Below are positions 1 through 64,000 of a stretch of 64,000 bases of DNA, piece after piece (within the stretch, counting starts at the first letter, position 1; every line of letters begins with the position of its first letter). The stretch lies in assembly GCA_001804865.1 (NCBI GenBank), contig MHBK01000045.1, positions 43,946 to 107,945 of the forward strand, given 5' to 3'. A model generated the notes under the pieces. It saw nothing but the letters and a program-made list of their open reading frames with translations. It did not search any database and was not told where the DNA came from. Source of the stretch: Lentisphaerae bacterium GWF2_57_35. Lineage in GTDB: Bacteria > Verrucomicrobiota > Kiritimatiellia > CAIQIC01 > GWF2-57-35. The position numbers and the translations under genes were made by a program.

Positions 1-126
1 GCAACATAAAAGGAAAGACGAAGAACTCATTGCCGGGCCGACTACTGCCGCATCCGCGCACCGGAATACGACAAGTGGGTTCTTCGTCAAGGGCGAGAGG
101 CTATCATTGCAGGTAATCCATGCGGC

Positions 127-987
127 CTACTCTATCAGCATGTGATCGTTGTCTATTGTATAACGATCCTGGCTCGAAATGGGATCGGAAAGAGTATAAG
201 GCAGAACGGGATAGCCCCAGGGGCCTTGCGGCGCCGGTTCAGGCACATTATTCGTAAATGCATAGGTTTTCAGATAAAGGGTGAAATCGGTTTGCCCGGG
301 CGAGAACGTCACTTTTCTAATAAAACGCCAGGTTTCGATATTGGAATCCGCGTCGATTGAACTTTTATTGCATTTGATAAATTGCCAGACCGGATAGCCG
401 GTTGAAGTGGGAAGCCCATACGCCAGCACAACGCTTTTAATTTGACTATCTCCCGACGCAAGGGCCGGAAGGGCCGCGCTGCTTTTTTGAGTCAGTATTT
501 GACCTTCCAAGTTCCCCTCTTCAGACAGACCGGCCCACAATAAAGCGATGCCGTCGCCGACTATTCCATTCGGATAGTTGCCGCCAACAGAAAGACCATA
601 GGGCCGTTGGCTCGACAAAGGCTGCTCATACGTTATGGAAAACGTCCCGGTCACTGTATAGGCAATGCGGAAGAAAAACCTGCTGCTTACAGGCAATTCG
701 CCGTAGTACGTCGTATATGGGTGGCAATCGCCGACAGGAGAAAGCTGCAAAAAAGGCAACGCATTTTGAAGAATGGGCGGCATGATAAAAAGCTCTTGAT
801 CGTATTCGGGCATATTCAGTACGCGAGCCATCACCTCCACAACGTCTTTCTGGGGTAAGGCAGACTGATTCGGCATGATTTTTGCGTACACAAGCTTCAC
901 TTCACCCGCAGCAAAAAGGTCGCCGGTTAAAACCGCGAAAAAAAACAGTATGACATTCAATAATGAGTTGTGACGCATTGCTTTCAT
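127..987 (-). CDS. secreted hypothetical protein (signal peptide, no recognisable domain)
   Basis: 286-aa ORF whose N-terminus MKAMRHNSLLNVILFFFAVLTGDLFAAG is a typical signal peptide. Local GC (~48% in a 100-nt sample) is well below the ~60% of neighbouring genes. Confidence 0.5.
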   Translation of the reverse strand: MKAMRHNSLLNVILFFFAVLTGDLFAAGEVKLVYAKIMPNQSALPQKDVVEVMARVLNMPEYDQELFIMPPILQNALPFLQLSPVGDCHPYTTYYGELPVSSRFFFRIAYTVTGTFSITYEQPLSSQRPYGLSVGGNYPNGIVGDGIALLWAGLSEEGNLEGQILTQKSSAALPALASGDSQIKSVVLAYGLPTSTGYPVWQFIKCNKSSIDADSNIETWRFIRKVTFSPGQTDFTLYLKTYAFTNNVPEPAPQGPWGYPVLPYTLSDPISSQDRYTIDNDHMLIE

Positions 988-1223
988 TTTTTCTCCTTGT
1001 AGGGGTTCGAATGAGAACAGTCGCAGCAGAAGAAGATTTCGTCGGAAAAAAACGCGCTAAACCCGTTTTATGTTCCACTGTAAAATTCTTGTATCGCTTA
1101 AAGACGTACGATATCGTTTTATTGACGATTGGCGTTACCTTGGCCGTCGGAGGCAGTTCCTGAACGCATTCTGGCTTGTACGTGCTGTTCAGTAGTTTTT
1201 CGTTACAAGGGGGGATCTATCTC

Positions 1224-4200
1224 ATGGGGCGTTTACTCAACGGAGACATTCTGAATGTGGCCGCATCTTCTTTATGGGCTCTTTGGATGCCTTTTGCCAT
1301 TTGTACCGAAGCCTTTGCCCAATCAGACGCGCTCCTTTTCTCGGAAAACTTCGAATCGGGCGCCCTAATCAGTAATTGGAGCACTTACTCCACCGGCCAA
1401 GGCCAAATCGAACTCTCCACGAATTTCTCTCCCTGCCAAGGGAACCGGCATTTGGCGATGGACGATATGCAGAGCGACGAGATTTTTTCGCTCAACGAGC
1501 TGGTGTTGACACTCGATCTTTCCGGCTCTTCCAATCTCTGGCTCAGCTTCCATTATCGCAACTTGCATGACGAGACCCATGCCATGCCTGAAGTATTTTC
1601 CGGGCACTGCAATGCCGACGGAGCCGCCGCCAGCAGCGATGGAGGCCTGACCTGGCATCGCTTGGCCGATTTCCATCAAACCGGTTCCGATCTTTACCAA
1701 TTCTTCGACCAAAGACTCGACGGATTGCATCCTGACTTGCATCCCGTCGCCAACTTCATGATCAAGTTCCAGCAATATGACGATGCCCCGGCCGATGAAG
1801 ACGGCCTGGCTTTAGACGACATCCGCGTACGAATGGCCCAGCCGCTTCCTGCGGCGGATCTCGCGATGAATTTGCAAGCGTCCGCCGCTTCTGTCGCGGT
1901 CTCCAATTATTTGCATTACACGATTCGGGTCTGGAACAATGGCCCCGCAGACGCCGGCGGCATAACCATTACCAATTCGCTCTCCGAAAATATCGAGTTT
2001 TTAAGCGCCTCCCCGGGCGGCAGCTACCAAGAAGAACTCCATCAGATCGTCTTTCAAATCCCGTCTCTGGCCAAGTTTGCCGCCACGGAGGTTTCGTTTC
2101 TGGTCAGACCTTGGACAAGTGGAACGGCCTTCGTGACCTCCAAGGCGTCCGGCGCGGGAACGGATCTGACGGCGACGAATAATGAGGCCATCGCAATCGT
2201 CAACATCTTCAGCCCAACCGACCCTGCCGTCGACTTAGCCTTGCAGATGACGGTCCTTGAAGAGACGGAAGATAATTTTACGCTGGGTCTGGCGGTTATA
2301 CCCGGCTCATCCGTTACCTGTCAGGTGGCGGTTGTCCGCATGGATGCCGAGGAAACGGTCGCGTCCAATGTCATGCTCCGGCTCCTCCTGCCGCCTGAGT
2401 CCACCGCCCTATCCTATCCGCCGGGAACCAAACTCTGCGGGCGAGAGCTGCTATGCCCCTTGGGCGATTTGGCCAGCCTGAGCTCCACCAATGCCTCCGT
2501 TATCTTCTCCGTCAGCCAAAGAGGATCGAATTTCATAACGGGTTGGGTCTATTGCGACAGTCCGGAGTCCGCTCCCGCGAATAATGGCGGCGCCAACTCG
2601 GTCTTTGTATCGCCTTCCATTCGGTGGGAACAGGTTTTAGGCAGCGTTGTCGATGGGGAGTACTTGTCGGCCGCCTACATTGGAAACGGAGGGAGCGAAT
2701 TCAAGCTTTTGGACTACGATTCCGATGGCGATTTGGATCTCTTCTCGCCTGGCCAGCTATGGGAAAACAAAGGAACTCGCCATGCTCCCATGTGGACAAA
2801 GCCTAAGAACTTTGGGCTGCCTTTCCAAGGAGACTATGGCGATCTGGATGGGGATGGAGAACTGGAAGCCGTTTGGTGCACACATTCATCCTCAGAACCC
2901 TTCACTACTGATTTATGGCTTACCGACTACGTGTTCAGCAATTCAATCCCTACAGGGTCTTCATCCAATCAGCTTGTAGACTCTTTTTTTACTTCCTGTT
3001 GGCGAAATCCCCCTGTTCTGTGCGACATCGACGGCGATGGGCTTCAAGATCTGTTCATTGACGTCAATACCTATACGGAATCCTACGAATACACAAACAG
3101 CATTTGGTTTTACCACAACACGGGCACGGTTCACGAAGCCCAATGGGCGCCGCCGGACACTCAATATTTGGCATCTTGCGAACACGATTACGTGCGGTTA
3201 CAGTTCTGGGATGTCGGCAACGACGGCGATTACGACCTGATGGTTTTACCCATAGACGCGAATGACTACCACACCAACATCTATTTCTACGAAAACATCG
3301 GCTCCAGGACAACGCCCGTCTGGGCAACGCCCACCCAGATGGAGCATGACGTTGGCTGTGAATTTAAATTTTGGGCCATGCCGGCATTCGGCGACATGGA
3401 CGCCGATGGGGACATCGACATGTTTGCCATGCCCGATCTGCATGGCTGGGTCTACGGTTCCGCCCTTGAGTATTATGAGAATCGCGCGACAAACGGCATA
3501 GCGCAATGGGTCAAGACAGGAAAGCGATTATGGTTCGATGTAGGCAACCATTCGGCTCCCGCCCTCGGCGATGTGGATGGAGACGGCGATCTCGATCTTT
3601 TTGTCGGACGCTACGACTGGACCAGTTCTGTGCCTGGAGATCTCTTGTTCTACCGTAATGAGGGAAGCCCTTCCTGTCCGGCGTGGCAGTTCGAACCCGA
3701 AAAAAGCTTCTATCGCCTTGCCGAAGCGTCCTACCCCAAACCGGCCTTCTGCGATATGGACGGCGACGGGCTTCAGGATCTGTTTGTCGGCACGGATAAC
3801 CAGCTATTGTGCTTTAAGAATACCGGCACCGTGCAGGAAGCGTATTGGGCGGCCCCATTTGCCTATGAAAGCTTGGATTGCACTAACGCCCCCAGCCCCG
3901 CCTTCTGCGACATCAATGGCGATGGCTTGCAGGATTTGTTTGTGACAAAAACTACGGTTGTTTCAATGGGGCCTGGCTGGACTCGCTGGGTTGAGTTGCA
4001 GTGCTACATCAATACCGGCACTTTAACAGAAGCCCAGTGGAGGTTCGCTCCGGAAATGTCTTTCTCCGATACCTACTGGTATCTCGACGGCGTCGCTTTT
4101 TCGGATGCCGATGGAGATGGCGACCAAGATATGCTCATTTCCATGGGAATAGCATTTATGGGGTCCCCCAACTCAAGATGCTTGTTCTTGTATGAAAATT

Positions 4201-7200
4201 TAGGATCGCCAACTAATGCAGTTTGGGCAAAGGATATACGGAATAGATTGCTGATATATAACGATAAAGGCGATGGTTTTACGGGCATAAGCATTGGCGA
4301 TCTGGACGCGGACGGCGATCTGGACTGGTTACTGGGCAACTGGGAAGGAGGGCTTCGTTTCTGCCGCAATACAACGCCGAAGCTTCAGATCTCGCCCTCC
4401 GATCGAACGCTGGAACCGGGAGAGGGCTGCGACTTCGACGCGACAGGCGCTTCCGGCCCGTTGGAGTGGTCCTTCATCCGCAGTACCAGCGGCGGCACTC
4501 TTCAGACCAACAGCGGTCTCTACATGGCCGGGCCCACCAATGGACTGGATATGGTCCAAGCTACGGCAACCAACGGATTGATAGGCCGCGCTTTCATCAA
4601 CGTGATGGGCTCCAATACGCTCCAGAGTTCCGACTGCGCCATATTGATCGCCGGACGCAATACAACCTATTCGTTCGATCCGGTGTGGCGGGCCACCGAC
4701 TACCTGGCCAACTCCGCCTATAACACGCTGCGTTACTTCGGTTATTCCAAGGCCTCGATTCGTTATCTAAGCCCAGTGAGCCAGCAAGACGTCGACGGCA
4801 ACGGGCTCTTCGACGATATCGATTTGGAGAGCGCCCTGGCCCATGTTTCGCAGACGTTCACCAACTGGGCCAACGGCAGCTCCAACCTCTTTCTCTACCT
4901 GGTCGATCATGGAGGAGTCGATGAGGGCATTGGCTACATGCGTTTGAGCCCCGAAGAGGTCTTGAGCGCAACCAGCCTGGCCGTCTGGTTGAACGATCTG
5001 CAAAATACGTACGGCACACGCGTGAGCGTGGTGATGGACTTTTGCAATGCCGGCCGTTTCTTGCCTGCGTTGGCCTGGACCGGCTCCGCCTCCCGCGTTG
5101 TCATTGCCGCCTCGGCGGCCCATGAACCAACCTACTTTGTCGCGGGCGGCTTGGTCAGCTTCTCCGAAACCTTCTTCAATGCTTTGTTGCAGGGCCTCAA
5201 CTTGAACAGCGCCTTTCGCCTGGCCCGCGATGCCGTCAGCGGCTATCAACAGGCTTGCCTGGACGATAATGGCGATGGGGTGTTCGACAAGGATGTCGAC
5301 GGCGCGCAAGCGGCCGCTTCTACGCTTAAAACCTCCGCATCCATCCATCGCGACATCCCTCAGATTGCCGACAGTTCTCCCAATCAAGAATTGAACGGTG
5401 CCGCTTCGGTCGCCCTCTGGGTCTCCGGAGTCTCGGGCGCCTATCCCATCGATGCGGTCTGGGCCATGGTCGTACCGCCCGGCTATAACCCCGACCCAAC
5501 CAACCCGATCGTCGACCTGCCCGAAGTGCCGCTCTACTACAACACGCTCTCCAGCCGCTACGAAGTCTGCTATGACGGCTTCAGCCAGCCGGGAACGTAT
5601 CAAGTGATCTACTACGCCCGCGATGTGTTGGGCAGCATGTCCTTGCCCAAGTACGGAAGCCTCCATCAGAACGGCCTCTCGGAGTTGGCCATCCTGGTCG
5701 CCGGCGGCCCCACCAACTCGCCCGGCTGGCCGGCGATCGACGCGGCGAGCCGGTGCGCGTATCACACCCTGTTGGCCCGTCGTTTCAGCGACGAGAGCCT
5801 GTCCTTTCTTAGCGCAGCCCCTTATCGAGACTTCAATGCCGACGGAACCAATGACGTCGACGGCTCTGTTTCAAGGGCCGCCTTGAGCCTCGCGATCACT
5901 AACGGGGCGGCCGGGGCGGACAAGCTGACGGTTTACCTCACCGGCGTAGGAACCAACGGGACGCTCCAAATGGAGGACGCAGAGCATCTGACGTCCGCCG
6001 AACTCGACGGGTGGCTCGATATCTTTCAAACCAACGGCAGCCCCGTCACCGTCGTCATGGATTTTGCCGGATGCGGAAGCTTCGTCACGAACATGAGCGC
6101 CCCGCCAGGCGCCGAACGCATCCTGATAGCCGGCAGCGGTATCGACGAGCCCTCCGTCCACTATGCCGATCTGGGCTTCAGCCAGATTTTCCTAAGCTAT
6201 CTGTTCAACGGCGCAAATATTCGCGATGCCTTCCGGCAGGCCCGCGACGGCCTCTTCAACTTGACGCACGGCTTGCAAGATCCGCTGCTCGACGACAACG
6301 ACAACGGGACGCCCAACGAAAAGACGGAAGGCGAACGGGCTCGAACCCGCTACATCGGCGCGGCCTTCGTCACCGGCGCCGATACGCCCGTCATCGGCTC
6401 GATCACGCCCGACGCCGTGCTGGCCTCCGACAACGAGCTGCTGTTGTGGGCCGACGAAATCGTCGATGCCGACGGCCTTTCCGCCGTCTGGTGCGTCATC
6501 ACCCCGCCCGACTACGAGGGCAACGAAACCCTGATTTCCGTGGATTTGGCCTGGAACGAAACCACCAGCCGCTATGAAGCCGAATACAGCGGTTTCAGTT
6601 CCCCTGGCGTCTACGCGTGCAGCTTCTTTGCCATGGACGCCCTCGGCGAGATCTCCAGCCCACGCCAATGCGAAGTCCTAAGCGCGGATGCCTATGAACC
6701 CGACAACCATCCGGCTCAGGCCGGCTTCTTCGATCGAAGCGGCTACCAGCACCACAATTTCCATCAAGCCTATGACGAAGATTGGGTCTTCTTCTATGCC
6801 CCCACCGGCTATCCTTTCGAGATCCGCACCGTCCAGCTCGGAACCAACGTCGACACGGTTCTGGAACTCTACCGCCAGAACCCCGACCGTTCGCTCACGC
6901 TGATGGCTCAGCGCGACAGCCAGGGCGCCGGACGCGGCCAAGGCGAGTATCTTTTGCTCGAGAGCCCCACCAACGCCTTCTATTATGTGAGGGCGAGTCC
7001 TTACGATCGGCTCGGAGTCGGCTCTCGCTCCGAATACGACCTGCAAATCGGCATCCCCTCCGCCGGCATCGGCCGCAATCTTATCGTCATCGCCGTGGAT
7101 CGAGTCTTCGCCCGCCCCCTGCCATCCGGCGCCTGGGCCCGGCTCGATGAAGCAACCGCTTATTTCGGCGAGTCCATGAGCCTGGAATTTACCGGTCTTT

Positions 7201-8078
7201 CCGCCGGAACGCATGCGTTGGATGTGCCCTCGCCGGACGGCTATCGTCCCATGGAAGATCCCAAGACCCCCGGCCAAGTTCAAAACGCCGCATCCAGTTA
7301 CGGAAATCCCCGCTCGATCCGGATGTCCGTCGATTCGGCCTGGAACTACGCCTGCTTCTGTTTTGAGCCTTATATCCAAATTCAAGGCCTGGTGCGCGAC
7401 GGATGGAGCCGGCAACGTCTTAACGGTTTGCATCTGAGCTTTACTCCGTTGTCCGGACCGCCGGCCGCCTGGCCCGACAACGTGCATGACGGGTACCCCA
7501 ACGAGGCTGACTACAAGAGCCTTTGGATAACCGAAGACGGCCGGTTTCCCACGAATGTCCTGTTGCCTCCAGTCGATTGGTCGCTCTCTTTGCATCTGGA
7601 TGGCTACAGCAATCGTTTGTTCTCAGCCTTAATCACCAACACGGACGCCGGCCGCCTGATCGACTTGGGCGAACTGAGCCTGCCGCCGCTGGACCAAAAT
7701 GCCAATTCCCTGCCGGACCGTTGGGAAGCCATTGCCTTCGGCTCCATGACCAATGCCGCCGCCGACGACGATTCAGATGCCGACGGCATGGACAACTGGA
7801 GCGAATACCTGACCGGCACCGATCCGGACAATGTCGACAGCCTCTTTAAATTCGACCGCCTCGCGTCCACCACCTCCGATTTTCAATGCGTCACCCTATC
7901 CTGGCAGGCAACGCCCGGCCATGCCTATCGGATCATGGGCTCGGACCATCTTGCATCCAACTCCTGGAGTCTTCTGGCCGGCCCCTGGACCAATCAAACC
8001 CAAACCTTCATGTCCTGGTCCGACACCAACGAGCCGGCCGCCTGCCGATCCTTCCGCGTGGAAGAATCAAGACCATAA
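1224..8078 (+). CDS. giant secreted multidomain protein: DUF11 repeat, ~10 FG-GAP/VCBS repeats, two tandem legumain-like (clan CD, C13-like) caspase-fold domains, pre-peptidase C-terminal (PPC) domain, thrombospondin-type-3-like Ca-binding motif plus ~90-aa C-terminal beta domain
   Basis: The ORF 1176-8078 has no stops. ATG at 1224 (MGRLLNG...WMPFAICTEAFAQ, signal peptide) is preceded by AAGGGGGG. One Asp-box (SSDGGLTW). DUF11-like segment (LHYTIRVWNNGPADAGGITITN). Repeated CDIDGDGLQDLF / GDVDGDGDLDLFVG FG-GAP/VCBS motifs. FLYLVDHGGVDEGIGYM ... VSVVMDFCNAGRF matches the legumain His-Gly ... Cys arrangement. A second copy is LTVYLTGVGTNG ... VTVVMDFAGCGSF. The PPC domain is YEPDNHPAQAGF...YDEDWVFFYA...EYLLLESPTNAFYYVRASPYD. 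The C-terminus is DDDSDADGMDNWSEYLTGTDPDNVDS then ...CRSFRVEESRP. Confidence 0.85.
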   Translation: MGRLLNGDILNVAASSLWALWMPFAICTEAFAQSDALLFSENFESGALISNWSTYSTGQGQIELSTNFSPCQGNRHLAMDDMQSDEIFSLNELVLTLDLSGSSNLWLSFHYRNLHDETHAMPEVFSGHCNADGAAASSDGGLTWHRLADFHQTGSDLYQFFDQRLDGLHPDLHPVANFMIKFQQYDDAPADEDGLALDDIRVRMAQPLPAADLAMNLQASAASVAVSNYLHYTIRVWNNGPADAGGITITNSLSENIEFLSASPGGSYQEELHQIVFQIPSLAKFAATEVSFLVRPWTSGTAFVTSKASGAGTDLTATNNEAIAIVNIFSPTDPAVDLALQMTVLEETEDNFTLGLAVIPGSSVTCQVAVVRMDAEETVASNVMLRLLLPPESTALSYPPGTKLCGRELLCPLGDLASLSSTNASVIFSVSQRGSNFITGWVYCDSPESAPANNGGANSVFVSPSIRWEQVLGSVVDGEYLSAAYIGNGGSEFKLLDYDSDGDLDLFSPGQLWENKGTRHAPMWTKPKNFGLPFQGDYGDLDGDGELEAVWCTHSSSEPFTTDLWLTDYVFSNSIPTGSSSNQLVDSFFTSCWRNPPVLCDIDGDGLQDLFIDVNTYTESYEYTNSIWFYHNTGTVHEAQWAPPDTQYLASCEHDYVRLQFWDVGNDGDYDLMVLPIDANDYHTNIYFYENIGSRTTPVWATPTQMEHDVGCEFKFWAMPAFGDMDADGDIDMFAMPDLHGWVYGSALEYYENRATNGIAQWVKTGKRLWFDVGNHSAPALGDVDGDGDLDLFVGRYDWTSSVPGDLLFYRNEGSPSCPAWQFEPEKSFYRLAEASYPKPAFCDMDGDGLQDLFVGTDNQLLCFKNTGTVQEAYWAAPFAYESLDCTNAPSPAFCDINGDGLQDLFVTKTTVVSMGPGWTRWVELQCYINTGTLTEAQWRFAPEMSFSDTYWYLDGVAFSDADGDGDQDMLISMGIAFMGSPNSRCLFLYENLGSPTNAVWAKDIRNRLLIYNDKGDGFTGISIGDLDADGDLDWLLGNWEGGLRFCRNTTPKLQISPSDRTLEPGEGCDFDATGASGPLEWSFIRSTSGGTLQTNSGLYMAGPTNGLDMVQATATNGLIGRAFINVMGSNTLQSSDCAILIAGRNTTYSFDPVWRATDYLANSAYNTLRYFGYSKASIRYLSPVSQQDVDGNGLFDDIDLESALAHVSQTFTNWANGSSNLFLYLVDHGGVDEGIGYMRLSPEEVLSATSLAVWLNDLQNTYGTRVSVVMDFCNAGRFLPALAWTGSASRVVIAASAAHEPTYFVAGGLVSFSETFFNALLQGLNLNSAFRLARDAVSGYQQACLDDNGDGVFDKDVDGAQAAASTLKTSASIHRDIPQIADSSPNQELNGAASVALWVSGVSGAYPIDAVWAMVVPPGYNPDPTNPIVDLPEVPLYYNTLSSRYEVCYDGFSQPGTYQVIYYARDVLGSMSLPKYGSLHQNGLSELAILVAGGPTNSPGWPAIDAASRCAYHTLLARRFSDESLSFLSAAPYRDFNADGTNDVDGSVSRAALSLAITNGAAGADKLTVYLTGVGTNGTLQMEDAEHLTSAELDGWLDIFQTNGSPVTVVMDFAGCGSFVTNMSAPPGAERILIAGSGIDEPSVHYADLGFSQIFLSYLFNGANIRDAFRQARDGLFNLTHGLQDPLLDDNDNGTPNEKTEGERARTRYIGAAFVTGADTPVIGSITPDAVLASDNELLLWADEIVDADGLSAVWCVITPPDYEGNETLISVDLAWNETTSRYEAEYSGFSSPGVYACSFFAMDALGEISSPRQCEVLSADAYEPDNHPAQAGFFDRSGYQHHNFHQAYDEDWVFFYAPTGYPFEIRTVQLGTNVDTVLELYRQNPDRSLTLMAQRDSQGAGRGQGEYLLLESPTNAFYYVRASPYDRLGVGSRSEYDLQIGIPSAGIGRNLIVIAVDRVFARPLPSGAWARLDEATAYFGESMSLEFTGLSAGTHALDVPSPDGYRPMEDPKTPGQVQNAASSYGNPRSIRMSVDSAWNYACFCFEPYIQIQGLVRDGWSRQRLNGLHLSFTPLSGPPAAWPDNVHDGYPNEADYKSLWITEDGRFPTNVLLPPVDWSLSLHLDGYSNRLFSALITNTDAGRLIDLGELSLPPLDQNANSLPDRWEAIAFGSMTNAAADDDSDADGMDNWSEYLTGTDPDNVDSLFKFDRLASTTSDFQCVTLSWQATPGHAYRIMGSDHLASNSWSLLAGPWTNQTQTFMSWSDTNEPAACRSFRVEESRP

Positions 8079-8103
8079 AAAAACATTTTAATGGAGAGAA
8101 TAT

Positions 8104-8421
8104 ATGCCCAAGCTCGTCATATCCCTTGGAATCGGAATAGTCGCCGGAATCATCGATGTGATCCCCATGTTCGTTCAAAAACTCGACAAATACTCGATTA
8201 TTTCCGCCTTTATTCACTGGATCGTTTTAGGCTTCGTTATTTCCTATATTCAGATTCCCGTCGCCTCCTGGCTCAAGGGTATTCTTATCGCAGAGATGGC
8301 CGCATTGCCGATTGCCGTGCTGGTACTCAAATCCGACCCACAAAGCGTAATCCCCATACTGCTCATGTCGGCTGTTTTGGGTGCTCTGGTAGGCCTCTTA
8401 ACCGCCAAATTTGCCGCATAA
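8104..8421 (+). CDS. small integral membrane protein (3-4 predicted TM helices)
   Basis: 105-aa highly hydrophobic ORF. GGAGAG Shine-Dalgarno lies 7 nt upstream of the ATG. It sits 25 nt after the giant gene stop and may be co-transcribed. Confidence 0.55.
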   Translation: MPKLVISLGIGIVAGIIDVIPMFVQKLDKYSIISAFIHWIVLGFVISYIQIPVASWLKGILIAEMAALPIAVLVLKSDPQSVIPILLMSAVLGALVGLLTAKFAA

Positions 8422-8513
8422 CACGCGAAGCGGATTCCCGAGGCAGCCTTCTTGCCTTTACCCTCAGAGTGCCTTAGGTTGAAGTAAGATTGCTGACATA
8501 AAGGAAGATAGCC

Positions 8514-9044
8514 ATGAAAACAGCCTTGTTTGTTTTTCTGCTAATTCTGATTTCTGGAATCGCAAGCCTTGGAGAACCGAGCAAGCAGCAGGAGGCCGCC
8601 ACGACGGAAATTCAGGCCATGTTCAGTCAGACTGCCTCGGCTTTCAATCGGCGCGATATGGCCGGCATTGCCCAATGGGCTTCGCCGGATACCGTTATTA
8701 TTCTTTTAAACGGCAAAAAAATGGGCATCCGGGAATGGCAAGCCAAGGTAGATCCCTGGTTAAGAAAAGCCAGGAATTTGCATACTTTTTATAAACTCGA
8801 ATCCGTGGAAGCCGGCGGCCAAAAAGCGGAATGCATCTACACGCAACGCCACGAGTTCGTAATGCCCGATGCACAAGGACGAACTCACACGTATCTGGCC
8901 GAAAGCCGCTGGAAAGCTACAATCGTCAAGTCCGCCGATGGCTGGAAGATCTCACAGACGCAGGAACTGGGAAACCGCACCCTGTCCGACGGCCAACCCA
9001 TTCCGCCCTCTCAAGTGCCCAAGCTGGGCGAATTATTGGATTAA
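8514..9044 (+). CDS. secreted NTF2-like / SnoaL-like (DUF4440-type) protein
   Basis: Signal peptide MKTALFVFLLILISGIASLG. Sequence pattern ...ASAFNRRDMAGIAQWASPDTVIIL...SADGWKISQTQEL is typical of the NTF2-like fold. AAGGAAG SD precedes the ATG. Confidence 0.6.
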   Translation: MKTALFVFLLILISGIASLGEPSKQQEAATTEIQAMFSQTASAFNRRDMAGIAQWASPDTVIILLNGKKMGIREWQAKVDPWLRKARNLHTFYKLESVEAGGQKAECIYTQRHEFVMPDAQGRTHTYLAESRWKATIVKSADGWKISQTQELGNRTLSDGQPIPPSQVPKLGELLD

Positions 9045-9240
9045 GCGAACCTTATCTTTTTGGGTATGATAGACAGCACATGACCAGGACTTGTACGGTG
9101 GAAGGAACGACCAACCTTTCGTCGCCGTGGGTGACCCTGGAGTATCCCGGTGGAACGAACCCCGCCCGCAAATCTCTGGTGGCACGACCCCTCCGCACCG
9201 GCCGCCACGTACTACCGAATCCGCGCGGGAACGGAATTGA

Positions 9241-9885
9241 TTACCGCCGCTTGATCACGCGCGTATCGCAAATCATGTCGTGCAACCCGCGCTTTTCCGA
9301 ATCAAAACCGGCCATGATGTATCCGATGAACAGGATCATTTCGCTGAGAATCTTCGCGAAATAACGGCCTGTGGCTCTTCCATAGGCAAGCGGTGCGCCG
9401 TCGGATCTCACCACCCTCACCCCCACCGCCATCTTGCCCAGCGTAGCGCCATATTTGGACACCATGACGATTTCATAACAAGCGCCAACCACCAGTTGGA
9501 TCAGGTTCAACCCGAGTTGAAGCATAATCGGGGTCTCCGCGCCGGAAAAAATGGACGCCCAGGAAAACGAAAACGAAAAGGCATAGAACGGAACGATCAG
9601 GATAAGTCCATCCACGAAGGTCGCACAAAACCGAATCCAGAAGCCGGCAAACTCCATATCCTCGGGCCGCACGGCGTTTTCAGCCTGCGCCGCGGACGGC
9701 GCAGCCGCCATTTCCGCCGGCGGCATTACGGAAGGGCTGAACGAAGCATAAGGCTTCCATTCGGGCAGGCCCTCGTGCCAAACCAACGTGTCAGCTTGTA
9801 CAATGCCTCGCTGAAACAGTTGCTGAAAATCCTCTTCGTTAAACGGCCCCTTCGGCGTTTGTTCGTCGGCGTAATACCAGTTCAC
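9241..9885 (-). CDS. RDD-family membrane protein with N-terminal DUF4339 (GYF-like) domain
   Basis: WYYADEQTPKGPFNEEDFQQLFQRGIVQADTLVWHEGLPEWKPYASF matches DUF4339. The C-terminal half (FAGFWIRFCATFVDGLILIVPF...LHDMICDTRVIKRR) matches RDD. The ORF is open to 10269, but GTG at 9885-9883 is preceded by AAGGAGAG and overlaps the upstream gene's stop as GTGA. There is no ATG between 10269 and the domain. Confidence 0.75.
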   Translation of the reverse strand: MNWYYADEQTPKGPFNEEDFQQLFQRGIVQADTLVWHEGLPEWKPYASFSPSVMPPAEMAAAPSAAQAENAVRPEDMEFAGFWIRFCATFVDGLILIVPFYAFSFSFSWASIFSGAETPIMLQLGLNLIQLVVGACYEIVMVSKYGATLGKMAVGVRVVRSDGAPLAYGRATGRYFAKILSEMILFIGYIMAGFDSEKRGLHDMICDTRVIKRR

Positions 9886-11012
9886 AAATGCTCTCCTTGT
9901 TTCGATGGCTGCGCTGCCCCCTGTCCCACAGTTGAATACCCAGTAATGTCCACGATGAATATATCCGGCTGGCAGTATATCCGAACAGGCGGATTCGCGG
10001 CGCCCACTCCGCTGGCCACGAACAAATGGGTTCCATGGACCACAAAATGCCCATGATCGAAACGTCTTCCATAAAGAGAGGGAATCACCACGGGTCCCAG
10101 CCAGGGAATTCGAGCTTGCCCTGCATGGTAATGCCCGGAGAAAACGCCGTGAACAGACGCGCGACTCAAGCGATAGATGTTGTCCGGCGTATGAGAAAGC
10201 ACAAGATGCAGCCCCTGCCCCTTCGTATCCGGAAAATCCGCCGGCCGCTCTCCCCAGGGATAATCCCAACCCGTCAGGAGTATTTCATGCCCCTCCAAAT
10301 CGAGCCGGAGGGTCTCGTTGCGCAACAGCGTCACGCCCGCGTTGCGAATAACCGAACGAACTTTGTCGGCGCCCGCCCAGTAATCGTGATTCCCCAGCAC
10401 CGCAAAAGTCGATCGTCGGGCTACAGGCCGCAAAACCTGCTCCAGTTCGGGCAAGGCTTCGGCCTTGGTTACAAAATCCCCCGTCATAAATGCATAGTCC
10501 GCCTGCGCATCTTCAGCCACAGACAGCACATTGCGGAAATACTCCGCCGGGACCTTCGGATTTACATGAAGATCGCTGAGGTGGACGATACGAAATGCTG
10601 GCCCCTGCCAGGAAGGCAAGGAAATCTCATATCGATGAACCACTGCATCGGTGGTCGTGAAGGGCCGAAACAAGCCCACTTGATGTGGAATACTGTCGAC
10701 GGGAGGACTGCCTTTGCATTGTCGACGTATCCATAGCCTCCGGCATTCGCCCATCAGACACAATAGTATAATCCCCGCCGGAACCCCCATCCAGCCGGCG
10801 GCGGGCAACACCCAGCCCGCCCAGGCAAGACCACCGGGAATCACAACAAAAAGCAGGAGAACAAGCGGCGTCTTGTACCGGCTGTCGCGCATCAGAATGG
10901 CGTACCGGTTAAGGATAAACAAAAAAACACATAAACCCGCCAAACCCGAAAGCAACACCGATATGATCGATTCCATCCGCATTTTTGTACATGCCTCAAA
11001 ATTGTTACGCAT
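9882..11012 (-). CDS. membrane-anchored metallophosphoesterase (calcineurin-like, YkuE/YaeI-type)
   Basis: Two to three N-terminal TM helices, then the phosphoesterase motifs IVHLSDLHV, GDFV, LGNHD, GHYH and GHFVVHGTHLF. An alternative start MRMESI lies ~30 nt downstream. Confidence 0.8.
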   Translation of the reverse strand: MRNNFEACTKMRMESIISVLLSGLAGLCVFLFILNRYAILMRDSRYKTPLVLLLFVVIPGGLAWAGWVLPAAGWMGVPAGIILLCLMGECRRLWIRRQCKGSPPVDSIPHQVGLFRPFTTTDAVVHRYEISLPSWQGPAFRIVHLSDLHVNPKVPAEYFRNVLSVAEDAQADYAFMTGDFVTKAEALPELEQVLRPVARRSTFAVLGNHDYWAGADKVRSVIRNAGVTLLRNETLRLDLEGHEILLTGWDYPWGERPADFPDTKGQGLHLVLSHTPDNIYRLSRASVHGVFSGHYHAGQARIPWLGPVVIPSLYGRRFDHGHFVVHGTHLFVASGVGAANPPVRIYCQPDIFIVDITGYSTVGQGAAQPSKQGEHL

Positions 11013-11067
11013 AAGCTACTGCGGAATAGCGAACGGCGTCAATGAGCCAAACAACCGAAACAGCATC

Positions 11068-11188
11068 CGCGCATACGAATAAGAATCCACGTCCTTACGG
11101 ACGCGGCTACGTAGCCGCCGGCGTAAGCCGGTGGTTTCTTTCCAGTGCCAGACGTTGAGGAGGGGCCGTGTCAAGATGCCTCGTTGAC
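11068..11188. repeat. copy A of a ~125-bp near-identical structured intergenic repeat (copy B at 58243-58371)
   Basis: Direct comparison shows about 95% identity with 58243-58371. It contains hairpin ccacgtcc-ttac-ggacgcgg, the perfect 12-bp palindrome GGCTACGTAGCC, hairpin ccggc-GTAA-gccgg, then GAGGAGG. It lies 72 nt upstream of the + strand gene at 11261, in a divergent intergenic region. Confidence 0.8.
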
Positions 11189-11260
11189 TTCAACTAATTT
11201 ATAGTTAATATAGCCGCCGAATCCCAAAACCGACAGGGGTACAAAAAAGGAAAGGATACC

Positions 11261-11833
11261 ATGAAGAAGCTTTGTTGGATGGCTATCGTAGTTGCAGCGA
11301 CGACGTTAAGTTCCTGGGCGGCGCAAGATCATTCGCTGACCAACGCAAGTTTTGAAAGCGGGAACTTCGACGGCTGGCAAATGTTTGGCAAACATTGGCG
11401 TACCAGCGCCAATATGGCCAACGAAAAATACACCGATGCGCACAGCGGGACCATGGGCGCCGTGAACGACGTCATGCCCGTCGACACCGATATGATGCAA
11501 GACGAATGGCGGGGCTTGTTCCAATCGGTCCGAGCCAAAGCAGGCAAGGAATACATCGCCGGGGCCTGGATTAAATCCATGAACACCAGCTCCACCGAAT
11601 CCTATGTCGAACTCCAATTTCTCGACAAGGCCGGCCAGGTAATAAAATTCGTGCAATCGGATTTTGTCACGTCAGACCAGGACTTCACCTGGGTCGTCAC
11701 GCCTCCCACCGAGGCGCCGCAAGGAACCGAAAGCGCCAATGTCCGCGGCATCGTGCATATGATCGGTCCCGTGACCAACGACCCGGCTTACCACATCTTC
11801 GACGATTTCGAGTTCAAGCGCCCAGAAAAATGA
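11261..11833 (+). CDS. secreted carbohydrate-binding-module-like protein (CBM4/9/22-type beta-sandwich)
   Basis: Signal peptide MKKLCWMAIVVAATTLSSWAAQ followed by NASFESGNFDGW, the hallmark motif of CBM4_9-type domains. A strong AAGGAAAGGA SD is present. Confidence 0.65.
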   Translation: MKKLCWMAIVVAATTLSSWAAQDHSLTNASFESGNFDGWQMFGKHWRTSANMANEKYTDAHSGTMGAVNDVMPVDTDMMQDEWRGLFQSVRAKAGKEYIAGAWIKSMNTSSTESYVELQFLDKAGQVIKFVQSDFVTSDQDFTWVVTPPTEAPQGTESANVRGIVHMIGPVTNDPAYHIFDDFEFKRPEK

Positions 11834-11862
11834 CGAATCATCCTCCAGGGGGAGGAAGCGTG

Positions 11863-12576
11863 TTAAGCCGTAAGTCCGCGGCTCCACGCATCGAGATAAC
11901 GGGATATTTTGGAATGAACCCTGGCCCGCGCTTCGCGCCGGGCCAGGCCTCCGGTCAGCAAGTTGTCGTATTCCGTTTCGGCATGCCGAATGTGGGCAAT
12001 GACCGCCAGACGTACAGCGTCCTCGCTGAGCGCCTTTGCGGCGGCGCTGCGCCCCACGCGACCGCTATACTTCCGGCAGGCATGCTCGGCAATGAGCCGT
12101 TCGCGCCCTTCGGGGCAACAAGGGAAAAGCTCCCGCACGCGGACGGTAAATTGCGCGATATAGGTCTGGTCGAGTTCGGCCCTCCGAAGTTCCGCCTGCG
12201 CCCGGCGCACGTCGCGGACTTGCGCATCGCCCTCGCACTCCCGCTCCGCACGCTCCAACGCCTCGTCTTCGACCAGCACCCCCTGCCGTTCGTAGCGCTT
12301 GCGGGCCCGGCTCCATTTCACGACCACCACGGATAACGACGAATATTTCCGCGAACGCCGCGTCAGGGCCGTATCGCCGGACGGCAGATAAACCAAATGG
12401 TCGTAGTCGGCGCAACTCAGGCAGACCGCTTTGCGATCTTCTTTCAGTGAAATCCAGGCATGGTTTCCCAACTTCGCGCCACATTCGTCGCAGGCGGACT
12501 CCTGCGTAGTGATAAAGACCACCAGATCGCCTGGTTTTCCCGTGCTAAATTTGTTTTTGGGTCCTTCCTCCGACAT
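11863..12576 (-). CDS. DUF2293 family protein with N-terminal CxxC...CxxC zinc ribbon
   Basis: CDECGAKL...CLSCADYDH zinc ribbon, and a C-terminal ...AVIAHIRHAETEYDNLL... region resembling DUF2293. Recalled from memory, not searched. Confidence 0.6.
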   Translation of the reverse strand: MSEEGPKNKFSTGKPGDLVVFITTQESACDECGAKLGNHAWISLKEDRKAVCLSCADYDHLVYLPSGDTALTRRSRKYSSLSVVVVKWSRARKRYERQGVLVEDEALERAERECEGDAQVRDVRRAQAELRRAELDQTYIAQFTVRVRELFPCCPEGRERLIAEHACRKYSGRVGRSAAAKALSEDAVRLAVIAHIRHAETEYDNLLTGGLARREARARVHSKISRYLDAWSRGLTA

Positions 12577-12691
12577 AGAGCCTCCGTTCGTTGATTTTTT
12601 AGCGTTTCTCCGTTTTGTGGAGCAACTCTATTTACGGGCCATCGCCCACTTCTCGCCGGCAATTGAAATGCAGATATTCTCCTATCTACCT

Positions 12692-12722
12692 CATAATCAT
12701 AATCTTAATCGTAATCCTAATC
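12692..12722. repeat. five tandem hexamers (N)TAATC: cATAATCATAATCtTAATCgTAATCcTAATC
   Basis: Read directly in the divergent promoter region between the DUF2293 gene (-) and ychF (+). Confidence 0.7.
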
Positions 12723-12849
12723 TCCTTCTGAATACTGTCGAAATAGACTTGAGCCGTTCGATGCGTCTTGACTCATAATTACAATTGCTGACTTCTCGCT
12801 GGCTTTCCAAACCCTGTAGGATTAAATATCCCCCAAGGAGAAAAGGACC

Positions 12850-13929
12850 ATGTTGAAACTGGGGATTGTAGGGCTTCCGAATGTCGGCAAATCCACGCTG
12901 TTCAATGCGCTGACCCGCGGGCATGCCCCGGCGGAAAACTATCCGTTCACCACCATTGAACCCAATGTGGGTACCGTGACCGTGCCCGATGCGCGCATCG
13001 AGCCCCTGGCGGCGGTCCTGCACCCGGCCAAAATCGTGCCGGCGCATCTGGAATTTGTGGACATCGCGGGCCTGGTTCGCGGAGCGCATAAGGGCGAGGG
13101 TTTGGGCAATCAGTTCCTCTCGCACATCCGCGATGTGACGGCGCTGATCCATGTGGTGCGTTGCTTTCCTTCGGGCGATGTGGCGCACGTCAGCGCGGAA
13201 CTCGATCCGCTCAGCGACATCGAAACCATCCACACCGAATTGATGCTCGCCGATCTGGCCTTGCTTGAAAAAAATGTGCCAAGACTGAAAAAATCGAACG
13301 ACAAAAACGATCAACACAAGGCGGCTTTGCTGGAACCGTTGGCCGCGGCCCTCTCGGAGGGAAAACCGATCCGTTCGCTTCCGTTGAGCGAAGAGGCCGC
13401 CCAGGTCGCGATGGAATACGGTTTGCTGACCCAACGCCGCGAACTATATGTGGCCAACCTGGGCGAATCGCCGAGCGACCTTCAGGAACAATTGGCGCGC
13501 AAGGTCGAGGCGAAAGCCAGGGAAGAAGGCCTGGAGTGCGTGCGGGTGTTTGGGCGGATGGAAGCGGAATTGAACGACCTGTCCGAAGAGGATCGCGGGG
13601 CGTTCATGAAGGATCTTGGGATCGACGAACCGACCACCGCGCGCGTGATTCATGCGGGGTTCCATTTGTTGGGTCTGATCGTGTTTTACACGACCGAAAG
13701 CAATATACTTCAGGCTTGGCCGCTCAAATCGGGCCGGCTCGCGCCGGAGGCGGCAGGCCAAATTCATTCGGACATGCAGAAGGGATTCATCTCCGCGGAT
13801 GTGGTCTCGACGGGGGATCTGGTGCGAACAGGATCGATGGCGAACGCACGTAGTCATGGGTGTCTGAGACAGGAGGGCAAGCATTATGAAGTCCGGGATG
13901 GAGATGTATGCCGGTTCCATTTCGCCTGA
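12850..13929 (+). CDS. ychF: ribosome-binding ATPase YchF (Obg-family GTPase)
   Basis: MLKLGIVGLPNVGKSTLFNALT...NYPFTTIEPNVG...DIAGLV (G1-G4 motifs) plus the C-terminal TGS region. AAGGAGAAAAGG SD is present. Confidence 0.95.
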   Translation: MLKLGIVGLPNVGKSTLFNALTRGHAPAENYPFTTIEPNVGTVTVPDARIEPLAAVLHPAKIVPAHLEFVDIAGLVRGAHKGEGLGNQFLSHIRDVTALIHVVRCFPSGDVAHVSAELDPLSDIETIHTELMLADLALLEKNVPRLKKSNDKNDQHKAALLEPLAAALSEGKPIRSLPLSEEAAQVAMEYGLLTQRRELYVANLGESPSDLQEQLARKVEAKAREEGLECVRVFGRMEAELNDLSEEDRGAFMKDLGIDEPTTARVIHAGFHLLGLIVFYTTESNILQAWPLKSGRLAPEAAGQIHSDMQKGFISADVVSTGDLVRTGSMANARSHGCLRQEGKHYEVRDGDVCRFHFA

Positions 13930-15361
13930 GTGTTTTCCTCGGGCGGCGGAGTATGCAGGACTTGGAATCTTTCAACGGCCTTTGCTTCGCGAGAAAAAAC
14001 AGTTTCGCCAGATTCCGGATTTTTCGGAACGGCACTTGCAGTGCATCTGGTTCGATGCCCGATGGCGTCCGTCCATCATGCAAACGTCCTCCGGGGAAGA
14101 GGTCCGGGTGGAAGATCCGGGCATCTGGAATCTGGAGGCCGGCCCGGACTTTCTGGGCGCGGCCTTGAGGGTCGGCACGGGAAACCGCCGCATTCGCGGG
14201 GATGTGGAAATCCACGTGCATCCTTCGGACTGGAAACAGCACGGCCATGCCGAGGATCGACGGTACGCGCAGGTCAAAGCCCACGTCACTTTCTTTCCCG
14301 GCGTGCCCGAGCCGACCCTGTTCCCTCCGGGCGTCATCCATGTCGCCTTGAAAAACGAGTTGCTCTCCAATCCGCTGTTTTCCTTCGAAAACGTCGATAT
14401 CACCGCTTATCCCATGTCAGCGCGCTGCACGGAACCGCCCTGCCGAAGGGTTATATCCGCCTGGACGCCGGAAGCTCGAATGCGGTTCATGGAGGCTGCC
14501 GGCGAGGAGCGGCTGCGGCGAAAAGCGGAGCGCATGGCGGCTTCGATTCGGGAAAAAGGGGTGGATCAAGCGCTCTACGAAGAAATCATGTGCGCCCTGG
14601 GATATAAAGGCAACAAACAGCCGTTCCGAATCCTAGCCGAACGGATTCCCTTTCAGCACCTGCATGCCCTCGACGCATTCAAAGCTTACGCGCTTCTGCT
14701 GGGCGTGTCGGGACTCCTGCCCGAAAACGTCGAGAAAAAGTGGGACGAGGAAACCCGGGAATTTGTCCGGGCCATCTGGGACACCTGGTGGAAAATCCGC
14801 GGCACATGGGAAAAGAAACTCCTGACGCGCAGCGATTGGCAGTTAAACGGCCTGCGACCGGCGAATCATCCGATCCGTCGTTTAATGGCGGCAGCACATC
14901 TGTTCACGGCGGAAAAGCCTTTGGCCGAACGCCTCGACGAACTCATTCACGGATCAACCGAATTGCTGGCCGAGAAAGTGGAGAAGATTTTCAGGATAGA
15001 AGCCGGCGCCTATTGGGAGCGTCGGTGGGCGCTTTCGGGCAAACCCACCCCGGAACCCGTTGCCTTGCTAGGCCCCTCCCGAATCACGGCCATCCATCTC
15101 AACGTCATACTACCCTTTGCCGCTGCGGCCGGATTGCCCATGCGGGAGCTTCTTCGTCAAATCCCAACGGAGCCGGCGAATCTCGTGATCAAGCAAACCG
15201 CCTGGAATTTGTTCGGTCCGGACCAGGCCGAATCGCTCTATCGGCAGGGCTTGCGACAACAGGGACTGACGCAGATTTTCTACGACTTTTGCATGAACGA
15301 CCGTTCCCGCTGTGAGGAATGCTTCTTGCCCCAAATGCTGGAAGCCGGCAAAAAGGCATAG
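13886..15361 (+). CDS. DUF2851 family protein
   Basis: 491-aa ORF with EIHVHPSDWKQHGHAEDRRYAQV, a motif resembling DUF2851. Recalled, not searched. AGGAGGG SD lies 8 nt upstream. It overlaps the ychF 3' end by 44 nt. Confidence 0.65.
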   Translation: MKSGMEMYAGSISPECFPRAAEYAGLGIFQRPLLREKKQFRQIPDFSERHLQCIWFDARWRPSIMQTSSGEEVRVEDPGIWNLEAGPDFLGAALRVGTGNRRIRGDVEIHVHPSDWKQHGHAEDRRYAQVKAHVTFFPGVPEPTLFPPGVIHVALKNELLSNPLFSFENVDITAYPMSARCTEPPCRRVISAWTPEARMRFMEAAGEERLRRKAERMAASIREKGVDQALYEEIMCALGYKGNKQPFRILAERIPFQHLHALDAFKAYALLLGVSGLLPENVEKKWDEETREFVRAIWDTWWKIRGTWEKKLLTRSDWQLNGLRPANHPIRRLMAAAHLFTAEKPLAERLDELIHGSTELLAEKVEKIFRIEAGAYWERRWALSGKPTPEPVALLGPSRITAIHLNVILPFAAAAGLPMRELLRQIPTEPANLVIKQTAWNLFGPDQAESLYRQGLRQQGLTQIFYDFCMNDRSRCEECFLPQMLEAGKKA

Positions 15362-15362
15362 C

Positions 15363-15767
15363 CTATTCGAGCTTCACCTTTCCCGGCTCACCCGGAGGAG
15401 GCTCCTCTTTGACGGGTTTCGGCTCGAAACGATTGCAGGTGTCGGTGGCCTCCACTTCCTTTTTGTGCAAGGCGCACCACTGCATGAAGGGATTAACCAC
15501 GTAATTGACGCAATGACGGCAGAGGCGTTCCGCTTCGCCTTCATGGAAAACCTTGACAGGCGCCGGACGATCCGCTTCGGTAAAAACGCGGAGAACTTCC
15601 TTTTCCTTGAAAGGAACCTCCTCCTCCCCGGCAAATTCGTGGCCGCAAGCCGCACAGGCAAAGGAATCGCCGATGCGGGTAAATCCGTCGTATTTCGGGT
15701 TGCGAATTACAAACGTATCGGCGCCACAAACGGTGCAAAGTATATCGACTGATTTCCGTTCATTCAT
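15363..15767 (-). CDS. zinc-ribbon protein (two CxxC...CxxC clusters), function unknown
   Basis: 134 aa. First cluster CTVCG...CAACGH; second CRHC...C...C. Acidic/Pro-rich tail. Lies tail-to-tail with the DUF2851 gene. Confidence 0.5.
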   Translation of the reverse strand: MNERKSVDILCTVCGADTFVIRNPKYDGFTRIGDSFACAACGHEFAGEEEVPFKEKEVLRVFTEADRPAPVKVFHEGEAERLCRHCVNYVVNPFMQWCALHKKEVEATDTCNRFEPKPVKEEPPPGEPGKVKLE

Positions 15768-15858
15768 CGTATGGCCATTTGCCAGTTATAATAAACTCTG
15801 CTTTTATACGAAAAAAAAGAAAATATGCGCAAGAAAAGGGGTATGCATAGTCTCTACC

Positions 15859-17442
15859 ATGTATGAAAAGACAAAGCGCCATTCTGAAACGACCTTTTTC
15901 ACCGGCATCACCCGAGGGCAATGGACCGGCTATATACTGCTCGGCGCCGCCATTTTTCTGTTGTTTTTCTTCGTTTATGTTCAAGCTCGGCGCTCCTTGA
16001 TCAATGAAATCAGGCATCATGTCATGGGCGTCGCGGCCGCATCCGCCGCCGGACTCGATGCCCGGCTGATCCAACAAGTATGGAGTCCTGCCGACGTTTC
16101 CACACCCGCCTATCGAAGCCTCCAGGAGCGGCTGGACCGCATAGCCTTAAACACGCCGGACATCCGATACATTTACACCATGAGGCGCAGTCTGAAGGAT
16201 CAAGCCTTGTCCACGGATTACGAGTATGTAGTGGACGCCAGCGCGCGCGATCGCAACAACAATCAAGAGATCGACCCGGACGAAATCTGCGAACCGCCCG
16301 GCAAGGATTACAGCGCCCAAGACCTGCCGGAACTTGTAAGGGCGTGGTACACCCCGGCCGCCGACCGATCCATCAGCGCCGATCCTCCCTATCCCGATTT
16401 GATTTCCGGCTATGCGCCCATTCGAAATCACTTGGACCAAACGGTCGCCATTGTCGGGGTCGATATCACCGCCTCCACCGTACAAGCCAAACTGCTGGCT
16501 CTTCAAAGCGCTTTGTGGGCCGTATGGCTCATCGTGACCCTGTTGATCGTGATGCTGTTGCAGCTATACTATCGGCAACAGGAGGCGCTCGAACAGATCA
16601 AGAGTCTCAGTCAGGATCTAACCGAACGCAATGAAACGCTGCGTGCGGCCAATCTCGATCTCGCCGAATCCAACGAGCGATTCACCAAGGACATTCGTCT
16701 CGCCCAATCCATGCAGCTCCGCCTCATGCCGCGCAGTTTTCCGCACCAGGATAAGATCCGCTTTGACAAGCTTTACCTGGCCGGCGACTTGCCCGGCGGA
16801 GATTTCTTCGATGTCTTTGCGTTGGACGACCGGCACTTGGCTTTGTTCATGGCCGATGTATCCGGTCACGGCATGTCGACCGCCCTGGTGTCCGGTCTGC
16901 TCAAAGCCGCCTTTTCGGCAGCGCGCGAGAAGTCCGACAGCATCCCGATTTCTTTTCATGCCGATCTATGGACTCCTGGCGCCGTCTTGGCTGCCTTAAA
17001 TGAAATGCTGATCAAGGAGATTCCCGAGTATGAATTCATCACGATGATTTATGCCGTGATTCAATTGGACTCCTCGACCGTTCGTATGGCCCGGGCCGGA
17101 CATCCCGCTCCCATTCATTTCTCTGCAAAAGACGGCGTCGCCCGCTTGTGGGACATCCCCGCAGGCGCTGCCTTAGGCCTGATCGCCAAAAGAGACTATC
17201 CCGCCGTGGAGTATATCGCGCAATCCGGCGACAAGATGGTTTTTTTCACGGATGGGCTTCCCGGCGCGCTCAACGAAGCCGGCGAAGCCTTTGGCGAAGA
17301 GCGCCTGCTGGACCTGGTTCAACGAAACGGCTCGCAACCCACGGATCAAATCATCGCCGCTCTGAACCAAGCCATCGAAGGCCATCGGGGCTCTTGCGCC
17401 GTCAGCGACGATTACACGCTGTTGATCGCCGAGATTTGTTGA
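15859..17442 (+). CDS. membrane sensor PP2C-type Ser/Thr phosphatase (SpoIIE/RsbU family) with periplasmic Cache-like domain
   Basis: TM1 GYILLGAAIFLLFFFVYV, a ~270-aa extracytoplasmic region, TM2 LWAVWLIVTLLIVMLL, a coiled coil, then the PP2C core (GDFFDVFALDD...MADVSGHGMSTAL...FFTDGL). The ORF-track start at 15553 is unlikely because of the AT-rich promoter-like region at 15770-15858. Confidence 0.85.
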   Translation: MYEKTKRHSETTFFTGITRGQWTGYILLGAAIFLLFFFVYVQARRSLINEIRHHVMGVAAASAAGLDARLIQQVWSPADVSTPAYRSLQERLDRIALNTPDIRYIYTMRRSLKDQALSTDYEYVVDASARDRNNNQEIDPDEICEPPGKDYSAQDLPELVRAWYTPAADRSISADPPYPDLISGYAPIRNHLDQTVAIVGVDITASTVQAKLLALQSALWAVWLIVTLLIVMLLQLYYRQQEALEQIKSLSQDLTERNETLRAANLDLAESNERFTKDIRLAQSMQLRLMPRSFPHQDKIRFDKLYLAGDLPGGDFFDVFALDDRHLALFMADVSGHGMSTALVSGLLKAAFSAAREKSDSIPISFHADLWTPGAVLAALNEMLIKEIPEYEFITMIYAVIQLDSSTVRMARAGHPAPIHFSAKDGVARLWDIPAGAALGLIAKRDYPAVEYIAQSGDKMVFFTDGLPGALNEAGEAFGEERLLDLVQRNGSQPTDQIIAALNQAIEGHRGSCAVSDDYTLLIAEIC

Positions 17443-17450
17443 CTCGCATT

Positions 17451-17469
17451 TTCCAATGATTGGAAAAAG
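17451..17469. terminator. weak AT-rich hairpin (ttttccaa-tga-ttggaaaa) between convergent genes; possible bidirectional terminator
   Basis: Perfect 8-bp inverted repeat flanked by T/A runs, between the stops at 17442 (+) and 17478 (-). Confidence 0.3.
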
Positions 17470-17477
17470 CCTGCCGC

Positions 17478-18818
17478 TTAGGCTTTCTTCCTGCGGCGGC
17501 GGGCGGCGAATTCCGGGGCTTCCTTCATGCAAGTGCCGAGGATGCGAAGCGATTTAAGGAAATACTTCATGCTTTCGCGGTGCAGCACGGCCGGCTCCTT
17601 GCCCACATCGCTCCAGCCTCGCGCGGACAAGTCGTTCGGTGGAATCTGGAGTTGATCCCAATTCTGAAACAAACGCCCCCAATCGCTTTGAAGGATCTCG
17701 TTGATCCGCTGCTGATGCAGGGGATACCAAAAACTGTCGTGATAGAGCACGCTGGCCATGTAGGCCCACGGAGCCAGGACTGTTTTCAACGACCATTCGA
17801 TGGGCTTTTTCAACGGCCCCCAGTAAATCAGGTGCTGCATGCGGCTGGCAAAGGTCATTTTCTTGAAGGGGCCGGTGAAATGCCAATTTTGCGCGGCGGC
17901 GTCGACATCCCCAACAATTTCAATGTCCCGTGGATCGCCGCAACCAAGGCCTTGTTCGTGAGCGAGACGGACAAATTTCAAATCCCTCATGGGATCGAAA
18001 CCCATCAGCTTGGCCGCCACCGCATCAATGGCCACCTGGTCGGAGGAAGCCAACAGGACGTTTTTAACGTGCGGAACCATGCAGCGCGGCCCGGGGCCGT
18101 CGCCGGCAAACGTTCCGTCCATGACGGCAAACACGCCGCGATGGATCTTCTTTTGGATCATCAGCAGATCGACCAGCGTCTCGTGAATAACCGGATGCGT
18201 CCAATGCCGCCGTTCGTTGAGCAATCCGCCAAAGGCATTCTTCATGGCGCCGGTCGTGGTCGTGAATACATGCGTCTTGACGGTAGGCAGATGAATGATG
18301 TTCTCGCCAATAAAGCGCTTGGGAATCATGAAGCCGTCGGGATAAACCTGGTTCAGGCAGAGGAATTTGTCGGCCAGACTGCCGATGGCGTCGCGAACAT
18401 TGATCCAATCTTCGCCTTCGTATAAGTGAACATTCCGCAGTCCGTGCGCCTGGACGACATTCAACTGCTTGTTCTCGCGCTCGCCAAGATGGGCATCGAT
18501 CACCACGGTCCGGTTGTGGCAGCCATGAATCAGGGAGGGATCATAGCCATCCCGCTTCATCGCACGGATCACCCCATCCAATTGCCAGGGGGTGGTCGAA
18601 CTGCCGGGATAAAAAAAATGCCAGCTAATGTTGATCTTAAGCGCTGTATCGCAATCCTTTGAAATCACATCCTGGTAGCCGGCCAGGTTCATCAAACGAT
18701 GGCAATCCTCCAGCAACGTGGCGGGGCTCGTCTTTAACAGGGCAACTTTTGATCTATTCATGCTTATAGAAATAGCGCAATAACCGCCCCAAAGCAAGGC
18801 GGTGGCTATGAGAATCAC
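17478..18818 (-). CDS. DUF362 domain protein
   Basis: 446-aa ORF. TVKTHVFTTTTGAMKNAFGGLL is the characteristic DUF362 core. An alternative start MNRSKV lies at ~18764. Confidence 0.65.
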   Translation of the reverse strand: MILIATALLWGGYCAISISMNRSKVALLKTSPATLLEDCHRLMNLAGYQDVISKDCDTALKINISWHFFYPGSSTTPWQLDGVIRAMKRDGYDPSLIHGCHNRTVVIDAHLGERENKQLNVVQAHGLRNVHLYEGEDWINVRDAIGSLADKFLCLNQVYPDGFMIPKRFIGENIIHLPTVKTHVFTTTTGAMKNAFGGLLNERRHWTHPVIHETLVDLLMIQKKIHRGVFAVMDGTFAGDGPGPRCMVPHVKNVLLASSDQVAIDAVAAKLMGFDPMRDLKFVRLAHEQGLGCGDPRDIEIVGDVDAAAQNWHFTGPFKKMTFASRMQHLIYWGPLKKPIEWSLKTVLAPWAYMASVLYHDSFWYPLHQQRINEILQSDWGRLFQNWDQLQIPPNDLSARGWSDVGKEPAVLHRESMKYFLKSLRILGTCMKEAPEFAARRRRKKA

Positions 18819-18989
18819 GCTTCAAAAGCTGCTCTTACGCGGTCAAGAATCGAAGCTAGACAACATTTTCATGGAATGGTATTCATATGCTCACAGAATG
18901 TACATCAAACATGTGTCCGATCTCACATAGCCAGTCGGCCATAAGGCGGAGAAACGGGCAACGAATACCGGAAGACGAGGTCTGATTGT

Positions 18990-19445
18990 ATGAATACCTT
19001 TGAACATTCCCGTTCATTCGGAATGAATGTCCCCGGCGATGCACAGTCCCTCTCCTTGATACGATTGCTCATGACTCATCTGGCCGAGACGGCAGGCTTC
19101 GCCGAAGAAGACATTGGCAAAATCGAGATTGCCGTGGACGAGGCCTGCACGAACGTGATCGAACATGCCTATGCCGCCATTTCGCCCAAACCTTCCATCC
19201 GGCTCGAAGTCGAATCGAATGCCGAGCAGCTCAGGGTGGACATCGTCGATCAGGGACAATCGTTCGACTATAATTCGTACATCCCCCCGAAATTCCCGGA
19301 TCACTGGAACGAAGGACATAAACGGGGCGTGGGCCTTTACCTGATCCGGAAATGCATGGACGACTCTTCCTATACCCGGTTGCCCGATCGAAGCAATCGG
19401 CTGCGTTTGATCAAGAAACTTTCCAAACCCGGCGATTCAAATTGA
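18990..19445 (+). CDS. RsbW-like anti-sigma regulatory factor (Ser-protein kinase, HATPase_c_2)
   Basis: 151 aa. IAVDEACTNVIEHAY...GVGLYLIRKCMD is the GHKL kinase signature of RsbW/SpoIIAB-type proteins. Confidence 0.8.
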   Translation: MNTFEHSRSFGMNVPGDAQSLSLIRLLMTHLAETAGFAEEDIGKIEIAVDEACTNVIEHAYAAISPKPSIRLEVESNAEQLRVDIVDQGQSFDYNSYIPPKFPDHWNEGHKRGVGLYLIRKCMDDSSYTRLPDRSNRLRLIKKLSKPGDSN

Positions 19446-19497
19446 GGGAGCCACGGCTGACCATCTGCCTGACGACCAGGAATAAAGGAGCTCGACC

Positions 19498-19866
19498 TTG
19501 AAAAAGAACACCCTTGCATGGGCAGGCCTGCTGACCCTGCTGACGGCTATATTCGGATGCAACTACGACGACGACGATTTCGACCATAATCCGCCGCCGG
19601 GCATGGGCTGCATCATCGTGAATAACAATACCGCCAACGATATCCGGGTTTTTGTCAACGGCATCGCCACCAACAACACGGACGATGCCGACTGGGAAGC
19701 CTACGACATGAAACCGGGCGTTTATCGCGTGGTGCTGGAAGAACGACATGGCGACCGGTCGTATCGCGACGATATCGACGTCATCGAAAACCGCCGGACG
19801 ATCCTCGACGTGACCACGGATGCGGTACGGCGCGATCGGTACGACGTCTATCTCTACTTCGATTAA
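19498..19866 (+). CDS. small lipoprotein, function unknown
   Basis: TTG start with AAAGGAG 7 nt upstream. LLTAIFGC lipobox, followed by a D-rich segment. Confidence 0.5.
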   Translation: MKKNTLAWAGLLTLLTAIFGCNYDDDDFDHNPPPGMGCIIVNNNTANDIRVFVNGIATNNTDDADWEAYDMKPGVYRVVLEERHGDRSYRDDIDVIENRRTILDVTTDAVRRDRYDVYLYFD

Positions 19867-19890
19867 CCGCGCTCGTCTGAAAGCATACCC

Positions 19891-20871
19891 ATGCCGATCG
19901 ATGGCTCAGGCCGATCCGTTCGCTATCTCCGCATCTCCCTGACCGATGCGTGCAATCTGAGCTGCCGGTACTGCATGCCGGACCAGATCGCATTCCGGCC
20001 CGCCCGGGAATTGATGACCAACGAAGAGGTGTTGCGACTGATCCAGCAATTTGCCGCGGTGGGCTTTGAAAAAATCCGGTTTACGGGCGGCGAACCGACT
20101 TTGCGGGACAACCTGTTGGGGTTGATCCAAAGCACTCGGGAGCTTGACGGCATACGGGAGGTCGTTCTCACCACCAACGGCTTGCTGCTCAAGGAGCTGG
20201 CCCGGCCGCTCGTTCATGCGGGGCTGCAACGGGTCAACATCAACCTGAATACGCTTCAGCCCAGGGTCTACCGCCGGATCACCCGCGGCGGACGCTTCAA
20301 GGAGGCCTGGGAAGGACTGCTGGCCGCCGACCGCGAGGGACTTCAAATCAAGATCAATTCCGTCATCCTGCGCGGCTACAATGACGGCAAAGACCCGGCG
20401 GAATTGGCGCGCCTTACCTTGACTCGCCCCTGGGACGTAAGATTCATCGAAGCCATGCCTTTGGGCAGCGTCGCGAGCTTCCAACAGTCGTCCCGTGTCA
20501 GCGAATCCAAAGTGCGCCGGATGGTCGTCCAGGCGCTGGGCCCCTTAACGCCCGTTCGAGACAGCCGCTCCGGCGGCCAGGTCCGCTTGTATCGCCTCCA
20601 AGGAGCGTCCGGCCGCGTGGGATTCATCAGTTCGGTAGCGCATCCCTTCTGCGATAAATGCACCCGCGCCCGCCTGACGGCCGACGGCAAAATGCGTCTT
20701 TGCCTTCTTCAGGAGGATGAAATCGATCTGCTGACCCCTCTTCGCGAAGGCGCGACGGACAAGGCCCTGCGAGAGCTGATCCGAAAAGGGCTGAAACGCA
20801 AGCCAGCCGGTCACGATCTCGCGCATCGAAAAACCCCAAGGAATCGGGTCATGTCTGAGATCGGCGGATGA
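19891..20871 (+). CDS. moaA: GTP 3',8-cyclase MoaA (radical SAM, molybdenum cofactor biosynthesis)
   Basis: YLRISLTDACNLSCRYCMP (CxxxCxxC radical-SAM cluster), GGEPTL, and a C-terminal CDKCTRARLTADGKMRLC second-cluster motif. Confidence 0.95.
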   Translation: MPIDGSGRSVRYLRISLTDACNLSCRYCMPDQIAFRPARELMTNEEVLRLIQQFAAVGFEKIRFTGGEPTLRDNLLGLIQSTRELDGIREVVLTTNGLLLKELARPLVHAGLQRVNINLNTLQPRVYRRITRGGRFKEAWEGLLAADREGLQIKINSVILRGYNDGKDPAELARLTLTRPWDVRFIEAMPLGSVASFQQSSRVSESKVRRMVVQALGPLTPVRDSRSGGQVRLYRLQGASGRVGFISSVAHPFCDKCTRARLTADGKMRLCLLQEDEIDLLTPLREGATDKALRELIRKGLKRKPAGHDLAHRKTPRNRVMSEIGG

Positions 20872-20885
20872 TCCTGCACTGAAAA

Positions 20886-20911
20886 GCGCCGGGGCAAGAT
20901 CGTCCCGGCGC
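20886..20911. terminator. GC-rich hairpin gcgccggg-(10 nt)-cccggcgc; rho-independent terminator for the minus-strand giant gene, probably bidirectional
   Basis: Perfect 8-bp stem. In the minus-strand orientation it is followed by TTTTC. It lies between the moaA stop (20871) and the giant gene stop (20938). Confidence 0.6.
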
Positions 20912-20937
20912 CATGCCTTCACCGGACCGCGACGGAA

Positions 20938-23900
20938 CTACGGGCTCATGAAGCGGGTCGGCAGCGTATAGATCAATTTGTTCGTCCAGACCCAGTCGTT
21001 GGTGTGCGTCGCAGCGATCACGATGCCGTCGTCCGGCGTGAAGCAATTATACCCCACGATGGCCCCGTTAACGCCAGACGCCTCGCGCCAGGTCATGTCG
21101 GAGGTCTTATACCAGATCCCGGCGCCGCTGACCTGTTGATTGGCCCGGTCGTATTTCAGGAGCTTATCCGAATGGCTCGGGCGCAGGCCGCCCTTGAAAC
21201 CGGACTCGAGCAAGTTCATCTGGCTGGGATGGACATTCCTGGGCAGCCCGAACGAGACCAGATTATACGCGGGACTGGCCATCGTACCGCCCTTGATCAA
21301 CTGCTCTTGCGTGTTGGTGGGAATGCGCCCAATAAACAAGGAGGTCTGGGCCGTTGCGTCTTCGGGAATTTCGATCACGACGCCTTCGTTCAGCGGCACC
21401 AGCATGTCGTCCGCATTTTCATCCCCGGATTGCCACTGCAAGGGCGACGACGACAACCAGATGGTCTGCGTCGCCGTTGCGATCGAACCCCGTTTGTGCC
21501 AGGAAACGCGCGTCGAGAGCAATTCGCTCTCGCCGCTGGGCAAATTATGCCCAAACACCCGAAACGCCGTGCAGGTGTCGGGAACGCCCGGGAAAGACAC
21601 CCAATTGAACCCGGGTTTCAAATGAATTGCTTTGAGCGCATAGATGCCTTCGCTGGCCACCCGGCGCCATTGGTTGGTCATCCACCGGTCTTTCTGGGCC
21701 GCGCGGTAAAAGCGCATATTGTTGCCCAGCATCCGCGGCGGCGAGCGGCCCGCGTCGACATCTCCCGTGTCGCAGAGCATACAGGTCACTCCGCGTCCCG
21801 CCAACTGCCATCGATTGCTCAAGGCCGCCGAGAAATCCGACGCATCCGTGTAAATCAAGTCGTACTCGCGCCCTTCCGCGGCCGTCCAGGCGATCTCGGC
21901 CCGGCCCAGATCCGTGGTGGCCACCGCGACGCCCTGCGTCACGAAGAAGCCCGAGAGCAGCACATTGTGCGGGTCGGACATCGGGCCTTCGTTGCCGGCC
22001 GCATCGACGCCGGCAATGGCCACATTATAATCTATGCCGAAGACGAAGTTGCTCAACGTGATCGCCTCGGTCAGCCGGTTGCTCAATGCGGGATTGTCCT
22101 CGAACGTGAAATGCGGGCTGTTCGTGGTCGGAGCCGTGTTGTCGTCGGTGTAATAAATCTTGTAGGACCGCCAGGGCGAGAGCGGATCGGCGCCGACGCC
22201 CCCGCCGTTGTTCGGCCGGCTCCACGTCAGATCGATTTCGGAGGTGTCGTCGAACGAGCCGGGCGCGACGACCACATTCATGATTTGCGTGGGCGCCACG
22301 CCGTCGTACATGATGACGAAGTTGGTGTTCGGGCTCTTCAGGCGGTCGCTCAACCGGTCGTCGTCGTCGTCCACCGCAAAGAACCAATTCGTCGTGATGC
22401 CGTTGGGGGCATTGGTGTAGATGACCCCGCCGATGCTCTGCACGGAGACGGTGACGGACAGATGGTCCCAGTAGCCGGTCGAAGGCATCTGCGAGTTATG
22501 CCCGCTGATGCCGCAACTCAGGCGGATGAACTCGGTGTCGGCCGTGGCATTGGTCACGGTCATGAGGGCCTGCGTCCAGACCGCCGCGTTCACGCCCACC
22601 AGCGGCGAGCCGTTATGATCGTCGTCCCATTCGTTCTCCACGATCCACGTCCGGACCGAAATGGCGTTGAAGCCTTCCGCCTTCAGGAAGCCGGCGGCGT
22701 AGTTGTTGCCGACTCCGACCCGGCTCAAGTCGCCCTTGAACCAACCGCTGAAGGAAATGAAGGGCCGCAGCCGATTGGAGTTGTTCAGATAGATATCCTG
22801 GGAGCAGAGGGTATAGCGCGGGGAGCCATCCGCCCGCGTGCCGGCCGCGATGATATGCCGCGTGGCCAGCGTCCCCTCCTGACCGCCCGCCTCGTCGGCA
22901 AAGTTCAGATAGCCTCCATCCGAGACAAACGATCTCCAGTTATTGACGGAGTCCGGATCGGCGGGAATGCTCAATTCGTCGGAGCCCACCTCAAAGCTGG
23001 CGTTGCTGATCAGGGTGGGCAGATAATTGGTTACATACGTCGCCGCCAGCGGCTCGCCGTCGATCGTCAGCGAGGGCTCGGCCGTGTTGGTCGACACGCG
23101 ATATTCCGAAATGCCCGACGCATCCAGGGACGGATCGAACGCCAGCACGAAGTGATTCACGTTGGTCCATCCATACGGCGTCATGACGATATTCGACGGC
23201 GTCGTGGGCTCGACGACATCGTCGTCAACGACCAGGAACGTGTTGGTGCTGTAAAGAATATTCGTGCTGTTCAGCGTCTGCAGCCGGTCGCTGGCGCGAT
23301 CGCTGTCCTTGTCGGTGGCAGACCATACGAACGAATACAGGCCGGTCGTCACATCCGCATAGCCCACGCCGGGCGCAGCGCGCCCGACGGTCCAAATGTT
23401 GCTCGCCCCCACCCGGTCGGTATAGGTCCAGCCCACGGCCGTGTGAACCATCGCGCCCACCGCATTGATCAGGCTGTAGTTGGCCGCGAAGTATTCGCCT
23501 TCGGTGGAGAGCGCCACTTCGCTCTCGTCCGCCAGCACCATGTTGATGTTCCACAACCCGAACCGGATGTCGCTGTCGGTCATCTGCTGGCCATTCTTGA
23601 TGTGCAATTCGCTGGCCGCGGGGGCGTTGGTGTCGTCGTCGATAATCCGCAGATAGCCGTACTGCTTATTGGTCGCGACCAGATAATCGCCGGCCCGATC
23701 GTTATCGGCGTCGTACAGCGTCGCCAGAATCCGCATGGGACCGGCCGCGATCAGGTCGTTAATCTCGGCTCCGCTCAGGGTCCACTTCCAGACGCTGGCG
23801 GCGCCGTCGCTCGTCGAGTCGGCGGTGCTGTCCGCAGCCGAGTAGTTGGCCACATTGTTTGCGGCGAAGCCTTCCACCGTCACGTTCATTTGCGTGGTCG

Positions 23901-26900
23901 CGCTCGACGCGCCCCGGGCCAGGCCGCTGTCGGGATCGTAGCCGCCGAAAAGCAAACTCAGCGAATTTGTGCCCAACTGCGAATCGAAGATCGTGAAGAC
24001 CGCGTTGGTGGACGCGTCGCTGGCCTCGATATACACCTCTCCGACTTTGACGGCCAGCGGAGGCGTCGGCCCGAACATGACGTCGTCAATCTGCAAGCCG
24101 CCGCCCTGGGCCGTGCCCGCGGAGCCCATGCCGCTGGCGGCGACGACGAGCCGCGCCCAGGCCGTGCCCACCGGCGAGGTCTTGGACAGGGAGACCTGCG
24201 TCCAGACCTCTCCGGGCGGCGTGAAGGATTGGGCCGCCGAGTCGATCATCGTGAACCCCGCGTCGAAGAACTCGATCTTCACCTCGCAGACCACCGCGGT
24301 AAACACATAAAGCCCGGGCCCGCCGCCCACCCCGTTGTCGCTCCAGAACCAGGCGGAGCCGTTCCACAGCGTTCCGTCCGGCGAGGTGTTGGCCGCTTGC
24401 TGCCAGATTCCGGCATTCGTTCCCGGCGACCAGGCGTTCAAAGACATTTCATAGGCGCCGCTGCGGGCGCGCCAGTTCTCGCGCGTGGCCGTGCCCCACC
24501 AATTGCCGCTTTCGTCCGGGAAGCCGTAATCCCAGCCGTAGGCTTTATACGCGGTCCCGCCCATCAGCTCGAAGCTGGAATTTTTCAGGCGCGTGCCGCC
24601 GCAGGAGCCCACCACGGGGGCGCTCGCGTCGTCGTCGCTGACCGCCAGCCAGCCGGCCTCCAGCACGGCGGAGGCCTGGTCCAGGTTGCGGTCGTTGTCC
24701 GCGTCGTAGACCGCCAGCGTGATCTGGTTGCTCTGCACGGGAAGCACGGAGAGCAACTCGCCGACCTGGTCGTAGGTGAAGGAGGTGTACACCCAGGTGC
24801 TCGTCGGACTGAGCAGGGCGTCCTTCGTGTGCTCGTAGGGGGAACTCCAGTCGACGGAACCCCGGAAGTTCGCCGTGTTGTTGGTGATCGTCGCGCCCAC
24901 GCTCATATGCGTGTTGGTGAGGGTGTGCCCGTTGACGTTGGCGGTGAAGGTCGTGCCCCGCTGCAAGCCCAGGATGTTGTCGCGGCCCAGGTCGTAGGTA
25001 TGGAACCGGAACTGCAATAGGTTGGTCTCCGACACGCCGGCCAACTGGCCGTCGGTAATCTGGAAAATCTGGTTGGAGCTGACGATATTGGTTTGCGGCG
25101 TCGGCGGAATCCACAGGCTGGACGCCGCGGTCTGCAGGCTTGTCCCGCCCAGCCACACCAGCAGCGAGGCGTTGGTGTTGCGCAACGTCTGCAAGGCCGG
25201 CGCGGTCGGATCGTTGTCGCGCCAGGCGATATAGCCCAGCTGCCAATCCGTCCGGCCCAGGCTGTCGTCGGGCCGGTCCGTGTCCCGGTCCGTCACCGAA
25301 ATGCTCACCCGGCTGGTCGTCTCCATCAACGCGGCAATTTGCACGTCCGAGAAGCTGGCAAACGCCCAGACGCTGGTGGCAAACAGGTTGTTGGCGTTGT
25401 CGAGCGAACTGCGGCCGGCATTATAGTTCGCATAGTTGTCCGTCACGTAATTTTCGACGCTGACGGTCATGTTCGAGCCGCCCGTCTCGCTGCTGAGGGC
25501 GCAGCCGCTCAAGTCGTAGAGGTTGAAGTGCAGTTCCACGTTCGTCGTGGCGGCATGGACCATGTGCTTGTCCGTCACGTACCAGACGCGATTGCTCTGC
25601 GAGCCGGCGCCTTGCGGAAAATCGTCGCCGACGAAGGGCGCCATCGCGCCGAACAAGTGCGCGCTGCCCGAGAGATTCGTCAGAAATTGGAAGGCAGTTC
25701 CGTACCGCGGTTCGGAAAGATCGTCGTCGAAGACCGTAAAGGACAACGGCACGTTGGTGGACTGTTCATCGCCAGGCCGATCCCAGTCGTTATCCGTAAC
25801 GGAGACCGAGCCGGTATAGGATCCCAAAGCGATGGCCGCGCGATTCACCGCCGGCAGTGCGACGGCCAACGGCATGGCCGTTTGCCCCTGCCCGTTGACG
25901 GTGGGCCCTGTCGTGAAGGCTTGGTTCGTGAAAAGTTGCGACCCGTCGGGGAAGAAGATGTTCACCCGAGGCCCCAAGGGTTCGCTAATCGACAGCAGCC
26001 CATTGCCCACATCCCGCACCAAGCCGGTGATGACACAGGTCCCCTCGGCCAAGTCGCCGTCCCCTATATAGCCCAAGCCTTTGATGGGACCAACCGTTCC
26101 TTGAAAACGCACGTTATCAATGGTCCATGGCCACTCGGCCGCGGCGTCGGCTATTCCGGCAAGACGCCATGTAGAATTTCCCGTAAAAGGAGCAGAGTCG
26201 AGGGGCTTGTTCATCGTCGCCCACAAGTCGTTGGTTGCCAGGCGAACAGGAGGATTAGTATCGACGAGAAATGCTAATCCTACTCTGAATGACCATAAAT
26301 CTACGATGGGAGTGTGATAGTCAAAAGAGACATTGGTTAAGTTCAGAGAGAACCCGGCATCCATCGCAAAGCGTCCCATAAAATAGGAAACTCCTCCTCC
26401 CCAATGCATCCACCCTGCCGAGGCTTGCGCTGCGCGACCGGGATTCCCGGCCACGCCAGTTAGGATGTCGGGAGCCCAGTCATGGAACCAAATCGGAGCG
26501 GGATCCAAGCGTTCCAACGCAAAGGTCGGGTTGGTCGTAAGCGTCTCGCTGCCGAAATCGTAAAACAGCAAGGTCCCCGACTTATACAAAGACGAACCGG
26601 ACACATCCAGCGACGAGATAACGGGCGCGGTCGTGTCGTCATCCGCAAAACTCAGCACGCCGAACTGTTGGTTGGATAAGGCCAACTGATCGGCCGGCCG
26701 ATCCGCGTCGGCATCGCGCACCGTAGCGACAATCTTGACGCTGCCCAGGGACAGCAAGGCGTTGATCTGATCCACGCTGAACGAATCGAATTCCCAAACG
26801 TTGGACGAGAGCACCGTCTTGGTTTCCTCGAAGGGACTGCTCTTGTTCGGGCAGAAATTCGCGACGTTATTCGTGCATAGGCCCTCGATGCTCAGATTCA

Positions 26901-29900
26901 TTTCCGCTGCAGGATCGGTCGTCCCGCGCAACAACCCGCTGCGTCCTCGATTGTCTGCGTCCAGAACACCTAGTCTGATGTGTAAGGGATTGGTGGATGC
27001 CACCCTGTACAAACTTTCATCAGACAGGTAAAAGATCGTGTTGGTAAACGTCTCCGTGCCGCGAATATACATCCCATCGACCGATGTAGGCACAGAAGAC
27101 GTGCCAATGCGGACATCGCACAAATCCACACTTTCCCCCACAAATGCATCGTCCCAGTAAATATAATAACCCTCAGGCCCTTCCAAGTGTGTTGGATAAT
27201 CCACAGAGTAACCAAAACAAGCCCGAACACTCTTCGTACCCGGAGGGGTATATATCGAATGAGTCAACCGCCGCCATGATGTAGTCACAATGGCCGAGAG
27301 ATCCACCTGGTTCGTAAGCAATTGATTGCCGTAATAGAGGTTGGTGCTGTCATAACATTCGAGTTTGAGATATGTGCACAGCCAGGAACACGGCGCCTCC
27401 TGGTTTCTCATGCTCATAATCGAAAACGTATACCATTTGCCCTCCGTTGCCGGGATGGGCCTCCAAATCGTTTCATAAGTCTCCGCTTCTGTATATATTC
27501 GCAAGCAATGCGCGCCCCCCCCAGGAGCCCCTCCTCCCTGCCATAGCACTCGACCTGTAGATGAGACCCAATTGGAACGCGTATGAACGGGATTGGTCGT
27601 ATAAAAGATGTCATTTATTTCAAACGATGGATTTATCAGCAGGTTCGTCGCATAGAAAGTCGGATAATTCGAATCGTCGTCAATCACATTGAACTGCAGC
27701 CAGTCGTTGAGCTGGAAGGCCCGGTCGAACGAGACTTGGTGCGCCAACCCATCGACCGTATCCCCGTAGACGCCGCGGTCGTTGTCGGCATCCTGTGAAC
27801 TGGTCTGAATCCGCCATACGCCTACCGTACGAGCTGCGAATGGAATCTGCACGTCAAACAAAGTGGTGGTCGCATACAACGATCCGTTGCCGGACAGGCT
27901 GTGAATATTCTCCGGCGAGACGAGCACGTCGGTCAATAAGTCCTCGCCGGCAGGGTTCACCAGGTCCCAGTTCAGATTGACGTTGCCGCCCGCACTGCTG
28001 TCCGCATTGGTGGCGTCGGCCACCTGATTGGTGAGAAACACGCCCGAGGGATCGAACGTCTGGTATACGATGTCAAGCCCGTCCGTCAGCGCATCGTCGT
28101 AGATGGTATTGGTATAGGTCTGGCCGGCGACGTAATTGGAGCCGGCATATATCAGCCAGGACCTGGGGCCGTTGGTGTCGTCGTCGACGACCTGCATCCG
28201 GCCGAATTGCCGGTTGACCATCCAGGCTTCATCGCCGGGCCGGTCCGCATCGGCGTCCGGGCCCGACACGCTGACAGGGAACTCTCCAGCCGTCAGCAAC
28301 TGGTGAATCTGGCCGGTCTCGGCGCCGGGCGCCGAAAGATAAGTTGCCGTGAAATAGACATGACTAAAAACGCTGGTAGCGGACGAGCCGGTGGTGTCGG
28401 CGGAACTCAGGTCCGCGCGGTAGGTGTTGTAGAGGTTCTGAAATTCGCCCAAGCCGCCCAGGTCGTAGTTCATCCATTCGCTGGCGGCGCTGCGTTGAAC
28501 GGAATTGGAGTCCCAGGCGGCGAAAACGAACTTGAACAAATCCGTCGACGCCGTCGCCGCCAGATCGCCGTCGGTGGCGACAAACAGCGCATTCGTGCCG
28601 CTGCCCGAAGTGTAGAAGCTGCGGCCGCGGTGCACGATGTCCATCGCGGCATTGGTCACCACGCGCAGGCAGGTCTGGTCGATGCTATAAGCGCCGGAAC
28701 CGCCCAGGCCTTCGGCATAGATGACCCACCGGATCCAGGCCGTGTTGGCCGGCGAGGTCGCCGTCATCGACGCCAAAGTCCACGTGGCGCCGGGATCGGC
28801 AAATTGATTGGTATAGGCGGCCAGTTGATTGACTCGGGTCCCGTCGTAGAACTCGATCTTGAGGCCATGACCCGTGTCCGTCGCATTATTGTATATCATG
28901 GCAGACGCTTCGAACACCGCCCCCGCCCCGCAGTTATTGGTCGCTTCCTGCCAGAAGCCGCCGGAATCCCCGGCGCCGGCCCATGTGCCGCAAAGCGCGC
29001 CCAATTGGTTGCCCCAGTCGGTCGGCCAGTCCCTGCGAGACGCGGAGCCCCACTTGCCGCCGTGCAGAAACGGCGACTCGCCATCGAACGAAGTGCCGAT
29101 CGTCTCCCAGTATTTGGGCGTCAAGGCATCGTTGATCGACTCCTCGAATCCGGGATTGCGCAAGAGGTTGCCGGGTTGAAGCGTTCCGGTTTCCGGGGGG
29201 AAAGGATCGTTATCCGTCACCTTCAACCACCCGACCATAAAGGCGCGCTCTATCTGGTCGCCCACTCGGTCGAAATCCGCGTCTCTCAAATAAATCCAGA
29301 CTTCGTTGCTGACGGCCGCGAGCAGATTATCCAAGGTGGCGGAACTCATACTCGTAAATTGCCAGGCATTGGTGGCATCCAGGCCGGTTGTCGTCGAGGA
29401 GCTATACGCCGCACGGAAATCGGTCACATTGCGATCCGTCACATTCTCTATCGAGATGGAGGTGTTGGTATCCGCATCCGTGGTTCCTCGAGCCAGACCG
29501 CTATACTCGTCATAGGCGGCAAAGACGAAACGCAAGGGGGTTGCTTCCGAAATTCCTACCAACTCGGCGTCCGACAGCTCGTAGACCAGCTTCCGAGCAT
29601 TCAACTGGACATTGTCAAAGATGTTGTGGCCACTGGTAGCCGCGCCCATGAGCGTACAACGAATGAAGACGGACGTGGCGCCGTTTAGCCGAGGGACGTT
29701 CGAAAAGTCGATCGTTTGAACCGACCAAGCTGTCTGGGTAGTGATCTCTTTGGGTATGGTCGTGTGGTGCGTAAAGTTGCTGCCGTCACAACTCCACGAC
29801 CATTGCTGATTGGTGGCGGCGCTTTCTGTACCCTTGAGCGCATAGCTCACCACCAAGTCCCGGTGCCCGCCCATGGATATTTCGAACTGGAAGTGCTTGT

Positions 29901-32900
29901 AGTTAATTGTATTACCGTATAGGCCAAACGCTTCGCCCAACACGTCGCTGCCTACCCGATTGAGGGTCGTTCCATTGTACCAGGCGATCGCGTCGCACGT
30001 ATACGTCATGCTGCCCACCCCGCGCGACAGCACCGTGTTCGAAGCGTTGAAATTCCAGTTGGCGATCAAGTTGGTGGCCAGGGCGTTGGTTCCGATGCGC
30101 ACGTTGCCGCGGTAAATGGCCAGGAGTTCGTCGCCCATCAAAGGCCTCGCATCGTCGTCGTCCTGCACATAAAACTGCAGGGTGGTGTTGACCGACAGCG
30201 CCCGGCGGTACGGCACGGCGTCCGCGCCGTTGGGCGCGTTGAAACTGCCGCCGTCGTCGTTGAGGTTTTCCGCCGTGACGGACAGATAGAAGGTATCGTT
30301 GACGACCGCGTTGGTGATGTTGAAGGCGCTGTGTACGTAGGTCGTCACGGTGTTTGCCCCGTTGGCGCCGACGAAATTGGTGAAGAAAGCGTCATAGCCG
30401 ATTTCCGTGGAGACCGAGCCGGCCTTCCGGATGGGGTCCCAATTCGGGCTGACCGGGCCGTTGCGCGAGCTGATGTTGAGCGCGCCGTTGGCGTTGGTCA
30501 CCCAAATGCCATAGACGTTTTCCCAGAGCACGGCGAAGTCCAGGGGTTCCGCTGTATTGTACAACTGTCCATCCGTGATCGTAATGTCCGTTAGAGAACC
30601 TTGCGGATTATTGGCGGCGACATAATTCGTGCCCACATACAGCAGCCGCGGGATCGGCCCTTGAATCATCGCGTCGGCTTGCGCTTCGCCTTCCCGGCGC
30701 GTCACTTCATACCAGTTGGTTCCAACGCGGACCTCGTCGAAGTAGACATTGCCGATCATATTGTCGTTGTCGCTATCCACGCCGCCCTTGAGCCGAATCC
30801 CCGTGATCCGGTCGATATGGCCTTCCTCCAGCGTCGTGGTCACATCCCAATAGCCGTTCGGCTCTTCCGCAACGCACTCATTCGTGGCGTAGACATTGGC
30901 GCTCAAGCGCCGTGTGTCAAAATCGTAGCAGCCAACGAACAGGTAATCGTGGCCGGTCCCGTTGGACACTTCGTGCGCGGAATTGGTATCCGGTGTGCCG
31001 CCCATCCAACGCAAGCCCATGACGGCGGCGCCGGGGACCTTGCCGATGAAGGCCTTCTCCTGATTGTTCGACATGAGGTACAACCCGGCGTAGGCGCTGT
31101 TGGCGCCGCCGGCATGGTCGAAATTCTGCATCCAGGAGAAGTAGACCTTGCCGCTGGTGAAGTTCGTCTCGAACGCGCGCGACGCGTAGTGACCGGAGCC
31201 ATTGACCGTCGCCACCAGCTTGATCTTGTGTCCCTGGGGCGTCGGACAGCTCCATTGGTTGGCCCCGAAGCTGCCGCTGTCGTAGATATGGTTGTCGTCG
31301 TTGTCGCATTGCCAGGTGTTGGCGCCCCACCCGTAGCCGCCGCCCTGCAGGTACAATCGCCCGCTCGCGCTGGGGAACCAGTCGTAAATGACCTTGCGAG
31401 GAGGGTTGCACACCCCTTCCCAACTGGTCGCAACGCGGATTTCGTCGAACTGCACATCGCCCACGGTCCCGCAGCCGCCGCTGGACCCGGCCTTGAGGCG
31501 CACGCCGTTGGCCGTGGTTAGATACCCCTCGGACAGGGTCCGGCTGACCGCCCAGGAAGGCTCGTTGGCCGGAACCTGGTTGGTGCGGTAGTAGGCGAGG
31601 GCGGAAAGTTCCCGGGTGCTGAAATTGTATTTCATGATCACCAGATACACATTGCCCGTGTCGCCGCCCGTGCCGGCGTTGGGCACCAACTCGTAATCGG
31701 CGGAGAGCGTTTGCGAGCTTTCGGCTTCCAGCCCAAACCGCGACTCCAGCGAGGCGTTCCACGGTTTGCCCACGAAGGCCTTGCTGTCGGCGTTGTTCAC
31801 CAGCTCGATGCCGGCCCATTTCTGCACGCCTTTGTACTGGTAGGTCATGAGCGCGCTGACATAGAGGCTGCCCCCGCTGACCGGCGCGAAATGCCGGACG
31901 GCCGACGATTCCGTCCCTTCGTCCGGCGCGCTGACGCGCACGCGATTGGCTCGGTTGGACGGATACCAGGGCATGTTCGGGAACCCGGGCGAGGCGCTCA
32001 GATTGGTGATGCTCCACGCGCCGTTGGCCACCGACCAGGCATCGGCCCAGTTGCCCGCGCTGTTCAAGCCGGCCAGGGAAACCCCGTTGGTATAGGCGAA
32101 GGGCTCGGTTACCACGGCGTCATAGGCGTCCAACGCGACCTGGCGGGGGAGGCCCGCGGAGTAGTAGGAAGAGACCACGGTGTAGAACATGTAGTAGTGC
32201 GTCTGGCCCGGCGCCACGACATGTTCGTAATTCGCAAAGCCTGACGCTCCGGTCCAAAGCACCTCGCCGCCGCCGCAAGCATCCCCAACCCCATAGGCCT
32301 GACCCGGCGTCGGCGCCGTCAAGGGAGCGCCTGCGCGATGAACGATCATCAGGTTGGTATACGTCGAATTCGGATTCCAAGTCAAACGGGTCAACTCGTT
32401 ACCGTCTCCGACCACCGACGCGGAGTTCGGTTCGGGTGGGGAGGTCAGCGTCAAAACGACCGCCGCCGTCCGCGGGCTGTTCGAAGCGGCGGCGTCCGTC
32501 ACGGTAATCAGGCCCGTGTACGAACCGGCAGCCATGCCCGAAACTTGATAGGAAACCGTGTGTTGTTGTCCGGCCAGCCGACTCAGGAGACCCGTGACCG
32601 GGCTGACCGTCAGCCAGGTTGCATTCGTGGTCACGGCGTACGAAAGCGTTCCATAGCCCACATTGGTTACCGCAAAACTTGAAGTCGGGACGGCAAGCCC
32701 CAGCATGCAGCTTTGAACGATCGAGGTGGGCATTTGAATGCCCGGCCAGTCGCCGACGCCCTGCAGGGCCAACGTGTATGGGCTCATGTCGGTCACATTG
32801 TTGGTGATGTAGAGCGTGGCCGAACGCGGGCCCACCGCCGAAGGATCGAACCGCACCTGGAAGGTGGTAGTGGAAGAGATCGCCACCGAGGCGGCTGGTT

Positions 32901-35900
32901 GCTCCGTCACCGTGAAGTCCGCGGCGTGAGCTCCCCCCATGGCCACGGCCGCCAGCGTCAGGGCCTCGTCGCCCTGGTTCGTGACCGTGAAGGTGCGCGT
33001 CAGCGAACCGCCGAGGTCCACATGCAAAGCGCCATAATCCGTGCCGTCCGCTTCAGAGGGCGTCGCGTCGCCGCGGAAAATGCTCGCGCCGTTCGTGCCC
33101 AGCACCATGATGTCGGGGCCGGTTCCCGGAGTATAATTCAGCACCAGATTGCTGCCGTCGAGCGCCAGACTGAACGTGCCGCCGCCCCGAGGCAGGGCCC
33201 AATACGTGAGATCCAACGCCAAGTTGTCGAGGGAAGAGACGCCGCCTTGGATGAGGATCCAACTGTAGCTTTGATTGCTGTCCCAATTCGACGCCGCCGA
33301 ACTGTCCGGATAAACCTTCACCGTGGCCGCGATCGAGGCCGCTCCGTCGTTGAGGATGAAGTCGCGGTCGGTCGCGTCCGTGCAATCCCCCAGCTTGAAC
33401 CGGAACGCCGAGCCGTTGTTCATGGTCAGCGAAGCCGCATGCAGGCAGCCGATATCTGTTGCGCTCGCGCCCGGCCATACCGTGCCGGACGCCGTCACGG
33501 CCGCCGCCTGACCCGCGCCCATCAGCGTGCCGCCGGCGGAGACCGTCACGGGCGCCACGATGTTCGTGCCGTTTTGAATCAGCGTGCCGGCCGTGATGGT
33601 CGTGCCGCCGCTGTTGGTGCTGGTTCCGCTTAGAATTAAGATGCCCGCGTCGATCTTGCTCACCGCGCCCGTGGACAGCCAACTGAGCGAACTCTCGATC
33701 CGGACGGTCCCATTGCCGCAGCTCTCGAGGTTGAATCCATAGCCGGTAATCGTGTTGGTCAGCGTCAGCATGTCCGCCTGGGAACCGATGCGCGTATGAG
33801 CCGTCAGAGCAATCGGGCCACTAAAAAGATTGTTGCCGAAGGCGTTGACCAGCGCTCCGATGTTCCCATATCCGTCACCTCGCAAGGTCAGCGGTTCCGG
33901 CAGCGTAACCATGCCTCCGCCCATTTTCAAACTGCAGCCATTCGTGACCACGGTCCCGGATGAGGTCAATCCCAGGGCGCTGGGATGAGTAAGGGTCAGG
34001 ACACCTCCCTTGATCGAGGTAATCCCCGAATAGTTATTGCTCCCCGAGAAAACAGCTTCACCAGCAGCTTCCTTCCACACCGCACCGGAACCGCTCAGAG
34101 GGCCTGCCAGGGTCCCCGGTTCTACCTGCCAAATGGAGAGGATCGAATTGTTCGTGATCCACCCCGGAAGGCCGCAGGTTCCACTGTAAAGAATGCCGGC
34201 TGAAACAATGGCGCCGCCTTCGTAAGTATTGGTTCCCAGGAACCACATCCAAGCCGTCCCTGCCTTACCCAATCCGCCATTGGTGATCGAATTTTTGATG
34301 GTTACATCTTTGGCAGCGGTTATCGTACGGAAACCGCCATGGAGATCGACCGGCCCGTTCAAGACCGTGACCCCGGGATTACTCCCGCCCAACTGGATGT
34401 TGCCATTAATCTGCACCGCCTTGTCGCAATTCAGTGCGGCCCCAGAACCCCGCGCCCGGTAGATGACGCCGTCTTCCAGGATCAAGACGCCGCCGACCGG
34501 CAAGGCAGCGGAGTCGTAGTGTCCTAAGCTGCCTTGAACAATATGAATGCTCCCTACCAGGGTGCTGTACCCGTAAATCTGCAGGTACCCCGCTCCGGTC
34601 TTGTAGATCGCGCCATCTCCATCCGTTTTGTAGGCATCGGCGATGACGGTCGCCGTTTCCATCGCAAAAGAGTTTTCCGAATTCAAATAGAGCGTGTGCC
34701 CATTCAAGTCGAACGATCCGCCATTCATATAGACCGTAACGCCGTCAACGCGAAACATGGCATTCGTGAAGAGAGAGACGTTTCCATACCAACGAGCCGC
34801 GTTGTTATTCGCAAGCCGGACGGCGCCTCGGTTCATGGTGTTTGTTCCATACACCAAAATCGACACAGGCCCCACGCCTGAATAAGCCGCGCCACTATTA
34901 AACAGCTCCAACTGGGCGTTCGTGCCAATATTTACCACATTCGGGCCATAGCCATTGGTATGGCAATAAAGGGTTCCTTCATCGACCCAAAGTCCCCCGG
35001 TATATGCACCGGGCTTCATCAGCCGCACCGGTCCCGCTCCCTGCTTCCTCAACCCGCCCGCTCCGCTGATGGGGGCTGACACGGTCAAGCTCTGCGCCGA
35101 GGCATTGCGCCACGCCTGGGTCGCGCCCAAAACTACATTGGCGCCGATCGTATGCGCAGCGCCGGCCCCCGAATCGACCACGATGCCCTGTTCGTTGATC
35201 GTCAGCGTATTGCTGCGGATGTTCAGCGCCGTATCGGCGTCGTCGTTGAACGTCAAGCCCGCCACCGTGCGATCGCCGTTAAGGTTGATGTTCGTGCCGG
35301 AAGCCAGACTCGCATAGAAAGCGGCATTCGACGAGGCGGCAGGCGTCACGTTGCCGATCCAATTCTCCGGGGTGTCCCACAACGAATTAACGCCTTCGCC
35401 GTCCCAGATCGCCTGAGCGGGCGGAGGGGGCGAAAAGACGAGCTTGAGACTTCCGGACTCTTCGATCATCGTGAACTGGCCGCCATCCAGGGACGAGGCG
35501 AAATCCGCGGTCGAGATGGAAAACTTGTTGCTGGCAAAGCCGCTGATGGAACCACTGGCGACCACCAGGGTATTCGTGTAACCAACCGTGGCGTCAAACA
35601 CGGGGCTGCCCTTCAAGGCAATCACAAAATCAGAACCGTCGACGGCATTGATGGCGACGGCCCCGCCGGCATCGAGCAGATCCCAATCCGCGCCGGCCGT
35701 GCCGGTCATGGAGGAAATATCCACCTGCAAGATGCCGTTGTTCTGCAAATTGACCGCGCCCGCCGTCAGCTTGCCGGCCGTATTGGACGCCCTGCCCGCG
35801 CTGACTTGGCCGGTAATCGTCAAATTTCCCACCCGCCCCACACCGTAGAGAAACGCGCCCCCATTGACCGTGACGGCCGAACTGGCGTTTGTGCCGTTTT

Positions 35901-38900
35901 GGATAAGCACGCCCCCGCCGACCGTCGTGGCGCCCGTATTCGTGCTTGTGCCGGTAAAAATCTGCGTGCTTTCTCCGAGTTTCATCAATCCAACGGAGCT
36001 GACCCCGTCCGCGATGACGCCGCTGAATGTCGTCGTGCCGCTGAGAGCGCTCAGCGTCAGGGTAACGGAAGCTGCTGTCGCGTTGTTGTTCACCACCCCA
36101 CCGCTGCCGCCGTAATCCGCCAACGAGGCCACCGTTTGGACGACGCCGTTCAGATCCAAGACGGCGCCGCCGGCAATCGAAACCGGAGTGTTGGTTGGAA
36201 GGCCATTAACTAATCTTAGGAACGAAATCAAAACATTGTCGATGCAGGAAGTTCTGTCCGCAACGTTGTTCGTTCCTAGAATGGTAATCGTGTGAGCACC
36301 GGCGTTGGCAAGGTATACGGTTCCCGTATACGATGACCAGGCTACGGAAGAGGGCGGCGCCCAGGCAAGGATTTCGCTTCCGTCCACCTGCAACTTCATC
36401 TGGTTTGGACCTAACCCGCCTCCACGCGAGACGGAGGAAAACGTGATGGCATATTGTCCGGGAGCGGACGACGTTACGACCTGAGAAATATTGCACGCCC
36501 GCTTGAAGAACGCTCCCTGTATCCCATCCGGTGCTGCAGGAGTATACCACGGAGACGAGTTTCTGGCGATGCCCGCCCATGCACTGCTGAATGTCCAACC
36601 ATACCCGACAGGCGCCACGGTTGTATAAAACGGGCTTGCAGTCTGTGGAGGAACCTCGAAACTGCTATTCGACACCGTGACGATCCCCACTTCACCGCCC
36701 AGCCGCAAGGTGCCGGCCTGGACCAGGGTCGCCCCCTCGTAGACGTTCGCGCTCAAGAGTTCCAGCACGCCTGAGCCCTGCTTGGTCAGCGAATGCGTGC
36801 CGGAGATCACCCCGCTGACCTTAAGAGCCGCCGTCGAGTCGTTGGTCCAACTCTGGTCCGAACCTAACGACACGTCGCTGGCGATGACATGCGCGCCGTC
36901 CGCGCCGGCGGCCATCGCGATGCCTTGTCCATTGATCGTCAGCGTATTGCTGGAAATGGTCACCGCCGAGTCTGCGTTGTCGTTGAAGGTCAAGCCCGCC
37001 ACAGTGCGGTCGCCATTGAGGTAGATGTTGGCGCCGGAAGCTATGCCGGTGTAAAACAAGATATTAGAGGAAGCCGGGGGAACCTCATCCCCCATCCAGT
37101 TCATAACCGTGTCCCACAAGGAGTCGGCGCCGCCGCCATCCCAGACGGCTTGCACAGTTTCAACATAAGGGGCGAAAACGATGCGGAGATTGCCTTCCGA
37201 CTCGTTAACGATAAAGGTTCCGCCATCCAGCGCCGGCGTAAACTCATCGGTGTCGATCGTGAACTTGTTGGTAGCAAAGCCGCTGTTGGAGGCGCTGCTG
37301 ATAATCGTGTTGGTATAGCCCACGCTGCTGTCAAACGTGGGATTGCCTTTCAAGGCGACGACAAAGTCGCTGCCGTCCGCGGCGTTGACCGCGATATCTC
37401 CGGTGGCGTCCACCAGATCCCAATCGGTTCCGGCCGTACCGGTCATGGCGGAGAGGTCGACTTGCAGGCGTCCGTTGTTTTGCAAATTCACGGCGGCCGC
37501 AACCAGATTGCCGACCGTATTGGAAGCGCTGCCCGCGCTGGCCTCTCCGGCGAGGGTGAGCGCTGCGACCTGGCCCGATCCATAAAGAAAAGCGCCGCTG
37601 TTGACGGTCACGGCCGAGTTGGCGTTGGTGCCGTTTTGAATCAGCGTGCCGGCGCTGACGGTCGTGTTGCCGCCGTGCGTGTTGGCGCCGGTGAGCGTCA
37701 GCGTACCCGTGCCCTGCTTGACCAATACCCCGCCCGCGCCGCTCATCACGCCGCCGAAGGCGGTCGAAGAATTATCCCCGCCGGCGGTCAGGGTCGAGTT
37801 GCCCATCGTGATCGATCCGTCGCCGGCGATGGAGCCGACCGTGTCGCTGCCGGCCGCCAGGTCCAACGTGGCGCCGCTGGAAACCGTCACGGCGCTGTTG
37901 TCCGAAAGACCGTTCGGGGCGGTCAGCTGAAGGAGGCCCTCGCTGATGGCGGTGGCGCCCGACCAGGTGCGCGTGGCGGACATGTTATTGAGCGTGAGCG
38001 TGCCGGGGCCGTCCTTGGTCAAGGTCGCGGCGCCCGTCGGAAGATCGCCCCAGATATCGACGGTTCCCGCGCCGCCCACGGTCAATCCGAGGCCGGCGCC
38101 GGAAATATCCGCATCGGCCCCCAGTTGCAGCGTCCCGCTGTCCGAGTTGATCCGCACGGCGCTACTCAAAGTAATGGGACCGGCAAAGGTGTTGTTCCCG
38201 CTGATGTTGCGTAGCGCGCCGCCGTTGCTCTGGCCGGCGCCGTCGAGCGTCAGCGATTCGTCGCCGGAGGGCGAGATGCCGCCGATCAACTCCAGCGCGG
38301 CGCCGCTGCGGACTTCGGTGTCGCCGTTGATCCACCCCAGGCCCCACTGATGGGCGATGCGCAAGACGCCGTTGGACACAATGGCGACGGAGTCGTAGTT
38401 GTTGAGGCCCGAGAGAATCAGCATCCCGACGCCGTCCTTGATCAAGCCGCCGTTGGAAATCTCGCCGCTGACGGTGTTGGTGTTGTCGCAACGAATCGTG
38501 CGCAGGCCGCCGCCCAGGCTGACGGCATTGGTCAGACTCAGCGCACCATTGTAAGAACTCGCCGCGCCCAACGTGATCTGGCCGTTGATCGTCATGGGCT
38601 TGCTCAGGGTGCGCCCGTCCGCTCCGTCGGACTGAATCGTCGTTCCGTCCGCCATGCTGAACGCGCCGCCGCCGCCCATCGTGCCCGTCGCGATTCGAAT
38701 CGTTCCCTGGTTGAGCGTAATCCCGCCGTCCAGCGAAGGGTCCGGACGAAGCGTGAAGACCGCCGAACCGGACTTGTGCAGGGCGCCGTCCCCGGCGGTC
38801 TTCGAGCCCGTCATGGCTCCGGCCGTCATGTAAACGTCAATCGTATTGGTGACATACAGGGTATACGCGCCCGCGGCCACCGCGCCTCTTGTATCCAGGC

Positions 38901-39957
38901 CGCCGCCCGTCACGACGATCCGCGAGTCCGCGCCGAGCGCGATATCCCCGGGCCATACGGTCCGGGCCGTCGAGGTCTTGCGCAGGGCGCCGGCCGCTGC
39001 GTTGGTCCCCGTGCCGAAAAGGTTCAGCGTTGAGGGACGCAGGGTCTCCGCGCCGTAGTTAAGATCCAGCGTCGCATTGGTGCCCACATTCACCAGGCCG
39101 CCGGCGCCCATCGCGTTGGTGTGCCCGCCGAGTTGCACGCGCCCTTTCTCGACCCAGATGGCGCCGGTAAAAGTGTTGTCGTTGGTCAGGATGACCAAGC
39201 TGCTCTGTTTGACGGCCACGCCGCCGCCTTGATCGAGCACGCCGCCGAGGGTCAGGGTTTTGCTGTTGTCGCCCCAAACGTCCAGCCAGTTGCCGTTGTT
39301 CCAAATTGTGGCGTTGAAGGTCAGATCGCCGTTCACGGGATTGAGCTGGGAAGCCGTCTGCAGAGCGATCGGCACATTGAACGTCTGGGCCGCCGATACG
39401 TTGTTTTCGATTTTAGCGCCGGCATTATACAGGTTAATGCCATTGCCGCCGTCCATCGTGCGGGCGCCGGTGGAGTCTTCGAACAAAATCTGGTTGACGC
39501 TGTACCAACTCGTATTCAGCGTCATGGAGACTTGATTGTTGTTGTTAAAATGAACGATATGATTGCCATAGCAATCCGGACGGCCGCGCGCATTGTTCGG
39601 CTCCCAGCCGTTGTACCACCAGGGACTGGCGGGCGTGCCCATATCGCTGCATCCCTGGCTGGAATCCCAATACAAATCGGTCCAATCGCTCCGCCAATAG
39701 ACGTCCACGCCCTTCGCCACGGGAAGCCCCATGAGCGCCACCCAACTTAGAAGACCCCACACGGCCAGGTTGCATTTAGTTCCCAGTCTGCGCTCACGTG
39801 AACCGGAATTTCTCCCAACGATTGAAAAAGAGTCCATATATTTTTCCAATGGTTGGAGTACGTCAGGCGGAAATCGTCTTAATCCACTTTTACGAACAGA
39901 ACACACGCTCCCCCCTGCGTTATGGTGGATACGACGCCAACCTACATAACAAAGCAT
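20938..39957 (-). CDS. giant (~6300 aa) secreted adhesin-like protein: PATR beta-strand repeats, CBM-like/LamG-like beta-sandwiches, ~10 cadherin-like modules (DxDxDR ... DDDxxxP), FN3-like domains
   Basis: 19-kb ORF with no stops. A probable signal peptide MDSFSIVGRN...LAVWGLLSWVALMGLPVAKG starts at the internal ATG 39837; the first 40 codons from 39957 are Arg-rich. The N-terminal third carries GTLTLNN / GTGTLTLTGANTHGGNTTVSAGTL PATR motifs. The middle carries NPGFEE / NPSFE / NSSFE / NASFE CBM-like starts. aa ~3550-5880 carry repeated ...DADNDR..(20 aa)..DDDTNAP... cadherin-like linker motifs. The C-terminus is FN3-like (SEYRVSTNT..., SWRSYKIYYTDDNTAPT). Confidence 0.9.
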   Translation of the reverse strand: MLCYVGWRRIHHNAGGSVCSVRKSGLRRFPPDVLQPLEKYMDSFSIVGRNSGSRERRLGTKCNLAVWGLLSWVALMGLPVAKGVDVYWRSDWTDLYWDSSQGCSDMGTPASPWWYNGWEPNNARGRPDCYGNHIVHFNNNNQVSMTLNTSWYSVNQILFEDSTGARTMDGGNGINLYNAGAKIENNVSAAQTFNVPIALQTASQLNPVNGDLTFNATIWNNGNWLDVWGDNSKTLTLGGVLDQGGGVAVKQSSLVILTNDNTFTGAIWVEKGRVQLGGHTNAMGAGGLVNVGTNATLDLNYGAETLRPSTLNLFGTGTNAAAGALRKTSTARTVWPGDIALGADSRIVVTGGGLDTRGAVAAGAYTLYVTNTIDVYMTAGAMTGSKTAGDGALHKSGSAVFTLRPDPSLDGGITLNQGTIRIATGTMGGGGAFSMADGTTIQSDGADGRTLSKPMTINGQITLGAASSYNGALSLTNAVSLGGGLRTIRCDNTNTVSGEISNGGLIKDGVGMLILSGLNNYDSVAIVSNGVLRIAHQWGLGWINGDTEVRSGAALELIGGISPSGDESLTLDGAGQSNGGALRNISGNNTFAGPITLSSAVRINSDSGTLQLGADADISGAGLGLTVGGAGTVDIWGDLPTGAATLTKDGPGTLTLNNMSATRTWSGATAISEGLLQLTAPNGLSDNSAVTVSSGATLDLAAGSDTVGSIAGDGSITMGNSTLTAGGDNSSTAFGGVMSGAGGVLVKQGTGTLTLTGANTHGGNTTVSAGTLIQNGTNANSAVTVNSGAFLYGSGQVAALTLAGEASAGSASNTVGNLVAAAVNLQNNGRLQVDLSAMTGTAGTDWDLVDATGDIAVNAADGSDFVVALKGNPTFDSSVGYTNTIISSASNSGFATNKFTIDTDEFTPALDGGTFIVNESEGNLRIVFAPYVETVQAVWDGGGADSLWDTVMNWMGDEVPPASSNILFYTGIASGANIYLNGDRTVAGLTFNDNADSAVTISSNTLTINGQGIAMAAGADGAHVIASDVSLGSDQSWTNDSTAALKVSGVISGTHSLTKQGSGVLELLSANVYEGATLVQAGTLRLGGEVGIVTVSNSSFEVPPQTASPFYTTVAPVGYGWTFSSAWAGIARNSSPWYTPAAPDGIQGAFFKRACNISQVVTSSAPGQYAITFSSVSRGGGLGPNQMKLQVDGSEILAWAPPSSVAWSSYTGTVYLANAGAHTITILGTNNVADRTSCIDNVLISFLRLVNGLPTNTPVSIAGGAVLDLNGVVQTVASLADYGGSGGVVNNNATAASVTLTLSALSGTTTFSGVIADGVSSVGLMKLGESTQIFTGTSTNTGATTVGGGVLIQNGTNASSAVTVNGGAFLYGVGRVGNLTITGQVSAGRASNTAGKLTAGAVNLQNNGILQVDISSMTGTAGADWDLLDAGGAVAINAVDGSDFVIALKGSPVFDATVGYTNTLVVASGSISGFASNKFSISTADFASSLDGGQFTMIEESGSLKLVFSPPPPAQAIWDGEGVNSLWDTPENWIGNVTPAASSNAAFYASLASGTNINLNGDRTVAGLTFNDDADTALNIRSNTLTINEQGIVVDSGAGAAHTIGANVVLGATQAWRNASAQSLTVSAPISGAGGLRKQGAGPVRLMKPGAYTGGLWVDEGTLYCHTNGYGPNVVNIGTNAQLELFNSGAAYSGVGPVSILVYGTNTMNRGAVRLANNNAARWYGNVSLFTNAMFRVDGVTVYMNGGSFDLNGHTLYLNSENSFAMETATVIADAYKTDGDGAIYKTGAGYLQIYGYSTLVGSIHIVQGSLGHYDSAALPVGGVLILEDGVIYRARGSGAALNCDKAVQINGNIQLGGSNPGVTVLNGPVDLHGGFRTITAAKDVTIKNSITNGGLGKAGTAWMWFLGTNTYEGGAIVSAGILYSGTCGLPGWITNNSILSIWQVEPGTLAGPLSGSGAVWKEAAGEAVFSGSNNYSGITSIKGGVLTLTHPSALGLTSSGTVVTNGCSLKMGGGMVTLPEPLTLRGDGYGNIGALVNAFGNNLFSGPIALTAHTRIGSQADMLTLTNTITGYGFNLESCGNGTVRIESSLSWLSTGAVSKIDAGILILSGTSTNSGGTTITAGTLIQNGTNIVAPVTVSAGGTLMGAGQAAAVTASGTVWPGASATDIGCLHAASLTMNNGSAFRFKLGDCTDATDRDFILNDGAASIAATVKVYPDSSAASNWDSNQSYSWILIQGGVSSLDNLALDLTYWALPRGGGTFSLALDGSNLVLNYTPGTGPDIMVLGTNGASIFRGDATPSEADGTDYGALHVDLGGSLTRTFTVTNQGDEALTLAAVAMGGAHAADFTVTEQPAASVAISSTTTFQVRFDPSAVGPRSATLYITNNVTDMSPYTLALQGVGDWPGIQMPTSIVQSCMLGLAVPTSSFAVTNVGYGTLSYAVTTNATWLTVSPVTGLLSRLAGQQHTVSYQVSGMAAGSYTGLITVTDAAASNSPRTAAVVLTLTSPPEPNSASVVGDGNELTRLTWNPNSTYTNLMIVHRAGAPLTAPTPGQAYGVGDACGGGEVLWTGASGFANYEHVVAPGQTHYYMFYTVVSSYYSAGLPRQVALDAYDAVVTEPFAYTNGVSLAGLNSAGNWADAWSVANGAWSITNLSASPGFPNMPWYPSNRANRVRVSAPDEGTESSAVRHFAPVSGGSLYVSALMTYQYKGVQKWAGIELVNNADSKAFVGKPWNASLESRFGLEAESSQTLSADYELVPNAGTGGDTGNVYLVIMKYNFSTRELSALAYYRTNQVPANEPSWAVSRTLSEGYLTTANGVRLKAGSSGGCGTVGDVQFDEIRVATSWEGVCNPPRKVIYDWFPSASGRLYLQGGGYGWGANTWQCDNDDNHIYDSGSFGANQWSCPTPQGHKIKLVATVNGSGHYASRAFETNFTSGKVYFSWMQNFDHAGGANSAYAGLYLMSNNQEKAFIGKVPGAAVMGLRWMGGTPDTNSAHEVSNGTGHDYLFVGCYDFDTRRLSANVYATNECVAEEPNGYWDVTTTLEEGHIDRITGIRLKGGVDSDNDNMIGNVYFDEVRVGTNWYEVTRREGEAQADAMIQGPIPRLLYVGTNYVAANNPQGSLTDITITDGQLYNTAEPLDFAVLWENVYGIWVTNANGALNISSRNGPVSPNWDPIRKAGSVSTEIGYDAFFTNFVGANGANTVTTYVHSAFNITNAVVNDTFYLSVTAENLNDDGGSFNAPNGADAVPYRRALSVNTTLQFYVQDDDDARPLMGDELLAIYRGNVRIGTNALATNLIANWNFNASNTVLSRGVGSMTYTCDAIAWYNGTTLNRVGSDVLGEAFGLYGNTINYKHFQFEISMGGHRDLVVSYALKGTESAATNQQWSWSCDGSNFTHHTTIPKEITTQTAWSVQTIDFSNVPRLNGATSVFIRCTLMGAATSGHNIFDNVQLNARKLVYELSDAELVGISEATPLRFVFAAYDEYSGLARGTTDADTNTSISIENVTDRNVTDFRAAYSSSTTTGLDATNAWQFTSMSSATLDNLLAAVSNEVWIYLRDADFDRVGDQIERAFMVGWLKVTDNDPFPPETGTLQPGNLLRNPGFEESINDALTPKYWETIGTSFDGESPFLHGGKWGSASRRDWPTDWGNQLGALCGTWAGAGDSGGFWQEATNNCGAGAVFEASAMIYNNATDTGHGLKIEFYDGTRVNQLAAYTNQFADPGATWTLASMTATSPANTAWIRWVIYAEGLGGSGAYSIDQTCLRVVTNAAMDIVHRGRSFYTSGSGTNALFVATDGDLAATASTDLFKFVFAAWDSNSVQRSAASEWMNYDLGGLGEFQNLYNTYRADLSSADTTGSSATSVFSHVYFTATYLSAPGAETGQIHQLLTAGEFPVSVSGPDADADRPGDEAWMVNRQFGRMQVVDDDTNGPRSWLIYAGSNYVAGQTYTNTIYDDALTDGLDIVYQTFDPSGVFLTNQVADATNADSSAGGNVNLNWDLVNPAGEDLLTDVLVSPENIHSLSGNGSLYATTTLFDVQIPFAARTVGVWRIQTSSQDADNDRGVYGDTVDGLAHQVSFDRAFQLNDWLQFNVIDDDSNYPTFYATNLLINPSFEINDIFYTTNPVHTRSNWVSSTGRVLWQGGGAPGGGAHCLRIYTEAETYETIWRPIPATEGKWYTFSIMSMRNQEAPCSWLCTYLKLECYDSTNLYYGNQLLTNQVDLSAIVTTSWRRLTHSIYTPPGTKSVRACFGYSVDYPTHLEGPEGYYIYWDDAFVGESVDLCDVRIGTSSVPTSVDGMYIRGTETFTNTIFYLSDESLYRVASTNPLHIRLGVLDADNRGRSGLLRGTTDPAAEMNLSIEGLCTNNVANFCPNKSSPFEETKTVLSSNVWEFDSFSVDQINALLSLGSVKIVATVRDADADRPADQLALSNQQFGVLSFADDDTTAPVISSLDVSGSSLYKSGTLLFYDFGSETLTTNPTFALERLDPAPIWFHDWAPDILTGVAGNPGRAAQASAGWMHWGGGVSYFMGRFAMDAGFSLNLTNVSFDYHTPIVDLWSFRVGLAFLVDTNPPVRLATNDLWATMNKPLDSAPFTGNSTWRLAGIADAAAEWPWTIDNVRFQGTVGPIKGLGYIGDGDLAEGTCVITGLVRDVGNGLLSISEPLGPRVNIFFPDGSQLFTNQAFTTGPTVNGQGQTAMPLAVALPAVNRAAIALGSYTGSVSVTDNDWDRPGDEQSTNVPLSFTVFDDDLSEPRYGTAFQFLTNLSGSAHLFGAMAPFVGDDFPQGAGSQSNRVWYVTDKHMVHAATTNVELHFNLYDLSGCALSSETGGSNMTVSVENYVTDNYANYNAGRSSLDNANNLFATSVWAFASFSDVQIAALMETTSRVSISVTDRDTDRPDDSLGRTDWQLGYIAWRDNDPTAPALQTLRNTNASLLVWLGGTSLQTAASSLWIPPTPQTNIVSSNQIFQITDGQLAGVSETNLLQFRFHTYDLGRDNILGLQRGTTFTANVNGHTLTNTHMSVGATITNNTANFRGSVDWSSPYEHTKDALLSPTSTWVYTSFTYDQVGELLSVLPVQSNQITLAVYDADNDRNLDQASAVLEAGWLAVSDDDASAPVVGSCGGTRLKNSSFELMGGTAYKAYGWDYGFPDESGNWWGTATRENWRARSGAYEMSLNAWSPGTNAGIWQQAANTSPDGTLWNGSAWFWSDNGVGGGPGLYVFTAVVCEVKIEFFDAGFTMIDSAAQSFTPPGEVWTQVSLSKTSPVGTAWARLVVAASGMGSAGTAQGGGLQIDDVMFGPTPPLAVKVGEVYIEASDASTNAVFTIFDSQLGTNSLSLLFGGYDPDSGLARGASSATTQMNVTVEGFAANNVANYSAADSTADSTSDGAASVWKWTLSGAEINDLIAAGPMRILATLYDADNDRAGDYLVATNKQYGYLRIIDDDTNAPAASELHIKNGQQMTDSDIRFGLWNINMVLADESEVALSTEGEYFAANYSLINAVGAMVHTAVGWTYTDRVGASNIWTVGRAAPGVGYADVTTGLYSFVWSATDKDSDRASDRLQTLNSTNILYSTNTFLVVDDDVVEPTTPSNIVMTPYGWTNVNHFVLAFDPSLDASGISEYRVSTNTAEPSLTIDGEPLAATYVTNYLPTLISNASFEVGSDELSIPADPDSVNNWRSFVSDGGYLNFADEAGGQEGTLATRHIIAAGTRADGSPRYTLCSQDIYLNNSNRLRPFISFSGWFKGDLSRVGVGNNYAAGFLKAEGFNAISVRTWIVENEWDDDHNGSPLVGVNAAVWTQALMTVTNATADTEFIRLSCGISGHNSQMPSTGYWDHLSVTVSVQSIGGVIYTNAPNGITTNWFFAVDDDDDRLSDRLKSPNTNFVIMYDGVAPTQIMNVVVAPGSFDDTSEIDLTWSRPNNGGGVGADPLSPWRSYKIYYTDDNTAPTTNSPHFTFEDNPALSNRLTEAITLSNFVFGIDYNVAIAGVDAAGNEGPMSDPHNVLLSGFFVTQGVAVATTDLGRAEIAWTAAEGREYDLIYTDASDFSAALSNRWQLAGRGVTCMLCDTGDVDAGRSPPRMLGNNMRFYRAAQKDRWMTNQWRRVASEGIYALKAIHLKPGFNWVSFPGVPDTCTAFRVFGHNLPSGESELLSTRVSWHKRGSIATATQTIWLSSSPLQWQSGDENADDMLVPLNEGVVIEIPEDATAQTSLFIGRIPTNTQEQLIKGGTMASPAYNLVSFGLPRNVHPSQMNLLESGFKGGLRPSHSDKLLKYDRANQQVSGAGIWYKTSDMTWREASGVNGAIVGYNCFTPDDGIVIAATHTNDWVWTNKLIYTLPTRFMSP
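35152..36213 (-). repeat. copy 2 of a ~1.74-kb in-frame tandem duplication inside the PATR region of the 19-kb gene (partner 36889-37950)
   Basis: The peptides QNGTNASSAVTVNGGAFLYGVGRVGNLTITGQVSAGRASNT...LQNNGILQVD and QNGTNANSAVTVNSGAFLYGSGQVAALTLAGEASAGSASNT...LQNNGRLQVD are encoded 1737 bp apart. The antisense shadow ORFs 35152-36213 and 36889-38214 are paralogous. Confidence 0.8.
36889..37950 (-). repeat. copy 1 of the ~1.74-kb internal tandem duplication (partner 35152-36213)
   Basis: See partner copy. Offset is 1737 bp (579 codons), in frame. Confidence 0.8.
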
Positions 39958-40140
39958 TAGTCGTAGAAAAATCCGGCTTCGTTACCTTGAGCAAAAAAAA
40001 GTTTGGAGAGGAACGGATTCGCATATTTGCGAAAATTGTTTTTGACGTAGAGGGCGGATTTTCCAGTTGTTAGCCCATATAGTGCATGAGCTGTGTGGAA
40101 AAGGAGAAGTCGGCTCGTAAACGCGGAAAGGGCTTTCGAC

Positions 40141-40243
40141 GGACCGCCGCGGAACAACGGGCTTATGAAGCGGGTCGGCAGCGTATAGATCAACTGGGCA
40201 GCCCGAACGAGACCAGATTATACGCAGGACTGGCCATCGATCA
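40141..40243 (-). pseudogene. degenerate fragment of the 3' end of the 19-kb gene (3' UTR plus last 13 codons fused to a 51-bp patch from 260 bp further upstream), located just upstream of that gene's own start
   Basis: 40141-40192 nearly matches 20925-20976 (..cgggctYatgaagcgggtcggcagcgtatagatcaa; encodes IYTLPTRF[M/I]SP with the stop TAG changed to TTG). 40193-40243 nearly matches 21238-21288 (ctgggcagcccgaacgagaccagattatacgcRggactggccatcg). Confidence 0.75.
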
Positions 40244-40316
40244 TACCGGGTGCATCCGGACACTGCCGCAGATTTCTGTTTCCAACCCAAAGGAACTGCT
40301 GCTTACGGACGGCTAG

Positions 40317-43300
40317 TTACGGTACGCGAATGCGGAAATACCCTTCAACCGCCTCCACCCCCAGCGTGACTACATTGTCCACCGGGGTGGGAGGCGCATT
40401 CGTACAGATAACTCTCCAAGCCCCCTCCAAGTCTTCGTTCCGCTCCAGATACTGCAAAACCCCCGTCCCTCCCTGCCAATAAATCAAGCCGGCACTGCTT
40501 TCCGTGCGTATCTGGCCCAGCCGCAAACAAGACGTTGCGTTGGTTGGATTCGTATCGACCCGGAATTCCTGCCAGGAGAAAAGACCGTCAGAATCGGCAT
40601 CCGCTTCGACGTCCGCCTCAAAGTTCGTCAGACCGTATCTCGCCAGCCACGCTTCGGGGATGCCGTGGTTGGTCGTCAGATTTGCGGTGAAAGAGGCGCC
40701 GATCGATTTGGGCGAATCCATCCACAGTTCCAAGGGGTTCACGCTTCCCGAAACGTCGCCGGTCCACTGGACGAAGTGACAGTAGGCATCGGCCAAGGCC
40801 GCGATGGACGTCGTTACCCCGGCGGGCTGCCAGCCTGACGGCACATTCACGGCGCCCTGCGCTCCGGCGCCCGTCGCCAGCCAGAAATTGGTGGTCCACA
40901 ACCACGCCAACATCGCGTCGTTGGTTACCGCCATCGTGAATTCCGTCGCAGAACCGGACGCCGGGTCGTGGCCGGTCATGACCCAGCCGCAACTGACGAA
41001 CTGGGTGGCGCCGCGCGTGTCGGGCGTCGTCACGCGATGGGTCACGAGGGTCTCCTCGACCAGCAGATGGGCGCCCGTGGAAAGCTCGGACGAACCGTAA
41101 CAGGACTCGACCGAAACCGTATACAATCCATAGACGCGGAAGAGGTTGGTGATCGTCGGAGCCGGGAACCAGTTCTCGTTGCCGGTCTGCGCGGCGGCGA
41201 TGGAGACATAGCCGCGCTGGGTGAAGGAAAGCAAGGTCGTGTCTTCGATCGACGCGGGACCGGATTCGATGGTGTAATCGATCTTGAAGTTGGAATCGGC
41301 CGAGGCCGCCAGCCGAACCGTGTTGGTGACCACCTGGTTCCCCGGCGTGGGGAAGGCAATGGCCTGTTCGGCCCGCTGAACGATCAGAGTCGAGGCCGCC
41401 ATGCCCATGCTGTCGAGCTCCGTGACGGCGCCGGTGACGACATAGACGCCGGCCTCGACAGGCACGTTCGTCTGGCCATTGTACGTGAACCCAACATTCA
41501 ACCCGGAAGGATCCGTCGTTGCCGTCACATAGCGGGGATAGCGGTTATAGAGCTGGACCAGGTTGTCCAGATAGACCGTCGCACTGCTCCGATAGCGATA
41601 GGCGTTGGATTTGACCGTTTCGCCATAACCGGCGGAATACACCCGCACATCTCCCAGCCCCACGGAACCGGCAGCGGTCTGCACAACCACTTGGGTAGAA
41701 CACTGGCTGATCACGCTCGCGACCGGAGCGCCGCAGAACGTCACGTTCGTAATGTCGGTCCCATTGCCCAGGTTTTCCCCGTCGATGACCACGGCCGCGC
41801 CGCCTTCGACCGGACCGTTGGTCGGATTCACGCCGAAGCGATATTGCACCCAGGCCGGCGACCATCGGGCGGAATTGGTCATGGCGATAAGGCCCGACTG
41901 GGTGAAATCGCCGCCCGCGAAGACCTGGCCGTCGGGTCCGAATTCCAAGGCTCTGACGACCGGCGATGAAAGCTTGGTCAATCCTTGTCCAAGGCCACTC
42001 CAGGACGATCCATTCCAATAGGCCACGCAAGACACCACGACTCCTCCGGCCGCATAGAAAGCGCCTCCTGCATACAACCCGTCTTTTCCGGCTGTCTTCA
42101 GTGCATAGACGGTACTGCCCATGCCTCCTCCCACGGAAGACCAAGACGTGCCGTTCCACTTGGCCAGGCGGTTCACGGTTGAACCGCCGGCGAAAGAAAA
42201 GGAACCGCCCACGTAGAGTTCGCCGCGCTGCCCCAGCGCCAACGCGTAAGCCGTGCTGCTTAAGCCCGACCCCAGATTGGTCCACGAGCTTCCGTTCCAG
42301 TAAGCCACGCGATTGGCGGCCTGGCTTCCCGCATTCGTGAAGTCCCCCGCAGCATACAGGCCGCCGTTCGTATCGAGCGCGAGGGCTAAAACCGTAGCCC
42401 CCAGGCCAGCTCCCAAATTCGTCCAGACCGCTCCATTCCAGAAGGCGACCCGATTGGCCGGCATACCGCCCGCCGTCGTGAAAGCTCCCCCGGCATAAAC
42501 GTGCCCGTTGGAGTCAACCGCCAGCGCGGCGACGGAGGCGTTCATTCCACTACCCATCGCCGTCCAGGCCCCTCCCGTCCAACAGGCGATATAATCGGTC
42601 AAAAAGCCCATCCCCGTTGTGAATCCTCCCCCGGCATACAGAACACCGCCGCCGACCGAGGCAATGGCATTAAGCAAGCTGAGGCCCGGACAGGCATTCG
42701 TCCAGGACGTTCCCATCCAGCGCATCACCCCACTGCCCGAATACGATCCGGCATATAACGATCCATCCACCGGATCGATCGTGAACGAGTATACGGTGGA
42801 ATTGATGCCCATCATATTGGTCCAGGCATAAGGGCCGTAGTCCGTGCGGCCGATCGTCCCGTTCGGGTTGTACGTGTAAGCGTCTTCGAGCAGCGTGTTG
42901 CCTTGAAGGACGGATTGAACGACTACGTCAACCGCCCCGGGGTCGTGACCGGGCACGCTGAATTCCACCCAATTTTCGCCGGACGCTTGAATGGCCGCGT
43001 TCTGTCCGCCGATCACTACATTGGTGATCGCGTCTCCGCCGGGCAGGACCAGATTGGTAACGATCAGGCTGTTGCCTCCGGCCTCCGGCCCGGCCGATAC
43101 GCTCAAATCGAATCGCCCCCAACCGGCCAGATTCACCGTGTAGTTGGTGAAGTCGTTCAAGAGGGACACGACGGCGCTTTGAGCGCCTCCCGCCACAGGA
43201 CTGAATACGACCGAGAAGGCGTCCGTTTCTCCCGGCGCAACCGTTGCGGGCCATCCGGAAATACAGAACCGCGCCGCCGCAGCGCCGCTGGTGGAAACGC

Positions 43301-46300
43301 CGGTCATGTGCAAATCGTTGGATTCGATGTTCGTGACGAACAGGATGCTGGTTGCGGACGAGCCCACCTGCACTTCACCGAAGTCGGTGCCCGCCGCCGG
43401 CAGGGCCGGCTCGCCGCTGGGCAGCACGATCAGGCTGTTGGTTCCCAAAACCAGGATGCGCGGTGCGTAGTAGGCGAAAGCATTAGATTTGACGGTATTC
43501 CCATAAGTCGTGGAATAGACGACGACATCCCCCAGCCCGGCCGGCCCGGCATTCGCCTGCACAACGACCTGGGTCGAACACTGGCTCAAGATCCCCGTCG
43601 CCGAAATCCCGCAAAGGGTCACGTTGGTAATGTCCGAACCACTGCCCAAATTCAGGCCCTGGATCGTCACGTTCATGCCGCCCAGGGTCATGACGGAGGC
43701 AGGATGCACCCCCAAGTTGACCACCTGCGCGCTCGCCCACTTGGCAATGCCGCTGGCCGACACAACGCCCGCTGTCCCGAAATTGCCGCCCACCAATAAT
43801 TCACGATCCCCCGTCGCCAGCAGGGCGCTAACCGATCCCCCGCGGACGCCCGAGCCCAAGCCCATCCAGTTGGTCCCGTTCCACGAGGCCATGCCGGCGG
43901 CCGGAGCGGAATCCGCCGTCGTAAACGATCCTCCCGCATAAATCAATCCGTTCGGATGCTCCAACAGCGTATTCACGTAGTTGTTCATACCGACGCTCAT
44001 GCCGCCCCAGGCGCTTCCCGTCCATCGGGCGGCATAACCGCTGACCGTTGTGAAAATCCCGCCTATGGCCAAGACGCCGTTCGTACCGCACATGATATCG
44101 TAGACTGTATTGTTGACGCCGCTGCCGAGGGCATGCCAGGCCGCGCCATCCCAGTAGGCTACGCGCGAGGCCGCCCCTCCGCCCGCCGAAGTAAAACTTC
44201 CCGCCGCATACAGCATGCCGTCAGATCCCCAGGCCAAAGAGTTGACCGGAGCATTCAACCCCGAACCCAGATTGGTCCACACGGTTCCATTCCACATCGC
44301 CACGCGAGTGGCCGGCATCCCGCCCGCCGTGGTGAAGCCCCCGCTCGCATACAATTCCCCGTTGGAACTCAGAGCCAGAGCCGAGGCATAGCTGTTGAGG
44401 CCCGTGCCCAGATTCGTCCACGTCGAGCCATTCCAACAGGCGATGTAATTGGCCGATTTTCCGCCGGCCGTCGTGAAGCTGCCGCCGACATAAAGCAATC
44501 CCCCGGTCGTCGCCAGCAGCGCGCTTACCGAGCCGTTCATGCCCGAGCCCACATTCGTCCAGGCTGTTCCATTCCACCGGGTGATGTGATCGACCCGTGT
44601 CCCGTCTGCATAATAAAAACCGCCGCCGGCATAGATGACGCCATCCGGGGTGCGCGCCAAAGCAACCACCGAATGAGCGCTGCCGGATACCCCAACGCCC
44701 AGGTTGGTCCACCCATAAGGCTCATAGCCGGACCAGCCGATGACGCCGGAAGGCTTGTACTCGTAGACTCGATCCAAAACGAGCTCGCTCGTTCCCTCCG
44801 TTTGCAGCACGATATCCACCCAACCGGCCTCATGCGCCGGCAAGACAATGGACAACCAGTCGTCTCCCTGCCCAACGATCGCCGCCGAAATACCGCCCAC
44901 CCATACATTGGTGACGGTTGACGCCCCGCCAAGAGCCAGATTGGTCAAGGTCAACAGCCCCCCGCCGACGGCAGGCCCGGCGCGAGCGCTCAGGTCATAA
45001 ACGCGACAGCTCAGGTTCAGGATGAAGTTCGTCCCTTCGCATGGGATCGTCAACCAGGCATCCCGCCGGCCCACTTGGGCGCCGGTAAATACCACGGCGA
45101 TGTTGCTGCTTATGTCATGAGACATCGGCCCTTCGGGGATGCCGCCGAAGGAGAAGGAGCTTTGCCCCGGGCCCTCGACCCACGACGTTCCCATGTAAAC
45201 GGTCCGGGCGGCGTCCGCCTTTAAAAGAAACCTGTTGGTCCTGGACTCGCCTTTCAGCACAAGCCCGGCATCCGTGCCAAAGTTCGTCTGGGCTGGGGCG
45301 CCATACGGCACATCCACCCCCGCCTCCGTCTCCACATACAACGCCGGAGGCCGATCCGGATTCGGGCTCGGCAGCAGATCGCCGTTGCCCATGTAGATGG
45401 CGTTGGTCATGCCGCCAGTGCCGGCGCGCGCCAGCGTACCGGTCAAGCGGACATTATCCAGGAAGAAGACATAGGGCATGTTAAAGAGCGTATGCGAGAC
45501 ATTGATCGAGAGTCCGTCGATCAGATTCCAGTGAGCCGCGACCTTCGGCCATGACGGCGGCGTGTTGAACTGGCTGAGACGAAAACTGAAATGCTGAAAA
45601 GCGCCGTTATTCGTATAGCTCGTCGGACGCAAAGTGACGCCGTCGAGACCCGTGCAGACAGCCAGTTCTACAGGGCAAGTAAGCCCTCCCGTGCCGTTGG
45701 TTTTCTGAATGCAGAGGTCAAAGCTGAACCAGATGTTCGAACGCAGGGCCAGGGAGGAGAAGTCTTCAGCCCGATCGAGCGCCCAATGATAGGTATGCCC
45801 GCTGTATGTGAAATAGGACCGGGTGCAAAGATATAGAAATTGCGATTGCCTCCCGTGGGTGCGAGGTTCAAGGCCGATGCCTTCGTCCCACCAGTAAGGC
45901 TTGTCGACGCTGTCCCAAAGCCAGACGAGCATCGGCGCGTCGTTGATGTAACTGGGCTTGATATTCCCGGGGACGCGATCCTCGAAGCTGTCGATCAGAT
46001 CCGACGTGATCGGCTCGGCCACCAGCAGGCTTCTCCACCAGGCATTGGTGGGCATTTCGGCCGGCGTCGTAATGCTGAACATATGCATCCCCGATCCGCT
46101 TCTCGTGACCCAATTGGTCGTCAGCAGAAGATTGGTATGCACATCCAGCAGGTCCAGGACAATTCGATAACTTTGCTGCACCACATCGTCCTCCGACGGC
46201 GGCCATTGATGCTCACGATTCAGCGGACAGGGGCCTTCCTCCGGGAGATACGAGGGAACGTCCTCCCACGTGACGGGAATTTCATACGTGGTATTCGGCG

Positions 46301-49148
46301 CCAGTGTAAACGGCGGAGCTTCCACCTTGACGCCCCAGAACATTTCGACGGGCACTTCCGTTCGCACGTGCTCTTCGCCCATGTCCTCCAGCCAGGCGGA
46401 GATCACATAGCGCCCGCCTTCCAGGGTGGAACGATAGTCGGAGTCGTTCAGGTTCGAAGGCTGGACCGGAATCCGGGTCCACAAACTCCCCTGCCCCGGC
46501 GCCACCCAGTTGCTCTGCGAAACGCCATAGCGAATCCGCGATCCGTCCGCCCCGACCCGCTCCAAAGCCACGCGGACATTATCCCAATCCCAACTGACGG
46601 GGATATTGTATCCCACGTTCACCCCATACCAGTCGGGCGTCGGATAGACGCGCGTCGGGACGCTCCACGGTAAGTTCACGAACCAGATTTTGCCCTTGTT
46701 CGTGCTAATCAACGACTGGTCGCTTTGGGCGTCCGATGCGTAGGCATAAAGCAAAAGGAACTCGTCGCCGGCAAGGGAAACAGCCACGTCATCCCCGGCG
46801 TGATCCGTCACGATGCCGCCGCGTGTAAGATTCTCCACCCGCCGTCCGTTGAGCAGCCCGGGGGCATGCACCACCAGGTTCGTGATGAGACGATCCTTCC
46901 CGTTCATGCTCAACAGGGAGATCAAGACGCTTCCATTGGAGCAGGTGCGATAATCGGACACCACATAACGCGCAAGCGGATCGCCGGAGAGCTCGATGAC
47001 CGGCTCCATCTTGAAGGTTTGCTTAAGGGCGGCATCCAGCATCATCGTACGCACATCCCACGAATGCTCCATCCTCGGCGAATCCCCGGTTGAAGACAAC
47101 CCGTCCCCGAGGGCAAACGATGCAAAGGAAGCCCAGGCGTTACCGTGCGCTTTGACCGTCAAGGCCGGGATCGCAGTTTGAGAATTGGTTACCCCGGTGT
47201 GGGTGGCCAGCACCGTCGCATCGATATTGGTGATGCCATGCCAGATTTTCCACGTATGATAGGAAAAGTTGGTGTTGAGCAATCCGCAATTGGTTTCCAC
47301 ATTGACATAGATCCGATACACATTCGTGGGCAGGTACATGTAGCCGGTTTCGAGTCCCGGCACGGCATTGCTCACGTTCAACCCGAAGATCGAAGCCATG
47401 CAGGCATGCCAGTTGGCGTTGGAACGATAATAGCTGTCGTATTGACCGGGCAGATCGGATTCCGCCAAGACATTCACACCCTGCGCCAGCACATTAGTCT
47501 GCAAGGCTTCCAACCGATGGGGTTCCATCTGAAAATTGCGAGGCAGCAGCAGGGCTTGGGCATTGGTATAGACGCCGGCGTCAAACTGATCTTCATCGAT
47601 AATGCCCAGTTGAAAGCCCATGCGCCTGAAGGCCGCCCAGGTCATGCCAAATTCCTGATTATAGCGATTGTAGCCCAGATCGGTCTCCTTGCTCCAATAG
47701 GCTAAAATGTCGTTGGGAGGGTCCATGGAATGGGGCAACAATTTTTCGATGTGCATTTCATCCATGCGGCGATAAGCGGACAGGATGTTCCAATAAGTCT
47801 CCTTCAGCAGGCGGGTCCCATGCGTCATGCCGAAGCCTCCTTCCCGCGACAGCAAGTTGCCATAGGAAAAGTATTCCGGCCGATCGTTCCAATGGAAGAT
47901 ATGCGCACCGATAGCCCCGGACATGATCGCCTCCCACGGCAAGCTGGCTAAAGCGAACTTCTGGCGCTCGCTGGTCTCCCAGAAAAGTGCGTCGTTGTCG
48001 GACAAGCCGCACTCCGAAAGCATCACCGGCAACCCGATCGTTTCCCGGTATTTCGTCACGCCATAATCCATGGAACGCATCTCGTTGCCGGTCAAGACCC
48101 AGGGATAATTGTTGATCGTCCAGAAATCGACGGGCGTGCCGTTGCTGGCGCAGACGGATACGATGGTCTTGGCATCTTCGCAGGTGTTGTTGTCGTCAAA
48201 TCCGCTGAAAATGCCGCCCACCATCGCGTACGTCACGAGGTGATTGGTGTCCGCCGTTTTAACCGCCCCAACCCCCTCGGATAGGAACTCCGCAATGATG
48301 CGTTGCCGCCACTGCAGCACATCATAATACCCGGAACGCTGCGACTCGTGTTGATCCTGACGATTCAGGGGAAACTGGTTGGGCATGGGAATGGCGTCGA
48401 AATCGGGATAGGTCATGTCCCAGCGGCTGTTGAGTTCGCTGATGACGCCCGCATAACGGTTGCTCAGAAAGCGGTGAAACGATGGCAGGCTGTAGTTGGT
48501 GTCAAACCCGAGAAAACGATGGCTGGCATACAGGTCGGGCGGCTCCCAGAGATCGTAGAAGGCGAATTCGTTCCCGACAATCCAACCCCCAACGCATTTG
48601 AAGTCCTTATAGCGAGCGGCTATCGTCTGAACATAGGAGGCGTAGCTGGCGGCGGCTTCCGGCGAGTTGTAATTCAGCACATCGGAAATCCCCGTACTTC
48701 CAAGGTATTGATCGTAATGATACGCCATGCACGCGGGGTAGTTGGTTTTGAACCAGGAGGGCGGATACTGGTAGCCCATCAGAACAAATAACTTCATGTC
48801 CAGTTCTTCCGCGAGCGCCATCATGTAGTCGGCTTTTTCAAAATTATAGCAGCCCTCGTTGGTTTCGATCTGGCTCCAGGTCAACTCGACGCGCAGGGAG
48901 TTCACATGCATGCGCTTCATTTCGCGCAGATCGTACTCGAATTGGCTGAAAGTCTGGTTGGCATACACGGGCGGATTCCAGGATTGATAAGCCACGCCGT
49001 GCGGAATGAAATACGATTCTTTTTGAGCGTCCCAAAAGTAGCCGTCCCTTAACTCCAGACACCCGCCTCCCGCTCGCGCGAGGAGCGGCGCGCAGAAGAT
49101 AAGAGTGCAAACGAGAACTCTCAGACAGAAAACCACCCGGTTTCTCAT
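40317..49148 (-). CDS. giant (2943 aa) secreted glycoside hydrolase (clan GH-A TIM barrel, GH42/GH5-like) with two [beta-propeller repeat block + IPT/TIG] units and a thrombospondin-3-like/C-terminal beta domain
   Basis: Signal peptide MRNRVVFCLRVLVCTLIFCAPLLARA. HVNSLRVELTWSQIETNEGCYNF...FVLMGYQYPPSWF plus GWIVGNEFAF (acid/base NEF) and LSECG (nucleophile) indicate clan GH-A. Repeated GGxFTxAGGxxAxxVAxWNGxxWxxLGxG propeller blades. Two IPT/TIG domains (GGMNVTIQGLNLGSGSDITNVTLCG / GGAAVVIDGENLGNGTDITNVTFCG). The C-terminus is EADVEADADSDGLFSWQEF...YFRIRVP. Confidence 0.9.
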   Translation of the reverse strand: MRNRVVFCLRVLVCTLIFCAPLLARAGGGCLELRDGYFWDAQKESYFIPHGVAYQSWNPPVYANQTFSQFEYDLREMKRMHVNSLRVELTWSQIETNEGCYNFEKADYMMALAEELDMKLFVLMGYQYPPSWFKTNYPACMAYHYDQYLGSTGISDVLNYNSPEAAASYASYVQTIAARYKDFKCVGGWIVGNEFAFYDLWEPPDLYASHRFLGFDTNYSLPSFHRFLSNRYAGVISELNSRWDMTYPDFDAIPMPNQFPLNRQDQHESQRSGYYDVLQWRQRIIAEFLSEGVGAVKTADTNHLVTYAMVGGIFSGFDDNNTCEDAKTIVSVCASNGTPVDFWTINNYPWVLTGNEMRSMDYGVTKYRETIGLPVMLSECGLSDNDALFWETSERQKFALASLPWEAIMSGAIGAHIFHWNDRPEYFSYGNLLSREGGFGMTHGTRLLKETYWNILSAYRRMDEMHIEKLLPHSMDPPNDILAYWSKETDLGYNRYNQEFGMTWAAFRRMGFQLGIIDEDQFDAGVYTNAQALLLPRNFQMEPHRLEALQTNVLAQGVNVLAESDLPGQYDSYYRSNANWHACMASIFGLNVSNAVPGLETGYMYLPTNVYRIYVNVETNCGLLNTNFSYHTWKIWHGITNIDATVLATHTGVTNSQTAIPALTVKAHGNAWASFASFALGDGLSSTGDSPRMEHSWDVRTMMLDAALKQTFKMEPVIELSGDPLARYVVSDYRTCSNGSVLISLLSMNGKDRLITNLVVHAPGLLNGRRVENLTRGGIVTDHAGDDVAVSLAGDEFLLLYAYASDAQSDQSLISTNKGKIWFVNLPWSVPTRVYPTPDWYGVNVGYNIPVSWDWDNVRVALERVGADGSRIRYGVSQSNWVAPGQGSLWTRIPVQPSNLNDSDYRSTLEGGRYVISAWLEDMGEEHVRTEVPVEMFWGVKVEAPPFTLAPNTTYEIPVTWEDVPSYLPEEGPCPLNREHQWPPSEDDVVQQSYRIVLDLLDVHTNLLLTTNWVTRSGSGMHMFSITTPAEMPTNAWWRSLLVAEPITSDLIDSFEDRVPGNIKPSYINDAPMLVWLWDSVDKPYWWDEGIGLEPRTHGRQSQFLYLCTRSYFTYSGHTYHWALDRAEDFSSLALRSNIWFSFDLCIQKTNGTGGLTCPVELAVCTGLDGVTLRPTSYTNNGAFQHFSFRLSQFNTPPSWPKVAAHWNLIDGLSINVSHTLFNMPYVFFLDNVRLTGTLARAGTGGMTNAIYMGNGDLLPSPNPDRPPALYVETEAGVDVPYGAPAQTNFGTDAGLVLKGESRTNRFLLKADAARTVYMGTSWVEGPGQSSFSFGGIPEGPMSHDISSNIAVVFTGAQVGRRDAWLTIPCEGTNFILNLSCRVYDLSARAGPAVGGGLLTLTNLALGGASTVTNVWVGGISAAIVGQGDDWLSIVLPAHEAGWVDIVLQTEGTSELVLDRVYEYKPSGVIGWSGYEPYGWTNLGVGVSGSAHSVVALARTPDGVIYAGGGFYYADGTRVDHITRWNGTAWTNVGSGMNGSVSALLATTGGLLYVGGSFTTAGGKSANYIACWNGSTWTNLGTGLNSYASALALSSNGELYASGGFTTAGGMPATRVAMWNGTVWTNLGSGLNAPVNSLAWGSDGMLYAAGSFTSAGGGAASRVAYWDGAAWHALGSGVNNTVYDIMCGTNGVLAIGGIFTTVSGYAARWTGSAWGGMSVGMNNYVNTLLEHPNGLIYAGGSFTTADSAPAAGMASWNGTNWMGLGSGVRGGSVSALLATGDRELLVGGNFGTAGVVSASGIAKWASAQVVNLGVHPASVMTLGGMNVTIQGLNLGSGSDITNVTLCGISATGILSQCSTQVVVQANAGPAGLGDVVVYSTTYGNTVKSNAFAYYAPRILVLGTNSLIVLPSGEPALPAAGTDFGEVQVGSSATSILFVTNIESNDLHMTGVSTSGAAAARFCISGWPATVAPGETDAFSVVFSPVAGGAQSAVVSLLNDFTNYTVNLAGWGRFDLSVSAGPEAGGNSLIVTNLVLPGGDAITNVVIGGQNAAIQASGENWVEFSVPGHDPGAVDVVVQSVLQGNTLLEDAYTYNPNGTIGRTDYGPYAWTNMMGINSTVYSFTIDPVDGSLYAGSYSGSGVMRWMGTSWTNACPGLSLLNAIASVGGGVLYAGGGFTTGMGFLTDYIACWTGGAWTAMGSGMNASVAALAVDSNGHVYAGGAFTTAGGMPANRVAFWNGAVWTNLGAGLGATVLALALDTNGGLYAAGDFTNAGSQAANRVAYWNGSSWTNLGSGLSSTAYALALGQRGELYVGGSFSFAGGSTVNRLAKWNGTSWSSVGGGMGSTVYALKTAGKDGLYAGGAFYAAGGVVVSCVAYWNGSSWSGLGQGLTKLSSPVVRALEFGPDGQVFAGGDFTQSGLIAMTNSARWSPAWVQYRFGVNPTNGPVEGGAAVVIDGENLGNGTDITNVTFCGAPVASVISQCSTQVVVQTAAGSVGLGDVRVYSAGYGETVKSNAYRYRSSATVYLDNLVQLYNRYPRYVTATTDPSGLNVGFTYNGQTNVPVEAGVYVVTGAVTELDSMGMAASTLIVQRAEQAIAFPTPGNQVVTNTVRLAASADSNFKIDYTIESGPASIEDTTLLSFTQRGYVSIAAAQTGNENWFPAPTITNLFRVYGLYTVSVESCYGSSELSTGAHLLVEETLVTHRVTTPDTRGATQFVSCGWVMTGHDPASGSATEFTMAVTNDAMLAWLWTTNFWLATGAGAQGAVNVPSGWQPAGVTTSIAALADAYCHFVQWTGDVSGSVNPLELWMDSPKSIGASFTANLTTNHGIPEAWLARYGLTNFEADVEADADSDGLFSWQEFRVDTNPTNATSCLRLGQIRTESSAGLIYWQGGTGVLQYLERNEDLEGAWRVICTNAPPTPVDNVVTLGVEAVEGYFRIRVP

Positions 49149-49462
49149 GCAAACCTCCCAGAGGACTAATACATACTAACTCAACCGTCCAAAGCCTGTT
49201 TTGAACCGAGGAAATCGTCCTTATGCTCCTCAACGAACAGAGATACACCAAATGACCACACGTTAATAGAGAACCGGACGCTGTTTTCCCCTACCACAAT
49301 CTTGATTACACTTATAAGACTAGTATGCATATAGTATGCATGTCAAGACTTCTTTATCTCAGAGGGTTTGAAGGCATTTTGGTGCATGGCGGGAAGCCTC
49401 TTATTGAAGGGTTGCGACGAAGTTTAGATGACGACCAAGCCCCGAGAGTCTATCATCCGGTT

Positions 49463-50653
49463 ATGATTAGCGTACAAGAAGCCGAAAGAATCGTCGCTCA
49501 ACACAGCCCCAGCTCGCCTCCCGTCCCCTGCCCTTTGGCCAAAGCACAGGGACGAATTTTGCGCGAAGAGATTCATGCCGACCGGGATCAACCGCCTTTT
49601 CATCGGGTCATGATGGACGGCATCGCTATTTCCCCTCATGCGCGCGAAAGCGGGCAAACTTCGTTCCTCATCGAATCCACGCATGCGGCCGGGGCGCCGC
49701 CCCTTCGGTTAAACGATCCAACCGCTTGCATCCAAGTCATGACCGGAGCGACCCTTCCCGAGGGCTGCGATGGCGTGATCCCTTACGAAGACCTTTCGAT
49801 CCGGGGCCAGCAGGCCGAACTGAACCCGGGGCTGGTTTTAAAGCCCATGCAGTGGGTTCACGTCCAAGGCGCCGACCGCAAAAAGAACGAACGACTGCTC
49901 GCTCCCGGCATGAGATTGCTTTCTCCGCAAATCGCCATTCTTGCCTCGACCGGCCGCACGGAAGTGCGCGTTGGAGCCATCCCGTCGATCGCCATCGTTT
50001 CAACGGGAAACGAATTGGTCGATATCGGACAGGAGCTTGAGCCCTATCAAATCCGGCCTTCGAACGCGTATGGCTTTCACGCCGCCTTGAACCGCGCGGG
50101 ATTTGACCGCGTTGACCTTTCCCACGCGCGCGACGACCGCTCCGCCATCCGGCAATGCGTCGAGCAAGCGCTGAGCGCCCACGACGTGTTGATTCTGTCC
50201 GGCGGCGTATCGATGGGCAAACTCGACTTTGTGCCGGAGGTCCTGGAACAACTATCCGTGGTTCCGCTGTTTCATAAAATCCGGCAACGGCCGGGAAAAC
50301 CCTTCTGGTTCGGCGTCGCCCCCGGCGGAAAACAAGTCTTTGCCTTGCCGGGAAACCCTCTCTCCAGCCTGATTTGTTTTCATCGATATGTTTTGCCCAG
50401 TCTTTTCCAATCCATGGGCGAACCGATGCGGCGTCACGAACAGGTTCTTCTCGGCGAAGGGATCGGCGCGACGGGAACATCGACCCTGTTTATTCCGGTA
50501 ACCCTGAAGCAAGGAATCGAAGCCATCCCCATTTCCCATCATGGATCGGGCGACTTGTCGGCGCTCGCCGAAAGCACCGGATTCGTCGAATTGCCGGAAG
50601 GCCCTTTGCATTTTGAAAAAGGAACGGCGGTGGGGTATCATCGCTGGAACTGA
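49463..50653 (+). CDS. moeA: molybdopterin molybdenumtransferase MoeA
   Basis: MISVQEAERIV...PPFHRVMMDGIAI...LILSGGVSMGKLDFV are the MoeA N-terminal and MoCF-binding signatures. Typical ~396-aa length from ATG 49463. The ORF-track start at 49325 would add an atypical 46-aa extension. Confidence 0.9.
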   Translation: MISVQEAERIVAQHSPSSPPVPCPLAKAQGRILREEIHADRDQPPFHRVMMDGIAISPHARESGQTSFLIESTHAAGAPPLRLNDPTACIQVMTGATLPEGCDGVIPYEDLSIRGQQAELNPGLVLKPMQWVHVQGADRKKNERLLAPGMRLLSPQIAILASTGRTEVRVGAIPSIAIVSTGNELVDIGQELEPYQIRPSNAYGFHAALNRAGFDRVDLSHARDDRSAIRQCVEQALSAHDVLILSGGVSMGKLDFVPEVLEQLSVVPLFHKIRQRPGKPFWFGVAPGGKQVFALPGNPLSSLICFHRYVLPSLFQSMGEPMRRHEQVLLGEGIGATGTSTLFIPVTLKQGIEAIPISHHGSGDLSALAESTGFVELPEGPLHFEKGTAVGYHRWN

Positions 50654-50654
50654 T

Positions 50655-51119
50655 ATGTTATCGCACATAAGAAAAAATCGACCGGTCATGGTGAATGTCG
50701 GAAACAAAGAGGCGACCCATCGCATCGCCTGCGCCCAAGCCATTGTCCGGCTCCCGGAACCCGTTGCCCGCGCGGTCCGAAAAGGCGACATCGCCGGCCC
50801 CAAAGGCCCGATTCTGCAAACGGCCCGGCTCGCAGGCATCATGGCCGCCAAACAAACGTCCTCCTTGATCCCCTTGTGTCACCCCCTGGCGCTCGAAGAT
50901 TGCCGGATCGAGATTCGCTTCCCAAAGCGCAACGAGCTTCACATCGAGTGCACCGTCGAAACCCACCATAAGACAGGCGTTGAAATGGAGGCCCTGACGG
51001 GCGCCTCGGTGGCCGCCCTGACCGTTTACGACATGTGCAAAGCCCTTTCTCACCGCATCGTCATCCGCGAGATCCGGCTTCTGAAGAAAACGGGAGGCCG
51101 GCATGACTTCAACGGATGA
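50655..51119 (+). CDS. moaC: cyclic pyranopterin monophosphate synthase MoaC
   Basis: ...SSLIPLCHPLAL...GVEMEALTGASVAALTVYDMCKA... is the MoaC signature. The ATG lies 1 nt after the moeA stop. Confidence 0.9.
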   Translation: MLSHIRKNRPVMVNVGNKEATHRIACAQAIVRLPEPVARAVRKGDIAGPKGPILQTARLAGIMAAKQTSSLIPLCHPLALEDCRIEIRFPKRNELHIECTVETHHKTGVEMEALTGASVAALTVYDMCKALSHRIVIREIRLLKKTGGRHDFNG

Positions 51120-51747
51120 ATCGGCGCCCCTCTACGGCTTGGTGCTGACCGGCGGCAAAAGCAGCCGGATGAAAACCGACAAGGCGGCCCTGCGCTATAA
51201 TGGCCAAGCCCAATCGGCCCGCGCGTTCGAACTGCTGGCAAAGGTTTGCGCCAAAGTCTATCTATCGAATCGCGCCGACCAATCGGAGGCGCCGGGACAT
51301 GCGAGCTTCCCGCAAATTCACGATCTCTTCGCGAACTTCGGTCCCGTCGGAGGAATTTTATCGGCGCTGAAAACCCATCCGGCTCACGCCTGGCTGGTAA
51401 CGGCCTGCGATTTGCCGTTTCTGGATGAGGCTACGCTTCTTCAATTAATCCGGCATCGCGATCCCCGCCGCATGGCCACCGCTTTTCTCAGCGCACACGA
51501 CGGCAAGCCCGAACCCTTATGCGCGATTTATGAACCGCACAGCATGGCCCGCCTGCTGGACTTTACAACCCGCGACGTGTATTGTCCCCGCAAGATGCTC
51601 ATGCAGTCGGATGCGCATCTTCTCCCATTGGAAAACCCGCAAGCGCTGGATAACGTGAATTTCCCGGAAGAGTACGAACAGGCGCAACGTCGGGCGGAAA
51701 GCACAACGCCATCGGACGGCAGGAATAATGAGGTAAGAAATGGCTGA
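51103..51747 (+). CDS. mobA: molybdenum cofactor guanylyltransferase MobA
   Basis: YGLVLTGGKSSRMKTDKA is the MobA nucleotide-binding motif. GGGAGG SD lies 5 nt upstream. It overlaps the moaC 3' end by 17 nt. Confidence 0.85.
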   Translation: MTSTDESAPLYGLVLTGGKSSRMKTDKAALRYNGQAQSARAFELLAKVCAKVYLSNRADQSEAPGHASFPQIHDLFANFGPVGGILSALKTHPAHAWLVTACDLPFLDEATLLQLIRHRDPRRMATAFLSAHDGKPEPLCAIYEPHSMARLLDFTTRDVYCPRKMLMQSDAHLLPLENPQALDNVNFPEEYEQAQRRAESTTPSDGRNNEVRNG

Positions 51748-51988
51748 AAAGAATATTCAAGTCCGGTATTTCGCGATGATGGGCGAAAAGCGAGGCTGCC
51801 AAACGGAAAACCTGAAAACCGCCGTGCACACGCCCGAGGAGCTTTTTAACGAGCTGCGCGAGCGGCATGGCTTCAAATTTACCACCCATGTCGTCAAAGT
51901 AGCCATCAATGACCGGTTCGAAGACTGGCATACGCCCTTGAAAGAGGGCGACACGGTGGCGTTTCTCCCCCCCTTCTCAGGAGGTTGA
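51740..51988 (+). CDS. moaD: molybdopterin synthase sulfur-carrier subunit MoaD
   Basis: 82 aa with a ThiS/MoaD fold-like sequence ending in ...PPFSGG (C-terminal Gly-Gly). A GAGGTAAG SD is present. Confidence 0.85.
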   Translation: MAEKNIQVRYFAMMGEKRGCQTENLKTAVHTPEELFNELRERHGFKFTTHVVKVAINDRFEDWHTPLKEGDTVAFLPPFSGG

Positions 51989-51990
51989 TC

Positions 51991-52407
51991 GTGTTGATGT
52001 TCAGCCCCCACCCTCTCGAGCTGTCCGGCCTGCACCGCGCCTTGAGCGTCAAGGAAGCGGGGGCGCTGGTTTGTTTCGAAGGCCGGGTGCGTTCCACAAG
52101 CCCGCATGGCGAAGTCGTTTCCATCGATTACGAAGCGTACGAGGAGCTCAGCGTACGCGAATTCGAGCGAATCGAACAGGAAACCCGCGCACAATTTGGC
52201 ATCCTGGATATTCGATGCGTTCACCGGACCGGAACCGTTTCGTCCGGAGAACCCGCCGTCTGGGCCGGCGTACTGGCGATTCACCGGCGCGAGGCCTTCC
52301 AAGCGTGCGAGCATATCGTCAACGAATTGAAAGCTCGCCTTCCCATTTGGAAAAAAGAGATCTACGCGGATGGAAATAGTCGCTGGATCGACTATTCCCA
52401 GGGTTGA
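51991..52407 (+). CDS. moaE: molybdopterin synthase catalytic subunit MoaE
   Basis: ...VCFEGRVRS...AIHRREAFQACEHIVNELKARLPIWKKEIY is the MoaE signature. The ORF is open from TTG 51985, which overlaps the moaD stop as TTGA. GTG 51991 has GGAGG 6 nt upstream and is preferred. Confidence 0.8.
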   Translation: MLMFSPHPLELSGLHRALSVKEAGALVCFEGRVRSTSPHGEVVSIDYEAYEELSVREFERIEQETRAQFGILDIRCVHRTGTVSSGEPAVWAGVLAIHRREAFQACEHIVNELKARLPIWKKEIYADGNSRWIDYSQG

Positions 52408-52470
52408 ACTTCCCGGCAGAGGCGTTTATCTTCCCTGCCTTCAATGGCCCTTAACGGAGAATGATTTTTT

Positions 52471-53379
52471 ATGAAGATTGCCATTAGCGGCGCAGGCGGA
52501 TTCATTGGGAGCACCTTGACCCGCGCGCTTTCCGTCCCCGAAAACCAAGTCCTGCGCATCGTCCGAACCAACGCCGAGACCTCGGCTTCGGAATTGCGTT
52601 GGAATCCGGCCACCGGGACCATCGATCGCAAGCACATGGAAGGGATCGATGCCGTGGTCCATCTCGCCGGCGAAAACATAGTCGGACGCTGGACCCAGGA
52701 TAAAAAAAACCGCATCCGGGACAGCCGGGTGCTGGGCACGCGCTTGCTGGTCGAAACCCTCGCCGGCCTGACTCATCCGCCCAAGGCATTAATCTGCGCC
52801 TCGGCAACAGGCTATTACGGCGACAGGCGGGACGAAGTTCTCACGGAGAAAAGCTCTTCCGGCCGGGGGTTTCTGGCGGAAGTTTGCTCCGAATGGGAGG
52901 AAGCCACCACCCTCGCCAGTGCCGCGGGAATCCGCGTGGTTATGCTGCGGTTTGGGCTGGTCCTGAGCGGCCGCGGAGGAGGGTTGCCCCGCATGTTGCT
53001 TCCGTTCCGGCTGGGCCTGGGAGGCCCCATTGGAGGCGGGCAACAATACGTCAGCTGGATCACCCTCGTCGATGCCGTGCACGCCACCCAATTCGCCCTG
53101 GAGCAGGAAACGCTTTCCGGCCCCGTCAATGTCGTGGCGCCCCAATCCGTGACGCAGCGCGAATTTGCCCGGACGCTCGGCAATGTGCTCTCACGACCCG
53201 CCTTCTTGCCCATTCCCGCCTTTATCGTCCGGGGTCTTCTGGGCGACATGGGGCAGGAAGTATTGCTCAACAGCGCCCGGGTAGCGCCCAACAAACTGAC
53301 GGATGCCGGATTCCAATACGAACATCCGGTCATCGAGAATGCCCTGCAAGCTTGTTGCCAGCGCCCCAGCAGGACTTAG
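52471..53379 (+). CDS. YfcH-like NAD-dependent epimerase family protein (TIGR01777; SDR fold plus DUF1731)
   Basis: MKIAISGAGGFIGSTL Rossmann motif, ...VVHLAGENI..., and a DUF1731-like C-terminus (QYVSWITLVDAV...). Confidence 0.85.
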   Translation: MKIAISGAGGFIGSTLTRALSVPENQVLRIVRTNAETSASELRWNPATGTIDRKHMEGIDAVVHLAGENIVGRWTQDKKNRIRDSRVLGTRLLVETLAGLTHPPKALICASATGYYGDRRDEVLTEKSSSGRGFLAEVCSEWEEATTLASAAGIRVVMLRFGLVLSGRGGGLPRMLLPFRLGLGGPIGGGQQYVSWITLVDAVHATQFALEQETLSGPVNVVAPQSVTQREFARTLGNVLSRPAFLPIPAFIVRGLLGDMGQEVLLNSARVAPNKLTDAGFQYEHPVIENALQACCQRPSRT

Positions 53380-53497
53380 AACTTCCCCATGTCTGCACAT
53401 TTTTTACAAGATCGAATCGAAAAAGCTGGTTAACCTTTTGTAGTTTGGGTATTACGTCCTCGTTGTTGTGTAATGATCGTTAACAAGGATTCCTCGT

Positions 53498-54106
53498 ATG
53501 ACCAAAAGCTGGACCGCCCTCCTCCATTTGCCGGTATGGGTGCTTATTGGAGCTTGCACCTTCATGGGTTGCGAAACACTTGAAAATGACCCGGCGGATG
53601 CGGATGCCGCGGGAACGGATCAAACCGGCGCAAAAACCGACCCCCAGACGACCACGCCGTCCAACACCACCACGCCAACAACGCCGTCCACCGCTCCGAC
53701 CAACACCACCAGCTTGACCGCCGGCCGCCAAGTCTCCGGCAGCACGGCGGACAAAAGCAGAGAAAGCGACAACCGGGACAACGAAACGATGTGGATGGGC
53801 GGACCATCCAAGATGAACGTGCGCTGCCTGGCCAACGACGAAAAAACCAAGGGGATGGGCGGCGACTATTTTTGCAGCGAAGTGGTAACCGAAACGGAAT
53901 CTCTGGTCATGTTCGTCAATACAGACGGAACGATCACCGCCATCGCCAACGACTTCGTCTCGCCGCGCTCGGGATTGGTTTACAAGTTCAAAGGCTATAC
54001 CGCGGTCAAAAGCGCAAGCGGCTTGATCACAAAGAATCCATACACCGTCTCCAAAAGCGAACAAGCAGGCGTCTTTCGCGCGTATTGGAATACCTATCAG
54101 CGGTGA
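53498..54106 (+). CDS. lipoprotein with Thr/Pro-rich linker, function unknown
   Basis: Signal plus LIGAC lipobox, a TTTPSNTTTPTTPSTAPTNTT linker, and a ~100-aa C-terminal domain. Confidence 0.55.
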   Translation: MTKSWTALLHLPVWVLIGACTFMGCETLENDPADADAAGTDQTGAKTDPQTTTPSNTTTPTTPSTAPTNTTSLTAGRQVSGSTADKSRESDNRDNETMWMGGPSKMNVRCLANDEKTKGMGGDYFCSEVVTETESLVMFVNTDGTITAIANDFVSPRSGLVYKFKGYTAVKSASGLITKNPYTVSKSEQAGVFRAYWNTYQR

Positions 54107-54163
54107 GGCGCCAGAGGTTGACGCCCGGCGATCGGATCGGTCCATCGGTCGGAAGCAACCCTC

Positions 54164-54769
54164 CTACTCGATCACGATATCGTCGAGATAGAACGAGAAC
54201 GGCTTGCCTGTACCCGCGAACGATATGCAAAGAGGCGTGACGATCCGACTGAGATTCTTGCCGGCCAGTGGGATAGAGAAATGCCTCCAAATCTTGCTCA
54301 ACCGGATGTGGCCCAAGACAGCCTGGGTGCTGTCGGAATAGAGTTTGTCTTTAAGAATGCCAAACTTGACTTCAATCCGTTCGGTTCCCGCGGCGCCCCG
54401 CGCCCAGAAACTGAGCTGACGAGCTCCATACAGATGGTAACCGCCCTCTTCCGTCCCCCAGTTGTTCGGAGGATGCTGCCAGACGATCCCCCCCCAATCT
54501 TTCGCATCGCTGAAGGTGATTTTCATGCAAACCTCGCCGCTATGCGGCAGGTCTTTCGAGACATCGTCCAGTTCGATCGCATCGAATTTGCCCATCCAAC
54601 CCGAAGGCGCATACGGCGGCACGTTGGTGGAATTTTCGGCCCCATAGATGACGACAGGAACCGTGAGCATCGGGGCCGGGTTGATGTCTTCGGCCAAGAC
54701 CGAGAACGACGCGACGACTGCCAGCAGACCGTACACGCCCGCAAGAATAAACCGATGGCTGGTTTTCAT
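54164..54769 (-). CDS. secreted CBM-like (galactose-binding-like) protein, paralog A of a tandem pair
   Basis: Start taken at the internal ATG 54769 (MKTSHRFILAGVYGLLAVVASFSVLA signal). ...CMKITFSDAKDWGGIVWQHPPNNWGTEEGG...SFWARGAAGTERIEVKFG is paralogous to the neighbouring gene. Confidence 0.6.
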   Translation of the reverse strand: MKTSHRFILAGVYGLLAVVASFSVLAEDINPAPMLTVPVVIYGAENSTNVPPYAPSGWMGKFDAIELDDVSKDLPHSGEVCMKITFSDAKDWGGIVWQHPPNNWGTEEGGYHLYGARQLSFWARGAAGTERIEVKFGILKDKLYSDSTQAVLGHIRLSKIWRHFSIPLAGKNLSRIVTPLCISFAGTGKPFSFYLDDIVIE

Positions 54770-54902
54770 TATCCTGCCCCCCACGAATAACCATAAACCA
54801 CTAAATCTAAAAAACAACAACCGCCGGCCACGGCCGGCGGAAAAACAGGCGCGCTCCAGTCCCCTCGAAGCGGGCTGGAGCGCGCCTTTCACCCGAAACG
54901 GG

Positions 54903-55535
54903 TTATTCGTACACAATATCGTCGAGATAGAACGTCACCGGATCCGGCCGCCCGGCCACGGAGAACACAAAACCCGTCATAATGCGGGACAGGTTTTTAC
55001 CTTCGAGCGGAATGATGTATTGCTTCCAGGTGGGCTCCAGCTTGATCTTGCCCAAGTTGCCCTTTGCCGTATCCCAATAGGGCTTGTTCTTGGCAATAAT
55101 GCCCATCTTGAATTCAACCATTTCGCCGCCCTTGTCGCCCCGAGCCCAGAAACTGAGATGCTTGGCGCCGGTCAGATCCACGCCGCCCTCTTCATCGCCC
55201 CAGTTGTTGGCGGGACTCTGCCAGACGATGCCGCCCCAGCTCTTCGGATCGCTGAAGGTAATCTTAATGCAGCTTGCGCCGCCGTGCGGATTCTCTTTCC
55301 AGCAATCGTCATATTCGAGAGCCTCGGCGCTGCCCATCCAACCGGAGGCAATAAACGCCGGCTCGCCTTCATCTTCGCAATCGCCGTACAACTTGCTGGG
55401 CAGGGTCACTTTCATGCCCACGGGACCCGCTGTAACGTCCGCAGAAGACGCTCCGCCTTCCTGAGCCAAAACCACACCCGCCATCGACATGGCGGCCAAC
55501 AATGCAACACTTCCAACCAACTTGATCTTCGACAT
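54903..55535 (-). CDS. secreted CBM-like (galactose-binding-like) protein, paralog B
   Basis: MSKIKLVGSVALLAAMSMAGVVLA signal. ...CIKITFSDPKSWGGIVWQSPANNWGDEEGG...SFWARGDKGGEMVEFKMG. Confidence 0.65.
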   Translation of the reverse strand: MSKIKLVGSVALLAAMSMAGVVLAQEGGASSADVTAGPVGMKVTLPSKLYGDCEDEGEPAFIASGWMGSAEALEYDDCWKENPHGGASCIKITFSDPKSWGGIVWQSPANNWGDEEGGVDLTGAKHLSFWARGDKGGEMVEFKMGIIAKNKPYWDTAKGNLGKIKLEPTWKQYIIPLEGKNLSRIMTGFVFSVAGRPDPVTFYLDDIVYE

Positions 55536-55583
55536 GATAGCAACCTCCTTATGATTTCACTGCACAACTGGTACCTATTGAAA

Positions 55584-57779
55584 TTATTCCATGACTGCTG
55601 CGCCGGGCTCCTCCTTTCCCTGCCCTAACTCCCCCAGCCATACTTTCATTAGATCGTAGTAGGCTTTCTTGGTCACGCGTTGGTACGGGCTGGCGTTGCC
55701 CGTTCCTTGCCCCATGATTCCAAACCATTCTTCCTGCGCAAAGCCATCTGGAAACGGCATGGGAAACACTGCACGGGAAGTCTGCTTGGAGACCGGATCC
55801 TCAAAGTAATTCAGCGAATCCTTCCACCATTCGTCCACCCATTCAAACACAAAACCGCCGATGGAATTCCCGGCGCCGGGCTGTCCGGCGCCGTTGTAAT
55901 AGATATCTTCCCAGTTTTTCAAAACATATGACGATTGAGCTTCCTCATCAGGCCCTTTTTTCGTCCAATAAGAATCGCAGCCGAATTCCGCAATCACGAC
56001 CGGGCGGTTCATGTGCTGCTTGACCTTTTCCCACGTCGCGCCAAATCCATCCTCGCCAATATAGCTATTGACGCCCAGATAATCCAATTCGGGCGCAAAC
56101 CGTCCATAGTACTCGACCAGCCCCGTCAGCAGATTGCCGGTGCCCACCGGATGATCCGGATCGATGGCATGAATCATTTTGGACACTTCGTTAAGAAAGC
56201 GCGCATAGGTCTCCGGATACTTCGAGCCATTGGTCCGCGTGGCGTTGACATCGCCGGAAAGCTCCATATTGTTCTCGTTGCCCAGCACCCACGCCAGCAC
56301 CCACGGCTCCCCTTTCAGCTTCATGACCATGTTGCTGACGGATGCCTTCATGCTTTCGCGCTGGCGGCGAATGGTATAATCGGTGCCGGCATCCCACGTG
56401 GCGCCCGAGCCATGACAATACGCCCCGACGAAATTTCCGACAATCACCCGAATGCCTGTTTCCTTGAACATTTTTCGAAGGACCAGATAATTGAAAGAAG
56501 GCAATTCCGCATCGGTGATGTAGAGCTTTATGGTATTGCAGCCCATGTCTTTAAGCAGCTTGAAATCGCTGACCGTCGGCTCGTCTTCGTCCTGCCGGTT
56601 GTTTCGATTGACGTCCAGCCAGACTTCAAAGCAGTCCGCTTCGCCGTTGACATTCTCGTCGCCCCAGAGCCAGCTCCACTCCCACGGCACCGTGCCGACT
56701 TTGGTGGGCGAATAGTTCATGCCGCGGATGAAATAGGGCTTGCCCTCCACGACCATCCGCCACTCGCCGTTGCCATATTGCACCAACTGGACCGTGCCCG
56801 TGCCGCGCTGCTGAAGAATCTCATCCAAACTCCCGGTGAAAACCCGCTCGACATAATTAGTGTCTTGCTTCATTTGAACCGCCGGCGTCGGCGTATTGGT
56901 TACAACGACATCCGCTTCGCTGGCGAGGGCTGCATTTGCATCGTTAGTTTCTGCCGCATCCGCTTCAGGGGGTGCGCCTGCGTCCTCTTCGTTAATCGCG
57001 ACCACATTCGTTTCGTTGACATGGCCGATCTCTGCTTCGCCAGTTCCAACGGCATCCGCTTCGTTGGTTGCGCCCGCGTCCGCTGTATTTATTATAACCA
57101 CATTTGTTTCGGCAATCGTCGCGGTTGTCTGAATGCGCACCAGCCGGCCAGGATTCACCTTGCTCTGCAGTCCGGACTCCTCCCCCTTGGAGATCACGTC
57201 GGCGCCCATCAAGCGTATGTTCAGTTCGGGATGCTTTCTCAACAAATTGGCGATATTGTTCCAGGCCGCCTCCGCCACGCCCCATTGAAACTCCCCCCCG
57301 GCGCTCCAGCAAGCGGAATCAGGATAGAGAATCATGGCGGCCCGATAGGCCTTCAACGCATGAATGTAGTGCCCGCCTTTTTCCAAGGCTTTTCCCACAA
57401 AGAGCAACCGAACCCCCGGATCGTCGCCCGCGCCGGTCCAAATGAAATAATCCAGTTGGGGATTGCCCGTATTCACACGCCTCCACCAATCGCCCTTCAA
57501 AAGTCCGGCCTCCGACGCTTTCTTATAGTCAGGATTGTTGGTGACGCTCGTACAGGGATCGATACCCTCGCCCGACGCCAGGGCCAGCCCCTGCGCATCG
57601 AAGATCATATAGCTGAACTGGGCCGTCCCAACGTTTCGGAATTCCCCATACTTCTCGTAGTCGACAATCTCCTCGGTCCCCGGGTCGTATATTTTGAACC
57701 GGGGCTCTTCCCCCCAAAGGGTTCCAGACCAACAGGTCAGCATGGACAAGGCAAGATAACAGGAAATATTCTTCGACAT
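55584..57779 (-). CDS. secreted clan GH-A glycoside hydrolase (TIM barrel) with an acidic low-complexity linker
   Basis: ATG 57779 (MSKNISCYLALSMLTCWSGTLWG signal, AAGGA upstream). WVLGNENN (acid/base) and VIAEFGCD (nucleophile) motifs. The ORF is open to 57851. Confidence 0.8.
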   Translation of the reverse strand: MSKNISCYLALSMLTCWSGTLWGEEPRFKIYDPGTEEIVDYEKYGEFRNVGTAQFSYMIFDAQGLALASGEGIDPCTSVTNNPDYKKASEAGLLKGDWWRRVNTGNPQLDYFIWTGAGDDPGVRLLFVGKALEKGGHYIHALKAYRAAMILYPDSACWSAGGEFQWGVAEAAWNNIANLLRKHPELNIRLMGADVISKGEESGLQSKVNPGRLVRIQTTATIAETNVVIINTADAGATNEADAVGTGEAEIGHVNETNVVAINEEDAGAPPEADAAETNDANAALASEADVVVTNTPTPAVQMKQDTNYVERVFTGSLDEILQQRGTGTVQLVQYGNGEWRMVVEGKPYFIRGMNYSPTKVGTVPWEWSWLWGDENVNGEADCFEVWLDVNRNNRQDEDEPTVSDFKLLKDMGCNTIKLYITDAELPSFNYLVLRKMFKETGIRVIVGNFVGAYCHGSGATWDAGTDYTIRRQRESMKASVSNMVMKLKGEPWVLAWVLGNENNMELSGDVNATRTNGSKYPETYARFLNEVSKMIHAIDPDHPVGTGNLLTGLVEYYGRFAPELDYLGVNSYIGEDGFGATWEKVKQHMNRPVVIAEFGCDSYWTKKGPDEEAQSSYVLKNWEDIYYNGAGQPGAGNSIGGFVFEWVDEWWKDSLNYFEDPVSKQTSRAVFPMPFPDGFAQEEWFGIMGQGTGNASPYQRVTKKAYYDLMKVWLGELGQGKEEPGAAVME
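56896..57132 (-). repeat. three imperfect ~70-bp coding repeats (ETNVV[IA]IN..DAGA.. acidic linker) inside the GH gene
   Basis: Recurring catccgcttcg units. Translated, they give the low-complexity linker TNVVIINTADAGATNEADAVG / ETNVVAINEEDAGAPPEADAAETNDA. Confidence 0.6.
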
Positions 57780-58242
57780 GTGCGTCCTTATAGCTCTTCC
57801 AAATCGATTGATTTCAACCCCAATGCGTATCCCATACAAGACGTTAAGCAAGCCTAATCAAAACGAATGCGAAATGCACGGCAAATTATGAACATTGGCT
57901 GCTTCAACGACCGATGCTCTTCGCCAGGAAACCAGCCGCCTCTTCCATAACGCATGAAGACCCGACTCTCTTACGCTTAATGCTAGTTGTATACTAGTTG
58001 CTTTCATATAAATCAAGCGGTTTTTCCGTGAAAAAGAAAAAAGATGGGTGTTCGCAATCTTCGTACGCATACGATGCCTTTCGCCCAGGCTTGCAAGGAG
58101 CCGCGACGTCCCCGTAACGCCTCCGCAGTTCTCTTTTATCGGCAACGGACGGCGAGATCGACGAGGAGAGCGTCCACGGCCTCGAACCGCCGTCATGATG
58201 AAAAACTGGCTGAGCCAGCCTGGGGTGCATCTTGACACGGCC

Positions 58243-58371
58243 TCCGCGCATATGAATAAGAATCCACGTCCTTACGGACGCGGCTACGTAGCTGCCGGCG
58301 TAAGCCGGTGGTTTCTTTCCAGTGCCAGACGTTGAGGAGGGGCAGTCAAGATGCACCCCCAGCCTGTTGAC
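58243..58371. repeat. copy B of the ~125-bp structured intergenic repeat (copy A at 11068-11188)
   Basis: Same hairpins and the GCTACGTAGC palindrome. It lies 85 nt upstream of the sigma-factor gene, in a 600-bp divergent intergenic region. Confidence 0.8.
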
Positions 58372-58456
58372 ACATAATACAATCTAGTATACATATGTAT
58401 TGACTGCTTAGACTGGCGATTTCTGTACCGTACAAACAGGTTGAGCATCTCGTTCA

Positions 58457-59158
58457 TTGTGTGCAAGAGCACAATTCAGCAAATTAGTCACTCGGGAGGA
58501 CGGAGTGAACAAGATAAACGGACAAGAATTGCATGCCTTCAGCCAGGATTCTATATCCGCCGCGCGGAAAGGAGACCCGGAGGCTTTGGCGCAGTTGTTC
58601 GAGCATTATGACCCACTTATTCGCGCGATTCCTGCGTGGAAAAAATGGAATTTCTCCCCTATCCTGCAAGAGGATCTATGCCAAAGCATCCGCTTGCAGG
58701 TGCAGAGAATCCTTCCTCGGCTCGACGCCAACAGCTCTTTGGAATTCTTTATCAAGAGCATATGCATTCATCGTTGTATCGACGAGGTGCGCCGCCAAAT
58801 CAAAACGCGGACGCTGATGACCCCGCTGATACAAGAATACGATGAAGGCCGCGAAAACCGGTCTGAAGCCATGATGAAAGCTGGAAACGATCCGAGTCCT
58901 GCGACCTTGCTGGACCTGGGAGAACGGTCGAATGCTTTGCAGCGCGCTTTGGGATCCATGGATGAATCCTGTCGAACGACCGTCACGATGTTTTATTTTG
59001 ACGGCTTGTCCTATAAGGAAATTGCGTCGCGCCTGGGAATTTCCGTTATGACCGTCGGGACACGCCTCAGCAGATGCTTAAATAAGTTGCGACTGGTTCT
59101 TGCAAAGGATAAAGTATTTCAAAAAATTGAAACGTATTCCACTCAATCGACAAATTAA
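58457..59158 (+). CDS. RNA polymerase sigma factor, sigma-70 family (ECF-like)
   Basis: Region 2 (LFEHYDPLIRAI...EDLCQSIRLQV) and region 4 helix-turn-helix (FYFDGLSYKEIASRLGISVMTVGTRLSRCLNKLR). An alternative GTG start at 58505 has GGGAGGA upstream. Confidence 0.85.
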   Translation: MCARAQFSKLVTREDGVNKINGQELHAFSQDSISAARKGDPEALAQLFEHYDPLIRAIPAWKKWNFSPILQEDLCQSIRLQVQRILPRLDANSSLEFFIKSICIHRCIDEVRRQIKTRTLMTPLIQEYDEGRENRSEAMMKAGNDPSPATLLDLGERSNALQRALGSMDESCRTTVTMFYFDGLSYKEIASRLGISVMTVGTRLSRCLNKLRLVLAKDKVFQKIETYSTQSTN

Positions 59159-59172
59159 CAACAAGTATTCCT

Positions 59173-59811
59173 ATGAACGATCACAATATGGATAGGAGCC
59201 GGCAGGAATGGGCCTTTGTGCATCACCAGATGAGCGAGGAAGAACTCCGCGCTTTTCTGCAGGGTCTGGAGAACGACCCCCAGCTTCGGAATGAGGTGGA
59301 ACAGATCCATGCCGTGGACCATCAGCTTCAACTGCTGGCCAACATCAGCCGACTTTCCAAAGAAGAACTGGAGCTAATCCGAAAAGGCTTTCTGGGCGAA
59401 CAAGAGTGGCTGTCGAATCCCCTGGTGTTTGCCAAGGAACTCGAAAAAATATGGAACCGGTATGGAGCCAATCAGCTTGTCATACAGACCGAACAGGCCG
59501 GCGAGGTGGAGGTCGTCCATTTGGGGGGGACGCTCGATACGATTAATGCGGAGTCTTTCAGCAATCTTTTGCAGCCGTTATGCGATGCGGGCCGCCGTAT
59601 GGTCGTGGACTGCATGGGCCTGACTTATGTGAATAGCCTGTGTTTGTCCTTGTGGAACAAATTCCACATGGATTGCGAGGCCCGGGGAGGAAAACTGGTC
59701 TTCTGCTGTCTTCCGCAGAAAATCAACCGGATCGTTTTAATGCTGGGCCTTAACGAAGTGTTAAAGATAGAGGCCACCGTCAGCGCCGCCCTGCGGATCG
59801 CGTCAGAATAA
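59173..59811 (+). CDS. STAS-domain anti-sigma-factor-antagonist-like protein with ~95-aa N-terminal anti-sigma-like helical extension
   Basis: The C-terminal STAS domain is VVHLGGTLDTINAESFSNLL...MVVDCMGLTYVNSLCLSLW...LKIEATVSAALRIASE, with a candidate phospho-Ser in YVNSL. The N-terminus is MSEEELRAFLQGLENDPQLRNEVEQ.... It sits 15 nt after the sigma gene. Confidence 0.75.
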   Translation: MNDHNMDRSRQEWAFVHHQMSEEELRAFLQGLENDPQLRNEVEQIHAVDHQLQLLANISRLSKEELELIRKGFLGEQEWLSNPLVFAKELEKIWNRYGANQLVIQTEQAGEVEVVHLGGTLDTINAESFSNLLQPLCDAGRRMVVDCMGLTYVNSLCLSLWNKFHMDCEARGGKLVFCCLPQKINRIVLMLGLNEVLKIEATVSAALRIASE

Positions 59812-59834
59812 TCGAGACCCATCCCTCGGAACGG

Positions 59835-62800
59835 CTATGGCACGCATTCCATCGCCACCAAGGTAATGTCGTCGTTCTGTTCGCACTCTCCGGCGAATCC
59901 GGAAACCTCCGCCCGCAGCAGGCCGGGCAACTCTTCCACCGGACAAGGGGCACAACGCGCCACCGCCTTCTGGAAGCGCTCGAATCCATATTCCTCTTGG
60001 TGCAGGTTAAACGCTTCCGTCACCCCATCGGTATAGAGAACGACTTTGTCGCCACACGCCATTTCAAACGTTTTCTCGGACAGGAACTCCCCGATCTCCG
60101 GGCGGATGCCCAGCACGATGCCCCCGCTGGGAATGGCCTCTACCCGCCCCGTCGCCGCGCGATAAATCAAGACATGTTCGTGCCCGGCGCCGCAGAAACG
60201 CATCAACCGCTCCTCGGGCGCCCATTCCAGATAGACGGCGCTCACGAACAAGCTGCCCCGCGTACTGCGAAACATGACGCGATTGGCCTTCGCCAGGATA
60301 TCCATCAGCGCCAGGCCTTCCTGCGCATAGGACGCGATCGCCGTCTTCACCATGGCCATCGCCAGGCCCGCCCCCACGCCCTTGCCGCTGACATCGCCGA
60401 TGGCCACGCCCAAATACGCGCGTCCATCCCTCGTCCGTTCGATGAAGTCGTAATAATCGCCGCCGATTTCCTTCGCCGGCTGCATCAGCCCGCAGACCTT
60501 CAACCCCTTCACCGCCGGGGTCGCTTTGGGCAACAAGCACGTCTGAATGTCGCGTCCGATTTGCAGCTCTCTCTTAATCCGGTCCTGCTCCAGCAGGTCT
60601 TTCACGAGTTGAACGTTCTCGATGGCGACCGCCGCTTGAATGCCGAAGGCCTTCATCAGCCCCATATCCCCGGCGGTAAATACGTCGTAGGACATCGCGG
60701 TGTCCAAATACAAAACCCCCAGCATTTTTTCGCGCACCAGCAGCGGCACGCACAGGGCTTGCTTGATGTGGGCGGCCGACAATTCCCGGCCGATGGCCGA
60801 ATCGGAAGCCGCCTGTTCCATTTGCCCGTCGCACGACCATTGCACCGAATCGACGAGCCCCAAGCTCATGCCATATTCCTCATAACTGAACGCCCGATTC
60901 TGCAAGTCCTCTGTGAGGCCCTCCGCCACGCGCAGGCGGCAAGGCCCATCCGCCCCCTCGCGCAACAACACAAAGCCCCGTTCCGCTCCGGTCGCCTCGC
61001 GCGCAAAACACACCATCCGATTCAGCAGTTCTTCCAGATTGAACACCGATCCGATCGCCTGCATGCTGGAGAGCAACGATTCCAAATATCGTTTTTGGGT
61101 CAACACCAGGTTCGGTTCGACCACGCCCCCCTCCGGACGAAAACGATCCAGCAGGGTCTCGGCCTGCTCGCGAAAATACGGGGTTTCGCATCGCTCGAAT
61201 AAATCGCGGGCCTCGAGCAGATATTCATAGGCCGCCCGATCGTCCGGCTGGCGTTCCAGTCTCAGTCCGCCCTCTTCCATCCTGATCTGCGCGAGGCGGT
61301 AGAGGTCCCGGGTCTGCTCCTCGAGATAGCGGACCCCTCTTTGCCAGAGAGCCCGGGCCCGGCCGTGCCGCCCATGAATCCAAAGCCAGGCGCCGTTCAC
61401 CTGATACGCCCAACCTTGGATATAGCGGAATTTCTTGGCCAATCGCCAGGACTGCCGGCAAAACCAGCGCGCTCTTCGGCGGTATTGGAGCAGCCGTTCC
61501 GGCGTGTCGCCCGCCCGTATCGCGTTCAAATAGACCTGCGCTCCCATGGGATACGCCCAGAGCGTCCAGGTTTGCGCATCCAGGCCAGGAAAGACTTCGA
61601 AGGCTTTTTCGATATACGCCGCCGCCTCCCGATGCTCGCCCCGCAGCGAGCGCATCCACCCCAGGTGAGCCCAAGCCGAGCCCACGCTGGAATACTGCTG
61701 CGTCTCGCGAAAGACCGAAAAAAATTCTTCGCGCTGGGCAAACAATTCGTCCCACCCCTTGCCCAGGAAAGCGGCAATGTGAATCTTATCCAACAACATC
61801 CAGCCGTAGATATACCGCATCTTCATGTCCTGGGCATAGCGCAACAGCGTTTCGCATTCCTCCTCCGCCTTTCGCAACTGCCCCATGAGCAGCCGCAAGT
61901 GGCAACCCGTGGAGACGGCCACGCCGTAATACCACCAATCCCCCAGCTCCCGGACCAATCGGGCGGCCTGTTCCGCATGCTGGAGCCCCTCGACGGGGCG
62001 GTTGCCTACTTCATGAACCACGCTGTAGTAGGCATGATAGCCGGCCTCCTGCACCCGATAACCGATCTGTCGGGCCACGTTCAAGCCCCGTTCCAAGCTC
62101 CGTCGCGCAAGAGCCAAAACCGGCACGGTGCTCCACACCGTGCCGCCGCCGATGTAGAGCTCGACCAGTTCCATGCAAACGCCTTTCCGCTCCGCATAGT
62201 TGACGGCTTTAAGGAAACTCCAGAACGTCGTTTTAACATCGATGAAATAGGAGATGTAAGAAATCCGTATCAACAACCGGAGGATGGAAAGATCCCGCAA
62301 GTCCGTGCAGGGACGGGTGCACAGCAGCCAGCGAGAAAACCAGATATGAACCAACTGAACGGCAAATTCCTTCAGGGTAAAAAGCTTGACGAGAGCCGGA
62401 TGGCGGGGCATGCGAACGCGCAACAAGCCCAAGCCGTAGACCGTGGCCTCCAGGCTCTCCTGCGTCGAGCCCAGCTCATGCAACGCGTCGGCTTTCTTCG
62501 AAATAATCCGAACCCGGCGCAAAACATCCCGCTCCCCTACGAGCTGCTCGCACTTCTCGAACGTATCCACCGCCTTGTCGTATTGGCCGGACAACCAGTA
62601 GGTTTCGCCCAGCGCCTCCAACGAATCCACGTATTCGGGCGCATGTCCGAGGTCTTGTTCCTCCAGCAGCGCCAAGGCGGTCTCATAGAAACGCTTGGCC
62701 ATCGCATGGGAAAAGGTCTTCTTCGCCTTGAGGGCGGCTGCCAAGGAATATTTCAGCGCCTTGTCTTTAACGCCGCCGTGAAAATAATGATAGGCGAGTT

Positions 62801-64000
62801 CGTACACCTTCAGGTCGGTTCGCGACCGGAAGGCCGATTCCAAAAACTCGGCGGCGCGGACGTGATACCGCGTCCGTTCGTCCGGGCTTAAGCGCCCATA
62901 AAACGCTTCGCGCACCCGATCGTGAACGAACTGCATGCGTCCATGATCCACCGGGTCTCTCGTGAGCAGCCGGCTATTGATCGCTTCGTCCAAGATCGGC
63001 AACAGCTCGTCCGGCGATTTCCCGGCGCAAGCGGCCAGCTGCTGGAGGTCGACATCCTTGCCGACGATCGCGGCGCAGGAAAGAACCGACAGGGAATTTT
63101 CGGGCAGCCCGTCCATATGACGAAGAATGATGTCCATCACCTGGATGGGAATATCCGCCCGCTCCAAAAGCGCCGCGTCACACACGTAACGGCCGTCCGC
63201 CCGATGAATCACCCCCTGGTCAAACAGGATTTTCAGCGCTTCCAACACACAAAACGGATTGCCTCCGATGCGCTCCATCAAGTGGGCGGACAGGAGCCGG
63301 GAGGCGGAGTCGTTCAGATGAAACACCTGCGCCACCAGCTCGGTTACGGCCTCCCGATCCAGATCGGACAGCGCGATGTACAGACAGGACTCTTCCGCCT
63401 CCTGCTCCAGCTGGCCGGCCATTTCCCGGAGGCGGTGCTCGGCCGGCACTTCGTTGCTTCGAAACGTCGCCAAGATCGTCAAGGAGGCCTGGTTCAGTTG
63501 CGGGGCCACGCGCTCCAACAAATCAAGGGTCACATCGTCGGCCCACTGCAAGTCGTCCAAATGAATCACCACGGGCCGGGAGGGCGTGCCCAGCGCCAGC
63601 AAAAATTCGGACAGGGTGACGAGGAAACGAAGCCGTTGTTTTTCCGGCTCCAATTCCACCATCGGCGGCGGCAAGCCGACCAGCTCGCCCACGGCGGGGC
63701 AGAGGTTAAAAAGCACTTCCGCGCGTTCGCCCAAAACGGTCTTCATGCGTTGCGCATGAGCACCCCGCTCGGAATCGCCGAAGCGCTTCACCTTCTCGAC
63801 ATACGACTCGATCGCGGCCACAAGCGCTTTGCAGGTTGTCTGCGAGGCAAATGGTTCGCATTTGCCGGAGAGATAGAGTCCGTGCATCCCGTACACGTCT
63901 TCCCGCAATTCGTCGGCCAGCCGCGATTTCCCCCCTCCCGGGTCGCTTTCAATGAAACAGATCATTCCCTGCCCCGCGCCCAGCTTCTTCAACCGACCGC
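59835..64000 (-). CDS. STAND (AAA_16-type) NTPase - TPR - GAF - PP2C (SpoIIE) Ser/Thr phosphatase, 5'-truncated by the window edge
   Basis: P-loop ESDPGGGKSRLADEL and Walker B VVIHLDDLQWADDVTL, a long helical/TPR-like middle, and a C-terminal PP2C core (GGDYYDFIE...IGDVSGKGVGAGLAMAM...LYTDGVTE). The reading frame is open upstream of TTG 63992 to the window end, and only 15 aa precede the P-loop. Confidence 0.85.
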   Translation of the reverse strand, partial: GRLKKLGAGQGMICFIESDPGGGKSRLADELREDVYGMHGLYLSGKCEPFASQTTCKALVAAIESYVEKVKRFGDSERGAHAQRMKTVLGERAEVLFNLCPAVGELVGLPPPMVELEPEKQRLRFLVTLSEFLLALGTPSRPVVIHLDDLQWADDVTLDLLERVAPQLNQASLTILATFRSNEVPAEHRLREMAGQLEQEAEESCLYIALSDLDREAVTELVAQVFHLNDSASRLLSAHLMERIGGNPFCVLEALKILFDQGVIHRADGRYVCDAALLERADIPIQVMDIILRHMDGLPENSLSVLSCAAIVGKDVDLQQLAACAGKSPDELLPILDEAINSRLLTRDPVDHGRMQFVHDRVREAFYGRLSPDERTRYHVRAAEFLESAFRSRTDLKVYELAYHYFHGGVKDKALKYSLAAALKAKKTFSHAMAKRFYETALALLEEQDLGHAPEYVDSLEALGETYWLSGQYDKAVDTFEKCEQLVGERDVLRRVRIISKKADALHELGSTQESLEATVYGLGLLRVRMPRHPALVKLFTLKEFAVQLVHIWFSRWLLCTRPCTDLRDLSILRLLIRISYISYFIDVKTTFWSFLKAVNYAERKGVCMELVELYIGGGTVWSTVPVLALARRSLERGLNVARQIGYRVQEAGYHAYYSVVHEVGNRPVEGLQHAEQAARLVRELGDWWYYGVAVSTGCHLRLLMGQLRKAEEECETLLRYAQDMKMRYIYGWMLLDKIHIAAFLGKGWDELFAQREEFFSVFRETQQYSSVGSAWAHLGWMRSLRGEHREAAAYIEKAFEVFPGLDAQTWTLWAYPMGAQVYLNAIRAGDTPERLLQYRRRARWFCRQSWRLAKKFRYIQGWAYQVNGAWLWIHGRHGRARALWQRGVRYLEEQTRDLYRLAQIRMEEGGLRLERQPDDRAAYEYLLEARDLFERCETPYFREQAETLLDRFRPEGGVVEPNLVLTQKRYLESLLSSMQAIGSVFNLEELLNRMVCFAREATGAERGFVLLREGADGPCRLRVAEGLTEDLQNRAFSYEEYGMSLGLVDSVQWSCDGQMEQAASDSAIGRELSAAHIKQALCVPLLVREKMLGVLYLDTAMSYDVFTAGDMGLMKAFGIQAAVAIENVQLVKDLLEQDRIKRELQIGRDIQTCLLPKATPAVKGLKVCGLMQPAKEIGGDYYDFIERTRDGRAYLGVAIGDVSGKGVGAGLAMAMVKTAIASYAQEGLALMDILAKANRVMFRSTRGSLFVSAVYLEWAPEERLMRFCGAGHEHVLIYRAATGRVEAIPSGGIVLGIRPEIGEFLSEKTFEMACGDKVVLYTDGVTEAFNLHQEEYGFERFQKAVARCAPCPVEELPGLLRAEVSGFAGECEQNDDITLVAMECVP

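What the first reader, a model, noticed from the sequence alone, without database searches (positions are those of the whole stretch)
40141..40243. Scar copy of the 19-kb gene's own 3' end sitting immediately upstream of its start codon
Seen directly: the 359-bp spacer between the two giant minus-strand genes contains 40141-40192, nearly identical to 20925-20976. That segment is the gene's 3' UTR plus its last 13 codons; it encodes IYTLPTRF(I)SP with the stop mutated to TTG. It is fused to 40193-40243, which nearly matches 21238-21288, so ~260 bp are deleted relative to the intact gene. This points to a past tandem duplication or gene-conversion event involving the giant gene, followed by massive deletion. 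It could equally mean that the upstream 2943-aa gene once carried this C-terminus. The fragment spawns two spurious ORFs (39982-40290 and 40086-40316) that could be mis-annotated.
Basis: seen in the sequence. Interest (0 to 1): 0.6.

Follow-up and report, generated by a model that had tools for sequence, protein, structure and literature searches.

The report
Decayed copy of giant gene's tail
A 108-base broken copy of the last stretch of a 19-kb gene sits just upstream of that same gene; it is a real but ordinary piece of genomic debris from a recent local duplication, with no sign of a function.

Summary
Window 40132-40193 matches 20915-20976 (55/62 nt) and the adjoining 40194-40239 matches 21239-21284 (45/46 nt). 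Both are in the same orientation, and 262 nt of the parent are missing between them. The parent is the 3' end of minus-strand giant gene A (6339-aa ORF): its last 12 codons, the stop codon and 23 nt of 3' flank.

The copy is frameshifted, its stop codon is now TTG, and it lacks the invariant motif of A's C-terminal domain. Three independent assemblies carry it base for base, and it differs from the parent at 8 positions, so it is not an assembly artefact.

A sister species has the same B->A gene pair but no scar in its spacer. B's C-terminus (...YFRIRVP) is conserved in its orthologue and paralogues, so B never carried this tail.

No promoter, terminator, Rfam family or unusual fold was found. 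Best reading: a young, lineage-specific, non-functional pseudogene fragment left by a duplication of A's 3' end.

The context is more interesting than the scar. The whole 28.5-kb B-scar-A block is an insertion that splits a moaA-moeA operon which is contiguous in three relatives. The scar's homology ends within 0-8 nt of that block's edge.

The parts
40194..40239 (-). Scar piece 1. A copy of A's codons for (T)MASPAYNLVSFGLP. It has one synonymous difference from the parent.
   Evidence: 45/46 nt identical to 21239-21284. tblastn to A's C-terminal domain gives 93% over 15 aa.
40132..40193 (-). Scar piece 2. A copy of A's last 12 codons (LIYTLPTRF[M->I]SP), its stop codon (TAG->TTG) and 23 nt of 3' flank. 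It is in a different frame from piece 1.
   Evidence: 55/62 nt identical to 20915-20976. Five of the seven mismatches lie in the 23-nt flank.
21239..21284 (-). Parent segment of piece 1, inside the C-terminal domain of gene A.
20915..20976 (-). Parent segment of piece 2: the end of gene A, its stop codon (20938-20940) and 23 nt of 3' flank.
20977..21238 (-). The 262 nt of gene A that have no counterpart in the scar. They encode the family-invariant HPSQMNLLESGF motif of the C-terminal domain.
   Evidence: Coordinates; motif from alignment A1.
20938..39957 (-). Giant gene A. The ORF is 6339 aa; the likely true start is MDSF at 39837, giving 6299 aa. It has PATR repeats and an uncharacterised C-terminal domain of about 270-320 aa.
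   Evidence: ORF list; Pfam; the 6299-aa form is the library representative P0138; signal-peptide region aligned with the sister orthologue.
40317..49148 (-). Gene B (2943 aa). It has a GH42-like N-terminus plus TIG, MBG and beta-propeller domains. Its C-terminus ...YFRIRVP is intact.
39958..40316 (.). The B-A spacer that holds the scar. The layout is 74 nt of unmatched sequence, then the 108-nt scar, then 174 nt of unmatched sequence down to the long ORF's ATG. No other coding remnant is present.
20886..20911 (.). G+C-rich hairpin (GCGCCGGGG...CCCGGCGC) with a UUUUC tail on the minus strand. It is the likely terminator of A. It lies just outside the repeat and partly matches the sister species' sequence downstream of moaA. 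The scar has no counterpart of it.
   Evidence: Fold; alignments; coordinates.
20913..49377 (-). The 28.5-kb block (A, scar, B and B's upstream region) inserted between moaA and moeA. It is bracketed by a perfect 9-nt inverted repeat: ATGCCTTCA at 20913-20921 and TGAAGGCAT at 49369-49377.
   Evidence: Collinearity of sister contig L051 with window 11878-20868 and 49463-51113; outgroups L052 and L053; junction mapping; the 9-mer.
40086..40316 (+). Spurious 76-aa ORF antisense to the scar. It is annotated as a gene in public gene calls.
   Evidence: Called at L001 18833-19063, and in shorter form at L002 17927-18148 (window 40095-40316); ORF list; no Pfam match.

Best explanation
The scar is a non-functional pseudogene fragment. 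After this species split from its sister species, the 3'-terminal part of giant gene A was duplicated into the spacer upstream of A. The duplicated part ran at least from position 21284 to about 25 nt past the stop codon, roughly 370 nt, and may have been much more. The copy then decayed. Everything 5' of codon ...TMASP was lost, an internal 262-nt deletion shifted the frame, the stop codon mutated to TTG, and a few substitutions accumulated.

Shown: the homology, the decay, the lineage specificity, and the absence of any recognisable signal.

Inferred:
- That the source was a duplicate of A itself, in tandem or partial, rather than another paralogue.
- That the duplication happened before or during the relocation of the 28.5-kb B-A block into the moa operon. 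The homology between the scar's flank and A's flank stops where A's flank becomes moa-operon DNA.
For: 1. Highly significant, collinear, same-strand homology to A's 3' end that includes non-coding flank.
2. The scar is much closer to A (89-98% nt) than to the paralogous giant gene C of the same genome (84% over only 31 nt).
3. Frameshift, lost stop codon, loss of the invariant motif and no start codon.
4. The sister species has B'->183 nt->A' with no scar detectable by blastn or tblastn. B/B' and A/A' are only 76% and 70% identical in protein, so the scar, about 7% diverged from its parent, is far younger than the species split.
5. Two assemblies run through the whole spacer at 100% identity and the third matches up to its break at the repeat.
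6. No Rfam match above threshold, no sigma-70-like promoter on either strand, no terminator-like site on the gene (minus) strand, and fold z-scores near 0.
7. No other coding remnant in the spacer.
8. In-register identity falls to random immediately beyond both ends of the scar. The 3' end of homology (20915-20923) abuts the mapped block junction (20910-20914).
Against: - No intermediate state was found in any relative, neither an intact second copy nor a scar without the 262-nt deletion. Only one relative at useful distance was available.
- There is no microhomology at the internal junction. That fits one-step patch capture as well as it fits a later deletion.
- Absence of function rests on negative scans only. 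Promoters in this phylum may not fit the sigma-70 consensus.
- The 23-nt flank is more diverged (5/23) than the coding part (3/85; Fisher p = 0.01), so the last 8 nt of 'homology' may be noise.
Confidence: 0.75

Rival explanations
1. One-step templated patch. While a break in the B-A spacer was being repaired, or while the 28.5-kb block was being copied into the moa operon, the polymerase switched template twice. It copied 46 nt and then 62 nt of A's 3' end up to the physical end of the donor DNA, and then resumed. On this reading no longer duplicate ever existed.
For: - The two short pieces are joined bluntly, with no microhomology and no residual sequence between them.
- The second piece ends within 0-8 nt of the block's own end, as expected if synthesis ran off a donor end.
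Against: - The scar differs from its parent at 8 of 108 sites, so if it was templated the event is not very recent.
- There is no direct evidence for such repair in this organism.
- A later 262-nt deletion in a longer copy explains the same structure.
Confidence: 0.15
2. Functional element. The 3'-end copy is kept because it does something. It could serve as a direct-repeat handle that lets the cell loop out the 19-kb gene A (on/off variation). It could also be part of A's leader or B's trailer that affects expression.
For: - Direct repeats of 46 nt (32 nt exact) and 62 nt flank gene A, 19.2 kb apart.
- B and A may be co-transcribed through the scar, since no terminator-like site was found between them on the minus strand.
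Against: - The repeats are very short and imperfect for RecA-dependent recombination.
- No contig with the predicted deletion junction was seen among the six contigs that carry B.
- The sister species has none of it.
- No structure or RNA family was found.
- No similar 3'-end copy occurs near 31 other genes of this C-terminal-domain family.
Confidence: 0.05
3. Former C-terminus of gene B. B once ended with the same domain as A and lost it by deletion and a new stop codon.
For: - The scar lies only 74 nt downstream of B's stop codon, on B's strand.
- In A the domain follows a ...RFYRAA motif that resembles B's terminal ...YFRIRVP.
Against: - B's end is conserved in orthologue P0005 and paralogue P0006, and P0007 carries the same motif three residues before its end; none carries the domain.
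- The scar is 89-98% identical in DNA to A, whereas B and A otherwise share no DNA similarity.
- The scar carries A's 3' flank.
Confidence: 0.02
4. Assembly artefact: a chimeric join created by the repetitive giant genes.
For: The Logan contig L003 ends at window 40196, inside the repeat.
Against: - A megahit k141 contig (ENA) and the NCBI MAG contig both run through the whole spacer with 100% identity.
- The scar has 8 substitutions relative to the parent, which a mis-join would not create.
- The Logan break is what a 32-nt exact repeat would be expected to cause if, as assumed here, Logan assembles with 31-mers.
Confidence: 0.01

Closest known systems
Ordinary gene remnants (pseudogene fragments) left by duplication followed by deletion in bacterial genomes
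   Same: A short, frameshifted, start-less copy of part of a neighbouring gene. It is lineage-specific and shows no signal of function.
   Different: The parent is a 19-kb giant gene. The fragment keeps the extreme 3' end plus flank, and it lies upstream of its own parent.
Orphan C-terminal modules of polymorphic giant genes (rhs, cdiA 'orphan' CT/immunity cassettes); comparison from general knowledge, not tested against a database here
   Same: Fragments of the 3' end of a very large surface or secreted protein gene that lie next to the full-length gene and are produced by recombination.
   Different: - Those orphans lie downstream of the main gene.
- They keep an open toxin-coding tip with an immunity gene.
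- They share a 5' homology block that allows swapping.
- Here the fragment is upstream, 108 nt long, broken, nearly identical to the resident tip, and has no partner gene.
attL/attR duplication of a gene's 3' end by integrative elements (as at tRNA and tmRNA genes); general knowledge
   Same: A duplicated 3' end of a gene forms direct repeats that bracket a long DNA segment. One repeat ends at the edge of a demonstrably inserted block.
   Different: - The only genes on the block's coding (minus) strand are B and A, and no integrase or recombinase family turned up where Pfam hits were looked at.
- The repeats bracket gene A itself, not the inserted block.
- The upstream copy is internally deleted.

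Membership tests
Pseudogene fragment derived from a neighbouring gene | Nucleotide homology to a parent gene far above chance | tested here: met
   E values of 2e-17 and 6e-17, at 89% and 98% identity.
Pseudogene fragment derived from a neighbouring gene | Reading frame destroyed or incomplete | tested here: met
   A 262-nt deletion shifts the frame, the stop codon is mutated, there is no start codon, and only 27 of about 6300 codons are left.
Pseudogene fragment derived from a neighbouring gene | Not conserved in relatives (lineage-specific, free to decay) | tested here: met
   Absent from the sister species' B'->A' spacer. Variation within the species could not be assessed because the assemblies are identical over the stretches they cover.
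Rhs/CDI-type orphan C-terminal cassette | Lies downstream of the full-length gene and keeps an open toxin tip plus an immunity gene | tested here: not met
   The fragment lies upstream of A and is frameshifted. The rest of the spacer holds no coding remnant, and the small ORFs have no family match.
Integrative-element att duplication | A site-specific recombinase gene inside the segment bounded by the repeats | tested here: not met
   The segment between the repeats is gene A only. Pfam on about two thirds of A (both ends, not the middle third) shows PATR and fn3 only, and the precomputed Pfam hits for the whole gene list no recombinase. The 28.5-kb block's only minus-strand genes are B and A.
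Integrative-element att duplication | Relatives with an empty site lack the bounded segment | tested here: not met
   The sister species lacks the scar but still has A' directly after B'.
Known structured RNA or regulatory leader | Match to a curated RNA family, or a fold more stable than shuffled sequence | tested here: not met
   The only Rfam hit is mir-22 at E = 0.21, below the gathering score. Nothing in the window reaches a gathering score. Fold z-scores are +0.09 and +0.31.
Assembly artefact | Present in one assembly only, or identical to the parent repeat | tested here: not met
   Two assemblers run through the whole spacer at 100% identity and a third matches up to its break at the repeat. 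There are 8 differences from the parent.

The most novel reading that the evidence does not exclude
The end of A's 3' flank, about 25 nt after the stop codon, is a defined cassette boundary. On this reading, giant genes carrying this C-terminal domain (alone or as the B+A pair) move as discrete units.

Three observations fit it:
- The 28.5-kb B-A block sits inside a moa operon that is intact in the relatives examined, and it is bracketed by a 9-nt inverted repeat.
- The sister contig looks like a unit of about 28.4 kb that starts again after its end.
- The scar ends at the same boundary, which would make it the terminal stub of a previous cassette copy.

If true, this would be a mobility mechanism for very large surface-protein genes with no recombinase encoded nearby.
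Probability: 0.07. Interest if true: 0.65.

Novelty: new member of a known kind. Interest (0 to 1): 0.2.

Why it matters
The scar itself matters little. It is a small relic that has already misled annotation pipelines into calling a 76-aa gene, and it breaks short-k-mer assemblies at that point.

Its value is as a marker of recent rearrangement. It led to three findings:
- Two giant genes (28.5 kb together) were moved as one block into the middle of a molybdenum-cofactor operon in this Lentisphaerae/Kiritimatiellae-like lineage.
- Giant genes of this type alternate with B-type genes at two other loci.
- Gene A ends in an uncharacterised domain that is always C-terminal and is found in about 400 protein clusters.

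These points bear on how very large bacterial genes are duplicated and relocated.

Tried and rejected
- Search for A's N-terminus in species-representative genomes: no relative found.
- Metagenome scan with B's C-terminus: only distant relatives at 47% identity or less, so no closer species to date the scar.
- Alignment of the B-A spacer with the sister species' spacer: not alignable beyond B's last codons.
- Test whether the 471-aa gene downstream of paralogue B2 is the intact counterpart of the scar: no similarity to A.
- Search for similar 3'-end copies near 31 other genes with this domain: none.
- Search for terminal repeats between the scar and the block ends, and for homology of the rest of the spacer to any fetched locus: none.
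- In-register extension of homology into the hairpin region: only a GAAAAG 6-mer, not significant.
- AlphaFold2 model of A's C-terminal domain from a 4-sequence alignment: pLDDT 45, too poor for a fold search.
- One cluster look-up was wasted on wrong coordinates.
- Literature search for giant genes in these phyla: nothing relevant.
- Adjacency of a domain-bearing giant gene followed by a B-type gene: not general among the distant loci.

Full report
**1. The observation**

The spacer between the two minus-strand giant ORFs holds two abutting segments that match the 3' end of gene A. The ORFs are B (40317-49148, 2943 aa) and A (20938-39957, 6339 aa).

- 40132-40193 matches 20915-20976: 62 nt, 55 identical, E 2e-17.
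- 40194-40239 matches 21239-21284: 46 nt, 45 identical, E 6e-17.

A self-comparison of the whole window finds only one other dispersed repeat at 85% identity or more, so this is not background similarity of G+C-rich DNA.

The first segment covers A's last 12 codons, the stop codon and 23 nt of 3' flank. The second covers the codons for TMASPAYNLVSFGLP. The 262 nt that separate them in A (20977-21238) are absent, which puts the two pieces in different frames.

The copy reads SMASPAYNLVSFGLP and LIYTLPTRFISP, and the stop codon TAG is now TTG. In-register identity drops to random just outside both ends.

**2. It is real DNA, not an assembly product**

Exact look-up of protein B found it on six contigs. 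Two of the three loci fetched run through the whole spacer with 100% identity to the window: an ENA megahit contig (L001) and the NCBI MAG contig DNKJ01000081.1 (L002). The third, a Logan contig (L003), is identical as far as it reaches and stops at window 40196. That is where a 32-nt exact repeat would be expected to break the assembly graph if, as assumed here, Logan uses 31-mers. The scar also differs from its parent at 8 of 108 positions, which a mis-join would not produce.

**3. What the parent sequence is**

A is a PATR-repeat giant protein. Its last 270-320 residues follow an ...MRFYRAA motif and have no Pfam or NCBIfam match.

A profile of this domain finds 398 cluster representatives at E<=1e-3. 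In the full-length proteins among the 150 best hits listed it is at the extreme C-terminus of very large proteins, up to 7945 aa. It also finds 32 loci in Kiritimatiellae/Verrucomicrobiota MAGs.

The domain has an invariant HPSQMNLLESGF motif. That motif lies inside the 262 nt missing from the scar. An AlphaFold2 model was too poor to use (pLDDT 45).

Source names for the 100%-identical B and MoeA proteins place the organism next to 'Lentisphaerae bacterium GWF2_57_35'.

**4. Comparative evidence on origin**

*Sister species.* A metagenome contig, L039, carries B' (76% identical to B) followed after 183 nt by A' (70% identical to A over 3266 aa). Its spacer cannot be aligned with the window's, and it contains no trace of the scar by blastn or tblastn. 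The scar is only about 7% diverged from its parent, whereas the orthologous proteins are 24-30% diverged. So the scar arose well after the two species split.

*Source of the copy.* The scar is closer to A than to the same genome's paralogous giant gene C. C's domain is 65% identical to A's in protein, and the scar matches C's DNA only over 31 nt at 84%. The source was therefore A itself or a recent duplicate of it.

*B's C-terminus.* ...EGYFRIRVP is matched residue for residue at the end of B' (...YFRVRVP) and of paralogue B2 (...CYRLRVN). A third paralogue, P0007, carries the motif three residues before its end (...FYRIRATRE).

*No intact counterpart or parallel case.* The 471-aa gene that follows B2 is unrelated to A, so it is not an intact counterpart of the scar. 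No similar 3'-end copies occur near 31 other genes of the domain family.

**5. No sign of function**

- The spacer has no Rfam match above threshold. The only hit is mir-22 at E = 0.21, and no hit anywhere in the window reaches a gathering score.
- There is no sigma-70-like promoter on either strand and no terminator-like site on the gene (minus) strand. The only terminator-like hit is the plus-strand palindrome at 40018-40033.
- RNA folds are no more stable than shuffled sequence, with z-scores of +0.09 and +0.31.
- A's own terminator-like hairpin (20886-20911, with a UUUUC tail on the minus strand) lies just outside the repeat and has no counterpart after the scar.
- The rest of the spacer holds no coding remnant of any protein in the fetched loci.
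- The small ORFs over the scar have no family match.

**6. Context found while tracing the origin**

*The block is an insertion.* Gene A is followed, convergently, by moaA (19891-20871). B is preceded, divergently, by moeA-moaC-mobA-moaD-moaE. A second contig from the sister metagenome, L051, is collinear with window 11878-20868 and then with 49463-51113. There, moaA and moeA are 210 nt apart with no giant genes between them. Two outgroup MAGs also have the contiguous operon. The roughly 28.5 kb holding A, the scar, B and B's upstream region is therefore an insertion into the moa operon in this lineage. That L039 and L051 come from one organism is inferred from the shared sample and similar divergence.

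*Junctions.*
- Left junction: homology to the sister's sequence downstream of moaA runs to about 20909. The A/scar homology starts at 20915-20923.
- Right junction: homology of B's upstream region to the sister's runs to about 49362. Similarity to the moeA-upstream sequence resumes at about 49378.
- A perfect 9-nt inverted repeat sits at the two junctions: ATGCCTTCA at 20913-20921 and TGAAGGCAT at 49369-49377. The window has four copies against 0.47 expected. This was noticed post hoc. The repeat could be the element's ends or the two arms of a split target hairpin.

*What this implies for the scar.* The scar's copy of A's flank ends within 0-8 nt of the block edge. The simplest reading is that the duplication predates or accompanied the relocation, so that any further flank homology was cut off at the breakpoint. 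This is inference.

*The sister contig.* It begins inside the 3' end of an A-type gene lying 437 nt upstream of B'. That 715-aa stretch is 74% identical to A and 71% to C. Either the sister has a second A-like gene there, or its B'-A' unit (about 28.4 kb) is tandem or circular. The rest of the contig could not be fetched.

**7. Explanation and rivals**

- Best explanation (0.75): a young, lineage-specific, non-functional relic of a duplication of A's 3' end, eroded by deletions and point changes. Whether the duplicate was ever full-length cannot be told.
- Rival 1 (0.15): a one-step templated patch made during repair or relocation.
- Rival 2 (0.05): a functional repeat or leader element.
- Rival 3 (0.02): B's former C-terminus.
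- Rival 4 (0.01): an assembly artefact.

**8. Comparison with known things and verdict**

The scar meets the defining features of an ordinary pseudogene fragment. It fails the features tested for Rhs/CDI orphan cassettes, for att duplications by integrative elements, and for known RNA elements (see the membership table).

It is a new example of a known kind and of low interest in itself (0.2). The most novel reading not excluded is that these giant genes move as discrete cassettes with a defined 3' boundary, of which the scar is a stub. I give that about 7%.

Noticed in passing
window 20913-49377 (flanks 19891-20871 moaA; 49463-50650 moeA): The whole B-scar-A block (28.5 kb, two giant genes, opposite strand) is inserted between moaA and moeA. 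It splits a moaA-moeA-moaC-mobA-moaD-moaE operon that is contiguous in the sister species (L051) and in two outgroup MAGs (L052, L053). In the sister species the B'-A' pair sits elsewhere (L039).
   Followed up: yes
window 20913-20921 and 49369-49377: A perfect 9-nt inverted repeat (ATGCCTTCA / TGAAGGCAT) lies at the two mapped junctions of the inserted block. The window has 4 copies against 0.47 expected. There is no target-site duplication. The repeat could be element ends or the arms of a split target hairpin. This was a post hoc observation.
   Followed up: partly
window 20941-21840 (C-terminal domain of gene A); loci L007-L038: An uncharacterised domain of about 270-320 aa with an invariant HPSQMNLLESGF motif, ending ...Y(T/S)LPTR(F/Y)MSP. 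It has no Pfam or NCBIfam match. It occurs in 398 protein-cluster representatives and, in the full-length proteins among the 150 best hits listed, sits at the extreme C-terminus of giant proteins (up to 7945 aa) of Kiritimatiellae/Lentisphaerae/Verrucomicrobiota MAGs. The AF2 model was poor (pLDDT 45).
   Followed up: partly
L040/L041 (same genome, about 17 kb beyond the high end of the window); L039 1-2586: B-type genes are preceded by A-type giant genes at two other places. One is giant gene C (at least 5694 aa), then 158 nt, then B2 (58% identical to B) in this genome. The other is an A-like 3' end, then 437 nt, then B' in the sister species. The sister contig may represent a tandem or circular B'-A' unit of about 28.4 kb, which is the size of the block inserted here.
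   Followed up: partly
window 11057-11179 and 58234-58354: A 123-nt dispersed repeat (93.5% identical) made of three short hairpins (CGTCC..GGACG, GGCTACGTAGCC, CCGGC..GCCGG). Each copy lies just upstream of a TTGAC-type promoter-like site and a plus-strand gene: a CBM-like 190-aa ORF and an ECF sigma factor. There is no Rfam match.
   Followed up: partly
window 49319-49346: Upstream of B, in gene orientation, there is a TTGACA followed by a tandem 11-nt direct repeat (ATGCATACTAT ATGCATACTAG). It is conserved upstream of B' in the sister species and looks like a promoter plus operator that travelled with the block.
   Followed up: no
window 39837-39957: The 6339-aa ORF probably starts at MDSF (39837, giving 6299 aa). 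That is the form used by one gene caller and by the library representative, and only the signal-peptide region aligns with the sister orthologue. The scar-derived ORF 39957-40193 ends in a TAATG overlap with the upstream ATG; this was taken as coincidence.
   Followed up: partly
window 40018-40033: A perfect palindrome TTCGCATATTTGCGAA in the B-A spacer, about 100 nt downstream of the scar. It may be an operator of gene A. It scores as terminator-like only on the plus strand.
   Followed up: no
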